Source: Haplodiscus bocki
Lineage: Eukaryota
Length of the DNA: 64,000 nucleotides
Reading direction: 5' to 3'
Assembly: GCA_965655095.1 (NCBI GenBank)
Contig: OZ296654.1
Span: 12,462,001 to 12,526,000, forward strand
In this document: positions 1 through 64,000 of the stretch, one piece after another
Position numbering within the stretch: the first letter of the stretch is position 1
How the letters are laid out: every line of letters begins with the position of its first letter
The notes under the pieces: generated by a model
What the model was told of the DNA's origin: nothing
The model's input: the letters and a program-made list of their open reading frames with translations, nothing else
Databases searched by the model: none
Position numbers and translations under genes: made by a program

Positions 1-1089
1 TATCGCTACAGTATATGATGGAAATGAAGCCCAAATGTACAATTAAGTGAGTTCAAGTAACTCTCATGCAAACAGTCTGTAAGCGTTTCCTCTCAGTTTG
101 ATTTGTTGGATGGTAATGTTTCAAGACGGCGCTTCAATATAGAGCTCAAAGAGAGCGTCCTCAGGCATAATTTAAACCGGGCTGGTAATATAATGAAGAA
201 TCTGCATCAATGGACAAACTGTGCTTTTCAGAAGCAGGATGTTCGAACACTTGTCTAAAAATTTGAATCCAGTTCGTACATACTGATCAACTTTATCCTC
301 GTTCTAACGTAGACTTCTGTTTGAGGAAATCAATATCAACATGCAACAAGTTTTTGATCACGAAAACAAATGATGAAAACTACCAAAGTTAAACGGAACT
401 TGAGAACGTAGGAGGGCAGGTGAATTGCGACGCAACTTGTTTGAAACATAGAGTGCAAATATGTCAGTTCCTTTCTTCAAGTAGGTTTTTCCCAATTTTG
501 TGAGTTGATGCAATTCGCGTCAGTTTACGTACACATATAAAGCGTTTGGCATTTTTGTTAGTACGAGTTGAATCAGAAAGATTCAGATTTGGGCCGTCCA
601 CTAGGATTTTTTTTACATGACCCGGTGTGTTGTCTACCGCTAGTCTGCAAATAACTCGCTAACTCAAAATTATACAAGACTACTTATTATCACTATTTGA
701 TCCTACAGCCTTTCCATTGAGAACCGAATGCAGACTCAACCGAGAAACGTACCCCTTCTATATTTGTAGTTACTTAAACAAAGAAGCGCTTACTTGATGG
801 ACATTATTTTGTCGAAATCGAGATACGGCAAGTAGCACAAAACTACTCATGAAGATCCTGTGATAAATATTGTGGACAAAAAGTCCTATTCCAAGTTAAA
901 ATGCGACTTTGAGCTCGGGTTTGCTGATATAATAAACTTTGCATATTAGCGGTGTCTCTTGTAACCTTTGTTGTGGATTTTGGCAATTAACTTTTCAAGA
1001 ATTTGTGAAACCAATCTTATTCTTTTCATTTCTTTGATTACTTTGAGCAATTGATTACTATGACTCTGCGTTTCTAATTTCAATCCCAT

Positions 1090-2110
1090 TCAGAATGTTT
1101 GAAAAAGGCAATCAATATTTTTGGAAAACGTGAGGTCTCCAGTTTTACCGGAAAAACTCATGCGGACTGGAAGTGGGCTCAGGCTTTGGCACATTGAACG
1201 CCACTCCAAGTCGAAGCAGGTATTCTTACGTGTTGTCCTAGTATATTCTGACAACTCCAGAGCTGAAAATGTAGAAAATCCAGAAGCAAAACACTCTGCG
1301 TTTCCCGGTGACTTCAAATTGAATCCGTGATGTGCTGAAGGAGTCGGAAGACGGCGTGAACTCGACTTCTTTCGCTCTTCATGTTGGTTTCTCGTTTTTC
1401 GGTTCCTAGCCTCTTATTGCAGCAAGAAAGAGTGTTTTTCGAAAGGAGCTGTGTGCTCGAGCAGTTTTTCAAAAACAAAAACCAGGTCAACATTGTTGGC
1501 GGCACCTATAAGTGGGAGCTCAACGCGTATTGATTGTTCCAGGACAAAGGAACTGACAGAATTGATTGGTTTTTGATGATTGGCTGCGCAGTCTTTGGCT
1601 GTTGCTGGCTTGTGATTTATTTTGAAAAATTACTGGATTAATAGCTTCATGCAATGAGTTATATGAGAAGCAAAAGAAATCAGAGCAAGTTGTCAGACTT
1701 CTTGCTCTGATTTCTTTTACTTCTTCGGAGTTGTTTTCGGTTTTGAAATTTATCGCTACACTATATGATGCAAATGAAGCCCAAATGTACAATTAAATGA
1801 GTTCAAGTAACTCTCATGCAAACAGTCTGTAAGCGTTTCCTCTCAGTTTGACTTGTTGCTTGTTAATGTTTCAAGACGGCGCTTCAATAGAGAGCTCAAA
1901 GAGAGCGTGCTCAGGCATAAAATAAACCGGGCTGGGAATATAATGAAGAATCTGCATCAGTGAACCAACTGTGCTTTTCAAAACCAGGATGTTCGAACAC
2001 TTGTCTAAAAATTTGAATCCAGCTCGTACATACTGATCAACTTTATCCTCGTTCTAACGTAGACTTCTGTTTGAGGAAATCAATATCAATATGCAACAAG
2101 TTTTTGATCA
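1090..2110 (-). pseudogene. Decayed protein-coding sequence within the monomer (representative copy; present in every unit), product unknown
   Basis: Minus-strand ORF fragments tile the monomer (1792-1520, 1505-1314, 1317-1090, plus a largely open frame from ~2050 to 1793). Relic-versus-modern blocks show synonymous and conservative changes in minus-strand frames, e.g. EQSIRVELPLIGA / ENPIRVELSVTGA and IPSPVYFMPEHALFELYIEAPS / LPSSVCFIAEKAVLALLIKAPT. Confidence 0.55.
1563..1586 (-). promoter_or_regulatory. Paired CCAAT (NF-Y-like) boxes, repeated in every monomer (representative copy)
   Basis: The minus strand reads CAGCCAATCA-TCAAA-AACCAATCA, with cores 14 bp apart (ATTGG at 1565 and 1579). 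Motif match only; function is not shown. Confidence 0.25.
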
Positions 2111-4242
2111 CGAAAACAAATGATGAAAACTACCAAAGTTAAACGGAACTTGAGAACGTAGGAGGGCAGGTGAATTGCGACGCAACTTGTTTGAAACATA
2201 GAGTGCAAATATGTCAGTTCCTTTCTTCAAGTAGGTTTTTCCCAATTTTGTGAGTTGATGCAATTCGCGTCAGTTTACGTACACATATAAAGCGTTTGGC
2301 ATTTTTGTTAGTACGAGTTGAATCAGAAAGATTCAGATTTGGGCCGTCCACTAGGATTTTTTTTACATGACCCGGTGTGTTGTCTACCGCTAGTCTGCAA
2401 ATAACTCGCTAACTCAAAATTATACAAGACTACTTATTATCACTATTTGATCCTACAGCCTTTCCATTGAGAACCGAATGCAGACTCAACCGAGAAACGT
2501 ACCCCTTCTATATTTGTAGTTACTTAAACAAAGAAGCGCTTACTTGATGGACATTATTTTGTCGAAATCGAGATACGGCAAGTAGCACAAAACTACTCAT
2601 GAAGATCCTGTGATAAATATTGTGGACAAAAAGTCCTTTTCCAAGTTAAAATGCGACTTTGAGCTCGGGTTTGCTGATATAATAAACTTTGCATATTAGC
2701 GGTGTCTCTTGTAACCTTTGTTGTGGATTTTGGCAATTAACTTTTCAAGAATTTGTGAAACCAATCTTATTCTTTTCATTTCTTTGATTACTTTGAGCAA
2801 TTGATTACTATGACTCTGCGTTTCTAATTTCAATCCCATTCAGAATGTTTGAAAAAGGCAATCAATATTTTTGGAAAACGTGAGGTCTCCAGTTTTACCG
2901 GAAAAACTCATGCGGACTGGAAGTGGGCTCAGGCTTTGGCACATTGAACGCCACTCCAAGTCGAAGCAGGTATTCTTACGTGTTGTCCTAGTATATTCTG
3001 ACAACTCCAGAGCTGAAAATGTAGAAAATCCAGAAGCAAAACACTCTGCGTTTCCCGGTGACTTCAAATTGAATCCGTGATGTGCTGAAGGAGTCGGAAG
3101 ACGGCGTGAACTCGACTTCTTTCGCTCTTCATGTTGGTTTCTCGTTTTTCGGTTCCTAGCCTCTTATTGCAGCAAGAAAGAGTGTTTTTCGAAAGGAGCT
3201 GTGTGCTCGAGCAGTTTTTCAAAAACAAAAACCAGGTCAACATTGTTGGCGGCACCTATAAGTGGGAGCTCAACGCGTATTGATTGTTCCAGGACAAAGG
3301 AACTGACAGAATTGATTGGTTTTTGATGATTGGCTGCGCAGTCTTTGGCTGTTGCTGGCTTGTGATTTATTTTGAAAAATTACTGGATTAATAGCTTCAT
3401 GCAATGAGTTATATGAGAAGCAAAAGAAATCAGAGCAAGTTGTCAGACTTCTTGCTCTGATTTCTTTTACTTCTTCGGAGTTGTTTTCGGTTTTGAAATT
3501 TATCGCTACACTATATGATGCAAATGAAGCCCAAATGTACAATTAAATGAGTTCAAGTAACTCTCATGCAAACAGTCTGTAAGCGTTTCCTCTCAGTTTG
3601 ACTTGTTGCTTGTTAATGTTTCAAGACGGCGCTTCAATAGAGAGCTCAAAGAGAGCGTGCTCAGGCATAAAATAAACCGGGCTGGGAATATAATGAAGAA
3701 TCTGCATCAGTGAACCAACTGTGCTTTTCAAAACCAGGATGTTCGAACACTTGTCTAAAAATTTGAATCCAGCTCGTACATACTGATCAACTTTATCCTC
3801 GTTCTAACGTAGACTTCTGTTTGAGGAAATCAATATCAACATGCAACAAGTTTTTGATCACGAAAACAAATGATGAAGACTACCAAAGTTAAACGGAACT
3901 TGAGAACGTAGGAGGGCAGGTGAATTGCGACGCAACTTGTTTGAAACATAGAGTGCAATATGTCAGTTCCTTTCTTCAAGTAGGTTTTTCCCAATTTTGT
4001 GAGTTGACTGCTGTTGCTTCATAAATTCCCCCTTATCTCTCACTAGCAGTATCTGTGAGTCAGTCCCCAGAGACTTACATTGGCAATTCAATTTAGTTGA
4101 ACGCAATTTGTTTCCCTTTGTAATCTGAATAATTGAATATTTCATTTTCTATTTTCCTTTCATCGCTCGTAAAGCCCTTGCTTTTGAACTGACGCCTTCC
4201 TTGTTCGCGGAGCCAGCAAGGCAGCCAAAATGGAGAGATAAA

Positions 4243-4332
4243 AGCTCTAAAGACTCGTTCTGTTTTTAAACAATAATTGAAGCGCGGCTGCCGCTGCTTT
4301 AATGGAGTGTTTGTCACGCGCCGTTTAGAGCT
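4243..4332. other. Imperfect ~90-nt hairpin (nested inverted repeats)
   Basis: AGCTCTAAA 4243-4251 / TTTAGAGCT 4324-4332; AAACA 4268-4272 / TGTTT 4308-4312; ATTGAAGC 4276-4283 / GCTTTAAT 4296-4303 (one G-U pair); GCGG 4284-4287 / CCGC 4291-4294; loop CTG. Confidence 0.6.
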
Positions 4333-4830
4333 AACCGAAAATTAGAATCAAATATTTTTTGCATATTCAACCTCTATTTCCTCTTACTACATGCTCTGCG
4401 ACAGCTCCAAGTTGTGAATGTGATGATCCAAGCTCTGCTTTGAGAACATTTTGCGTCGAAATTTGTTGTTTTTCAGAATGGTTTTTGTTTTAAACTACCT
4501 TTTTAAAATTGTTTCGTCCAGAGATTAATCAAATGAGTTTTCTTGTTTCGCGTCATAACATCTCTCGTATTCATATCGCAAGGAAAATCATTCCTCCATT
4601 CGGAAGACTTTTCCTGTTCGTTTGCCTATTCTTGTTGCGTTAACTATTGATCTAATTCCTTCCTTTTTTGCTAGTGTATGGATCATTTAAACTGCCAAGT
4701 TGAAATATATATCTCTACTTTCTGAGACACTGATTGTATGTTGTATGGTAAATTTTTAGGACCTTAGTAGAATTTTTTTTCTGAAATTCTGCAAGAAAAG
4801 GAAAATATTCGAGAATGTTGTTTTCTTTTT

Positions 4831-5070
4831 CATATTCCCCTCGATGCGTAGAAATGAAGTTTTGACAACAGCAGCCAAAAATAATTCGCTGAAGGCCCGA
4901 ATAAAACCTGAAACTCTTCGTTTTTTTCTCCTCAAAATGTTCGACTGGGGACGTAGAATGTAGTTTGAACAACACCAAGTGACAAGTTTTTCGCCAGGAA
5001 ATCGAAAAAAAATTCAAAGTCGCTCAAAATGTTTGGCTGGACACATGAAAATGAGTTTTGAGAACACCAG
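4831..5070 (+). repeat. Three degenerate direct copies of a ~45-60-bp motif (approx. CTCAAAATGTTnnnCTGGACACGTAGAATGnAGTTTTGACAACACC), spaced ~92-100 bp
   Basis: 4831 CATATTCCCCTCGATGCGTAGAAATGAAGTTTTGACAACAGC; 4931 CTCAAAATGTTCGACTGGGGACGTAGAATGTAGTTTGAACAACACC; 5023 CTCAAAATGTTTGGCTGGACACATGAAAATGAGTTTTGAGAACACC. Confidence 0.75.
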
Positions 5071-5304
5071 TTTTTGTCTAAAATAGTACTTACTGAGCTA
5101 AAAGCGAGCCTCCGGAGACCGTAGGATGCTTCCTTTTCTTGAACTTTTCTGCAATTTCCTTTTTGAGCTTTTTCTGACCCATAGTCGGGAGAAAGCGTCG
5201 CGATGCTGGTGCACCTTTTTTGGGTGTAGATAGATTTAGACGAAATATTTTGATGGGTTTTCTCAATGATTATTAGAACATGCCTCCAAAAGCATAGGCT
5301 GTTC

Positions 5305-5341
5305 ATGATCAAAAGTAGTTTGTAATGACCAAAGTAGTTTT
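5305..5341 (+). repeat. Short tandem duplication, period 20 bp
   Basis: ATGATCAAAAGTAGTTTGTA is followed by ATGACCAAAGTAGTTTT. Confidence 0.7.
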
Positions 5342-5699
5342 CTCTTCAACTGCCTGTTCTATTTTTTTTTTCATGCAGGGATCAGTCGGATTTTTTTCTG
5401 CAGGTAGGTGTAGTTCCAGCATTCTCGGTGATCTTTTCGCAGACAATTTATGTGGCGAATATTTTTTATTTCAGTTGGAGTTGAATTTCTTGATTTTCCG
5501 AAATATTTTTTTTCAAGTACCTCTTCCAATTCTTTCACCCAGGGCTCAATCAATAGTCTTTTTTGTTTAGATTGATACAAACGCTACCAATTTCCAGTTG
5601 TAATGTTTTTTTTCATAGTTTGTTGTGAAATCGGGTCGTGAGTTTCTTCCAACAGATATCGTAGTGTTCTTACAACGATATCAAACATTAGTTGATTCA

Positions 5700-6789
5700 G
5701 CAGTGATTGAGTTCAAGTTAGACTTGCGTAACAGAACTTTCGGCGTTTTTCTCTCATTTTCAAGTGTCAATTGATAATTTTTAGTCGGCGCTTTTATTAA
5801 GAGCGCGAGGACAGCCTTTTCAGCTATGAAACAAACACTGCTGGGAAGAATTTCAGCATCAATAGACAAAATACGCCTTGCAAAAGTGGAATCTTTGACT
5901 TCTCGTAATAAAAACAGTCCAGCTCGTACATTGTGATCAAGTTTTTCCATACTCTAACACAGACATTTGTTTGAGGAAATCATTCCTATCATCAACATGC
6001 AACAAAATGTTTAACTCGAAAAAAAATGAACAAGGCTACCAAAAATGAAGGGAACTTAAAGGAACGTAAGAGGTCAGATGCATTGCGAAGCAGCTTAATT
6101 TGAAACAATTTGGGCACCAGTGGAGCTGGAACTTGTATATTGAATAAGATTTCCTCCGAGAGTTTCTGATGACCATATTCTGTATCAGTATTTAATTATA
6201 GGAAACGTTTGGCGTATTTTCACACCAGATGAATTGGAGAAACTCAGGTTTGTTCGACCCAATTGGAGCTTGTGTTTATTTGATCGGGGTTTCATTTTTC
6301 TTAGCTTTATTGCATTAGTTACTAACTAAAACCTTATCCTACATGATACATCTATGGTAAAGCGTTCAGCATGAATCCGCAAAAAATCTGAAACTTTCCC
6401 TACTGGAATGGAAGATACGCAATTTACCAAATTAAAATTTGGGAAAACTAGGTTTTTTTACCTTGTTCAAATCTATGCCACTCATCTTTGGTCTACTTCA
6501 CTTTCAGCGCCAGCCAACTCAAACCAAGCTGAGATAAAACACGGTGATAGCGCTCTCTGTGTGCCGTCCGCATTGAGTCGGAACGCTGCGTTACGGCGAC
6601 TGCTTTCGCCGATAATATCCGTTTCTCCCATTTTTGACATCGCAGCTCCTTCATGCAGGAACACTAAACTGTGTTTTCCGAAGGAGCTGTTTTTTCAGAC
6701 CATCGGGTGCAAAACGTAGTTCCACAGTTTTATTCGGCGCCTGTAACCGAAAGCTCGACTCGTATTGGATTCTCCGACGCAGACAAACG
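5700..6789. repeat. Highly diverged relic monomer of the satellite, lacking a counterpart of monomer positions ~700-1150
   Basis: Collinear exact blocks shared with the monomer: TGAGTTCAAGT (5708), CGGCGCTT (5786), TCCAGCTCGTACA (5918), TGTTTGAGGAAATCA (5968), ATCAACATGCAACAA (5991), CGTTTGGC (6206), GAGTCGGAA (6575), AAGGAGCTGT (6681). It joins the modern monomer in register at GACAGAATTG (6790). Confidence 0.92.
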
Positions 6790-9447
6790 GACAGAATTGA
6801 TTGGTTTTTGATGATTGGCTGCGCAGTCTTTGGCTGCTCCTGGCTTGAAAATTATTTTGAAAAATTACTGGATTATTAGCTTCATGCAATGAGTTATATG
6901 AGAAGTAAAAGAAATCTGGGCAAGTTGTCAGACTTCTTGCTCTGATTTCTTTTACTTCTTCGGAGTTGTCTTCGGTTTTGAAATTTATCGCTACAGTATA
7001 TGATGGAAATGAAGCCCAAATGTACAATTAAGTGAGTTCAAGTAACTCTCATGCAAACAGTCTGTAAGCGTTTCCTCTCAGTTTGATTTGTTGGATGGTA
7101 ATGTTTCAAGACGGCGCTTCAATATAGAGCTCAAAGAGAGCGTCCTCAGGCATAATTTAAACCGGGCTGGTAATATAATGAAGAATCTGCATCAATGGAC
7201 AAACTGTGCTTTTCAGAAGCAGGATGTTCGAACACTTGTCTAAAAATTTGAATCCAGTTCGTACATACTGATCAACTTTATCCTCGTTCTAACGTAGACT
7301 TCTGTTTGAGGAAATCAATATCAACATGCAACAAGTTTTTGATCACGAAAACAAATGATGAAAACTACCAAAGTTAAACGGAACTTGAGAACGTAGGAGG
7401 GCAGGTGAATTGCGACGCAACTTGTTTGAAACATAGAGTGCAAATATGTCAGTTCCTTTCTTCAAGTAGGTTTTTCCCAATTTTGTGAGTTGATGCAATT
7501 CGCGTCAGTTCACGTACACATATAAAGCGTTTGGCATTTTTGTTAGTACGAGTTGAATCAGAAAGATTCAGATTTGGGCCGTCCACTAGGATTTTTTTTA
7601 CATGACCCGGTGTGTTGTCTACCGCTAGTCTGCAAATAACTCGCTAACTCAAAATTATACAAGACTACTTATTATCACTATTTGATCCTACAGCCTTTCC
7701 ATTGAGAACCGAATGCAGACTCAACCGAGAAACGTACCCCTTCTATATTTGTAGTTACTTAAACAAAGAAGCGCTTACTTGATGGACATTATTTTGTCGA
7801 AATCGAGATACGGCAAGTAGCACAAAACTACTCATGAAGATCCTGTGATAAATATTGTGGACAAAAAGTCCTATTCCAAGTTAAAATGCGACTTTGAGCT
7901 CGGGTTTGCTGATATAATAAACTTTGCATATTAGCGGTGTCTCTTGTAACCTTTGTTGTGGAATTTGGCAAATAACTTTTCAAGAATTTGTGAAACCAAT
8001 CTTATTCTTTTCATTTCTTTGATTACTTTGAGCAATTGATTACTATGACTCTGCGTTTCTAATTTCAATCCCATTCAGAATGTTTGAAAAAGGCAATCAA
8101 TATTTTTGGAAAACGTGAGGTCTCCAGTTTTACCGGAAAAACTCATGCGGACTGGAAGTGGGCTCAGGCTTTGGCACATTGAACGCCACTCCAAGTCGAA
8201 GCAGGTATTCTTACGTGTCGTCCTAGTATATTCTGAGACCTCCAAACCTGAAAATGTAGAAAATCCAGAAGCAAAGCACTCTGCGTTCCCCGGTGAATTA
8301 AATTGAATCCGTGATGTGCTGAAGGAGTCGGAAGACGGCGTGAACTCGACTTTTTCCGCTCTTCATGTTGGTTTTTCGTTTTTCGCTTCCTAGCCTCTTA
8401 TTGCAGCAAGAAAGTGTGTTTTTTGAATTGAGCTGTGTGCTCGAGCAAATTTTCAGAACTAAAAACCTAGGTCAACATTGTTGGCGGTACCTATAAGTGG
8501 GAGCTCAACGCGTATTCATTGTTCCAGGACAAAGTAACTGATAGAATTGATTGGTTTTTGATGATTGGCTGCGCAGTCTTTGGCTGTTACTGGCTTGGGA
8601 TTTATTTTGAAAGTTTACGGGATTAATAGCTTCATGCAATGAGTTATATGAGAAGTAAAAGAAGTCAGAGCAAGTTGTCAGACTTCCTGCTCTGATTTCT
8701 TTTACTTCTTAGGAGTTGTCTTCGGTTTTGAAATTTATCGCTACAGTATATGATAGAAATGAAGCCCAAATGTACAATTAAATCAGTTCAAGTAACTCTC
8801 ATGCAAACAATCTGTAAGCGTTTCCTCTCAGTTTGATTTGTTGGATGTTAATGTTTCAAGACGGCGCTTCAATATAGAGCTCAAAGAGAGCGTGCTCAGG
8901 CATAAAATAAACCGGGCTGGGAATATAATGATGATTCTGCATCAGTGGACAAACTGTGCTTTTCAGAAGCAGGATGTTCGAACACTTGTCTAAAAATTTG
9001 AATCCAGCTCGTACATACTGGTCAACTTTATCCTCGTTCTAACGTAGACTTCTGTTTGAGGAAATCAATATCAACATGCAACAAGTTTTTGATCACGAAA
9101 ACAAATGATGAAGACTACCAAAGTTAAACGGAACTTGAGAACGTAGGAGGGCAGGTGAATTGCGACGCAACTTGTTTGAAACATAGAGTGCAATATGTCA
9201 GTTCCTTTCTTCCAGTAGGTTTTTCCCAATTTTGTGAGTTGATGCAATTCGCGTCAGTTTACGTACACCTAAATCGTTTGGCATTTTTGTTAGTACGAAT
9301 TGAATAATAAAAATTCAGATTTGGGCCGTCCACTCGAATTTTTTAACATGACCCGGTGTGTTGTCTACCGCTAGTCTGCAAATGACTCGCTAACTCAAAA
9401 TTATACAAGACAACTTCTTATCACTGTTTGATCCTACAGCCTTTCCA

Positions 9448-9726
9448 TTAAGAACCGAATGCATACTCAACGGAGAAACGTACCCTTTCTATATTTGTAG
9501 TTACTAAAACGAAGCGCTTACTTGATGGACGTCTTTTTATCGAAATCGAGATACGGAAAGTAGCACAAAACCCTTCATGAAGATCCTGTGATAAATATTG
9601 TGGACAATAAGTCTTATCCCAAGTTAAAATGCGACTTTGAGCTCGAGTTTGCTGATATAATAATTTTTGCAAATTAGCGGTGTCTCTTCTAACCTTTGCT
9701 ATGGAATTTGGCAAATAAATTTTCAA
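9448..9726 (-). pseudogene. 92-aa ORF fragment in a divergent monomer, with a weak DDE-transposase-like DxxY...RxxxExxFG pattern
   Basis: The translation ...ILTWDKTYCPQYLSQDLHE...ERVRFSVEYAFGS resembles the second-D and E motifs of IS4/IS5/PIF-Harbinger-type transposases by eye only. No first D or TIRs identified. Confidence 0.25.
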
Positions 9727-10249
9727 GAATTTGTGAAACCAATCTTCGACTTTTCATTTCTTTGTTTACTTTGAGCAATTGAATACTATGACACTGCCTT
9801 TCTAATTTCAATCCCCTCCAGAATGTTCAAAAATGTCAATCAATGTTTTTGGAAAACGTGAGTTCTCGAGTTTTACCGGAAAAACATGCGGACTGGAAGT
9901 GCGCTCAAGCTTTGGCACATTGAACGCCACTCCAAGTCGAAGCAGGTATTCTTACGTGTTGTCCTAGTATATTCTGACAACTCCAGAGCTGAAAATGTAG
10001 AAAATCCAGAAGCAAAACACTGTGCGTTTCCCGGTGACTTCAAATTGAATCCGTGATGTGCTGAAGGAGTCGGAAGACGGCGTGAACTCGACTTCTTTCG
10101 CTCTTCATGTTGGTTTCTCGTTTTTCGGTTCCTAGCCTCTTATTGCAGCAAGAAAGAGTGTTTTTCGAAAGGAGCTGTGTGCTCGAGCAGTTTTTCAAAA
10201 ACAAAAACCAGGTCAACATGGTTGGCGGCACCTATAAGTGGGAGCTCAA

Positions 10250-13200
10250 CGCGTATTGATTGTTCCAGGACAAAGGAACTGACAGAATTGATTGGTTTTT
10301 GATGATTGGCTGCGCAGTCTTTGGCTGTTGCTGGCTTGTGATTTATTTTGAAAAATTACTGGATTAATAGCTTCATGCAATGAGTTATATGAGAAGCAAA
10401 AGAAATCAGAGCAAGTTGTCAGACTTCTTGCTCTGATTTCTTTTACATCTTCGGTTTTGAAATTTATCGCTACACTATATGATGCAAATGAAGCCCAAAT
10501 GTACAATTAAATGAGTTCAGGGAACTCTCATGCAAACAGTCTGTAAGCGTTCCCTCTCAGTTTGACTTGTTGGATGTTAATGTTTTAAGACGGCGCTTCA
10601 ATATAGAGCTCAAAGAGAGCGTCCTCAGGCATAAATTGAACCGGGCTGGTAATATAATGAAGAATCTGCATCAGTGGACAAACTGTGCTTTTCAGAAGAA
10701 GGATGTTCGAACACTTGTCTAAAAATTTGAATCCAGCTCGTACATACTGCTCAACTTTATCCTCGTTCTAACGTAGACTTCTGTTTGAGGAGATCAATAT
10801 CAACATGCAACACTTTTTTGAACACGAAAACAAATGATGACGACTACCAAAATTGAACGGAACTTGAGAACGTAGGAGGCCAGGTGAATTGCGATGCAAC
10901 TTGTTTGAAACATAGAGTGCAATATGTCAGTTCCTTTCTTCAAGTAGGTTTTTCCCAATTTTGTGAGTTGATGCAATTCGAGTCAGTTTAAGTACACATA
11001 AAGCGTTTGGCATTTTTGTTAGTACGAGTTGAATGAGAAAGATTCAGATTTGGGCCGTCCACTAGGATTTTTTTACATGACCCGGCGTGTTGTCTACCGC
11101 TAGTCTGCAAATAACTCGCTAACTCAAAATTATACAAGACAACTTTCTATCACTATTTGATCCTACAGCCTTTCCATAGAGAACCGAATGCAGATTCAAC
11201 CGAGAAACGTACCCCTTCTATATTTGTAGTTACTTAAACAAAGAAGCGCTTACTTGATGGACATTATTTTATCGAAATCGAGATACGGCAAGTAGCACAA
11301 AACTACTCATGAAGATCCTGTGATAAATATTGTGGACAAAAAGTCCTATTCCAAGTTAAAATGAGACTTTGAGCTCGGGTTTGCTGATATAATAAACTTT
11401 GCATATTAGCGGTGTCTCTTCTAACCTTTGTTATGGAAATTGGCAATTAAATTTTCAAGAATTTGTGAAACCAATCTAATTCTTTTCATTTCTTTGATTA
11501 CTTTGAGCAATTGATTACAATGACACTGCGTTTCTAATTTCAATCCCATTCAGAATGTTTGAAAATGGCAATCAATATTTTTGGAAGACATGAGGTCTCG
11601 AGTTTTACCGGAAAAACTCATGCGGACTGGAAGTGGGCTCAAGCTTTGGCACATTGAACGCCACTCCAAGTCGAAGCAGGTATTCTTACGTGTTGTCCTA
11701 GTATATTCTGACAACTCCAGAGCTGAAAATGTAGAAAATCCAGAAGCAAAACACTGTGCGTTTCCCGGTGACTTCAAATTGAATCCGTGATGTGCTGAAG
11801 GAGTCGGAAGACGGCGTGAACTCGACTTCTTTCGCTCTTCATGTTGGTTTCTTGTTTTTCGGTTCCTAGCCTCTTATTGCAGCAAGAAAGAGTTTTTCGA
11901 AAGGAGCTGTGTGCTCGAGCAGTTTTTCAAAAACAAAAACCAGGTCAACATTGTTGGCGGCACCTATAAGTGGGAGCTCAACGCGTATTGATTGTTCCGG
12001 GACAAAGGAACTGACAGAATTGATTGGTTTTTGATGATTGGCTGCGCAGTCTTTGGCTGTTGCTGGCTTGTGATTTATTTTGAAAAATTACTGGATTATT
12101 AGCTTCATGCAATGAGTTATATGAGAAGCAAAAGAAATCAGAGCAAGTTGTCAGACTTCTTGCTCTGATTTCTTTTACATCTTCGGTTTTGAAATTTATC
12201 GCTACACTATATGATGCAAATGAAGCCCAAATGTACAATTAAATGAGTTCAGGGAACTCTCATGCAAACAGTCTGTAAGCGTTCCCTCTCAGTTTGACTT
12301 GCTGGATGTTAATGTTTTAAGACGGCGCTTCAATATAGAGCTCAAAGAGAGCGTCCTCAGGCATAAATTGAACCGGGCTGGTAATATAATGAAGAATCTG
12401 CATCAGTGGACAAACTGTGCTTTTCAGAAGAAGGATGTTCGAACACTTGTCTAAAAATTTGAATCCAGCTCGTACATACTGCTCAACTTTATCCTCGTTC
12501 TAACGTAGACTTCTGTTTGAGGAGATCAATATCAACATGCAACACGTTTTTGAACACGAAAACAAATGATGACGACTACCAAAATTGAACGGAACTTGAG
12601 AATGTAGGAGGACAGGTGAATTGCGATGCAACTTGTTTGAAACATAGAGTGCAATATGTCAGTTCCTTTCTTCAAGTAGGTTTTTCCCAATTTTGTGAGT
12701 TGATGCAATTCGAGTCAGTTTAAGTACACATAAAGCGTTTGGCATTCTTGTCAGTACGAGTTGAATGAGAAAGATTCAGATTTGGGCCGTCCACTAGGAT
12801 TTTTTTACATGACCCGGTGTGTTGTCTACCGCTAGTCTGCAAATAACTCGCTAACTCAAAATTATACAAGACAACTTTATATCACTATTTGATCCTACAG
12901 CCTTTCCATTGAGAACCGAATGCAGACTCAACCGAGAAACGTACCCCTTCTATATTTGTAGTCGCTTAAACAAAGAAGCGCTTACTTGATGGACATTGTT
13001 TTATCGAAATCGAGATACGGCAAGTAGCACAAAACTACTCATGAAGATCCTGTGATGAATATTGTGGACAAAAAGTCCTATTCCAAGTTAAAATGCGACT
13101 TTGAGCTCGGGTTTGCTGATATAATAAACTTTGCATATTAGCGGTGTCTCTTTTAACCTTTGTTATGGACTTTGGCAATTAAATTTTCAAGAATTTGTGA

Positions 13201-16200
13201 AACCAATCTAATTCTTTTCATTTCTTTGATTACTTGGAGCAATTGATTACTATGACACTGCGTTTCTAATTTCAATCCCATTCAGAATGTTTGAAAATGG
13301 CAATCAATATTTTTGGAAGACGTGAGGTCTCGAGTTTTACCGGAAAAACATGCGGACTGGAAGTGGGCTCAAGCTTTGGCACATTGAACGCCACTCCAAG
13401 TCGAAGCAGGTATTCTTACGTGTTGTCCTAGTATATTCTGACAACTCCAGAGCTGAAGATGTAGAAAATCCAGAAGCAAAACACTCTGCGTTTCCCGGTG
13501 ACTTCAATTTCAATCCGTGATGTGCTGAAGGAGTCGGAAGACTTCGTGAACTCGACTTCTTCCGCTCTTCATGTTGGTTTCTCGTTTTTCGGTTCCTAGC
13601 CTCTTATTGCAGCAAGAATGTGTTTTTCGAAAGGAGCTGTGTGCTCGAGCAATTTTTCAAAAACAAAAACCAGGTCAACATTGTTGGCGGCACCTATAAG
13701 TGGGAGCTCAATGCGTATTGATTGTTCCAGGACAAAGGAACTGACAGAATTGATTGGTTTTTGATGATTGGCTGCGCAGTCTTTGGCTGTTGCTGGCTTG
13801 TGATTTTTTTTGAAAAATTACTGGATTAATAGCTTCATGCAATGAGTTATATGAGAAGCAAAAGAAATCAGAGCAAGTTGTCAGACTTCTTGCTCTGATT
13901 TCTTTTACTTCTTCGGAGTTGTCTTCGGTTTTGAAATTTATCGCTACACTATATGATGCAAATGAAGCCCAAATGTACAATTAAATGAGTTCAAGTAACT
14001 CTCATGCAAACAGTCTGTAAGCGTTTCCTCTCAGTTTGACTTGTTGGATGTTAATGCTTTAAGACGGCGCTTCAATATAGAGCTCAAAGAGAGCGTCCTC
14101 AGGCATAAATTGAACCGGGCTGGTAATATAATGAAGAATCTGCATCAGTGGACAAACTGTGCTTTTCAGAAGAAGGATGTTCGAACACTTGTCTAAAAAT
14201 TTGAATCCAGCTCGTACATACTGCTCAACTTTATCCTCGTTCTAACGTAGACTTCTGTTTGAGGAGATCAATATCAACATGCAACACGTTTTTGAACACG
14301 AAAACAAATGATGACGACTACCAAAATTGAACGGAACTTGAGAACGTAGGAGGCCAGGTGAATTGCGATGCAACTTGTTTGAAACATAGAGTGCAATATG
14401 TCAGTTCCCTTCTTCAAGTAGGTTTTTCCCAATTTTGTGAGTTGATGCAATTCGAGTCAGTTTAGGTACACATAAAGCGTTTGGCATTTTTGTTAGTACG
14501 AGTAGAATGAGAAAGATTCAGATTTGGGCCGTCCACTAGGATTTTTTTACATGACCCGGTGTGTTGTCTACCGCTAGTCTGCAAATAACTCGCTACCTCA
14601 AAATTATACAAGACAACTTTATATCACTATTTGATCCTACAGCCTTTCCATTGAGAACCGAATGCAGACTCAACCGAGAAACGTACCCCTTCTATATTTG
14701 TAGTTACTTAAACAAAGAAGCGCTTACTTGATGGACATTATTTTATCGAAATCGAGATACGGCAAGTAGCACAAAACTACTCATGAAGATCCTGTGATGA
14801 ATATTGTGGACAAAAAGTCCTATTCCAAGTTAAAATGCGACTTTGAGCTCGGGTTTGCTGATATAATAAACTTTGCATATTAGCGGTGTCTCTTCTAACC
14901 TTTGTTATGGAATTTGGCAATTAAATTTTCAAGAATTTGTGAAACCAATCTAATTCTTTTCATTTCTTTGATTACTTTGAGCAGTTGATTACAATGACAC
15001 TGCGTTTCTAATTTCAATCCCATTCAGAATGTTTGAAAATGGCAATCAATATTTTTGGAAGACGTGAGGTCTCGAGTTTTACCGGAAAAACTCATGCGGA
15101 CTGGAAGTGGACTCAAGCTTTGGCACATTGAACGCCACTCCAAGTCGAAGCAGGTATTCTTACGTGTTGTCCTAGTATATTCTGACAACTCCAGAGCTGA
15201 AAATGTAGAAAATCCAGAAGCAAAACACTGTGCGTTTCCCGGTGACTTCAATTTCAATCCGTGATGTGCTGAAGGAGTCGGAAGACGGCGTGAACTCGAC
15301 TTCTTTCGCTCTTCATGTTGGTTTCTTGTTTTTCGGTTCCTAGCCTCTTATTGCAGCAAGAAAGAGTTTTTCGAAAGGAGCTGTGTGCTCGAGCAGTTTT
15401 TCAAAAACAAAAACCAGGTCAACATTGTTGGCGGCACCTATAAGTGGGAGCTCAACGCGTATTGATTGTTCCGGGACAAAGGAACTGACAGAATTGATTG
15501 GTTTTTGATGATTGGCTGCGCAGTCTTAGGCTGTTGCTGGCTTGTGATTTATTTTGAAAAATTACTGGATTATTAGCTTCATGCAATGAGTTATATGAGA
15601 AGCAAAAGAAATCAGAGCAAGTTGTCAGACTTCTTGCTCTGATTTCTTTTACATCTTCGGTTTTGAAGTTTATCGCTACACTATATGATGCAAATGAAGC
15701 CCAAATGTACAATTAAATGAGTTCAAGTAACTCTCATGCAAACAGTCTGTAAGCGTTTCCTCTCAGTTTGACTTGTTGGATGTTAATGTTTTAAGACGGC
15801 GCTTCAATATAGAGCTCAAAGAGAGCGTCCTCAGGCATAAATTGAACCGGGCTGGTAATATAATGAAGAATCTGCATCAGTGGACAAACTGTGCTTTTCA
15901 GAAGAAGGATGTTCGAACACTTGTCTAAAAATTTGAATCCAGCTCGTACATACTGCTCAACTTTATCCTCGTTCTAACGTAGACTTCTGTTTGAGGAGAT
16001 CAATATCAACATGCAACACGTTTTTGAACACGAAAACAAATGATGACGACTACCAAAATTGAACGGAACTTGAGAACGTAGGAGGCCAGGTGAATTGCGA
16101 TGCAACTTGTTTGAAACATAGAGTGCAATATGTCAGTTCCCTTCTTCAAGTAGGTTTTTCCCAATTTTGTGAGTTGATGCAATTCGAGTCAGTTTAGGTA

Positions 16201-19200
16201 CACATAAAGCGTTTGGCATTTTTGTTAGTACGAGTAGAATGAGAAAGATTCAGATTTGGGCCGTCCACTAGGATTTTTTTACATGACCCGGTGTGTTGTC
16301 TACCGCTAGTCTGCAAATAACTCGCTAACTCAAAATTATACAAGACAACTTTATATCACTATTTGATCCTACAGCCTTTCCATTGAGAACCGAATGCAGA
16401 CTCAACCGAGAAACGTACCCCTTCTATATTTGTAGTTACTTAAACAAAGAAGCGCTTACTTGATGGACATTATTTTATCGAAATCGAGATACGGCAAGTA
16501 GCACAAAACTACTCATGAAGATCCTGTGATGAATATTGTGGACAAAAAGTCCTATTCCAAGTTAAAATGCGACTTTGAGCTCGGGTTTGCTGATATAATA
16601 AACTTTGCATATTAGCGGTGTCTCTTCTAACCTTTGTTATGGAATTTGGCAATTAAATTTTCAAGAATTTGTGAAACCAATCTAATTCTTTTCATTTCTT
16701 TGATTACTTTGAGCAATTGATTACAGTGACACTGCGTTTCTAATTTCAATCCCATTCAGAATGTTTGAAAATGGCAATCAATATTTTTGGAAGACGTGAG
16801 GTCTCGAGTTTTACCGGAAAAACTCATGCGGACTGGAAGTGGACTCAAGCTTTGGCACATTGAACGCCACTCCAAGTCGAAGCAGGTATTCTTACGTGTT
16901 GTCCTAGTATATTCTGACAACTCCAGAGCTGAAAATGTAGAAAATCCAGAAGCAAAACACTGTGCGTTTCCCGGTGACTTCAAATTGAATCCGTGATGTG
17001 CTGAAGGAGTCGGAAGACGGCGTGAACTCGACTTCTTTCGCTCTTCATGTTGGTTTCTTGTTTTTCGGTTCCTAGCCTCTTATTGCAGCAAGAAAGAGTT
17101 TTTCGAAAGGAGCTGTGTGCTCGAGCAGTTTTTCAAAAACAAAAACCAGGTCAACATTGTTGGCGGCACCTATAAGTGGGAGCTCAACGCGTATTGATTG
17201 TTCCGGGACAAAGGAACTGACAGAATTGATTGGTTTTTGATGATTGGCTGCGCAGTCTTTGGCTGTTGCTGGCTTGTGATTTATTTTGAAAAATTACTGG
17301 ATTATTAGCTTCATGCAATGAGTTATATGAGAAGCAAAAGAAATCAGAGCAAGTTGTCAGACTTCTTGCTCTGATTTCTTTTACATCTTCGGTTTTGAAA
17401 TTTATCGCTACACTATATGATGCAAATGAAGCCCAAATGTACAATTAAATGAGTTCAAGTAACTCTCATGCAAACAGTCTGTAAGCGTTTCCTCTCAGTT
17501 TGACTTGTTGGATGTTAATGTTTTAAGACGGCGCTTCAATATAGAGCTCAAAGAGAGCGTCCTCAGGCATAAATTGAACCGGGCTGGTAATATAATGAAG
17601 AATCTGCATCAGTGGACAAACTGTGCTTTTCAGAAGAAGGATGTTCGAACACTTGTCTAAAAATTTGAATCCAGCTCGTACATACTGCTCAACTTTATCC
17701 TCGTTCTAACGTAGACTTCTGTTTGAGGAGATCAATATCAACATGCAACACGTTTTTGAACACGAAAACAAATGATGACGACTACCAAAATTGAACGGAA
17801 CTTGAGAATGTAGGAGGCCAGGTGAATTGCGATGCAACTTGTTTGAAACATAGAGTGCAATATGTCAGTTCCTTTCTTCAAGTAGGTTTTTCCCAATTTT
17901 GTGAGTTGATGCAATTCGAGTCAGTTTAAGTACACATAAAGCGTTTGGCATTTTTGTCAGTACGAGTTGAATGAGAAAGATTCAGATTTGGGCCGTCCAC
18001 TAGGATTTTTTTACATGACCCGGTGTGTTGTCTACCGCTAGTCTGCAAATAACTCGCTAACTCAAAATTATACAAGACAACTTTATATCACTATTTGATC
18101 CTACAGCCTTTCCATTGAGAACCGAATGCAGACTCAACCGAGAAACGTACCCCTTCTATATTTGTAGTCACTTAAACAAAGAAGCGCTTACTTGATGGAC
18201 ATTGTTTTATCGAAATCGAGATACGGCAAGTAGCACAAAACTACTCATGAAGATCCTGTGATGAATATTGTGGACAAAAAGTCCTATTCCAAGTTAAAAT
18301 GCGACTTTGAGCTCGGGTTTGCTGATATAATAAACTTTGCATATTAGCGGTGTCTCTTCTAACCTTTGTTATGGACTTTGGCAATTAAATTTTCAAGAAT
18401 TTGTGAAACCAATCTAATTCTTTTCATTTCTTTGATTACTTGGAGCAATTGATTACTATGACACTGCGTTTCTAATTTCAATCCCATTCAGAATGTTTGA
18501 AAATGGCAATCAATATTTTTGGAAGACGTGAGGTCTCGAGTTTTACCGGAAAAACATGCGGACTGGAAGTGGGCTCAAGCTTTGGCACATTGAACGCCAC
18601 TCCAAGTCGAAGCAGGTATTCTTACGTGTTGTCCTAGTATATTCTGACAACTCCAGAGCTGAAGATGTAGAAAATCCAGAAGCAAAACACTCTGCGTTTC
18701 CCGGTGACTTCAATTTCAATCCGTGATGTGCTGAAGGAGTCGGAAGACGGCGTGAACTCGACTTCTTCCGCTCTTCATGTTGGTTTCTCGTTTTTCGGTT
18801 CCTAGCCTCTTATTGCAGCAAGAATGTGTTTTTCGAAAGGAGCTGTGTGCTCGAGCAATTTTTCAAAAACAAAAACCAGGTCAACATTGTTGGCGGCACC
18901 TATAAGTGGGAGCTCAATGCGTATTGATTGTTCCAGGACAAAGGAACAGACAGAATTGATTGGTTTTTGATGATTGGCTGCGCAGTCTTTGGCTGTTGCT
19001 GGCTTGTGATTTTTTTTTGAAAAATTACTGGATTAATAGCTTCATGCAATGAGTTATTTGAGAAGCAAAAGAAATCAGAGCAAGTTGTCAGACTTCTTGC
19101 TCTGATTTCTTTTACTTCTTCGGAGTTGTCTTCGGTTTTGAAATTTATCGCTACACTATATGATGCAAATGAAGCCCAAATGTACAATTAAATGAGTTCA

Positions 19201-20500
19201 AGTAACTCTCATGCAAACAGTCTGTAAGCGTTTCCTCTCAGTTTGACTTGTTGGATGTTAATGTTTTAAGACGGCGCTTCAATATAGAGCTCAAAGAGAG
19301 CGTCCTCAGGCATAAATTGAACCGGGCTGGTAATATAATGAAGAATCTGCATCAGTGGACAAACTGTGCTTTTCAGAAGAAGGATGTTCGAACACTTGTC
19401 TAAAAATTTGAATCCAGCTCGTACATACTGCTCAACTTTATCCTCGTTCTAACGTAGACTTCTGTTTGAGGAGATCAATATCAACATGCAACACGTTTTT
19501 GAACACGAAAACAAATGATGACGACTACCAAAATTGAACGGAACTTGAGAACGTAGGAGGCCAGGTGAATTGCGATGCAACTTGTTTGAAACATAGAGTG
19601 CAATATGTCAGTTCCCTTCTTCAAGTAGGTTTTTCCCAATTTTGTGAGTTGATGCACTTCGAGTCAGTTTAAGTACACATAAAGCGTTTGGCATTTTTGT
19701 TAGTACGAGTAGAATGAGAAAGATTCAGATTTGGGCCGTCCACTAGGATTTTTTTACATGACCCGGTGTGTTGTCTACCGCTAGTCTGCAAATAACTCGC
19801 TAACTCAAAATTATACAAGACAACTTTATATCACTATTTGATCCTACAGCCTTTCCATTGAGAACCGAATGCAGACTCAACCGAGAAACGTACCCCTTCT
19901 ATATTTGTAGTTACTTAAACAAAGAAGCGCTTACCTGATGGACATTGTTTTATCGAAATCGAGATACGGCAAGTAGCACAAAACTACTCATGAAGATCCT
20001 GTGATGAATATTGTGGACAAAAAGTCCTATTCCAAGTTAAAATGCGACTTTGAGCTCGGGTTTGCTGATATAATAAACTTTGCATATTAGCGGTGTCTCT
20101 TCTAACCTTTGTTATGGACTTTGGCAATTAAATTTTCAAGAATTTGTGAAACCAATCTAATTCTTTTCATTTCTTTGATTACTTGGAGCAATTGATTACT
20201 ATGACACTGCGTTTCTAATTTCAATCCCATTCAGAATGTTTGAAAATGGCAATCAATATTTTTGGAAGACGTGAGGTCTCGAGTTTTACCGGAAAAACTC
20301 ATGCGGACTGGAAGTGGGCTCAAGCTTTGGCACATTGAACGCCACTCCAAGTCGAAGCAGGTATTCTTACGTGTTGTCCTAGTATATTCTGACAACTCCA
20401 GAGCTGAAGATGTAGAAAATCCAGAAGCAAAACACTCTGCGTTTCCCGGTGACTTCAATTTCAATCCGTGATGTGCTGAAGGAGTCGGAAGACGGCGTGA
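10250..20500. repeat. Imperfect trimer higher-order repeat, period ~5206 bp
   Basis: The 12-bp deletion follows a del/del/full pattern twice (10447, 12179 | 15653, 17385). The 2-bp deletion GGAAAAACATG occurs at 13349 and 18555. Anchor offsets are 5206-5207. Confidence 0.75.
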
Positions 20501-23500
20501 ACTCGACTTCTTCCGCTCTTCATGTTGGTTTCTCGTTTTTCGGTTCCTAGCCTCTTATTGCAGCAAGAATGTGTTTTTCGAAAGGAGCTGTGTGCTCGAG
20601 CAATTTTTCAAAAACAAAAACCAGGTCAACATTGTTGGCGGCACCTATAAGTGGGAGCTCAATGCGTATTGATTGTTCCAGGACAAAGGAACAGACAGAA
20701 TTGATTGGTTTTTGATGATTGGCTGCGCAGTCTTTGGCTGTTGCTGGCTTGTGATTTTTTTTGAAAAATTACTGGATTAATAGCTTCATGCAATGAGTTA
20801 TTTGAGAAGCAAAAGAAATCAGAGCAAGTTGTCAGACTTCTTGCTCTGATTTCTTTTACTTCTTCGGAGTTGTCTTCGGTTTTGAAATTTATCGCTACAC
20901 TATATGATGCAAATGAAGCCCAAATGTACAATTAAATGAGTTCAGGGAACTCTCATGCTAACAGTCTGTAAGCGTTCCCTCTCAGTTTGACTTGTTGGAT
21001 GTTAATGTTTTAAGACGGCGCTTCAATATAGAGCTCAAAGAGAGCGTCCTCAGGCATAAAATAAACCGGGCTGGGAATATAATGAAGAATCTGCATCAGT
21101 GAACCAACTGTGCTTTTCAAAACCAGGATGTTCGAACACTTGTCTAAAAATTTGAATCCAGCTCGTACATACTGCTCAACTTTATCCTCGTTCTAACGTA
21201 GACTTCTGTTTGAGGAGATCAATATCAACATGCAACACGTTTTTGAACACGAAAACAAATGATGACGACTACCAAAATTGAACGGAACTTGAGAACGTAG
21301 GAGGCCTGGTGAATTGCGATGCAACTTGTTTGAAACATAGAGTGCAATATGTCAGTTCCCTTCTTCAAGTAGGTTTTTCCCAATTTTGTGAGTTGATGCA
21401 ATTCGAGTCAGTTTAAGTACACATAAAGCGTTTGGCATTTTTGTTAGTACGAGTAGAATGAGAAAGATTCAGATTTGGGCCGTCCACTAGGATTTTTTTA
21501 CATGACCCGGTGTGTTGTCTACCGCTAGTCTGCAAATAACTCGCTAACTCAAAATTATACAAGACAACTTTATATCACTATTTGATCCTACAGCCTTTCC
21601 ATTGAGAACCGAATGCAGACTCAACCGAGAAACGTACCCCTTCTATATTTGTAGTTACTTAAACAAAGAAGCGCTTACTTGATGGACATTATTTTATCGA
21701 AATCGAGATACGGCAAGTAGCACAAAACTACTCATGAAGATCCTGTGATAAATATTGTGGACAAAAAGTCCTATTCCAAGTTAAAATGAGACTTTGAGCT
21801 CGGGTTTGCTGATATAATAACTTTGCATATTAGCGGTGTCTCTTCTAACCTTTGTTATGGAATTTGGCAATTAAATTTTCAAGAATTTGTGAAACCAATC
21901 TAGTTCTTTTCATTTCTTTGATTACTTTGAGCAATTGATTACAATGACACTGCGTTTCTAATTTCAATCCCATTCAGAATGTTTGAAAATGGCAATCAAT
22001 ATTTTTGGAAGACGTGAGGTCTCGAGTTTTACCGGAAAAACTCATGCGGACTGGGAGTGGGCTCAAGCTTTGGCACATTGAACGCCACTCCAAGTCGAAG
22101 CAGGTATTCTTACGTGTTGTCCTAGTATATTCTGACAACTCCAGAGCTGAAAATGTAGAAAATCCAGAAGCAAAACACTGTGCGTTTCCCGGTGACTTCA
22201 AATTGAATCCGTGATGTGCTGAAGGAGTCGGAAGACGGCGTGAACTCGACTTCTTTCGCTCTTAATGTTGGTTTCTCGTTTTTCGGTTCCTAGCCTCTTA
22301 TTGCAGCAAGAAAGAGTTTTTCGAAAGGAGCTGTGTGCTCGTGCAGTTTTTCAAAAACAAAAACCAGGTCAACATTGTTGGCGGCACCTATAAGTGGGAG
22401 CTCAACGCGTATTGATTGTTCCGGGACAAAGGAACTGACAGAATTGATTGGTTTTTGATGATTGGCTGCGCAGTCTTTGGCTGTTGCTGGCTTGTGATTT
22501 TTTTTGAAAAATTACTGGATTAATAGCTTCATGCAATGAGTTATTTGAGAAGCAAAAGAAATCAGAGCAAGTTGTCAGACTTCTTGCTCTGATTTCTTTT
22601 ACTTCTTCGGAGTTGTCTTCGGTTTTGAATTTTATCGCTACAGTATATGATAGAAATGAAGCCCAAATGTACAATTAAATCAGTTCAAGTAACTCTCATG
22701 CAAACGATCTGTAAGCGTTCCCTCTCAGTTTGACTTGTTGGATGTTAATGTTTTAAGACGGCGCTTCAATATAGAGCTCAAAGAGAGCGTCCTCAGGCAT
22801 AAAATAAACCGGGCTGGGAATATAATGAAGAATCTGCATCAGTGAACCAACTGTGCTTTTCAAAACCAGGATGTTCGAACACTTGTCTAAAAATTTGAAT
22901 CCAGCTCGTACATACTGCTCAACTTTATCCTCGTTCTAACGTAGACTTCTGTTTGAGGAGATCAATATCAACATGCAACACGTTTTTGAACACGAAAACA
23001 AATGATGACGACTACCAAAATTGAACGGAACTTGAGAACGTAGGAGGCCTGGTGAATTGCGATGCAACTTGTTTGAAACATAGAGTGCAATATGTCAGTT
23101 CCCTTCTTCAAGTAGGTTTTTCCCAATTTTGTGAGTTGATGCAATTCGAGTCAGTTTAAGTACACATAAAGCGTTTGGCATTTTTGTTAGTACGAGTAGA
23201 ATGAGAAAGATTCAGATTTGGGCCGTCCACTAGGATTTTTTTACATGACCCGGTGTGTTGTCTACCGCTAGTCTGCAAATAACTCGCTAACTCAAAATTA
23301 TACAAGACAACTTTATATCACTATTTGATCCTACAGCCTTTCCATTGAGAACCGAATGCAGACTCAACCGAGAAACGTACCCCTTCTATATTTGTAGTTA
23401 CTTAAACAAAGAAGCGCTTACTTGATGGACATTATTTTATCGAAATCGAGATACGGCAAGTAGCACAAAACTACTCATGAAGATCCTGTGATAAATATTG

Positions 23501-26500
23501 TGGACAAAAAGTCCTATTCCAAGTTAAAATGAGACTTTGAGCTCGGGTTTGCTGATATAATAACTTTGCATATTAGCGGTGTCTCTTCTAACCTTTGTTA
23601 TGGAATTTGGCAATTAAATTTTCAAGAATTTGTGAAACCAATCTAGTTCTTTTCATTTCTTTGATTACTTTGAGCAATTGATTACAATGACACTGCGTTT
23701 CTAATTTCAATCCCATTCAGAATGTTTGAAAATGGCAATCAATATTTTTGGAAGACGTGAGGTCTCGAGTTTTACCGGAAAAACTCATGCGGACTGGGAG
23801 TGGGCTCAAGCTTTGGCACATTGAACGCCACTCCAAGTCGAAGCAGGTATTCTTACGTGTTGTCCTAGTATATTCTGACAACTCCAGAGCTGAAAATGTA
23901 GAAAATCCAGAAGCAAAACACTGTGCGTTTCCCGGTGACTTCAAATTGAATCCGTGATGTGCTGAAGGAGTCGGAAGACGGCGTGAACTCGACTTCTTTC
24001 GCTCTTAATGTTGGTTTCTCGTTTTTCGGTTCCTAGCCTCTTATTGCAGCAAGAAAGAGTTTTTCGAAAGGAGCTGTGTGCTCGTGCAGTTTTTCAAAAA
24101 CAAAAACCAGGTCAACATTGTTGGCGGCACCTATAAGTGGGAGCTCAACGCGTATTGATTGTTCCGGGACAAAGGAACTGACAGAATTGATTGGTTTTTG
24201 ATGATTGGCTGCGCAGTCTTTGGCTGTTGCTGGCTTGTGATTTTTTTTGAAAAATTACTGGATTAATAGCTTCATGCAATGAGTTATTTGAGAAGCAAAA
24301 GAAATCAGAGCAAGTTGTCAGACTTCTTGCTCTGATTTCTTTTACATCTTCGGTTTTGAAATTTATCGCTACACTATATGATGCAAATGAAGCCCAAATG
24401 TACAATTAAATGAGTTCAGGGAACTCTCATGCAAACAGTCTGTAAGCGTTCCCTCTCAGTTTGACTTGTTGGATGTTAATGTTTTAAGACGGCGCTTCAA
24501 TATAGAGCTCAAAGAGAGCGTCCTCAGGCATAAATTGAACCGGGCTGGTAATATAATGAAGAATCTGCATCAGTGGACAAACTGTGCTTTTCAGAAGAAG
24601 GATGTTCGAACACTTGTCTAAAAATTTGAATCCAGCTCGTACATACTGCTCAACTTTATCCTCGTTCTAACGTAGACTTCTGTTTGAGGAGATCAATATC
24701 AACATGCAACACGTTTTTGAACACGAAAACAAATGATGACGACTACCAAAATTGAACGGAACTTGAGAACGTAGGAGGCCAGGTGAATTGCGATGCAACT
24801 TGTTTGAAACATAGAGTGCAATATGTCAGTTCCCTTCTTCAAGTAGGTTTTTCCCAATTTTGTGAGTTGATGCACTTCGAGTCAGTTTAAGTACACATAA
24901 AGCGTTTGGCATTTTTGTTAGTACGAGTAGAATGAGAAAGATTCAGATTTGGGCCGTCCACTAGGATTTTTTTACATGACCCGGTGTGTTGTCTACCGCT
25001 AGTCTGCAAATAACTCGCTAACTCAAAATTATACAAGACAACTTTATATCACTATTTGATCCTACAGCCTTTCCATTGAGAACCGAATGCAGACTCAACC
25101 GAGAAACGTACCCTTTCTATATTTGTAGTTACTAAAAAGAAGCCCTTACTTGATGGACGTCTTTTTATCGAAATCGAGATACGGCAAGTAGCACAAAACT
25201 ACTCATGAAGATCCTGTGATGAATATTGTGGACAAAAAGTCCTATTCCAAGTTAAAATGCGACTTTGAGCTCGGGTTTGCTGATATAATAAACTTTGCAT
25301 ATTAGCGGTGTCTCTTCTAACCTTTGTTATGGACTTTGGCAATTAAATTTTCAAGAATTTGTGAAACCAATCTAATTCTTTTCATTTCTTTGATTACTTG
25401 GAGCAATTGATTACTATGACACTGCGTTTCTAATTTCAATCCCATTCAGAATGTTTGAAAATGGCAATCAATATTTTTGGAAGACGTGAGGTCTCGAGTT
25501 TTACCGGAAAAACTCATGCGGACTGGAAGTGGGCTCAAGCTTTGGCACATTGAACGCCACTCCAAGTCGAAGCAGGTATTCTTACGTGTTGTCCTAGTAT
25601 ATTCTGACAACTCCAGAGCTGAAGATGTAGAAAATCCAGAAGCAAAACACTCTGCGTTTCCCGGTGACTTCAATTTCAATCCGTGATGTGCTGAAGGAGT
25701 CGGAAGACGGCGTGAACTCGACTTCTTCCGCTCTTCATGTTGGTTTCTCGTTTTTCGGTTCCTAGCCTCTTATTGCAGCAAGAATGTGTTTTTCGAAAGG
25801 AGCTGTGTGCTCGAGCAATTTTTCAAAAACAAAAACCAGGTCAACATTGTTGGCGGCACCTATAAGTGGGAGCTCAATGCGTATTGATTGTTCCAGGACA
25901 AAGGAACAGACAGAATTGATTGGTTTTTGATGATTGGCTGCGCAGTCTTTGGCTGTTGCTGGCTTGTGATTTTTTTTGAAAAATTACTGGATTAATAGCT
26001 TCATGCAATGAGTTATTTGAGAAGCAAAAGAAATCAGAGCAAGTTGTCAGACTTCTTGCTCTGATTTCTTTTACTTCTTCGGAGTTGTCTTCGGTTTTGA
26101 AATTTATCGCTACACTATATGATGCAAATGAAGCCCAAATGTACAATTAAATGAGTTCAGGGAACTCTCATGCAAACAGTCTGTAAGCGTTCCCTCTCAG
26201 TTTGACTTGTTGGATGTTAATGTTTTAAGACGGCGCTTCAATATAGAGCTCAAAGAGAGCGTCCTCAGGCATAAAATAAACCGGGCTGGGAATATAATGA
26301 AGAATCTGCATCAGTGAACCAACTGTGCTTTTCAAAACCAGGATGTTCGAACACTTGTCTAAAAATTTGAATCCAGCTCGTACATACTGCTCAACTTTAT
26401 CCTCGTTCTAACGTAGACTTCTGTTTGAGGAGATCAATATCAACATGCAACACGTTTTTGAACACGAAAACAAATGATGACGACTACCAAAATTGAACGG

Positions 26501-29500
26501 AACTTGAGAACGTAGGAGGCCAGGTGAATTGCGATGCAACTTGTTTGAAACATAGAGTGCAATATGTCAGTTCCCTTCTTCAAGTAGGTTTTTCCCAATT
26601 TTGTGAGTTGATGCAATTCGAGTCAGTTTAAGTACACATAAAGCGTTTGGCATTTTTGTTAGTACGAGTAGAATGAGAAAGATTCAGATTTGGGCCGTCC
26701 ACTAGGATTTTTTTACATGACCCGGTGTGTTGTCTACCGCTAGTCTGCAAATAACTCGCTAACTCAAAATTATACAAGACAACTTTATATCACTATTTGA
26801 TCCTACAGCCTTTCCATTGAGAACCGAATGCAGACTCAACCGAGAAACGTACCCCTTCTATATTTGTAGTTACTTAAACAAAGAAGCGCTTACTTGATGG
26901 ACATTATTTTATCGAAATCGAGATACGGCAAGTAGCACAAAACTACTCATGAAGATCCTGTGATAAATATTGTGGACAAAAAGTCCTATTCCAAGTTAAA
27001 ATGAGACTTTGAGCTCGGGTTTGCTGATATAATAACTTTGCATATTAGCGGTGTCTCTTCTAACCTTTGTTATGGAATTTGGCAATTAAATTTTCAAGAA
27101 TTTGTGAAACCAATCTAGTTCTTTTCATTTCTTTGATTACTTTGAGCAATTGATTACAATGACACTGCGTTTCTAATTTCAATCCCATTCAGAATGTTTG
27201 AAAATGGCAATCAATATTTTTGGAAGACGTGAGGTCTCGAGTTTTACCGGAAAAACTCATGCGGACTGGGAGTGGGCTCAAGCTTTGGCACATTGAACGC
27301 CACTCCAAGTCGAAGCAGGTATTCTTACGTGTTGTCCTAGTATATTCTGACAACTCCAGAGCTGAAAATGTAGAAAATCCAGAAGCAAAACACTGTGCGT
27401 TTCCCGGTGACTTCAAATTGAATCCGTGATGTGCTGAAGGAGTCGGAAGACGGCGTGAACTCGACTTCTTTCGCTCTTAATGTTGGTTTCTCGTTTTTCG
27501 GTTCCTAGCCTCTTATTGCAGCAAGAAAGAGTTTTTCGAAAGGAGCTGTGTGCTCGTGCAGTTTTTCAAAAACAAAAACCAGGTCAACATTGTTGGCGGC
27601 ACCTATAAGTGGGAGCTCAACGCGTATTGATTGTTCCGGGACAAAGGAACTGACAGAATTGATTGGTTTTTGATGATTGGCTGCGCAGTCTTTGGCTGTT
27701 GCTGGCTTGTGATTTTTTTTGAAAAATTACTGGATTAATAGCTTCATGCAATGAGTTATTTGAGAAGCAAAAGAAATCAGAGCAAGTTGTCAGACTTCTT
27801 GCTCTGATTTCTTTTACATCTTCGGTTTTGAAATTTATCGCTACACTATATGATGCAAATGAAGCCCAAATGTACAATTAAATGAGTTCAGGGAACTCTC
27901 ATGCAAACAGTCTGTAAGCGTTCCCTCTCAGTTTGACTTGTTGGATGTTAATGTTTTAAGACGGCGCTTCAATATAGAGCTCAAAGAGAGCGTCCTCAGG
28001 CATAAATTGAACCGGGCTGGTAATATAATGAAGAATCTGCATCAGTGGACAAACTGTGCTTTTCAGAAGAAGGATGTTCGAACACTTGTCTAAAAATTTG
28101 AATCCAGCTCGTACATACTGCTCAACTTTATCCTCGTTCTAACGTAGACTTCTGTTTGAGGAGATCAATATCAACATGCAACACGTTTTTGAACACGAAA
28201 ACAAATGATGACGACTACCAAAATTGAACGGAACTTGAGAACGTAGGAGGCCAGGTGAATTGCGATGCAACTTGTTTGAAACATAGAGTGCAATATGTCA
28301 GTTCCCTTCTTCAAGTAGGTTTTTCCCAATTTTGTGAGTTGATGCACTTCGAGTCAGTTTAAGTACACATAAAGCGTTTGGCATTTTTGTTAGTACGAGT
28401 AGAATGAGAAAGATTCAGATTTGGGCCGTCCACTAGGATTTTTTTACATGACCCGGTGTGTTGTCTACCGCTAGTCTGCAAATAACTCGCTAACTCAAAA
28501 TTATACAAGACAACTTTATATCACTATTTGATCCTACAGCCTTTCCATTGAGAACCGAATGCAGACTCAACCGAGAAACGTACCCCTTCTATATTTGTAG
28601 TTACTTAAACAAAGAAGCGCTTACCTGATGGACATTGTTTTATCGAAATCGAGATACGGCAAGTAGCACAAAACTACTCATGAAGATCCTGTGATGAATA
28701 TTGTGGACAAAAAGTCCTATTCCAAGTTAAAATGCGACTTTGAGCTCGGGTTTGCTGATATAATAAACTTTGCATATTAGCGGTGTCTCTTCTAACCTTT
28801 GTTATGGACTTTGGCAATTAAATTTTCAAGAATTTGTGAAACCAATCTAATTCTTTTCATTTCTTTGATTACTTGGAGCAATTGATTACTATGACACTGC
28901 GTTTCTAATTTCAATCCCATTCAGAATGTTTGAAAATGGCAATCAATATTTTTGGAAGACGTGAGGTCTCGAGTTTTACCGGAAAAACTCATGCGGACTG
29001 GAAGTGGGCTCAAGCTTTGGCACATTGAACGCCACTCCAAGTCGAAGCAGGTATTCTTACGTGTTGTCCTAGTATATTCTGACAACTCCAGAGCTGAAAA
29101 TGTAGAAAATCCAGAATTAAAACACTGTGCGTTTCCCGGTGACTTCAAATTGAATCCGTGATGTGCTGAAGGAGTCGGAAGACGGCGTGAACTCGACTTC
29201 TTTCGCTCTTCATGTTGGTTTCTTGTTTTTCGGTTCCTAGCCTCTTATTGCAGCAAGAAAGAGTTTTTCGAAAGGAGCTGTGTGCTCGAGCAGTTTTTCA
29301 AAAACAAAAACCAGGTCAACATTGTTGGCGGCACCTATAAGTGGGAGCTCAACGCGTATTGATTGTTCCGGGACAAAGGAACTGACAGAATTGATTGGTT
29401 TTTGATGATTGGCTGCGCAGTCTTTGGCTGTTGCTGGCTTGTGATTTATTTTGAAAAATTACTGGATTATTAGCTTCATGCAATGAGTTATATGAGAAGC

Positions 29501-32500
29501 AAAAGAAATCAGAGCAAGTTGTCAGACTTCTTGCTCTGATTTCTTTTACATCTTCGGTTTTGAAATTTATCGCTACACTATATGATGCAAATGAAGCCCA
29601 AATGTACAATTAAATGAGTTCAGGGAACTCTCATGCAAACAGTCTGTAAGCGTTCCCTCTCAGTTTGACTTGTTGGATGTTAATGTTTTAAGACGGCGCT
29701 TCAATATAGAGCTCAAAGAGAGCGTCCTCAGGCATAAATTGAACCGGGCTGGTAATATAATGAAGAATCTGCATCAGTGGACAAACTGTGCTTTTCAGAA
29801 GAAGGATGTTCGAACACTTGTCTAAAAATTTGAATCCAGCTCGTACATACTGCTCAACTTTATCCTCGTTCTAACGTAGACTTCTGTTTGAGGAGATCAA
29901 TATCAACATGCAACACGTTTTTGAACACGAAAACAAATGATGACGACTACCAAAATTGAACGGAACTTGAGAATGTAGGAGGACAGGTGAATTGCGATGC
30001 AACTTGTTTGAAACATAGAGTGCAATATGTCAGTTCCTTTCTTCAAGTAGGTTTTTCCCAATTTTGTGAGTTGATGCAATTCGAGTCAGTTTAAGTACAC
30101 ATAAAGCGTTTGGCATTCTTGTCAGTACGAGTTGAATGAGAAAGATTCAGATTTGGGCCGTCCACTAGGATTTTTTTACATGACCCGGTGTGTTGTCTAC
30201 CGCTAGTCTGCAAATAACTCGCTAACTCAAAATTATACAAGACAACTTTATATCACTATTTGATCCTACAGCCTTTCCATTGAGAACCGAATGCAGACTC
30301 AACCGAGAAACGTACCCCTTCTATATTTGTAGTCGCTTAAACAAAGAAGCGCTTACTTGATGGACATTGTTTTATCGAAATCGAGATACGGCAAGTAGCA
30401 CAAAACTACTCATGAAGATCCTGTGATAAATATTGTGGACAAAAAGTCCTATTCCAAGTTAAAATGAGACTTTGAGCTCGGGTTTGCTGATATAATAACT
30501 TTGCATATTAGCGGTGTCTCTTCTAACCTTTGTTATGGAATTTGGCAATTAAATTTTCAAGAATTTGTGAAACCAATCTAGTTCTTTTCATTTCTTTGAT
30601 TACTTTGAGCAATTGATTACAATGACACTGCGTTTCTAATTTCAATCCCATTCAGAATGTTTGAAAATGGCAATCAATATTTTTGGAAGACGTGAGGTCT
30701 CGAGTTTTACCGGAAAAACTCATGCGGACTGGGAGTGGGCTCAAGCTTTGGCACATTGAACGCCACTCCAAGTCGAAGCAGGTATTCTTACGTGTTGTCC
30801 TAGTATATTCTGACAACTCCAGAGCTGAAAATGTAGAAAATCCAGAAGCAAAACACTGTGCGTTTCCCGGTGACTTCAAATTGAATCCGTGATGTGCTGA
30901 AGGAGTCGGAAGACGGCGTGAACTCGACTTCTTTCGCTCTTAATGTTGGTTTCTCGTTTTTCGGTTCCTAGCCTCTTATTGCAGCAAGAAAGAGTTTTTC
31001 GAAAGGAGCTGTGTGCTCGTGCAGTTTTTCAAAAACAAAAACCAGGTCAACATTGTTGGCGGCACCTATAAGTGGGAGCTCAACGCGTATTGATTGTTCC
31101 GGGACAAAGGAACTGACAGAATTGATTGGTTTTTGATGATTGGCTGCGCAGTCTTTGGCTGTTGCTGGCTTGTGATTTTTTTTGAAAAATTACTGGATTA
31201 ATAGCTTCATGCAATGAGTTATATGAGAAGCAAAAGAAATCAGAGCAAGTTGTCAGACTTCTTGCTCTGATTTTTTTTACTTCTTCGGAGTTGTCTTCGG
31301 TTCTGAAATTTATCGCTACACTATATGATGCAAATGAAGCCCAAATGTACAATTAAATGAGTTCAACTAACTCTCATGCAAACAGTCTGTAAGCGTTTCC
31401 TCTCAGTTTGACTTGTTGGATGTTAATGTTTTAAGACGGCGCTTCAATATAGAGCTCAAAGAGAGCGTCCTCAGGCATAAATTGAACCGGGCTGGTAATA
31501 TAATGAAGAATCTGCATCAGTGGACAAACTGTGCTTTTCAGAAGAAGGATGTTCGAACACTTGTCTAAAAATTTGAATCCAGCTCGTACATACTGCTCAA
31601 CTTTATCCTCGTTCTAACGTAGACTTCTGTTTGAGGAGATCAATATCAACATGCAACACGTTTTTGAACACGAAAATAAATGATGACGACTACCAAAATT
31701 GAACGGAACTTGAGAATGTAGGAGGCCAGGTGAATTGCGATGCAACTTGTTTGAAACATAGAGTGCAATATGTCAGTTCCTTTCTTCAAGTAGGTTTTTC
31801 CCAATTTTGTGAGTTGATGCAATTCGAGTCAGTTTAAGTACACATAAAGCGTTTGGCATTTTTGTCAGTACGAGTTGAATGAGAAAGATTCAGATTTGGG
31901 CCGTCCACTAGGATTTTTTTACATGACCCGGTGTGTTGTCTACCGCTAGTCTGCAAATAACTCGCTAACTCAAAATTATACAAGACAACTTTATATCACT
32001 ATTTGATCCTACAGCCTTTCCATTGAGAACCGAATGCAGACTCAACCGAGAAACGTACCCCTTCTACATTTTATCGAAATCGAGATACGGCAAGTAGCAC
32101 AAAACTTTTCATGAAGATCCTGTGATGAATATTGTGGACAAAAAGTCCTATTCCAAGTTAAAATGCGACTTTGAGCTCGGGTTTGCTGATATAATAAACT
32201 TTGCATATTAGCGGTGTCTCTTCTAACCTTTGTTATGGACTTTGGCAATTAAATTTTCAAGAATTTGTGAAACCAATCTAATTCTTTTCATTTCTTTGAT
32301 TACTTGGAGCAATTGATTACTATGACACTGCGTTTCTAATTTCAATCCCATTCAGAATGTTTGAAAATGGCAATCAATAATTTTGGAAGACGTGAGGTCT
32401 CGAGTTTTACCGGAAAAACATGCGGACTGGAAGTGGGCTCAAGCTTTGGCACATTGAACGCCACTCCAAGTCGAAGCAGGTATTCTTACGTGTTGTCCTA

Positions 32501-35500
32501 GTATATTCTGACAACTCCAGAGCTGAAGATGTAGAAAATCCAGAAGCAAAACACTCTGCGTTTCCCGGTGACTTCAATTTCAATCCGTGATGTGTTGAAG
32601 GAGTCGGAAGACGGCGTGAACTCGACTTCTTCCGCTCTTCATGTTGGTTTCTCGTTTTTCGGTTCCTAGCCTCTTATTGCAGCAAGAATGTGTTTTTCGA
32701 AAGGAGCTGTGTGCTCGAGCAATTTTTCAAAAACAAAAACCAGGTCAACATTGTTGGCGGCACCTATAAGTGGGAGCTCAATGCGTATTGATTGTTCCAG
32801 GACAAAGGAACAGACAGAATTGATTGGTTTTTGATGATTGGCTGCGCAGTCTTTGGCTGTTGCTGGCTTGTGATTTTTTTTTGAAAAATTACTGGATTAA
32901 TAGCTTCATGCAATGAGTTATATGAGAAGCAAAAGAAATCAGAGCAAGTTGTCAGACTTCTTGCTCTGATTTCTTTTACTTCTTCGGAGTTGTCTTCGGT
33001 TTTGAAATTTATCGCTACACTATATGATGCAAATGAAGCCCAAATGTACAATTAAATGAGTTCAAGTAACTCTCATGCAAACAGTCTGTAAGCGTTTCCT
33101 CTCAGTTTGACTTGTTGGATGTTAATGTTTTAAGACGGCGCTTCAATATAGAGCTCAAAGAGAGCGTCCTCAGGCATAAATTGAACCGGGCTGGTAATAT
33201 AATGAAGAATCTGCATCAGTGGACAAACTGTGCTTTTCAGAAGAAGGATGTTCGAACACTTGTCTAAAAATTTGAATCCAGCTCGTACATACTGCTCAAC
33301 TTTATCCTCGTTCTAACGTAGACTTCTGTTTGAGGAGATCAATATCAACATGCAACACGTTTTTGAACACAAAAACAAATGATGACGACTACCAAAATTG
33401 AACGGAACTTGAGAACGTAGGAGGCCAGGTGAATTGCGATGCAACTTGTTTGAAACATAGAGTGCAATATGTCAGTTCCCTTCTTCAAGTAGGTTTTTCC
33501 CAATTTTGTGAGTTGATGCAATTCGAGTCAGTTTAAGTACACATAAAGCGTTTGGCATTTTTGTTAGTACGAGTAGAATGAGAAAGATTCAGATTTGGGC
33601 CGTCCACTAGGATTTTTTTACATGACCCGGTGTGTTGTCTACCGCTAGTCTGCAAATAACTCGCTAACTCAAAATTATACAAGACAACTTTATATCACTA
33701 TTTGATCCTACAGCCTTTCCATTGAGAACCGAATGCAGACTCAACCGAGAAACGTACCCTTTCTATATTTGTAGTTACTAAAAAGAAGCCCTTACTTGAT
33801 GGACGTCTTTTTGTCGAAATCGAGATATGGCAAGTAGCACAAAACTACTCATGAAGATCCTGTGATAAATATTGTGGACAAAAAGTCCTATTCCAAGTTA
33901 AAATGCGACTTTGAGCTCGGGTTTGCTGATATAATAAACTTTGCATATTAGCGGTGTCTCTTCTAACCTTTGTTATGGAATTTGGCAATTAAATTTTCAA
34001 GAATTTGTGAAACCAATCTAATTCTTTTCATTTTTTTGATTACTTTGAGCAATTGATTACTATGACACTGCGTTTCTAATTTCAATCCCATTCAGAATGT
34101 TTGAAAATGGCAATCAATATTTTTGGAAGACGTGAGGTCTCGAGTTTTACCGGAAAAACTCATGCGGACTGGAAGTGGGCTCAGGCTTTGGCACATTGAA
34201 CGCCACTCCAAGTCGAAGCAGGTATTCTTACGTGTCGTCCTAGTATATTCTGACACCTCCAAAGCTGAAAATGTAGAAAGTCCAGAAGCAAAGCACTCTG
34301 CGTTTCCCGGTGACTTAAATTGAATCCGTGATGTGCTGAAGGAGTCGGAAGACGGCGTGAACTCGACTTCTTTCGCTCTTCATGTTGGTTTCTTGTTTTT
34401 CGGTTCCTAGCCTCTTATTGCAGCAAGAAAGAGTTTTTCGAAAGGAGCTGTGTGCTCGAGCAATTTTTCAAAAACAAAAACCAGGTCAACATTGTTGGCG
34501 GCACCTATAAGTGGGAGCTCAACGCGTATTGATTGTTCCGGGACAAAGGAACTGACAGAATTGATTGGTTTTTGATGATTGGCTGCGCAGTCTTTGGCTG
34601 TTGCTGGCTTGTGATTTATTTTGAAAAATTACTGGATTAATAGCTTCATGCAATGAGTTATATGAGAAGCAAAAGAAATCAGAGCAAGTTGTCAGACTTC
34701 TTGCTCTGATTTCTTTTACTTCTTCGGAGTTGTCTTCGGTTTTGAAATTTATCGCTACAGTATATGATAGAAATGAAGCCCAAATGTACAATTAAATCAG
34801 TTCAAGTAACTCTCATGCAAACAATCTGTAAGCGTTTCCTCTCAGTTTGATTTGTTGGATGTTAATGTTTCAAGACGGCGCTTCAATATAGAGCTCAAAG
34901 AGAGCGTGCTCAGGCATAAAATAAACCGGGCTGGGAATATAATGAAGAATCTGCATCAGTGAACAAACTGTGCTTTTCAAAAGCAGGATGTTCGAACACT
35001 TGTCTAAAATTTTGAATCCAGCTCGTACATACTGATCAACTTTATCCTCGTTCTAACGTAGACTTCTCTTTGAGGAAATCAATATCAACATGCAACAAGT
35101 TTTTGATCACGAAAACAATTGATGAAGACTACCAAAGTTAAACGGAACTTGAGAACGTAGGAGGGCAGGTGAATTGCGAGGCAACTTGTTTGAAACATAG
35201 AGTGCAATATGTCAGTTCCTTTCTTCAAGTAGGTTTTTCCCAATTTTGTGAGTTGATGCAATTCGAGTCAGTTTAAGTACACATAAAGCGTTTGGCATTT
35301 TTGTTAGTACGAGTTGAATCAGAAAGATTCAGATTTGGGCCGTCCACTAGGATTTTTTTACATGACCCGGTGTGTTGTCTACCGGTAGTCTGCAAATAAC
35401 TCGCTAACTCAAAATTATACCAGACAACTTTATATCACTATTTGATCCTACAGCCTTTCCATTGAGAACCGAATGCAGACTCAACCGAGAAACGTACCCT

Positions 35501-38500
35501 TTCTATATTTGTAGTTACTAAAAAGAAGCCTTTACTTGATGGACGTCTTTTTGTCGAAATCGAGATATGGCAAGTAGCACAAAACTACTCATGAAGATCC
35601 TGTGATAAATATTGTGGACAAAAAGTCCTATTCCAAGTTAAAATGCGACTTTGAGCTCGGGTTTGCTGATATAATAAACTTTGCATATTAGCGGTGTCTC
35701 TTCTAACCTTTGTTATGGAATTTGGCAATTAAATTTGTGAAACCAATCTAATTCTTTTCATTTCTTTGATTACTTTGAGCAATTGATTACTATGACACTG
35801 CGTTTCTAATTTCAATCCCATTCAGAATGTTTGAAAATGGCAATCAATATTTTTGAAAGACGTGAGGTCTCGAGTTTTACCGGAAAAACTCATGCGGACT
35901 GGAAGTGGGCTCAGGCTTTGGCACATTGAACGCCACTCCAAGTCGAAGCAGGTATTCTTACGTGTCGTCCTAGTATATTCTGACACCTCCAAAGCTGAAA
36001 ATGTAGAAAGTCCAGAAGCAAAGCACTCTGCGTTTCCCGGTGACTTAAATTGAATCCGTGATGTGCTGAAGGAGTCGGAAGACGGCGTGAACTCGACTTC
36101 TTTCGCTCTTCATGTTGGTTTCTTGTTTTTCGGTTCCTAGCCTCTTATTGCAGCAAGAAAGAGTTTTTCGAAAGGAGCTGTGTGCTCGAGCAATTTTTCA
36201 AAAACAAAAACCAGGTCAACATTGTTGGCGGCACCTATAAGTGGGAGCTCAACGCGTATTGATTGTTCCGGGACAAAGGAACTGACAGAATTGATTGGTT
36301 TTTGATGATTGGCTGCGCAGTCTTTGGCTGTTGCTGGCTTGTGATTTATTTTGAAAAATTACTGGATTAATAGCTTCATGCAATGAGTTATATGAGAAGC
36401 AAAAGAAATCAGAGCAAGTTGTCAGACTTCTTGCTCTGATTTCTTTTACTTCTTCGGAGTTGTCTTCGGTTTTGAAATTTATCGCTACACTATATGATGC
36501 AAATGAAGCCCAAATGTACAATTAAATTAGTTCAAGTAACTCTCATGCAAACAGTCTGTAAGCGTTTCCTCTCAGTTTGACTTGTTGGATGTTAATGTTT
36601 CAAGACGGCGCTTCAATAGAGAGCTCAAAGAGAGCGTGCTCAGGCATAAAATAAACCGGGCTGGGAATATAATGAAGAATCTGCATCAGTGAACCAACTG
36701 TGCTTTTCAAAACCAGGATGTTCGAACACTTGTCTAAAATTTTGAATCCAGCTCGTACATACTGATCAACTTTATCCTCGTTCTAACGTAGACTTCTGTT
36801 TGAGGAAATCAATATCAACATGCAACAAGTTTTTGATCACGAAAACAAATGATGAAGACTACCAAAGTTAAACGGAACTTGAGAACGTAGGAGGGCAGGT
36901 GAATTGCGACGCAACTTGTTTGAAACATAGAGTGCAATATGTCAGTTCCTTTCTTCCAGTAGGTTTTTCCCAATTTTGTGAGTTGATGCAATTCGCGTCA
37001 GTTTACGTACACATAAAGCGTTTGGCATTTTTGTTAGTACGAGTTGAATGAGAAAGATTCAGATTTGGGCCGTCCACTAGGATTTTTCTACATGACCCGG
37101 TGTGTTGTCTACCGCTAGTCTGCAAATAACTCGCTAACTCAAAATTATACAAGACAACTTTATATCACTATTTGATCCTACAGCCTTTCCATTGAGAACC
37201 GAATGCAGACTCAACCGAGAAACGTACCCCTTCTATATTTGTAGTTACTTAAACAAAGAAGCGCTTACTTGATGGACAATATTTTGTCGAAATCGAGATA
37301 CGGCAAGTAGCACAAAACTACTCATGAAGATCCTGTGATAAATATTGTGGACAAAAAGTCTTATCCCAAGTTAAAATGCGACTTTGAGCTCGAGTTTGCT
37401 GATATAATAAACTTTGCATATTAGCGGTGTCTCTTCTAACCTTTGTTATGGAATTTGGCAAATAAATTTTTCAGGAATTTGTAAATTCAATCTTTGACTT
37501 TTCATTTCTTTGATTACTTTGAGCAATTGATTACTATGACACTGCCTTTCTAATTTCAATCCCCTTCAGAATGTTCGAAAATGGCAATCAATGTTTTTGG
37601 AAAACGTGAGGTCTCGAGTTTTACCGGAAAAACTCATGCGGACTGGAAGTGGGCTCAAGCTTTGGCACTTTGAACGCCACTCCAATTCGAAGCAGGTATT
37701 CTTACGTGTTGTCCTAGTATATTCTGACACCTCCAAAGCTGAAAATGTAGAAAGTCCAGAAGCAAAACACTCTGCGTTTCCCGGTGACTTCAAATTCAAT
37801 CCGTGATGTGCTGAAGGAGTCGGAAGACGGCGTGAACTCGACTTCTTCCGCTCTTCATGTTGGTTTCTCGTTTTTCGGTTCCTAGCCTCTTATTGCAGCA
37901 AGAAAGAGTGTTTTTCGAAAGGAGCTGTGTGTTCGAGCAGTTTTTCAAAAGCAAAAACCGGGTCAACATTGTTGGCGGCACCTATAAGTGGGAGCTCAAC
38001 GCGTATTGATTGTTCCAGGAAAAAGGAACTGACAGAATTGATTGGTTTTTGATGATTGGCTGCGCAGTCTTTGGCTGTAGCTGGCTTGTGATTTATTTTG
38101 AACAATTACGGGATTAATAGCTTCATGCAATGAGGTATATGAGAAGTAAAAGAAATCAGAGCAAGTTGTCAGACTTCCTGCTCTGATTTCTTTTACTTCT
38201 TCGGAGTTGTCTTCGGTTTTGAATTTTATCGCTACAGTATATGATAGAAATGAAGCCCAAATGTACAATTAAATCAGTTCAAGTAACTCTCATGAAAACA
38301 ATCTGTAAGCGTTTCCTCTCAGTTTGATTTGTTGGATGTTAATGTTTCAAGACGGCGCTTCAATATAGAGCTCAAAGAGAGCGTGCTCAGGCATAAAATA
38401 AACCGGGCTGGGAATATAATGAAGAATCTGCATCAGTGGACAAACTGTGCTTTTCAGAAGAAGGATGTTCGAACACTTGTCTGAAAATTTGAATCCAGCT

Positions 38501-41500
38501 CGTACATACTGCTCAACTTTATCCTCGTTCTAACGTAGACTTCTGTTTGAGGAGATCAATATCAACATGCAACACGTTTTTGAACACGAAAACAAATGAT
38601 GACGACTACCAAAATTGAACGGAACTTGAGAATGTAGGAGGCCAGGTGAATTGCGATGCAACTTTTTTGAAACATAGAGTGCAATATGTCAGTTCCTTTC
38701 TTCAAGTAGGTTTTTCCCAATTTTGTGAGTTGATGCAATTCGAGTCAGTTTAAGTACACATAAAGCGTTTGGCATTTTTGTTAGTACGAGTTGAATGAGA
38801 AAGATTCAGATTTGGGCCGTCCACTAGGATTTTTCTACATGACCCGGTGTGTTGTCTACCGCTAGTCTGCAAATAACTCGCTAACTCAAAATTATACAAG
38901 ACAACTTTATATCACTATTTGATCCTACAGCCTTTCCATTGAGAACCGAATGCAGACTCAACCGAGAAACGTACCCCTTCTATATTTGTAGTCACTTAAA
39001 CAAAGAAGCGCTTACTTGATGGACATTATTTTATCGAAATCGAGATACGGCAAGTAGCACAAAACTACTCATGAAGATCCTGTGATGAATATTGTGGACA
39101 AAAAGTCCTATTCCAAGTTAAAATGCGACTTTGAGCTCGGTTTTGCTGATATAATAAACTTTGCATATTAGCGGTGTCTTTTCTAACCTTTGTTATGGAC
39201 TTTGGCAATTAAATTTTCAAGAATTTGTGAAACCAATCTAATTCTTTTCATTTCTTTGATTACTTTGAGCAATTGATTACTATGACACTGCGTTTCTAAT
39301 TTCAATCCCATTCAGAATGTTTGAAAATGGCAATCAATATTTTTGGAAGACGTGAGGTCTCGAGTTTTACCGGAAAAACTCATGCGGACTGGAAGTGGGC
39401 TCAGGCTTTGGCACATTGAACGCCACTCCAAGTCGAAGCAGGTATTCTTACGTGTCGTCCTAGTATATTCTGACACCTCCAAAGCTGAAAATGTAGAAAG
39501 TCCAGAAGCAAAGCACTCTGCGTTTCCCGGTGACTTAAATTGAATCCGTGATGTGCTGAAGGAGTCGGAAGACGGCGTGAACTCGACTTCTTTCGCTCTT
39601 CATGTTGGTTTCTTGTTTTTCGGTTCCTAGCCTCTTATTGCAGCAAGAAAGAGTTTTTCGAAAGGAGCTGTGTGCTCGAGCAATTTTTCAAAAACAAAAA
39701 CCAGGTCAACATTGTTGGCGGCACCTATAAGTGGGAGCTCAATGCGTATTGATTGTTCCAGGACAAAGGAACTGACAGAATTGATTGGTTTTTGATGATT
39801 GGCTGCGCAGTCTTTGGCTGTTGCTGGCTTGTGATTTATTTTGAAAAATTACTGGATTAATAGCTTCATGCAATGAGTTATATGAGAAGCAAAAGAAATC
39901 AGAGCAAGTTGTCAGACTTCTTGCTCTGATTTCTTTTACTTCTTCGGAGTTGTCTTCGGTTTTGAATTTTATCGCTACAGTATATGATAGAAATGAAGCC
40001 CAAATGTACAATTAAATCAGTTCAAGTAACTCTCATGAAAACAATCTGTAAGCGTTTCCTCTCAGTTTGATTTGTTGGATGTTAATGTTTCAAGACGGCA
40101 CTTCAATATAGAGCTCAAAGAGAGCGTGCTCAGGCATTAAATAAACCGGGCTGGGAATATAATGAAGAATCTGCATCAGTGGACAAACTGTGCTTTTCAG
40201 AAGAAGGATGTTCGAACACTTGTCTAAAAATTTGAATCCAGCTCGTACATACTGCTCAACTTTATCCTCGTTCTAACGTAGACTTCTGTTTGAGGAGATC
40301 AATATCAACATGCAACACGTTTTTGAACACAAAAACAAATGATGACGACTACCAAAATTGAACGGAACTTGAGAACGTAGGAGGCCAGGTGAATTGCGAT
40401 GCAACTTGTTTGAAACATAGAGTGCAATATGTCAGTTCCCTTCTTCAAGTAGGTTTTTCCCAATTTTGTGAGTTGATGCAATTCGAGTCAGTTTAAGTAC
40501 ACATAAAGCGTTTGGCATTTTTGTTAGTACGAGTTGAATGAGAAAGATTCAGATTTGGGCCGTCCACTAGGATTTTTCTACATGACCCGGTGTGTTGTCT
40601 ACCGCTAGTCTGCAAATAACTCGCTAACTCAAAATTATACAAGACAACTTTATATCACTATTTGATCCTACAGCCTTTCCATTGAGAACCGAATGCAGAC
40701 TCAACCGAGAAACGTACCCCTTCTATATTTGTAGTCACTTAAACAAAGAAGCGCTTACTTGATGGACATTATTTTATCGAAATCGAGATACGGCAAGTAG
40801 CACAAAACTACTCATGAAGATCCTGTGATGAATATTGTGGACAAAAAGTCCTATTCCAAGTTAAAATGCGACTTTGAGCTCGGTTTTGCTGATATAATAA
40901 ACTTTGCATATTAGCGGTGTCTTTTCTAACCTTTGTTATGGACTTTGGCAATTAAATTTTCAAGAGTTTGTGAAACCAATCTAATTCTTTTCATTTCTTT
41001 GATTACTTGGAGCAATTGATTACTATGACACTGCGTTTCTAATTTCAATCCCATTCAGAATGTTTGAAAATGGCAATCAATATTTTTGGAAGACGTGATG
41101 TCTCGAGTTTTACCGGAAAAACATGCGGACTGGAAGTGGGCTCAAGCTTTGGCACATTGAACGCCACTCCAAGTCGAAGCAGGTATTCTTACGTGTTGTC
41201 CTAGTATATTCTGACAACTCCAGAGCTGAAAATGTAGAAAGTCCAGAAGCAAAACACTCTGCGTTTCCCGGTGACTTCAAATTCAATCCGTGATGTGCTG
41301 AAGGAGTCGGAAGACGGCGTGAACTCGACTTCTTCCGCTCTTCATGTTGGTTTCTCGTTTTTCGGTTCCTAGCCTCTTATTGCAGCAAGAAAGTGTGTTT
41401 TTCGAAAGGAGCTGTGTGCTCGAGCAATTTTTCAAAAACAAAAACCAGGTCAACATTGTTGGCGGCACCTATAAGTGGGAGCTCAATGCGTATTGATTGT

Positions 41501-41789
41501 TCCAGGACAAAGGAACTGACAGAATTGATTGGTTTTTGATGATTGGCTGCGCAGTCTTTGGCTGTTGCTGGCTTGTGATTTATTTTGAAAAATTACTGGA
41601 TTAATAGCTTCATGCAATGAGTTATATGAGAAGCAAAAGAAATCAGAGCAAGTTGTCAGACTTCTTGCTCTGATTTCTTTTACTTCTTCGGAGTTGTCTT
41701 CGGTTTTGAAATTTATCGCTACACTATATGATGCAAATGAAGCCCAAATGTACAATTAAATGAGTTCAAGTAACTCTCATGCAAACAGT

Positions 41790-44700
41790 CTGTAAGCGTT
41801 TCCTCTCAGTTTGACTTGTTGGATGTTAATGTTTTAAGACGGCGCTTCAATATAGAGCTCAAAGAGAGCATCCTCAGGCATAAATTGAACCGGGCTGGTA
41901 ATATAATGAAGAATCTGCATCAGTGGACAAACTGTGCTTTTCAGAAGAAGGATGTTCGAACACTTGTCTAAAAATTTGAATCCAGCTCGTACATACTGCT
42001 CAACTTTATCCTCGTTCTAACGTAGACTTCTGTTTGAGGAGATCAATATCAACATGCAACACGTTTTTGAACACGAAAACAAATGATGACGACTACCGAA
42101 ATTGAACGGAACTTGAGAACGTAGGAGGCCAGGTGAATTGCGATGCAACTTGTTTGAAACATAGAGTGCAATATGTCAGTTCCCTTCTTCAAGTAGGTTT
42201 TTCCCAATTTTGTGAATTGATGCAATTCGAGTCAGTTTAAGTACACATAAAGCGTTTGGCATTTTTGTCAGTACGAGTTGAATGAGAAAGATTCAGATTT
42301 GGGCCGTCCACTAGGATTTTTTTACATGACCCGGTGTGTTGTCTACCGCTAGTCTGCAAATAACTCGCTAACTCAAAATTATACAAGACAACTTTATATC
42401 ACTATTTGATCCTACAGCCTTTCCATTGAGAACCGAATGCAGACTCAACCGAGAAACGTACCCCTTCTATATTTGTAGTCACTTAAACAAAGAAGCGCTT
42501 ACTTGATGGACATTATTTTATCGAAATTGAGATACGGCAAGTAGCACAAAACTACTCATGAAGATCCTGTGATAAATATTGTGGACAAAAAGTCCTATTC
42601 CAAGTTAAAATGCGACTTTGAGCTCGGTTTTGCTGATATAATAAACTTTGCATAATAGCGGTGTCTTTTCTAACCTTTGTTATGGACTTTGGCAATTAAA
42701 TTTTCAAGAATTTGTGAAACCAATCTAATTCTTTTCATTTCTTTGATTACTTGGAGCAATTGATTACTATGACACTGCGTTTCTAATTTCAATCCCATTC
42801 AGAATGTTTGAAAATGGCTATCAATATTTTTGGAGGACGTGATGTCTCGAGTTTTACCGGAAAAACATGCGGACTGGAAGTGGGCTCAAGCTTTCGCACA
42901 TTGAACGCCACTCCAAGTCGAAGCAGGTATTCTTACGTGTTGTCCTAGTATATTCTGACAACTCCAGAGCTGAAAATGTAGAAAGTCCAGAAGCAAAACA
43001 CTCTGCGTTTCCCGGTGACTTCAAATTCAATCCGTGATGTGCTGAAGGAGTCGGAAGACGGCGTGAACTCGACTTCTTCCGCTCTTCATGTTGGTTTCTC
43101 GTTTTTCGGTTCCTAGCCTCTTATTGCAGCAAGAAAGTGTGTTTTTTGAAAGGAGCTGTGTGCTCGAGCAAATTTTCAGAAACAAAAACCTAGGTCAACA
43201 TTGTTGGCGGCACCTATAAGTGGGAGCTCAATGCGTATTGATTGTTCCAGGACAAAGGAACTGATAGAATTCATTGGTTTTTGATGATTGGCTGCGCAGT
43301 CTTTGGCTGTTACTGGCTTGGGATTTATTTTGAAAGTTTACGGGATTAATAGCTTCATGCAATGAGTTATATGAGAAGCAAAAGAAATCAGAGCAAGTTG
43401 TCAGACTTCTTGCTCTGATTTCTTTTACTTCTTCGGAGTTGTCTTCGGTTTTGAAATTTATCGCTACACTATATGATGCAAATGAAGCCCAAATGTACAA
43501 TTAAATGAGTTCAAGTAACTCTCATGCAAACAGTCTGTAAGCGTTTCCTCTCAGTTTGACTTGTTGGATGTTAATGTTTCAAGACGCTTCAATATAGAGC
43601 TCAAAGAGAGCGTCCTCAGGCATAAATTGAACCGGGCTGGTAATATAATGAAGAATCTGCATCAGTGGACAAACTGTGCTTTTCAGAAGAAGGATGTTCG
43701 AACACTTGTCTAAAAATTTGAATCCAGCTCGTACATACTGCTCAACTTTATCCTCGTTCTAACGTAGACTTCTGTTTGAGCAGATCAATATCAACATGCA
43801 ACACGTTTTTGAACACGAAAACAAATGATGACGACTACCGAAATTGAACGGAACTTGAGAACGTAGGAGGCCAGGTGAATTGCGATGCAACTTGTTTGAA
43901 ACATAGAGTGCAATATGTCAGTTCCCTTCTTCAAGTAGGTTTTTCCCAATTTTGTGAATTGATGCAATTCGAGTCAGTTTAAGTACACATAAAGCGTTTG
44001 GCATTTTTGTTAGTACGAGTAGAATGAGAAAGATTCAGATTTGGGCCGTCCACTAGGATTTTTTTACATGACCCGGTGTGTTGTCTACCGCTAGTCTGCA
44101 AATAACTCGCTAACTCAAAATTATACAAGACAACTTTATATCACTATTTGATCCTACAGCCTTTCCATTGAGAACCGAATGCAGACTCAACCGAGAAACG
44201 TACCCTTTCTATATTTGTAGTTACTAAAAAGAAGCCCTTACTTGATGGACGTCTTTTTGTCGAAATCGAGATATGGCAAGTAGCACAAAACTACTCATGA
44301 AGATCCTGTGATAAATATTGTGGACAAAAAGTCCTATTCCAAGTTAAAATGCGACTTTGAGCTCGGGTTTGCTGATATAATAAACTTTGCATATTAGCGG
44401 TGTCTCTTCTAACCTTTGTTATGGAATTTGGCAATTAAATTTTCAAGAATTTGTGAAACCAATCTAATTCTTTTCATTTCTTTGATTACTTGGAGCAATT
44501 GATTACTATGACACTGCGTTTCTAATTTCAATCCCATTCAGAATGTTTGAAAATGGCAATCAATATTTTTGGAAGACGTGAGGTCTCGAGTTTTACCGGA
44601 AAAACTCATGCGGACTGGAAGTGGGCTCAGGCTTTGGCACATTGAACGCCACTCCAAGTCGAAGCAGGTATTCTTACGTGTCGTCCTAGTGTATTCTGAC

Positions 44701-47700
44701 AACTCCAGAGCTGAAAATGTAGAAAATCCAGAAGCAAAACACTCTGCGTTTCCCGGTGATTTCAAATTGAATCCGTGATGTGCTGAAGGAGTCGGAAGAC
44801 GGCGTGAACTCGACTTCTTCCGCTCTTCATGTTGGTTTCTCGTTTTTCGGTTCCTAGCCTCTTATTGCAGCAAGAAAGTGTGTTTTTTGAAAGGAGCTGT
44901 GTGCTCGAGCAAATTTTCAGAAACAAAAACCTAGGTCAACATTGTTGGCGGTACCTATAAGTGGGAGCTCAACGCGTATTCATTGTTCCAGGACAAAGGA
45001 ACTGATAGAATTGATTGGTTTTTGATGATTGGTTGCGCAGTCTTTGGCTGTTACTGGCTTGGGATTTATTTTGAAAGTTTACGGGATTAATAGCTTCATG
45101 CAATGAGTTATATGAGAAGTAAAAGAAATCAGAGCAAGTTGTCAGACTTCTTGCTCTGATTTCTTTTACTTCTTCGGAGTTGTCTTCGGTTTTGAAATTT
45201 ATCGCTACAGTATATGATAGAAATGAAGCCCAAATGTACAATTAAATCAGTTCAAGTAACTCTCATGCAAACAGTCTGTAAGCGTTTCCTCTCAGTTTGA
45301 CTTGTTGGATGTTAATGTTTTAAGACGGCGCTTCAATATAGAGCTCAAAGAGAGCATCCTCAGGCATAAATTGAACCGGGCTGGTAATATAATGAAGAAT
45401 CTGCATCAGTGGACAAACTGTGCTTTTCAGAAGAAGGATGTTCGAACACTTGTCTAAAAATTTGAATCCAGCTCGTACATACTGCTCAACTTTATCCTCG
45501 TTCTAACGTAGACTTCTGTTTGAGGAGATCAATATCAACATGCAACACGTTTTTGAACACGAAAACAAATGATGACGACTACCGAAATTGAACGGAACTT
45601 GAGAACGTAGGAGGCCAGGTGAATTGCGATGCAACTTGTTTGAAACATAGAGTGCAATATGTCAGTTCCCTTCTTCAAGTAGGTTTTTCCCAATTTTGTG
45701 AATTGATGCAATTCGAGTCAGTTTAAGTACACATAAAGCGTTTGGCATTTTTGTCAGTACGAGTTGAATGAGAAAGATTCAGATTTGGGCCGTCCACTAG
45801 GATTTTTTTACATGACCCGGTGTGTTGTCTACCGCTAGTCTGCAAATAACTCGCTAACTCAAAATTATACAAGACAACTTTATATCACTATTTGATCCTA
45901 CAGCCTTTCCATTGAGAACCGAATGCAGACTCAACCGAGAAACGTACCCCTTCTATATTTGTAGTCACTTAAACAAAGAAGCGCTTACTTGATGGACATT
46001 ATTTTATCGAAATTGAGATACGGCAAGTAGCACAAAACTACTCATGAAGATCCTGTGATGAATATTGTGGACAAAAAGTCCTATTCCAAGTTAAAATGCG
46101 ACTTTGAGCTCGGTTTTGCTGATATAATAAACTTTGCATAATAGCGGTGTCTTTTCTAACCTTTGTTATGGACTTTGGCAATTAAATTTTCAAGAATTTG
46201 TGAAACCAATCTAATTCTTTTCATTTCTTTGATTACTTGGAGCAATTGATTACTATGACACTGCGTTTCTAATTTCAATCCCATTCAGAATGTTTGAAAA
46301 TGGCTATCAATATTTTTGGAGGACGTGATGTCTCGAGTTTTACCGGAAAAACATGCGGACTGGAAGTGGGCTCAAGCTTTCGCACATTGAACGCCACTCC
46401 AAGTCGAAGCAGGTATTCTTACGTGTTGTCCTAGTATATTCTGACAACTCCAGAGCTGAAAATGTAGAAAGTCCAGAAGCAAAACACTCTGCGTTTCCCG
46501 GTGACTTCAAATTCAATCCGTGATGTGCTGAAGGAGTCGGAAGACGGCGTGAACTCGACTTCTTCCGCTCTTCATGTTGGTTTCTCGTTTTTCGGTTCCT
46601 AGCCTCTTATTGCAGCAAGAAAGTGTGTTTTTTGAAAGGAGCTGTGTGCTCGAGCAAATTTTCAGAAACAAAAACCTAGGTCAACATTGTTGGCGGCACC
46701 TATAAGTGGGAGCTCAATGCGTATTGATTGTTCCAGGACAAAGGAACTGATAGAATTCATTGGTTTTTGATGATTGGCTGCGCAGTCTTTGGCTGTTACT
46801 GGCTTGGGATTTATTTTGAAAGTTTACGGGATTAATAGCTTCATGCAATGAGTTATATGAGAAGCAAAAGAAATCAGAGCAAGTTGTCAGACTTCTTGCT
46901 CTGATTTCTTTTACTTCTTCGGAGTTGTCTTCGGTTTTGAAATTTATCGCTACACTATATGATGCAAATGAAGCCCAAATGTACAATTAAATGAGTTCAA
47001 GTAACTCTCATGCAAACAGTCTGTAAGCGTTTCCTCTCAGTTTGACTTGTTGGATGTTAATGTTTCAAGACGCTTCAATATAGAGCTCAAAGAGAGCGTC
47101 CTCAGGCATAAATTGAACCGGGCTGGTAATATAATGAAGAATCTGCATCAGTGGACAAACTGTGCTTTTCAGAAGAAGGATGTTCGAACACTTGTCTAAA
47201 AATTTGAATCCAGCTCGTACATACTGCTCAACTTTATCCTCGTTCTAACGTAGACTTCTGTTTGAGCAGATCAATATCAACATGCAACACGTTTTTGAAC
47301 ACGAAAACAAATGATGACGACTACCGAAATTGAACGGAACTTGAGAACGTAGGAGGCCAGGTGAATTGCGATGCAACTTGTTTGAAACATAGAGTGCAAT
47401 ATGTCAGTTCCCTTCTTCAAGTAGGTTTTTCCCAATTTTGTGAATTGATGCAATTCGAGTCAGTTTAAGTACACATAAAGCGTTTGGCATTTTTGTCAGT
47501 ACGAGTTGAATGAGAAAGATTCAGATTTGGGCCGTCCACTAGGATTTTTTTACATGACCCGGTGTGTTGTCTACCGCTAGTCTGCAAATAACTCGCTAAC
47601 TCAAAATTATACAAGACAACTTTATATCACTATTTGATCCTACAGCCTTTCCATTGAGAACCGAATGCAGACTCAACCGAGAAACGTACCCTTTCTATAT

Positions 47701-48760
47701 TTGTAGTTACTAAAAAGAAGCCCTTACTTGATGGACGTCTTTTTGTCGAAATCGAGATATGGCAAGTAGCACAAAACTACTCATGAAGATCCTGTGATAA
47801 ATATTGTGGACAAAAAGTCCTATTCCAAGTTAAAATGCGACTTTGAGCTCGGGTTTGCTGATATAATAAACTTTGCATATTAGCGGTGTCTCTTCTAACC
47901 TTTGTTATGGAATTTGGCAATTAAATTTTCAAGAATTTGTGAAACCAACCTAATTCTTTTCATTTCTTTGATTACTTTGAGCAATTGATTACTATGACAC
48001 TGCGTTTCTAATTTCAATCCCATTCAGAATGTTTGAAAATGGCAATCAATATTTTTGGAAGACGTGAGGTCTCGAGTTTTACCGGAAAAACTCATGCGGA
48101 CTGGAAGTGGGCTCAGGCTTTGGCACATTGAACGCCACTCCAAGTCGAAGCAGGTATTCTTACGTGTCGTCCTAGTGTATTCTGACAACTCCAGAGCTGA
48201 AAATGTAGAAAATCCAGAAGCAAAACACTCTGCGTTTCCCGGTGATTTCAAATTGAATCCGTGATGTGCTGAAGGAGTCGGAAGACGGCGTGAACTCGAC
48301 TTCTTCCGCTCTTCATGTTGGTTTCTCGTTTTTCGGTTCCTAGCCTCTTATTGCAGCAAGAAAGTGTGTTTTTTGAAAGGAGCTGTGTGCTCGAGCAAAT
48401 TTTCAGAAACAAAAACCTAGGTCAACATTGTTGGCGGTACCTATAAGTGGGAGCTCAACGCGTATTCATTGTTCCAGGACAAAGGAACTGATAGAATTGA
48501 TTGGTTTTTGATGATTGGTTGCGCAGTCTTTGGCTGTTACTGGCTTGGGATTTATTTTGAAAGTTTACGGGATTAATAGCTTCATGCAATGAGTTATATG
48601 AGAAGTAAAAGAAATCAGAGCAAGTTGTCAGACTTCTTGCTCTGATTTCTTTTACTTCTTCGGAGTTGTCTTCGGTTTTGAAATTTATCGCTACAGTATA
48701 TGATAGAAATGAAGCCCAAATGTACAATTAAATCAGTTCAAGTAACTCTCATGCAAACAA
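41790..48760. repeat. Dimer higher-order duplication, period 3486 bp
   Basis: Private alleles recur at +3486: GAGAGCATCC (41870/45356), the 3-bp deletion AAGACGCTTC (43581/47067), ATGGCTATC, GGAGGACG and CTTTCGCAC. Monomer lengths alternate 1745/1741. Confidence 0.9.
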
Positions 48761-51700
48761 TCTGTAAGCGTTTCCTCTCAGTTTGATTTGTTGGATGTTA
48801 ATGTTTCAAGACGGCGCTTCAATATAGAGCTCAAAGAGAGCGTGCTCAGGCATAAAATAAACCGGGCTGGGAATATAATGAAGAATCTGCATCAGTGAAC
48901 AAACTGTGCTTTTCAAAAGCAGGATGTTCGAACACTTGTCTAAAATTTTGAATCCAGCTCGTACATACTGATCAACTTTATCCTCGTTCTAACGTAGACT
49001 TCTCTTTGAGGAAATCAGTATCAACATGCAACAAGTTTTTGATCACGAAAACAATTGATGAAGACTACCAAAGTTAAACGGAACTTGAGAACGTAGGAGG
49101 GCAGGTGAATTGCGACGCAACTTGTTTGAAACATAGAGTGCAATATGTCAGTTCCTTTCTTCAAGTAGGTTTTTCCCAATTTTGTGAGTTGATGCAATTC
49201 GAGTCAGTTTAAGTACACATAAAGCGTTTGGCATTTTTGTTAGTACGAGTTGAATCAGAAAGATTCAGATTTGGGCCGTCCACTAGGATTTTTTTACATG
49301 ACCCGGTGTGTTGTCTACCGCTAGTCTGCAAATAACTCGCTAACTCAAAATTATACAAGACAACTTTATATCACTATTTGATCCTACAGCCTTTCCATTG
49401 AGAGCCGAATGCAGACTCAAGCGAGAAACGTACCCTTTCTATATTTGTAGTTACTAAAAAGAAGCCCTTACTTGATGGACGTCTTTTTGTCGAAATCGAG
49501 ATATGGCAAGTAGCACAAAACTACTCATGAAGATCCTGTGATAAATATTGTGGACAAAAAGTCCTATTCCAAGTTAAAATGCGACTTTGAGCTCGGGTTT
49601 GCTGATATAATAAACTTTGCATATTAGCGGTGTCTCTTCTAACCTTTGTTATGGAATTTGGCAATTAATTTTTCAAGAATTTGTGAAACCAATCTAATTC
49701 TTTTCATTTCTTTGATTACTTTGAGCAATTGATTACTATGACACTGCGTTTCTAATTTCAATCCCATTCAGAATGTTTGAAAATGGCAATCAATATTTTT
49801 GGAAGACGTGAGGTCTCGAGTTTTATCGGAAAAACTCATGCGGACTGGAAGTGGGCTCAGGCTTTGGCACATTGAACGCCACTCCAAGTGGAAGCAGGTA
49901 TTCTTACGTGTTGTCCTAGTATATTCTGACAACTCCAGAGCTGAAAATGTAGAAAATCCAGAAGCAAAACACTGTGCGTTTCCCGGTGACTTCAAATTGA
50001 ATCCGTGATGTGCTGAAGGAGTCGGAAGACGGCGTGAACTCGACTTCTTTCGCTCTTCATGTTGGTTTCTCGTTTTTCGGTTCCTAGCCTCTTATTGCAG
50101 CAAGAAAAAGTTTTTCGAAAGGAGCTATGTGCTCGAGCAGTTTTTCAAAAACAAAAACCAGGTCAACATTGTTGGCGGCACCTATAAGTGGGAGCTCAAT
50201 GCGTATTGATTGTTCCAGGACAAAGGAACTGACAGAATTGATTGGTTTTTGATGATTGGCTGCGCAGTCTTTGGCTGTTGCTGGCTTGTGATTTATTTTG
50301 AAAAATTACTGGATTAATAGCTTCATGCAATGAGTTATATGAGAAGCAAAAGAAATCAGAGCAAGTTGTCAGACTTCTTGCTCTGATTTCTTTTACTTCT
50401 TCGGAGTTGTCTTCGGTTTTGAAATTTATCGCTACACTATATGATGCAAATGAAGCCCAAATGTACAATTAAATGAGTTCAAGTAACTCTCATGCAAACA
50501 GTCTGTAAGCGTTTCCTCTCAGTTTGACTTGTTGGATGTTAATGTTTTAAGACGGCGCTTCAATATAGAGCTCAAAGAGAGCGTCCTCAGGCATAAATTG
50601 AACCGGGCTGGTAATATAATGAAGAATCTGTATCAGTGGACAAACTGTGCTTTTCAGAAGAAGGATGTTCGAACACTTGTCTAAAAATTTGAATCCAGCT
50701 CGTACATACTGCTCAACTTTATCCTCGTTCTAACGTAGACTTCTGTTTGAGCAGATCAATATCAACATGCAACACGTTTTTGAACACGAAAACAAATGAT
50801 GACGACTACCGAAATTGAACGGAACTTGAGAACGTAGGAGGCCAGGTGAATTGCGATGCAACTTGTTTGAAACATAGAGTGCAATATGTCAGTTCCCTTC
50901 TTCAAGTAGGTTTTTCCCAATTTTGTGAATTGATGCAATTCGAGTCAGTTTAAGTACACATAAAGCGTTTGGCATTTTTGTTAGTACGAGTAGAATGAGA
51001 AAGATTCAGATTTGGGCCGTCCACTAGGATTTTTTTACATGACCCGGTGTGTTGTCTACCGCTAGTCTGCAAATAACTCGCTAACTCAAATTTATACAAG
51101 ACAACTTTATATCACTATTTGATCCTACAGCCTTTCCATTGAGAACCGAATGCAGACTCAACCGAGAAACGTACCCTTTCTATATTTGTAGTTACTAAAA
51201 AGAAGCCCTTACTTGATGGACGTCTTTTTGTCGAAATCGAGATATGGCAAGTAGCACAAAACTACTCATGAAGATCCTGTGATAAATATTGTGGACAAAA
51301 AGTCCTATTCCAAGTTAAAATGCGACTTTGAGCTCGGGTTTGCTGATATAATAAACTTTGCATATTAGCGGTGTCTCTTCTAACCTTTGTTATGGAATTT
51401 GGCAATTAAATTTTCAAGAATTTGTGAAACCAATCTAATTCTTTTCATTTCTTTGATTACTTTGAGCAATTGATTACTATGACACTGCGTTTCTAATTTC
51501 AATCCCATTCAGAATGTTTGAAAATGGCAATCAATATTTTTGGAAGACGTGAGGTCTCGAGTTTTACCGGAAAAACTCATGCGGACTGGAAGTGGGCTCA
51601 GGCTTTGGCACATTGAACGCCACTCCAAGTCGAAGCAGGTATTCTTACGTGTCGTCCTAGTGTATTCTGACAACTCCAGAGCTGAAAATGTAGAAAATCC

Positions 51701-54700
51701 AGAAGCAAAACACTCTGCGTTTCCCGGTGACTTCAAATTGAATCCGTGATGTGCTGAAGGAGTCGGAAGACGGCGTGAACTCGACTTCTTCCGCTCTTCA
51801 TGTTGGTTTCTCGTTTTTCGGTTCCTAGCCTCTTATTGCAGCAAGAAAGTGTGTTTTTTGAAAGGAGCTGTGTGCTCGAGCAAATTTTCAGAAACAAAAA
51901 CCTAGGTCAACATTGTTGGCGGTACCTATAAGTGGGAGCTCAACGCGTATTCATTGTTCCAGGACAAAGGAACTGATAGAATTGATTGGTTTTTGATGAT
52001 TGGCTGCGCAGTCTTTGGCTGTTACTGGCTTGGGATTTATTTTGAAAGTTTACGGGATTAATAGCTTCATGCAATGAGTTATATGAGAAGTAAAAGAAAT
52101 CAGAGCAAGTTGTCAGACTTCCTGCTCTGATTTCTTTTACTTCTTCGGAGTTGTCTTCGGTTTTGAAATTTATCGCGACAGTATATGATAGAAATGAAGC
52201 CCAAATGTACAATTAAATCAGTTCAAGTAACTCTCATGCAAACAATCTGTAAGCGTTTCCTCTCAGTTTGATTTGTTGGATGTTAATGTTTCAAGACGGC
52301 GCTTCAATATAGAGCTCAAAGAGAGCGTGCTCAGGCATAAAATAAACCGGGCTGGGAATATAATGAAGAATCTGCATCAGTGAACAAACTGTGCTTTTCA
52401 AAAGCAGGATGTTCGAACACTTGTCTAAAATTTTGAATCCAGCTCGTACATACTGATCAACTTTATCCTCGTTCTAACGTAGACTTCTCTTTGAGGAAAT
52501 CAATATCAACATGCAACAAGTTTTTGATCACGAAAACAATTGATGAAGACTACCAAAGTTAAACGGAACTTGAGAACGTAGGAGGGCAGGTGAATTGCGA
52601 CGCAACTTGTTTGAAACATAGAGTGCAATATGTCAGTTCCTTTCTTCAAGTAGGTTTTTCCCAATTTTGTGAGTTGATGCAATTCGAGTCAGTTTAAGTA
52701 CACATAAAGCGTTTGGCATTTTTGTTAGTACGAGTTGAATCAGAAAGATTCAGATTTGGGCCGTCCACTAGGATTTTTTTACATGACCCGGTGTGTTGTC
52801 TACCGCTAGTCTGCAAATAACTCGCTAACTCAAAATTATACAAGACAACTTTATATCACTATTTGATCCTACAGCCTTTCCATTGAGAACCGAATGCAGA
52901 CTCAACCGAGAAACGTACCCTTTCTATATTTGTAGTTACTAAAAAGAAGCCCTTACTTGATGGACGTCTTTTTGTCGAAATCGAGATATGGCAAGTAGCA
53001 CAAAACTACTCATGAAGATCCTGTGATAAATATTGTGGACAAAAAGTCCTATTCCAAGTTAAAATGCGACTTTGAGCTCGGGTTTGCTGATATAATAAAC
53101 TTTGCATATTAGCGGTGTCTCTTCTAACCTTTGTTATGGAATTTGGCAATTAAATTTTCAAGAATTTGTGAAACCAATCTAATTCTTTTCATTTCTTTGA
53201 TTACTTTGAGCAATTGATTACTATGACACTGCGTTTCTAATTTCAATCCCATTCAGAATGTTTGAAAATGGCAATCAATATTTTTGGAAGACGTGAGGTC
53301 TCGAGTTTTATCGGAAAAACTCATGCGGACTGGAAGTGGGCTCAGGCTTTGGCACATTGAACGCCACTCCAAGTGGAAGCAGGTATTCTTACGTGTTGTC
53401 CTAGTATATTCTGACAACTCCAGAGCTGAAAATGTAGAAAATCCAGAAGCAAAACACTGTGCGTTTCCCGGTGACTTCAAATTGAATCCGTGATGTGCTG
53501 AAGGAGTCGGAAGACGGCGTGAACTCGACTTCTTTCGCTCTTCATGTTGGTTTCTCGTTTTTCGGTTCCTAGCCTCTTATTGCAGCAAGAAAGAGTTTTT
53601 CGAAAGGAGCTATGTGCTCGAGCAGTTTTTCAAAAACAAAAACCAGGTCAACATTGTTGGCGGCACCTATAAGTGGGAGCTCAATGCGTATTGATTGTTC
53701 CAGGACAAAGGAACTGATAGAATTCATTGGTTTTTGATGATTGGCTGCGCAGTCTTTGGCTGTTACTGGCTTGGGATTTATTTTGAAAGTTTACGGGATT
53801 AATAGCTTCATGCAATGAGTTATATGAGAAGTAAAAGAAATCAGAGCAAGTTGTCAGACTTCCTGCTCTGATTTCTTTTACTTCTTCGGAGTTGTCTTCG
53901 GTTTTGAAATTTATCGCGACAGTATATGATAGAAATGAAGCCCAAATGTACAATTAAATCAGTTCAAGTAACTCTCATGCAAACAATCTGTAAGCGTTTC
54001 CTCTCAGTTTGATTTGTTGGATGTTAATGTTTCAAGACGGCGCTTCAATATAGAGCTCAAAGAGAGCGTGCTCAGGCATAAATTAAACCGGGCTGGGAAT
54101 ATAATGAAGAATCTGCATCAGTGAACAAACTGTGCTTTTCAAAAGCAGGATGTTCGAACACTTGTCTAAAATTTTGAATCCAGCTCGTACATACTGATCA
54201 ACTTTATCCTCGTTCTAACGTAGACTTCTCTTTGAGGAAATCAATATCAACATGCAACAAGTTTTTGATCACGAAAACAATTGATGAAGACTACCAAAGT
54301 TAAACGGAACTTGAGAACGTAGGAGGGCAGGTGAATTGCGACGCAACTTGTTTGAAACATAGAGTGCAATATGTCAGTTCCTTTCTTCAAGTAGGTTTTT
54401 CCCAATTTTGTGAGTTGATGCAATTCGAGTCAGTTTAAGTACACATAAAGCGTTTGGCATTTTTGTTAGTACGAGTTGAATCAGAAAGATTCAGATTTGG
54501 GCCGTCCACTAGGATTTTTTTACATGACCCGGTGTGTTGTCTACCGCTAGTCTGCAAATAACTCGCTAACTCAAAATTATACAAGACAACTTTATATCAC
54601 TATTTGATCCTACAGCCTTTCCATTGAGAACCGAATGCAGACTCAACCGAGAAACGTACCCTTTCTATATTTGTAGTTACTAAAAAGAAGCCCTTACTTG

Positions 54701-57700
54701 ATGGACGTCTTTTTGTCGAAATCGAGATATGGCAAGTAGCACAAAACTACTCATGAAGATCCTGTGATAAATATTGTGGACAAAAAGTCCTATTCCAAGT
54801 TAAAATGCGACTTTGAGCTCGGGTTTGCTGATATAATAAACTTTGCATATTAGCGGTGTCTCTTCTAACCTTTGTTATGGAATTTGGCAATTAAATTTTC
54901 AAGAATTTGTGAAACCAATCTAATTCTTTTCATTTCTTTGATTACTTTGAGCAATTGATTACTATGACACTGCGTTTCTAATTTCAATCCCATTCAGAAT
55001 GTTTGAAAATGGCAATCAATATTTTTGGAAGACGTGAGGTCTCGAGTTTTATCGGAAAAACTCATGCGGACTGGAAGTGGGCTCAGGCTTTGGCACATTG
55101 AACGCCACTCCAAGTGGAAGCAGGTATTCTTACGTGTTGTCCTAGTATATTCTGACAACTCCAGAGCTGAAAATGTAGAAAATCCAGAAGCAAAACACTG
55201 TGCGTTTCCCGGTGACTTCAAATTGAATCCGTGATGTGCTGAAGGAGTCGGAAGACGGCGTGAACTCGACTTCTTCCGCTCTTCATGTTGGTTTCTCGTT
55301 TTTCGGTTCCTAGCCTCTTATTGCAGCAAGAAAGAGTTTTTCGAAAGGAGCTGTGTGCTCGAGCAATTTTTCAAAAACAAAAACCAGGTCAACATTGTTG
55401 GCGGCACCTATAAGTGGGAGCTCAATGCGTATTGATTGTTCCAGGACAAAGGAACTGACAGAATTGATTGGTTTTTGATGATTGGCTGCGCAGTCTTTGG
55501 CTGTTGCTGGCTTGTGATTTATTTTGAAAAATTACTGGATTAATAGCTTCATGCAATGAGTTATATGAGAAGCAAAAGAAATCAGAGCAAGTTGTCAGAC
55601 TTCTTGCTCTGATTTCTTTTACTTCTTCGGAGTTGTCTTCGGTTTTGAAATTTATCGCTACACTATATGATGCAAATGAAGCCCAAATGTACAATTAAAT
55701 GAGTTCAAGTAACTCTCATGCAAACAGTCTGTAAGCGTTTCCTCTCAGTTTGACTTGTTGGATGTTAATGTTTTAAGACGGCGCTTCAATATAGAGCTCA
55801 AAGAGAGCGTCCTCAGGCATAAATTGAACCGGGCTGGTAATATAATGAAGAATCTGCATCAGTGGACAAACTTTGCTTTTCAGAAGAAGGATGTTCGAAC
55901 ACTTGTCTAAAAATTTGAATCCAGCTCGTACATACTGCTCAACTTTATCCTCCTTCTAACGTAGACTTCTGTTTGAGGAGATCAATATCAACATGCAACA
56001 AGTTTTTGATCACGAAAACAATTGATGAAGACTACCGAAATTGAACGGAACTTGAGAACGTAGGAGGGCAGGTGAATTGCGACGCAACTTTTTTGAAACA
56101 TAGAGTGCAATATGTCAGTTCCTTTCTTCAAGTAGGTTTTTCCCAATTTTGTGAGTTGATGCAATTCGAGTCAGTTTAAGTACACATAAAGCGTTTGGCA
56201 TTTTTGTTAGTACGAGTAGAATGAGAAAGATTCAGATTTGGGCCGTCCACTAGGATTTTTTTACATGACCCGGTGTGTTGTCTACCGCTAGTCTGCAAAT
56301 AACTCGCTAACTCAAATTTATACAAGACAACTTTATATCACTATTTGATCCTACAGCCTTTCCATTGAGAACCGAATGCAGACTCAACCGAGAAACGTAC
56401 CCTTTCTATATTTGTAGTTACTAAAAAGAAGCCCTTACTTGATGGACGTCTTTTTGTCGAAATCGAGATATGGCAAGTAGCACAAAACTACTCATGAAGA
56501 TCCTGTGATAAATATTGTGGACAAAAAGTCCTATTCCAAGTTAAAATGCGACTTTGAGCTCGGGTTTGCTGATATAATAAACTTTGCATATTAGCGGTGT
56601 CTCTTCTAACCTTTGTTATGGAATTTGGCAATTAAATTTTCAAGAATTTGTGAAACCAATCTAATTCTTTTCATTTCTTTGATTACTTTGAGCAATTGAT
56701 TACTATGACACTGCGTTTCTAATTTCAATCCCATTCAGAATGTTTGAAAATGGCAATCAATATTTTTGGAAGACGTGAGGTCTCGAGTTTTACCGGAAAA
56801 ACTCATGCGGACTGGAAGTGGGCTCAGGCTTTGGCACATTGAACGCCACTCCAAGTCGAAGCAGGTATTCTTACGTGTCGTCCTAGTGTATTCTGACAAC
56901 TCCAGAGCTGAAAATGTAGAAAATCCAGAAGCAAAACACTCTGCGTTTCCCGGTGATTTCAAATTGAATCCGTGATGTGCTGAAGGAGTCGGAAGACGGC
57001 GTGAACTCGACTTCTTCCGCTCTTCATGTTGGTTTCTCGTTTTTCGGTTCCTAGCCTCTTATTGCAGCAAGAAAGTGTGTTTTTTGAAAGGAGCTGTGTG
57101 CTCGAGCAAATTTTCAGAAACAAAAACCTAGGTCAACATTGTTGGCGGTACCTATAAGTGGGAGCTCAACGCGTATTCATTGTTCCAGGACAAAGGAACT
57201 GATAGAATTGATTGGTTTTTGATGATTGGCTGCGCAGTCTTTGGCTGTTACTGGCTTGGGATTTATTTTGAAAGTTTACGGGATTAATAGCTTCATGCAA
57301 TGAGTTATATGAGAAGTAAAAGAAATCAGACCAAGCTGTCAGACTTCCTGCTCTGATTTCTTTTACTTCTTCGGAGTTGTCTTCGGTTTTGAAATTTATC
57401 GCTACAGTATATGATAGAAATGAAGCCCAAATGTACAATTAAATCAGTTCAAGTAACTCTCATGCAAACAATCTGTAAGCGTTTCCTCTCAGTTTGATTT
57501 GTTGGATGTTAATGTTTCAAGACGGCGCTTCAATATAGAGCTCAAAGAGAGCGTGCTCAGGCATAAAATAAACCGGGCTGGGAATATAATGAAGAATCTG
57601 CATCAGTGAACAAACTGTGCTTTTCAAAAGCAGGATGTTCGAACACTTGTCTAAAATTTTGAATCCAGCTCGTAGATACTGATCAACTTTATCCTCGTTC

Positions 57701-59200
57701 TAACGTAGACTTCTCTTTGAGGAAATCAATATCAACATGCAACAAGTTTTTGATCACGAAAACAATTGATGAAGACTACCAAAGTTAAACGGAACTTGAG
57801 AACGTAGGAGGGCAGGTGAATTGCGACGCAACTTGTTTGAAACATAGAGTGCAATATGTCAGTTCCTTTCTTCAAGTAGGTTTTTCCCAATTTTGTGAGT
57901 TGATGCAATTCGAGTCAGTTTAAGTACACATAAAGCGTTTGGCATTTTTGTTAGTACGAGTTGAATCAGAAAGATTCAGATTTGGGCCGTCCACTAGGAT
58001 TTTTTTACATGACCCGGTGTGTTGTCTACCGCTAGTCTGCAAATAACTCGCTAACTCAAAATTATACAAGACAACTTTATATCACTATTTGATCCTACAG
58101 CCTTTCCATTGAGAACCGAATGCAGACTCAACCGAGAAACGTACCCTTTCTATATTTGTAGTTACTAAAAAGAAGCCCTTACTTGATGGACGTCTTTTTG
58201 TCGAAATCGAGATATGGCAAGTAGCACAAAACTACTCATGAAGATCCTGTGATAAATATTGTGGACAAAAAGTCCTATTCCAAGTTAAAATGCGACTTTG
58301 AGCTCGGGTTTGCTGATATAATAAACTTTGCATATTAGCGGTGTCTCTTCTAACCTTTGTTATGGAATTTGGCAATTAAATTTTCAAGAATTTGTGAAAC
58401 CAATCTAATTCTTTTCATTTCTTTGATTACTTTGAGCAATTGATTACTATGACACTGCGTTTCTAATTTCAATCCCATTCAGAATGTTTGAAAATGGCAA
58501 TCAATATTTTTGGAAGACGTGAGGTCTCGAGTTTTATCGGAAAAACTCATGCGGACTGGAAGTGGGCTCAGGCTTTGGCACATTGAACGCCACTCCAAGT
58601 GGAAGCAGGTATTCTTACGTGTTGTCCTAGTATATTCTGACAACTCCAGAGCTGAAAATGTAGAAAATCCAGAAGCAAAACACTGTGCGTTTCCCGGTGA
58701 CTTCAAATTGAATCCGTGATGTGCTGAAGGAGTCGGAAGACGGCGTGAACTCGACTTCTTCCGCTCTTCATGTTGGTTTCTCGTTTTTCGGTTCCTAGCC
58801 TCTTATTGCAGCAAGAAAGAGTTTTTCGAAAGGAGCTGTGTGCTCGAGCAATTTTTCAAAAACAAAAACCAGGTCAACATTGTTGGCGGCACCTATAAGT
58901 GGGAGCTCAATGCGTATTGATTGTTCCAGGACAAAGGAACTGACAGAATTGATTGGTTTTTGATGATTGGCTGCGCAGTCTTTGGCTGTTGCTGGCTTGT
59001 GATTTATTTTGAAAAATTACTGGATTAATAGCTTCATGCAATGAGTTATATGAGAAGCAAAAGAAATCAGAGCAAGGTGTCAGACTTCTTGCTCTGATTT
59101 CTTTTACTTCTTCGGAGTTGTCTTCGGTTTTGAAATTTATCGCTACACTATATGATGCAAATGAAGCCCAAATGTACAATTACATGAGTTCAAGTAACTC
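48760..59200. repeat. Trimer higher-order repeat (X-Y-X)x2, period 5226 bp
   Basis: X units (TTTTATCGG, CAAGTGGAAG) have ORF starts at 49799, 53284, 55025 and 58510; Y units at 51540 and 56766. The private allele CTCAAATTTA occurs at 51091 and 56317 (+5226). Confidence 0.8.
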
Positions 59201-62200
59201 TCATGCAAACAGTCTGTAAGCGTTTCCTCTCAGTTTGACTTGTTGGATGTTAATGTTTCAAGACGGCGCTTCAATAGAGAGCTCAAAGAGAGCGTGCTCA
59301 GGCATAAAATAAACCGGGCTGGGAATATAATGAAGAATCTGCATCAGTGAACCAACTGTGCTTTTCAAAACCAGGATGTTCGAACACTTGTCTAAAAATT
59401 TGAATCCAGCTCGTACATACTGATCAACTTTATCCTCGTTCTAACGTAGACTTCTGTTTGAGGAAATCAATATCAACATGCAACAAGTTTTTGATCACGA
59501 AAACAAATGATGAAGACTACCAAAGTTAAACGGAACTTGAGAACGTAGGAGGGCAGGTGAATTGCGACGCAACTTGTTTGAAACATAGAGTGCAATATGT
59601 CAGTTCCTTTCTTCCAGTAGGTTTTTCTCAATTTTGTGAGTTGATGCAATTCGCGTCAGTTTACGTACACATAAAGCGTTTGGCATTTTTGTTAGTACGA
59701 GTTGAATCAGAAAGATTCAGATTTGGGCCGTCCACTAGGATTTTTTTACATGACCCGGTGTGTTGTGTACCGCTAGTCTGCAAATGACTCGCTAACTCAA
59801 AATTATACAAGACAACTTCATATCACTGTTTGATCCTACAGCCTTTCCATTGAGAACCGAATGCAGACTCAACCGAGAAACGTACCCCTTCTATATTTGT
59901 AGTTACTTAAACAAAGAAGCGCTTACCTGATGGACAATATTTTGTCGAAATCGAGATACGGCAAGTAGCACAAGACTACTCATGAAGATCCTGTGATAAA
60001 TATTGTGGACAAAAAGTTTTATTCCAAGTTAAAATGCGACTTTGAGCTCGGGTTTGCTGATATAATAAACTTTGCATAGTAGCGGTGTCTCTTCTAACCT
60101 TTGTTATGGAATTTGGCAATTAAATTTTCAAGAATTTGTGAAACCAATCTAATTCTTTTCATTTCTTTGATTACTTTGAGCAATTGATTACTATGACACT
60201 GCGTTTCTAATTTCAATCCCATTCAGAATGTTTGAAAATGGCAATCAATTTTTTTGGAAGACGTGAGGTCTCGAGTTTTACCGGAAAAACTCATGCGGAC
60301 TGGAAGTGGGCTCACGCTTTGGCACATTGAACGCCACTCCAAGTCGAAGCAGGTATTCTTACGTGTCGTCCTAGTATATTCTGACAACTCCAGAGCTGAA
60401 AATGTAAAAATCCAGCAGCAAAACACTCTGCGTTTCCCGGTGACTTCAAATTGAATCCGTGATGTGCTGAAGGAGTCGGAAGACGGCGTGAACTCGACTT
60501 CTTCCGCTCTTCATGTTGGTTTCTCGTTTTTCGGTTCCTAGCCTCTTATTGCAGCAAGAAAGAGTTTTTCGAAAGGAGCTGTGTGCTCGAGCAATTTTTC
60601 AAAAACAAAAACCAGGTCAACATTGTTGGCGGCACCTATAAGTGGGAGCTCAATGCGTATTGATTGTTCCAGGACAAAGGAACTGACAGAATTGATTGGT
60701 TTTTGATGATTGGCTGCGCAGTCTTTGGCTGTTGCTGGCTTGTGATTTATTTTGAAAAATTACTGGATTAATAGCTTCATGCAATGAGTTATATGAGAAG
60801 CAAAAGAAATCAGAGCAAGGTGTCAGACTTCTTGCTCTGATTTCTTTTACTTCTTCGGAGTTGTCTTCGGTTTTGAAATTTATCGCTACACTATATGATG
60901 CAAATGAAGCCCAAATGTACGATTACATGAGTTCAAGTAACTCTCATGCAAACAGTCTGTAAGCGTTTCCTCTCAGTTTGACTTGTTGGATGTTAATGTT
61001 TCAAGACGGCGCTTCAATAGAGAGCTCAAAGAGAGCGTGCTCAGGCATAAAATAAACCGGGCTGGGAATATAATGAAGAATCTGCATCAGTGAACCAACT
61101 GTGCTTTTCAAAACCAGGATGTTCGAACACTTGTCTAAAAATTTGAATCCAGCTCGTACATACTGATCAACTTTATCCTCGTTCTAACGTAGACTTCTGT
61201 TTGAGGAAATCAATATCAACATGCAACAAGTTTTTGATCACGAAAACAAATGATGAAGACTACCAAAGTTAAACGGAACTTGAGAACGTAGGAGGGCAGG
61301 TGAATTGCGACGCAACTTGTTTGAAACATAGAGTGCAATATGTCAGTTCCTTTCTTCCAGTAGGTTTTTCTCAATTTTGTGAGTTGATGCAATTCGCGTC
61401 AGTTTACGTACACATAAAGCGTTTGGCATTTTTGTTAGTACGAGTTGAATCAGAAAGATTCAGATTTGGGCCGTCCACTAGGATTTTTTTACATGACCCG
61501 GTGTGTTGTGTACCGCTAGTCTGCAAATGACTCGCTAACTCAAAATTATACAAGACAACTTCATATCACTGTTTGATCCTACAGCCTTTCCATTGAGAAC
61601 CGAATGCAGACTCAACCGAGAAACGTACCCCTTCTATATTTGTAGTTACTTAAACAAAGAAGCGCTGACCTGATGGACAATATTTTGTCGAAATCGAGAT
61701 ACGGCAAGTAGCACAAGACTACTCATGAAGATCCTGTGATAAATATTGTGGACAAAAAGTTTTATTCCAAGTTAAAATGCGACTTTGAGCTCGGGTTTGC
61801 TGATATAATAAACTTTGCATAGTAGCGGTGTCTCTTCTAACCTTTGTTATGGAATTTGGCAATTAAATTTTCAAGAATTTGTGAAACCAATCTAATTCTT
61901 TTCATTTCTTTGATTACTTTGAGCAATTGATTACTATGACACTGCGTTTCTAATTTCAATCCCATTCAGAATGTTTGAAAATGGCAATCAATATTTTTGG
62001 AAGACGTGAGGTCTCGAGTTTTACCGGAAAAACTCATGCGGACTGGAAGTGGGCTCACGCTTTGGCACATTGAACGCCACTCCAAGTCGAAGCAGGTATT
62101 CTTACGTGTCGTCCTAGTATATTCTGACAACTCCAGAGCTGAAAATGTAAAAATCCAGCAGCAAAACACTCTGCGTTTCCCGGTGACTTCAAATTCAATC

Positions 62201-64000
62201 CGTGATGTGCTGAAGGAGTCGGAAGACGGCGTGAACTCGACTTCTTCCGCTCTTCATGTTGGTTTCTCGTTTTTCGGTTCCTAGCCTCTTATTGCAGCAA
62301 GAAAGAGTTTTTCGAAAGGAGCTGTGTGCTCGAGCAATTTTTCAAAAACAAAAACCAGGTCAACATTGTTGGCGGCACCTATAAGTGGGAGCTCAATGCG
62401 TATTGATTGTTCCAGGACAAAGGAACTGACAGAATTGATTGGTTTTTGATGATTGGCTGCGCAGTCTTTGGCTGTTGCTGGCTTGTGATTTATTTTGAAA
62501 AATTACTGGATTAATAGCTTCATGCAATGAGTTATATGAGAAGCAAAAGAAATCAGAGCAAGGTGTCAGACTTCTTGCTCTGATTTCTTTTACTTCTTCG
62601 GAGTTGTCTTCGGTTTTGAAATTTATCGCTACACTATATGATGCAAATGAAGCCCAAATGTACGATTACATGAGTTCAAGTAACTCTCATGCAAACAGTC
62701 TGTAAGCGTTTCCTCTCAGTTTGACTTGTTGGATGTTAATGTTTCAAGACGGCGCTTCAATAGAGAGCTCAAAGAGAGCGTGCTCAGGCATAAAATAAAC
62801 CGGGCTGGGAATATAATGAAGAATCTGCATCAGTGAACCAACTGTGCTTTTCAAAACCCGGATGTTCGAACACTTGTCTAAAAATTTGAATCCAGCTCGT
62901 ACATACTGATCAACTTTATCCTCGTTCTAACGTAGACTTCTGTTTGAGGAAATCAATATCAACATGCAACAAGTTTTTGATCACGAAAACAAATGATGAA
63001 GACTACCAAAGTTAAACGGAACTTGAGAACGTAGGAGGGCAGGTGAATTGCGACGCAACTTGTTTGAAACATAGAGTGCAATATGTCAGTTCCTTTCTTC
63101 CAGTAGGTTTTTCTCAATTTTGTGAGTTGATGCAATTCGCGTCAGTTTACGTACACATAAAGCGTTTGGCATTTTTGTTAGTACGAGTTGAATCAGAAAG
63201 ATTCAGATTTGGGCCGTCCACTAGGATTTTTTTACATGACCCGGTGTGTTGTGTACCGCTAGTCTGCAAATGACTCGCTAACTCAAAATTATACAAGACA
63301 ACTTCATATCACTGTTTGATCCTACAGCCTTTCCATTGAGAACCGAATGCAGACTCAACCGAGAAACGTACCCCTTCTATATTTGTAGTTACTTAAACAA
63401 AGAAGCGCTTACCTGATTGACAATATTTTGTCGAAATCGAGATACGGCAAGTAGCACAAGACTACTCATGAAGATCCTGTGATAAATATTGTGGACAAAA
63501 AGTTTTATTCCAAGTTAAAATGCGACTTTGAGCTCGGGTTTGCTGATATAATAAACTTTGCATAGTAGCGGTGTCTCTTCTAACCTTTGTTATGGAATTT
63601 GGCAATTAAATTTTCAAGAATTTGTGAAACCAATCTAATTCTTTTCATTTCTTTGATTACTTTGAGCAATTGATTACTATGACACTGCGTTTCTAATTTC
63701 AATCCCATTCAGAATGTTTGAAAATGGCAATCAATATTTTTGGAAGACGTGAGGTCTCGAGTTTTACCGGAAAAACTCATGCGGACTGGAAGTGGGCTCA
63801 CGCTTTGGCACATTGAACGCCACTCCAAGTCGAAGCAGGTATTCTTACGTGTCGTCCTAGTATATTCTGACAACTCCAGAGCTGAAAATGTAAAAATCCA
63901 GCAGCAAAACACTCTGCGTTTCCCGGTGACTTCAAATTCAATCCGTGATGTGCTGAAGGAGTCGGAAGACGGCGTGAACTCGACTTCTTCCGCTCTTCAT
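59180..64000. repeat. Homogeneous monomer-period sub-array (1743 bp) with private alleles
   Basis: ATTACATGAG, TTTTCTCAATT, TGTGTACCG, CACAAGACT, CTCACGCTT and AAAATCCAGCAGC are found only here and recur every 1743 bp (ORFs at 59557, 61300, 63043). Confidence 0.9.

What the first reader, a model, noticed from the sequence alone, without database searches (positions are those of the whole stretch)
1090..2110. The macrosatellite appears to be a dead minus-strand gene (or protein repeat) amplified into a satellite
Seen: minus-strand ORF fragments nearly tile the monomer. I hand-counted relic-versus-modern substitutions by codon position (1st/2nd/3rd) in four minus-strand blocks: 6/6/10 (relic ~6733-6795, with synonymous GAA/GAG, CGC/CGA, GTT/GTC, CTC/CTT, GGT/GGC around IRVEL...GA), 4/3/8 (6575-6625), 8/4/8 (5783-5848, 22 gap-free, stop-free codons) and 4/6/6 (~5940-6020, with an in-frame 6-bp indel but no clear bias). 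Inference: relic and modern units diverged while still coding, as tandem paralogs or as repeats of one large protein, and one copy then decayed and amplified. The counts are small and the frames were chosen by eye, so this is suggestive rather than proven.
Basis: partly seen in the sequence, partly recalled or inferred. Interest (0 to 1): 0.7.

Follow-up and report, generated by a model that had tools for sequence, protein, structure and literature searches.

The report
Satellite built from dead IAP-gene fragment
About two thirds of this 1.74-kb tandem repeat is a broken piece of an apoptosis-inhibitor (BIR/IAP) gene on the minus strand, so the repeat is gene-derived, but the piece was dead before it was amplified and has only drifted since.

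Summary
The window is part of an ~88-kb array (~50 units of ~1742 bp) on contig C7 of a 1.5-Gb animal genome.

- Minus-strand open segments cover 85-92% of a unit. Dinucleotide shuffles give 74±11%.
- Relic-versus-modern substitutions fall evenly over the three phases (53/56/57 in the window relic; 110/118/108 over three old copies).
- pN/pS is 0.6-1.1 in all six frames.

**The core idea is nevertheless partly right.**
- An old inverted copy 270 kb away (C7:12796643-12797800) keeps two spliceable exons of a BIR/IAP-like gene.
- Support for the BIR reading: Pfam BIR at 23.2 bits, multi-BIR IAPs at E=1.9e-8 among 1.84 billion proteins, all four zinc ligands present, and a predicted BIR3-like fold.
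- Unit positions 154-1341, minus strand, are collinear with that gene: 13 nt of intron, exon E2, the E2-E3 intron, and half of exon E3.
- Only ~20% of the unit was ever coding, and 554 nt are of unknown origin.

**The founder was already dead.** Both edge relics and all 33 modern units examined share a TGG>TAG change at the conserved Trp, a lost splice acceptor, and truncation before the last zinc-binding Cys.

Verdict: an ordinary gene-fragment-derived satellite. The scan has noted similar dead-gene and transposon arrays elsewhere in this genome.

The parts
1147..1334 (-). Remnant of exon E2 (the C-terminal two thirds of BIR-A) in unit 1, inside the finding's stretch. It keeps the acceptor (TTCAG|CAC) and the donor GT. 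The second zinc-binding Cys has become Ser, and all modern units share frameshifts here.
1335..1347 (-). 13-nt stub of the intron upstream of E2. Homology to the paralog ends here.
1348..1903 (.). About 554 nt of unknown origin (unit 1342-1742 plus 1-153). It holds a palindrome with 29-nt arms, seen in the reference unit at 43374-43432. No relative was found outside the array.
1904..2072 (-). Remnant of the first half of exon E3 (BIR-B) in unit 2. TAG replaces the conserved Trp codon at 2054-2056. The acceptor AG is lost, and the exon is cut after 'E-[DH]-A', before the last zinc-binding Cys.
154..322 (-). The same E3 remnant in unit 1, with TAG at 304-306.
323..1146 (-). Derived from the E2-E3 intron (about 820 nt here, 653 nt in the paralog). 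Parts of it align to the paralog's intron. Unit positions ~528-780 also occur as a low-copy dispersed piece.
41867..43054 (-). The whole gene-derived segment in the reference unit 41714-43455: E3 part 41867-42035, intron 42036-42855, E2 42856-43041, intron stub to 43054.
5811..5972 (-). E3 remnant in the relic unit. It has the same TAG (5954-5956), the same lost acceptor and the same truncation point, plus private 2-nt and 7-nt deletions.
4208..7607 (+). Recent duplicate (99.6% identical) of the array's left flank, the relic and the start of the array. The window's relic is therefore a copy of the true edge relic at C7:12460723-12461997.
1..64000 (+). Part of one array, C7:12460723-12549336 (~88.6 kb, ~50 units).

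Best explanation
The repeat unit is a chimera.

**Shown: what the unit is made of.**
- Unit positions 154-1341, read on the minus strand, are a 1.19-kb genomic piece of an IAP-like paralog with two BIR domains.
- In order, the piece holds the last 13 nt of an intron, exon E2 (BIR-A from 'ARHGFY' onward), the E2-E3 intron, and the first 169 nt of exon E3 (BIR-B up to 'EHA').
- The other 554 nt have no detectable source.

**Shown: the piece was already broken.**
- Every array lineage carries the same nonsense codon at the BIR Trp, the same lost E3 acceptor and the same truncation before the fourth zinc ligand.
- The differences among relics and modern units show no codon periodicity, even in the true frame.
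- Among modern units, variable sites are equally dense in the exon, intron and unknown parts.

**Inferred: the history.**
- A local inverted duplication of an IAP-like gene left one copy near C7:12.797 Mb and one at the array site.
- The array-site copy was broken by rearrangement and point mutations.
- A 1.74-kb segment spanning the break was then duplicated in tandem and grew by unequal exchange to ~50 units. The centre stayed homogenised and decayed relics were left at both edges.
- The array most likely has no coding function and drifts as ordinary satellite DNA.
For: **DNA homology.** The unit matches the distal locus at unit 1083-1333 (73%, E=5e-34) and at unit 187-643 (66%, E=1e-22). 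Both matches are collinear and inverted.

**The distal exons are BIR.**
- Pfam PF00653 scores 23.2 bits (cut-off 22.9, E=1e-4) for E3 and 19.4 bits (E=1.5e-3) for E2.
- Nearly all hits among solved structures are cIAP1 or XIAP BIR domains.
- phmmer against 1.84 billion proteins finds multi-BIR proteins down to E=1.9e-8. One hit (E=1.3e-6) is named 'baculoviral IAP repeat-containing protein 7-B-like', XP_074600664.1.
- C37, C40, H59 and C66 are invariant in the alignment, and W10 sits on the conserved Trp.
- The AlphaFold model (pLDDT 81) matches cIAP1 and XIAP BIR3 at TM 0.53-0.62.

**Gene model of the paralog.**
- The E2 acceptor is ttttttag|CTCG and the donor is CAG|GTAATG.
- The E3 acceptor is ttccag|AGCC and the donor is CAAG|GTTTGT.
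- E2 and E3 join in frame.
- A gene in another organism (L054) has the same BIR exons and a RING exon (PF13920). It shows protein-level similarity only, 39% over 90 aa, with no nucleotide similarity.

**Direct protein matches of the units.** The distal E3 ORF hits about 50 units at E=1e-7 to 1e-4. Pairwise BLASTP gives E=1e-12 for the E3 piece and E=2e-5 for window 1090-1314(-).

**Death before amplification.** TAG is present in 33 of 33 modern units and in both relics, and all share the acceptor loss and the breakpoint.

**Neutral drift.** Variable-site density is 0.134-0.161 in every compartment.
Against: - The modern units themselves give no Pfam hit. Their BIR origin therefore rests on a chain of homology through the distal paralog.
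- The Pfam scores of the paralog are marginal, and the structural model was built with canonical BIRs in its alignment, so it is not fully independent.
- The exon boundaries are inferred from splice consensus, frame compatibility and cross-species conservation. No RNA run was available to confirm them.
- The shared TAG could in principle have swept through an early array by homogenisation before the relics were left behind.
- The source of 554 nt (32% of the unit) is unknown.
- The order of the events (duplication, breakage, amplification) is inference.
Confidence: 0.8

Rival explanations
1. First reader's full model. The units were functional tandem paralogs, or repeats of one large protein, and relic and modern copies diverged under purifying selection before one copy died and was amplified.
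For: - The monomer does contain BIR-coding remnants on the minus strand.
- In distal-versus-modern comparisons, second codon positions are slightly poorer in changes (36/24/38 over E2+E3). By my own calculation this gives p of about 0.17, so it is not significant.
Against: - All array lineages share the nonsense codon, the lost acceptor and the truncated E3.
- Every unit lacks the N-terminal third of BIR-A and the last zinc ligand of BIR-B.
- There is no phase bias in any test, and pN/pS is alike in all six frames.
- Unit length is not a multiple of 3.
Confidence: 0.06
2. Purely non-coding satellite. The minus-strand ORFs and the BIR resemblance are chance.
For: - ORF coverage, stop counts and the longest ORF all fall within the shuffled expectation.
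- The modern ORFs have no Pfam hit.
Against: - Two separate parts of the unit are DNA-homologous to two adjacent exons that each match BIR independently.
- phmmer gives E=1.9e-8 in 1.84 billion proteins.
- Splice sites and frame are coherent.
- The exons are conserved in another species.
Confidence: 0.04
3. The BIR fragment came from a mobile element or an integrated virus carrying an IAP gene, not from a host gene. The satellite would then be element-derived, like other arrays in this genome.
For: - IAP genes occur in several large DNA viruses (my own knowledge).
- Other arrays in this genome were read as transposon- or Maverick-derived (earlier notes).
- Part of the intron-derived region (unit ~528-780) is a low-copy dispersed piece.
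Against: - The paralog has spliceosomal introns that split the BIR domains at the same places as the 3-BIR+RING gene of another organism.
- No transposase, RT, integrase or capsid domain turned up in any ORF scanned.
- The unit has no terminal repeats, only one internal palindrome.
- Relatives are confined to a ~350-kb neighbourhood plus one small piece on C9.
Confidence: 0.05
4. The distal locus is not the ancestral-like paralog. It is an old escaped piece of the array that looks better preserved by chance.
For: - The distal locus itself sits among local duplications: a 2.6-kb duplicated segment with a second, broken BIR-B piece, and a unit-like piece 1.5 kb upstream.
- Its E3 evolves almost neutrally against the 95%-identical locus L053: 14 substitutions, 10 of them non-synonymous.
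Against: - The distal locus keeps what every array copy lacks: the rest of E3, including the fourth zinc ligand and about 45 further residues conserved with another species. It also keeps the Trp codon, the E3 acceptor and the intron upstream of E2.
- A copy of a truncated unit could not regain these.
Confidence: 0.05

Closest known systems
Gene-bearing macrosatellites such as human D4Z4 (DUX4 retrogene in each 3.3-kb unit)
   Same: Kilobase-sized units repeated head to tail tens of times at one locus, with each unit carrying sequence of a protein-coding gene (PMC12376486, PMC13558733, PMC8122249).
   Different: D4Z4 units keep a complete, translatable ORF. Here each unit holds only a fragment (two partial exons and an intron) with a nonsense codon, a lost splice site and a truncation. 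No unit can encode a BIR domain.
Satellites seeded by dead genes or transposons in this same genome (earlier scan notes: DUF4116-gene array, hAT, MULE, LINE and tRNA-Arg arrays)
   Same: A single-locus array of 40-130 kb, made of 1-3-kb units that contain a decayed fossil of a gene or element. It has old copies at the edges and drifts neutrally.
   Different: The fossil here is an IAP/BIR gene fragment with its intron, plus 554 nt of unknown source. I did not re-test those earlier notes.
IAP / BIRC family (BIR domains, often with a C-terminal RING)
   Same: The paralog's exons have the BIR signature (C-x2-C...H-x6-C, conserved Trp, 'AGF' motif) and a BIR3-like predicted fold. The relative in another organism has three BIR exons and a RING exon.
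   Different: - In this genome no RING exon was found near the paralog.
- BIR-B has 18 rather than 16 residues between the second Cys and the His.
- BIR-A has a shortened His-Cys spacing.
- The satellite copies have lost the ligands.

Membership tests
BIR domain (Pfam PF00653): distal paralog exons | Profile score at or above Pfam's gathering threshold | tested here: met
   E3 ORF: 23.2 bits against a cut-off of 22.9, E=1e-4. E2 ORF: 19.4 bits, E=1.5e-3, below the cut-off. The relative P0010 scores 24.9 bits.
BIR domain (Pfam PF00653): distal paralog exons | Four zinc ligands, C-x2-C-x16-H-x6-C, and a conserved Trp in the N-terminal part | tested here: met
   C37, C40, H59 and C66 are invariant in alignment A1, and W10 is aligned to the conserved Trp. 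The spacing is x18 rather than x16 in BIR-B. BIR-A has C-x2-C-x16-H with a shortened H-C spacing.
BIR domain (Pfam PF00653): distal paralog exons | BIR fold | tested here: met
   The AlphaFold2 model has pLDDT 81 and pTM 0.72. All top Foldseek matches are cIAP1, XIAP or DIAP1 BIR domains, at TM 0.53-0.62 and E=2e-3 or weaker. The input alignment contained canonical BIRs, so this is only partly independent.
BIR domain: the satellite units themselves | Profile match and intact zinc ligands | tested here: not met
   - The unit ORFs have no Pfam hit.
- In BIR-B the first Cys is Ser, the His is Asp in most units, and the fourth ligand is absent.
- TAG sits at the Trp codon in 33 of 33 units.
- The units are fossils of BIR exons, not members of the family.
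IAP protein (BIR plus RING E3 ligase) | C-terminal RING (zf-C3HC4_3) in the same gene | tested here: inconclusive
   The RING exon is present 3 kb downstream in the other organism's gene (L054, PF13920, E=1.3e-8). With that query, no RING was found near the distal locus or the array in this genome.
Macrosatellite | Head-to-tail units of 1 kb or more, many copies, one locus | tested here: met
   About 50 units of 1729-1750 bp over C7:12460723-12549336. Outside it there are only small old fragments.
Coding tandem gene array (D4Z4/DUX4-like) | A complete open reading frame in the units | tested here: not met
   The longest open segment is 89-107 aa, as in shuffles. The exons are truncated and interrupted.
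Sequence under purifying selection for coding | Excess of third-position or synonymous change in one frame | tested here: not met

The most novel reading that the evidence does not exclude
The array might not be inert. Fifty inverted copies of an IAP pseudogene fragment lie 250-340 kb from the paralog on the same chromosome, and they could be transcribed into antisense or small RNAs. Alternatively, the array could mark a once-coding tandem cluster of mini-IAP genes that collapsed. Neither reading is excluded, because no RNA data exist for this organism in the tools. However, the 66-73% identity to the paralog is too low for sequence-specific silencing, and every unit shares the same disabling lesions.
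Probability: 0.04. Interest if true: 0.55.

Novelty: new member of a known kind. Interest (0 to 1): 0.3.

Why it matters
The finding gives a clean, datable-in-order example of how a locus-specific macrosatellite starts. A broken piece of a duplicated host gene, with exon, intron and half an exon, was joined to unrelated DNA and then amplified.

It also shows that ORF tiling and small hand-made codon counts are unreliable signs of a coding past. Here the right conclusion, a gene-derived repeat, came only through a better-preserved paralog.

Biologically it is ordinary. It points to no new mechanism and no function.

Tried and rejected
- **Pfam on unit and flank ORFs.** Scans of 19 open segments of modern units, the relic and the flank found nothing credible. 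The chance hits (XAF1_C, Zap1_zf2, SUD-C) were all far below their cut-offs.
- **Rfam on 1-9000.** The only hit was a sub-threshold one (MIR5998, 27 bits against a gathering score of 180) on the 29-nt-arm palindrome. I rejected it.
- **TRF.** It cannot see the 1.74-kb period because its maximum is 500.
- **Source of the 554-nt unknown part.** The own-genome DNA search was saturated by array copies. blastn and tblastx against all fetched neighbouring loci found nothing.
- **RING, exon E1 and linker exons of the foreign IAP gene.** None was found near the array or the distal locus.
- **Whole-genome PF00653 search.** It finds only two canonical BIR exons (C2, C1) at genome-scaled E of 0.01 or better. 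It does not reach the distal locus, whose score is marginal.
- **tblastx of the unit against the distal locus.** Similar scores appear in all frames. At this divergence the similarity is at nucleotide level and gives no sign of coding constraint.
- **RNA evidence.** No run on record as RNA holds the distal locus.
- **Middle of the relic (6289-6565).** It is not alignable to unit 622-1334. The relic lacks a recognisable E2.

Full report
**What is in the window.**
- Self-comparison shows one tandem array of units 1729-1750 bp long.
- The window holds 33 complete units and further partial ones. They are 93.5-100% alike, with a mean of 96.9%.
- The window is C7:12462001-12526000 of a 1.5-Gb, 6626-contig animal assembly.
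- The whole array runs from C7:12460723 to 12549336, about 88.6 kb and about 50 units.
- Window 4208-7607 is a 99.6% duplicate of the array's true left edge: flank, relic and first units. This agrees with an earlier follow-up note (s1-359412).
- The relic (window 5700-6985) aligns to unit positions 42-621 at 62-77% and to 1335-1742 at 77-91%. Relic positions 6289-6565 cannot be aligned to unit 622-1334.

**Checking the observation.**
- Open segments of 40 aa or more cover 85-92% of a unit on the minus strand and 62-75% on the plus strand.
- Dinucleotide shuffles of a unit give 74±11% for the minus strand, with a 95th percentile of 89%. Stop counts and longest segments are also alike. The tiling is real but unremarkable.
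- For codon bias I aligned the relic to a modern neighbour and kept 14 gap-free blocks (727 nt, 166 mismatches).
  - The three phases carry 53/56/57 mismatches.
  - Giving each block its best phase yields 73, against a permutation null of 75.3±3.3.
  - Adding the right-edge relic and a distant old copy (336 mismatches) gives 110/118/108, P=0.70.
- Nei-Gojobori pN/pS lies between 0.62 and 1.11 in all six frames for all three comparisons, and stops occur in every frame.
- No ORF of the modern units, the relic or the flank hits Pfam.

**The lead that changed the picture.**
- A genome-wide search with the unit found an inverted, 66-73% identical copy 270 kb away. It lies at C7:12796638-12797618, which is L026 2639-3619.
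- On its plus strand, which corresponds to the unit's minus strand, it has a 161-aa ORF. That ORF matches Pfam BIR at 23.2 bits against a cut-off of 22.9, E=1e-4.
- A second open segment 0.8 kb upstream matches BIR at 19.4 bits.
- Sequence searches of solved structures return almost only cIAP1 and XIAP BIR domains for both segments.
- phmmer of the first 80 residues against 1.84 billion proteins gives 13 hits.
  - One is a 90%-identical ORF.
  - One is a 48%-identical ORF from another organism (P0010).
  - The rest, apart from those two single-BIR ORFs, are multi-BIR proteins down to E=1.9e-8.
  - One hit (E=1.3e-6) is annotated 'baculoviral IAP repeat-containing protein 7-B-like'.
- In an alignment with these, C37, C40, H59 and C66 are invariant and W10 falls on the conserved Trp.
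- An AlphaFold2 model (pLDDT 81) matches BIR3 domains at TM 0.53-0.62. The input alignment held canonical BIRs, so I count this as supporting evidence rather than independent evidence.

**Gene model of the paralog.**
- E2 is L026 2644-2830. It follows a polypyrimidine tract and AG, and ends at CAG|GTAATG. The 'stop' after ...ESFR that the paralog shares with the units is simply the TAA inside this donor site.
- E3 is L026 3484-3800. Its acceptor is ttccag|AGCC and its donor is CAAG|GTTTGT.
- E2 ends with two bases of a codon and E3 starts with the third, so they join in frame. The junction encodes the N-terminal motif of BIR-B.
- The gene of another organism (L054) gives protein-level matches only in these exons, 38-39% over 53 and 90 aa, with no nucleotide similarity. 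It has a further BIR exon upstream and a RING exon (PF13920) downstream.
- The paralog is therefore, or was until recently, a real IAP-family gene.
- Against a 95%-identical locus from another assembly (L053), E3 shows 14 substitutions of which 10 are non-synonymous. E2 shows only 2 substitutions in 222 nt, against a 3.8% background. Its present status is uncertain.
- No RING or first exon was found near it in this genome.

**Mapping the unit on the gene.**

| Unit positions (minus strand, gene 5' to 3') | Length | Origin |
|---|---|---|
| 1341-1329 | 13 nt | Intron upstream of E2 |
| 1328-1143 | 186 nt (188 nt, window 1147-1334, in unit 1) | Exon E2 |
| 1142-323 | about 820 nt | E2-E3 intron |
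| 322-154 | 169 nt (window 154-322 and 1904-2072) | Exon E3, first part |
| 1342-1742 plus 1-153 | 554 nt | No relative found |

- Homology stops in the middle of E3, after 'E-H-A'.
- About 20% of the unit is exon-derived, 48% is intron-derived and 32% is unknown.
- The finding's stretch (1090-2110) happens to span both exon remnants.
- Unit ORFs match the paralog's exons directly: E=1e-12 for the E3 piece, E=2e-5 for window 1090-1314(-), and about 50 units at E=1e-7 to 1e-4 genome-wide.

**Was the array ever coding?** The evidence says no.
- The left relic, the right relic and all 33 modern units share three lesions:
  - TAG where the paralog has the conserved TGG (window 304-306, 2054-2056, 5954-5956, 42017-42019).
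  - CTC in place of the E3 acceptor CAG; the right relic carries a deletion at this site.
  - The same truncation, which removes the fourth zinc ligand.
- All modern units also share frameshifts in E2.
- In the true E3 frame, differences by codon position are as follows:

| Comparison | Positions 1/2/3 | Codon changes |
|---|---|---|
| Left relic v modern | 21/12/18 | 29 non-synonymous, 7 synonymous |
| Right relic v modern | 13/13/16 | 26 non-synonymous, 4 synonymous |
| Left relic v right relic | 20/17/15 | 31 non-synonymous, 6 synonymous |

- Among modern units, variable sites are equally dense in the E3, intron, E2 and unknown parts, at 0.134-0.161 per site.
The other two straddle exon edges.

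**Conclusion.**
It is right by luck of direction, though, and not because of the evidence offered.
- The claim that relic and modern units diverged while coding is contradicted.
- The object is a gene-fragment-derived, locus-specific macrosatellite. That kind is known, and earlier notes of this scan describe several such arrays in this genome (I did not re-test them).

**Limits.**
- The exon model lacks RNA support, because no RNA run was available.
- The Pfam scores are marginal.
- The origin of one third of the unit and the exact founding rearrangement remain open.

Noticed in passing
L026 2644-2830 and 3484-3800 (C7:12796643-12797799, + strand): Two in-frame, splice-flanked exons of a divergent IAP-like gene. 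BIR-B has an x18 spacer and lacks the usual Trp after the CxxC. Against a 95%-identical locus (L053), E3 changes almost neutrally while E2 is unusually conserved. No first exon or RING exon was found nearby, so this may be a gene in the act of dying.
   Followed up: partly
L054 4505-9695 (ENA ERZ25071366, another organism): An apparently intact IAP gene with three BIR exons and a RING exon. Introns split the second and third BIR domains after the N-terminal 'RLxSF' motif; the first lies whole in one exon. This is the closest intact relative of the satellite's gene fragment.
   Followed up: partly
L026 4171-6750: A ~2.6-kb segment absent from the 95%-identical locus L053. It carries a second, broken copy of the BIR-B exon (L026 6594-6773, 80% nt identity, with stops). 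This is a local duplication at the paralog.
   Followed up: partly
L024 7441-7526 (C7:12553440-12553525): An isolated fragment of exon E2 with about 30 nt of its upstream intron, 4.1 kb beyond the array's right end, in the orientation of the units. It is 83% identical to modern units and 75-78% identical to the paralog. It may be a remnant of the progenitor copy.
   Followed up: partly
window 43374-43432 (unit 1661-1719; in every unit): A near-perfect palindrome with 29-nt arms (90% complementary, 1-nt loop) in the part of the unit of unknown origin. The only Rfam hit is a sub-threshold one (MIR5998, 27 bits against 180).
   Followed up: partly
L025 2661-4132 versus L026 524-1919: An inverted segmental duplication (79-87% identity) between DNA 7-8 kb left of the array and DNA just upstream of the paralog. 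It includes a unit-like piece (unit ~531-779) that also occurs on C9:74145825-74146030. The intron-derived part of the unit therefore holds a low-copy dispersed repeat.
   Followed up: partly
window 6780-6985: The last ~200 nt of the relic are 91-93% identical to modern units, while the rest is 62-77%. The relic is probably a hybrid made by exchange with the first modern unit.
   Followed up: no
window 5636-5682: A small 23-nt tandem repeat (2.1 copies) at the junction between the flank and the relic.
   Followed up: no
window 4715-5312 (- strand): Two open frames of 100 and 126 aa in the duplicated left flank. Neither has a Pfam match.
   Followed up: partly

What the first reader, a model, noticed from the sequence alone, without database searches (positions are those of the whole stretch)
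5700..6789. Fossil monomer: a very old copy of the satellite sits in register at the array edge
Seen: what looks like unique sequence is a collinear, heavily diverged homolog of monomer positions ~47-700 (5700-6342) and ~1150-1553 (6390-6789). It switches sharply to modern sequence at 6790 without a register shift. The relic-to-modern offset is 1325 bp (TGAGTTCAAGT at 5708 vs 7033) rather than ~1745. Established: concerted evolution homogenises array interiors and spares the edges. Inference: the tandem arrangement is far older than the near-identical modern copies suggest, and 6790 marks the limit of homogenisation. There are no intermediate-divergence copies, which points to a saltatory re-amplification.
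Basis: partly seen in the sequence, partly recalled or inferred. Interest (0 to 1): 0.7.

Follow-up and report, generated by a model that had tools for sequence, protein, structure and literature searches.

The report
Duplicated fossil monomer at satellite edge
A badly decayed old copy of a 1.74-kb tandem repeat does sit in register beside the modern copies, but this is the ordinary "array-end relic" pattern, and the copy in this window was carried about 4 kb into the array by a recent 7-kb duplication.

Summary
The relic is real. Window 5704-6287 matches monomer positions 44-620 (nhmmer E 1.6e-57, 72% identity). Window 6572-6789 matches positions 1334-1553 (E 3e-15, 68%). The switch to modern sequence falls at 6788-6790, in register.

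The relic is not at the array edge in this window. Window 4008-10974 is the second copy of a 6985-bp tandem duplication. That duplication copied the true left edge, which lies just upstream of the window: flank, relic and 2.4 monomers. The new joint at 4007|4008 cuts a dispersed repeat.

The array is a single locus of about 87 kb. Its right edge carries its own in-register relic at about 75% identity. A second public assembly has the same flank, relic and switch point. It has only about 4.4 monomers and lacks the duplication.

An ancient tandem arrangement with spared edges is therefore supported. "Limit of homogenisation" and "saltatory re-amplification" are not shown: modern monomers differ by up to 7%.

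This is an ordinary array-end relic. The scan found the same kind elsewhere in this genome (s1-354081).

The parts
1..4007 (+). Array part of duplication copy A: two 1750-bp monomers plus cons 1-507. It ends at the new joint.
   Evidence: Monomer starts at 1, 1751 and 3501. Aligns 96.7% to interior monomers up to 4007. Copy A spans window -2979..4011.
4006..4009 (.). Non-homologous joint of the 6985-bp tandem duplication. Array cons 507 (..GTTGA) is joined to mid-repeat flank (CTGCTG..), with 2-bp microhomology GA.
   Evidence: Direct comparison of the joint with both parental sequences. The dispersed repeat continues at least 1.5 kb further left only in the upstream copy.
4008..4405 (+). 3' end of a high-copy dispersed repeat, unclassified, truncated by the joint.
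   Evidence: At least 40 scored genomic copies at 78-85% identity out of 3677 candidates. Read-contig depth is about 900 times that of its neighbours.
4406..5703 (.). Non-satellite flank. It contains a second dispersed-repeat fragment (about 4932-5219) and a 23-bp micro-tandem at 5636-5682.
   Evidence: No nhmmer hit to the monomer at E<=10. Dispersed hits on other chromosomes. TRF result.
5704..6287 (+). Relic block 1, an old homolog of monomer positions 44-620. It includes a decayed BIR-like exon remnant on the minus strand.
   Evidence: nhmmer E 1.6e-57; 72% identity; K2P 0.35; ts:tv 57:97. tblastn to the P1 ORF.
6288..6571 (.). 284 bp with no detectable homology, sitting where about 713 bp of the monomer (cons 621-1333) should be.
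   Evidence: nhmmer finds nothing. Smith-Waterman score 11 against a shuffle mean of 11.4.
6572..6789 (+). Relic block 2, an old homolog of monomer positions 1334-1553.
   Evidence: nhmmer E 3e-15 when tested alone; 68% identity; K2P 0.41.
6790..64000 (+). Modern array, starting in register at cons about 1553. It runs on to window coordinate 86996 beyond the window.
   Evidence: The first two monomers (6986, 8736) are the most divergent, at 95.6% and 94.2% to the consensus.
4008..10974 (+). Copy B of the 6985-bp tandem duplication (flank + relic + 2.4 monomers). Copy A is window -2977..4007.
   Evidence: Megablast 97.4% over 6993 columns at offset 6985. A-B divergence is 0.5% in flank+relic and rises to 2.2-5.1% in the monomers.

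Best explanation
The stretch 5704-6789 is what remains of an old copy of the 1.74-kb repeat. It lay at the left end of an ancient short tandem arrangement of at least three copies. Unequal exchange and gene conversion kept renewing and expanding the inner copies into today's array of about 50 monomers (about 87 kb). The outermost partial copies on both sides stayed outside the exchange zone and decayed neutrally to about 70% identity on the left and about 75% on the right. Transposon fragments accumulated beside them.

The sharp in-register switch at 6788-6790 marks where an old exchange or conversion tract ended.

Much later, a non-homologous joint with 2-bp microhomology tandemly duplicated 6985 bp. 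That is four monomer periods, comprising 2.8 kb of flank with the relic plus 2.4 monomers. The window therefore shows a second copy of the edge embedded in the array.

Shown: the homology, the register, relics at both edges, the duplication, and conservation in a second assembly.
Inferred: the exchange mechanisms, the order of events, and that the duplication arose from pairing that was out of register by four monomers.
For: - Relic homology and the sharp switch.
- The substitution spectrum is unbiased (ts:tv about 0.6, all 12 types present), as expected for old neutral decay.
- The array is a single locus at C7:12461805-12548996. Nothing array-like lies in the 40 kb upstream.
- Right-edge relic: cons about 1718-1744 then 1-354 at about 75%, in register apart from a 26-bp deletion.
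- Edge monomers are the most divergent modern ones.
- Dispersed repeats lie beside the relic.
- Second assembly (ENA ERZ26859043): the flank and relic are orthologous at 97.6% and 98.5-98.8%, with the same switch at cons about 1553. The right relic and right flank are also orthologous.
- Short-read contigs from 4 runs and 2 samples cover 5055-6819 with 0-1 differences.
- Duplication.
Against: - There is a gap between about 7% and about 25% divergence with no graded series.
- The relic lacks any trace of cons 621-1333, so its 'collinearity' rests on two blocks.
- On 200-470 bp the relic is no closer to the modern monomer than a paralog 335 kb away is. The phylogeny is star-like, so descent inside one array is inferred from register, not from a tree.
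- The 4007|4008 joint was not seen bridged by reads, because a high-copy repeat lies there. The second assembly lacks the duplication, so a false haplotype duplication in this assembly is not excluded.
Confidence: 0.8

Rival explanations
1. The relic was never an array member. It is one of several old local paralogs of a duplicon that carries a BIR-like exon, scattered over about 350 kb of this chromosome. It happened to lie next to the founder of the array and was later joined in register by a single unequal recombination or conversion event.
For: - Old copies sit at C7:12452780, 12638173 and 12795514-12800684, the last inverted and holding several partial copies.
- Distances among relic, paralog and modern monomer are star-like.
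- In the exon-like part the relic groups slightly with the paralog.
Against: - Both array edges carry relics in the same orientation and in register. For unrelated neighbours this needs two coincidences of about 1 in 1744 each, or two recombination events between 70%-identical sequences.
- No homology between the relic's flank and the paralog locus extends beyond monomer sequence.
Confidence: 0.1
2. The 6985-bp duplication, and with it the relic's position inside the array in this window, is an assembly artefact: two haplotypes of the array edge laid down in tandem.
For: - Copies A and B differ by only 0.5% in the unique part, which is allele-like.
- The second assembly has a single copy.
- The joint was not shown bridged by read contigs.
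Against: - There is no N at the joint.
- The joint is a clean junction with 2-bp microhomology.
- The unit is 4.00 monomer periods long.
- The A and B array parts differ by 2-5%, not 0.5%.
- Reads of one sample carry A-type and B-type letters plus a third combination.
Confidence: 0.15
3. The relic is young. It is either a modern monomer overwritten by recent gene conversion from a diverged donor or damaged by hypermutation, or the 6789/6790 junction is a chimeric misassembly.
For: Only the sharpness of the switch.
Against: - No donor exists. Whole-genome searches with the relic find only its own two copies and the modern monomers at about 70%.
- The substitution spectrum is unbiased.
- The same relic and junction occur in an independent assembly and in read contigs of two samples.
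Confidence: 0.03

Closest known systems
Array-end relics and the edge effect of concerted evolution (McAllister & Werren 1999 'accretion model', as cited in PMC5411766 and PMC5615363)
   Same: The interior is homogeneous. The most divergent repeats and the transposon fragments lie at the array ends. The relics are contiguous and in register with the array.
   Different: The monomer is very long (1744 bp) and the locus is single and small. Divergence jumps from 7% or less to 25-32% instead of grading. The edge itself, with its non-satellite flank, has been duplicated into the array.
Layered pericentromeric alpha-satellite (old monomeric layers flanking homogeneous higher-order arrays; my own knowledge, not tested here)
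   Same: Older, diverged copies flank a younger homogenised core on both sides.
   Different: Only one partial relic lies on each side. There is no evidence of centromere function. The unit is not nucleosome-sized.
Macrosatellites (single-locus arrays of kb-sized units that vary in copy number, e.g. D4Z4 and DXZ4; my own knowledge)
   Same: The unit is kb-sized, the locus is single, and copy number differs about 10-fold between two closely related assemblies.
   Different: No intact gene lies in the unit, only a decayed exon-like remnant. The copy-number contrast rests on one metagenome-style assembly.
New composite repeats born at satellite junctions (Mravinac & Plohl, cited as ref. 200 in PMC5615363)
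   Same: A junction segment (flank + relic + monomers) has been copied as one 6985-bp unit.
   Different: There are only two copies, with no sign of further amplification.

Membership tests
Array-end relic monomer | Statistically significant homology to the array's monomer | tested here: met
   nhmmer E 1.6e-57 and 3e-15. Shuffles give nothing.
Array-end relic monomer | Contiguous with the array, in the same orientation and in register | tested here: met
   Cons 1537 (relic) runs into cons 1539 (modern) at 6788-6790. The same junction is present in a second assembly.
Array-end relic monomer | Lies at the physical end of the array | tested here: met
   Met for the upstream copy (window -1281..-196), which has no array in the 40 kb beyond it. 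The copy in the window is a duplicate lying 4 kb inside the array.
Array-end relic monomer | Much more diverged than interior copies, with neutral-looking substitutions | tested here: met
   28-32% against a median of 3.7% among modern monomers. ts:tv is about 0.6.
Array-end relic monomer | Graded increase of divergence toward the edge | tested here: inconclusive
   The first and last modern monomers are the most divergent at 93-96%. Nothing lies between about 7% and about 25%.
Accretion model (transposons accumulate at array ends) | Transposon fragments clustered at the edge and absent from the interior | tested here: met
   Dispersed repeats at 4008-4405 and about 4932-5219. The only non-repeated interruption in the window's array is this duplicated edge.
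Macrosatellite | Unit over 1 kb, single locus, variable copy number | tested here: met
   1744-bp unit. All genomic hits lie on C7 at 12.46-12.55 Mb. There are 48 full monomers here and about 4.4 in the second assembly. Collapse in that assembly is not excluded.
Gene-derived satellite (BIR/IAP exon) | The monomer holds a recognisable remnant of a protein domain | tested here: inconclusive
   - The paralog ORF hits Pfam BIR at 23.2 bits against a cut-off of 22.9.
- The monomer's minus strand at cons 145-333 is 43% identical to that ORF, with stops and lost Cys/His.
- A genome-wide BIR scan did not pick it up.
- The ORF has no relatives beyond one 92% ortholog.

The most novel reading that the evidence does not exclude
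The window may have caught two things.

First, the first step in the birth of a composite higher-order repeat. Out-of-register pairing of the array by exactly four monomers was resolved by a microhomology joint in the non-satellite flank. That copied the flank, the fossil monomer and modern monomers as one 6985-bp unit.

Second, a 10-fold change in copy number (about 4.4 against about 50 monomers) between genomes only about 2.4% apart in the flanks. If real, it shows how fast such kb-unit arrays expand or collapse in a coral.
Probability: 0.3. Interest if true: 0.4.

Novelty: new member of a known kind. Interest (0 to 1): 0.25.

Why it matters
This is a clean, well-bracketed example of a satellite array. 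Both ends keep fossil copies, so the tandem state can be shown to be about ten times older (K about 0.3-0.4) than the coalescence of the present copies (about 0.04). The same boundary is shared by a second assembly.

It also shows that an "unhomogenised" edge is not immune to exchange, because a 7-kb duplication moved it into the array. It does not change the current understanding of concerted evolution. Its value is as a worked example, and as a caution that absence of intermediate copies does not prove saltatory amplification.

Tried and rejected
- TRF found nothing, because its longest period is 500 bp.
- Rfam: only sub-threshold microRNA noise in 1-12000.
- Pfam on ten ORFs of the monomer, relic and flank: nothing. 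No monomer ORF starting with ATG and at least 70 aa long recurs.
- The relic's 103-aa ORF (6408-6716) has no protein relatives.
- Homology of 4008-5703 and of 6288-6571 to the monomer or to the paralog locus: none.
- Recent conversion from a donor was rejected, because no donor exists.
- Hypermutation was rejected, because the substitution spectrum is unbiased.
- A misassembled 6789/6790 junction was rejected.
- An expanded IAP gene cluster as the source was rejected. There are only two canonical BIR hits genome-wide, neither on this chromosome.
- One fetch of ten genome stretches failed and was repeated in smaller batches.
- Read contigs could not test the 4007|4008 joint.

Full report
**What the window holds.** K-mer self-comparison shows a tandem repeat with a period of about 1731-1750 bp. 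It fills 1-4007 and 6790-64000. The only non-repeated stretch is 4008-6789. There are no N runs. Thirty-four full monomers give a 1744-bp consensus, and they are 94.2-99.0% identical to it.

**Checking the observation.** A profile of the monomers finds two significant collinear blocks in the "unique" stretch.
- Window 5704-6287 matches cons 44-620 (E 1.6e-57, 179 bits).
- Window 6572-6776 matches cons 1334-1535 (E 3e-15 when scored without the modern part). A pairwise alignment extends this block to 6789 and cons 1553.
- One hundred shuffles of each block gave no comparable score.
- Identity is 72% and 68%, K2P 0.35 and 0.41.
- Transitions to transversions are 57:97 and 24:37, and all twelve substitution types occur. 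This looks like old neutral decay, not hypermutation.
- The change to 95-100% identity falls at 6788-6790 and keeps the register, cons 1537 to 1539.

The stretch 6288-6571 has no detectable similarity to cons 621-1333. nhmmer finds nothing, and the Smith-Waterman score of 11 matches the shuffle mean of 11.4.

**The relic is not at the edge in this window.** The genome is about 1.5 Gb, and the window is C7:12462001-12526000.
- A search of the whole genome finds a second copy of 4008-6789, 99.5% identical and exactly 6985 bp upstream.
- Window -2979..4011 aligns to 4006..10974 at 97.4%. The segment "2.8 kb of flank with the relic + 2.4 monomers" is therefore tandemly duplicated.
- No array sequence lies in the 40 kb beyond the upstream copy. 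The upstream copy is thus the true left edge.
- The first 400 bp of the flank belong to a high-copy dispersed repeat. In the upstream copy that repeat runs on for at least 1.5 kb further left. In the window it is cut off at 4008. The window copy is therefore the derived one.
- The joint reads array ..GTTGA | CTGCTG.. flank, with 2 bp of microhomology.
- The unit length of 6985 bp is 4.00 monomer periods. This is why monomer starts 3501 and 6986 are two periods apart. I infer, with about a 2% chance of coincidence, that the event arose while the arrays were paired four monomers out of register.
- Divergence between the two copies is 0.50% in flank+relic, 0% in the first partial monomer, and then 2.2%, 4.6% and 5.1% in successive monomers. 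This suggests later exchange inside the array part.

**The whole locus.**
- The satellite is confined to one locus, C7:12461805-12548996. It has 48 full monomers plus partial ones.
- At the right end the last modern monomer fades at cons about 1640-1690. After a 26-bp deletion it is followed by cons about 1718-1744 and then 1-354 at about 75% identity. This is a second in-register relic.
- Further old fragments at 62-70% identity lie at window -9220 and +91440. Others lie 176 kb and 335 kb downstream. The last group is inverted and holds several partial copies.
- That paralog locus carries an intact 161-codon ORF with a marginal Pfam BIR hit (23.2 bits against a cut-off of 22.9).
- The monomer's minus strand at cons 145-333 is a decayed homolog of that ORF, 43% identical, with stops and lost Cys/His.
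- The ORF has no relatives apart from one 92% ortholog. A genome-wide BIR scan does not recover it. I therefore treat a "gene-derived" origin as a lead only.
- Distances among left relic, right relic, paralog and modern consensus are roughly star-like, JC 0.32-0.46 on the shared 200 bp.

**Independent assembly.** An ORF in the flank led to a 177-kb contig of ENA assembly ERZ26859043.
- It is collinear with the upstream flank. Its flank+relic is 97.6% identical, and the relic blocks are 98.5-98.8% identical.
- It has the same switch at cons about 1553 and only one copy of the edge.
- After about 4.4 monomers it reaches the ortholog of the right relic (95.9%) and then the right flank. The junction there is out of register, cons 825 joined to about cons 5. 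That points to a deletion, or to collapse in that assembly.
- Its four monomers form one clade with support 0.999, next to our edge monomers. They are 94-95.5% identical to ours.
- Logan contigs of four runs from two samples cover 5055-6819 with 0-1 differences. That is 30 nt into the array.
- The 4007|4008 joint could not be checked, because it abuts a repeat at about 900-fold depth.

**Interpretation.** Both flanks are homologous to the monomer interior and in register. A tandem arrangement of at least three copies therefore predates the present array. The relics split from the modern lineage at K about 0.3-0.4. The modern copies differ from one another by about 0.04, and the two assemblies differ by about 0.024 in the flanks.

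This is the known edge effect. Central repeats are homogenised more efficiently than terminal ones, and transposons accumulate at array ends (PMC5615363; PMC5411766, citing McAllister & Werren 1999).

- Exchange has crossed 6790, because a 7-kb duplication carried the relic inward.
- The lack of intermediates is equally expected from continuous turnover.
- Modern monomers differ by up to 6.8%, more than the inter-assembly flank divergence. The interior is therefore not one very recent burst.

**Verdict.** The feature is real and well supported, but ordinary. An earlier follow-up in this scan described the same kind of array-end relic elsewhere in this genome (s1-354081).

Noticed in passing
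window 3416-3474, 6901-6959, 8651-8709 and every monomer (cons 1660-1718): Each monomer holds a 59-bp imperfect palindrome, 86-88% self-complementary. The 26-bp deletion at the right array edge (cons 1692-1717) and the out-of-register joint in the second assembly both lie at or near it. It may be a breakage hotspot.
   Followed up: partly
L026:5472-5957 (+) = C7:12797472-12797957; monomer cons 145-333, minus strand: A paralog locus 335 kb away has an intact 161-codon ORF with a marginal BIR-domain hit (C-x2-C...H-x6-C). A second exon-like copy, 68% identical, lies 3 kb away. The satellite monomer carries a decayed homolog. The ORF is an orphan apart from one 92% ortholog.
   Followed up: partly
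C7:12452660-12453290, 12637815-12638571, 12795400-12796158: Three copies, about 87% identical, of a duplicon of about 760 bp. About 285 bp of it is homologous to monomer positions 539-821. This points to a younger local duplication family that overlaps the monomer's ancestry.
   Followed up: partly
L034 (reverse complement) 11862-19737, compared with window -196..86996: The second assembly has about 4.4 monomers where this genome has about 50, between orthologous relics and flanks that are only about 2.4% diverged. This is either rapid change in copy number or assembly collapse.
   Followed up: partly
window 10465-64000: The array has local higher-order structure. Nearest-neighbour monomers sit at lags of 1, 2 or 3 units with 99.3-99.8% identity. 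Three length classes occur: about 1731, 1741-1745, and 1750 at the left edge.
   Followed up: partly
window 4008-4405, continuing upstream of window -2977: A high-copy dispersed repeat at least 1.9 kb long (3677 first-look candidates, read-contig depth about 900 times its neighbours). It was not classified.
   Followed up: no
window 5636-5682: A 23-bp unit repeated 2.1 times lies directly before the point where the relic's homology to the monomer begins.
   Followed up: no
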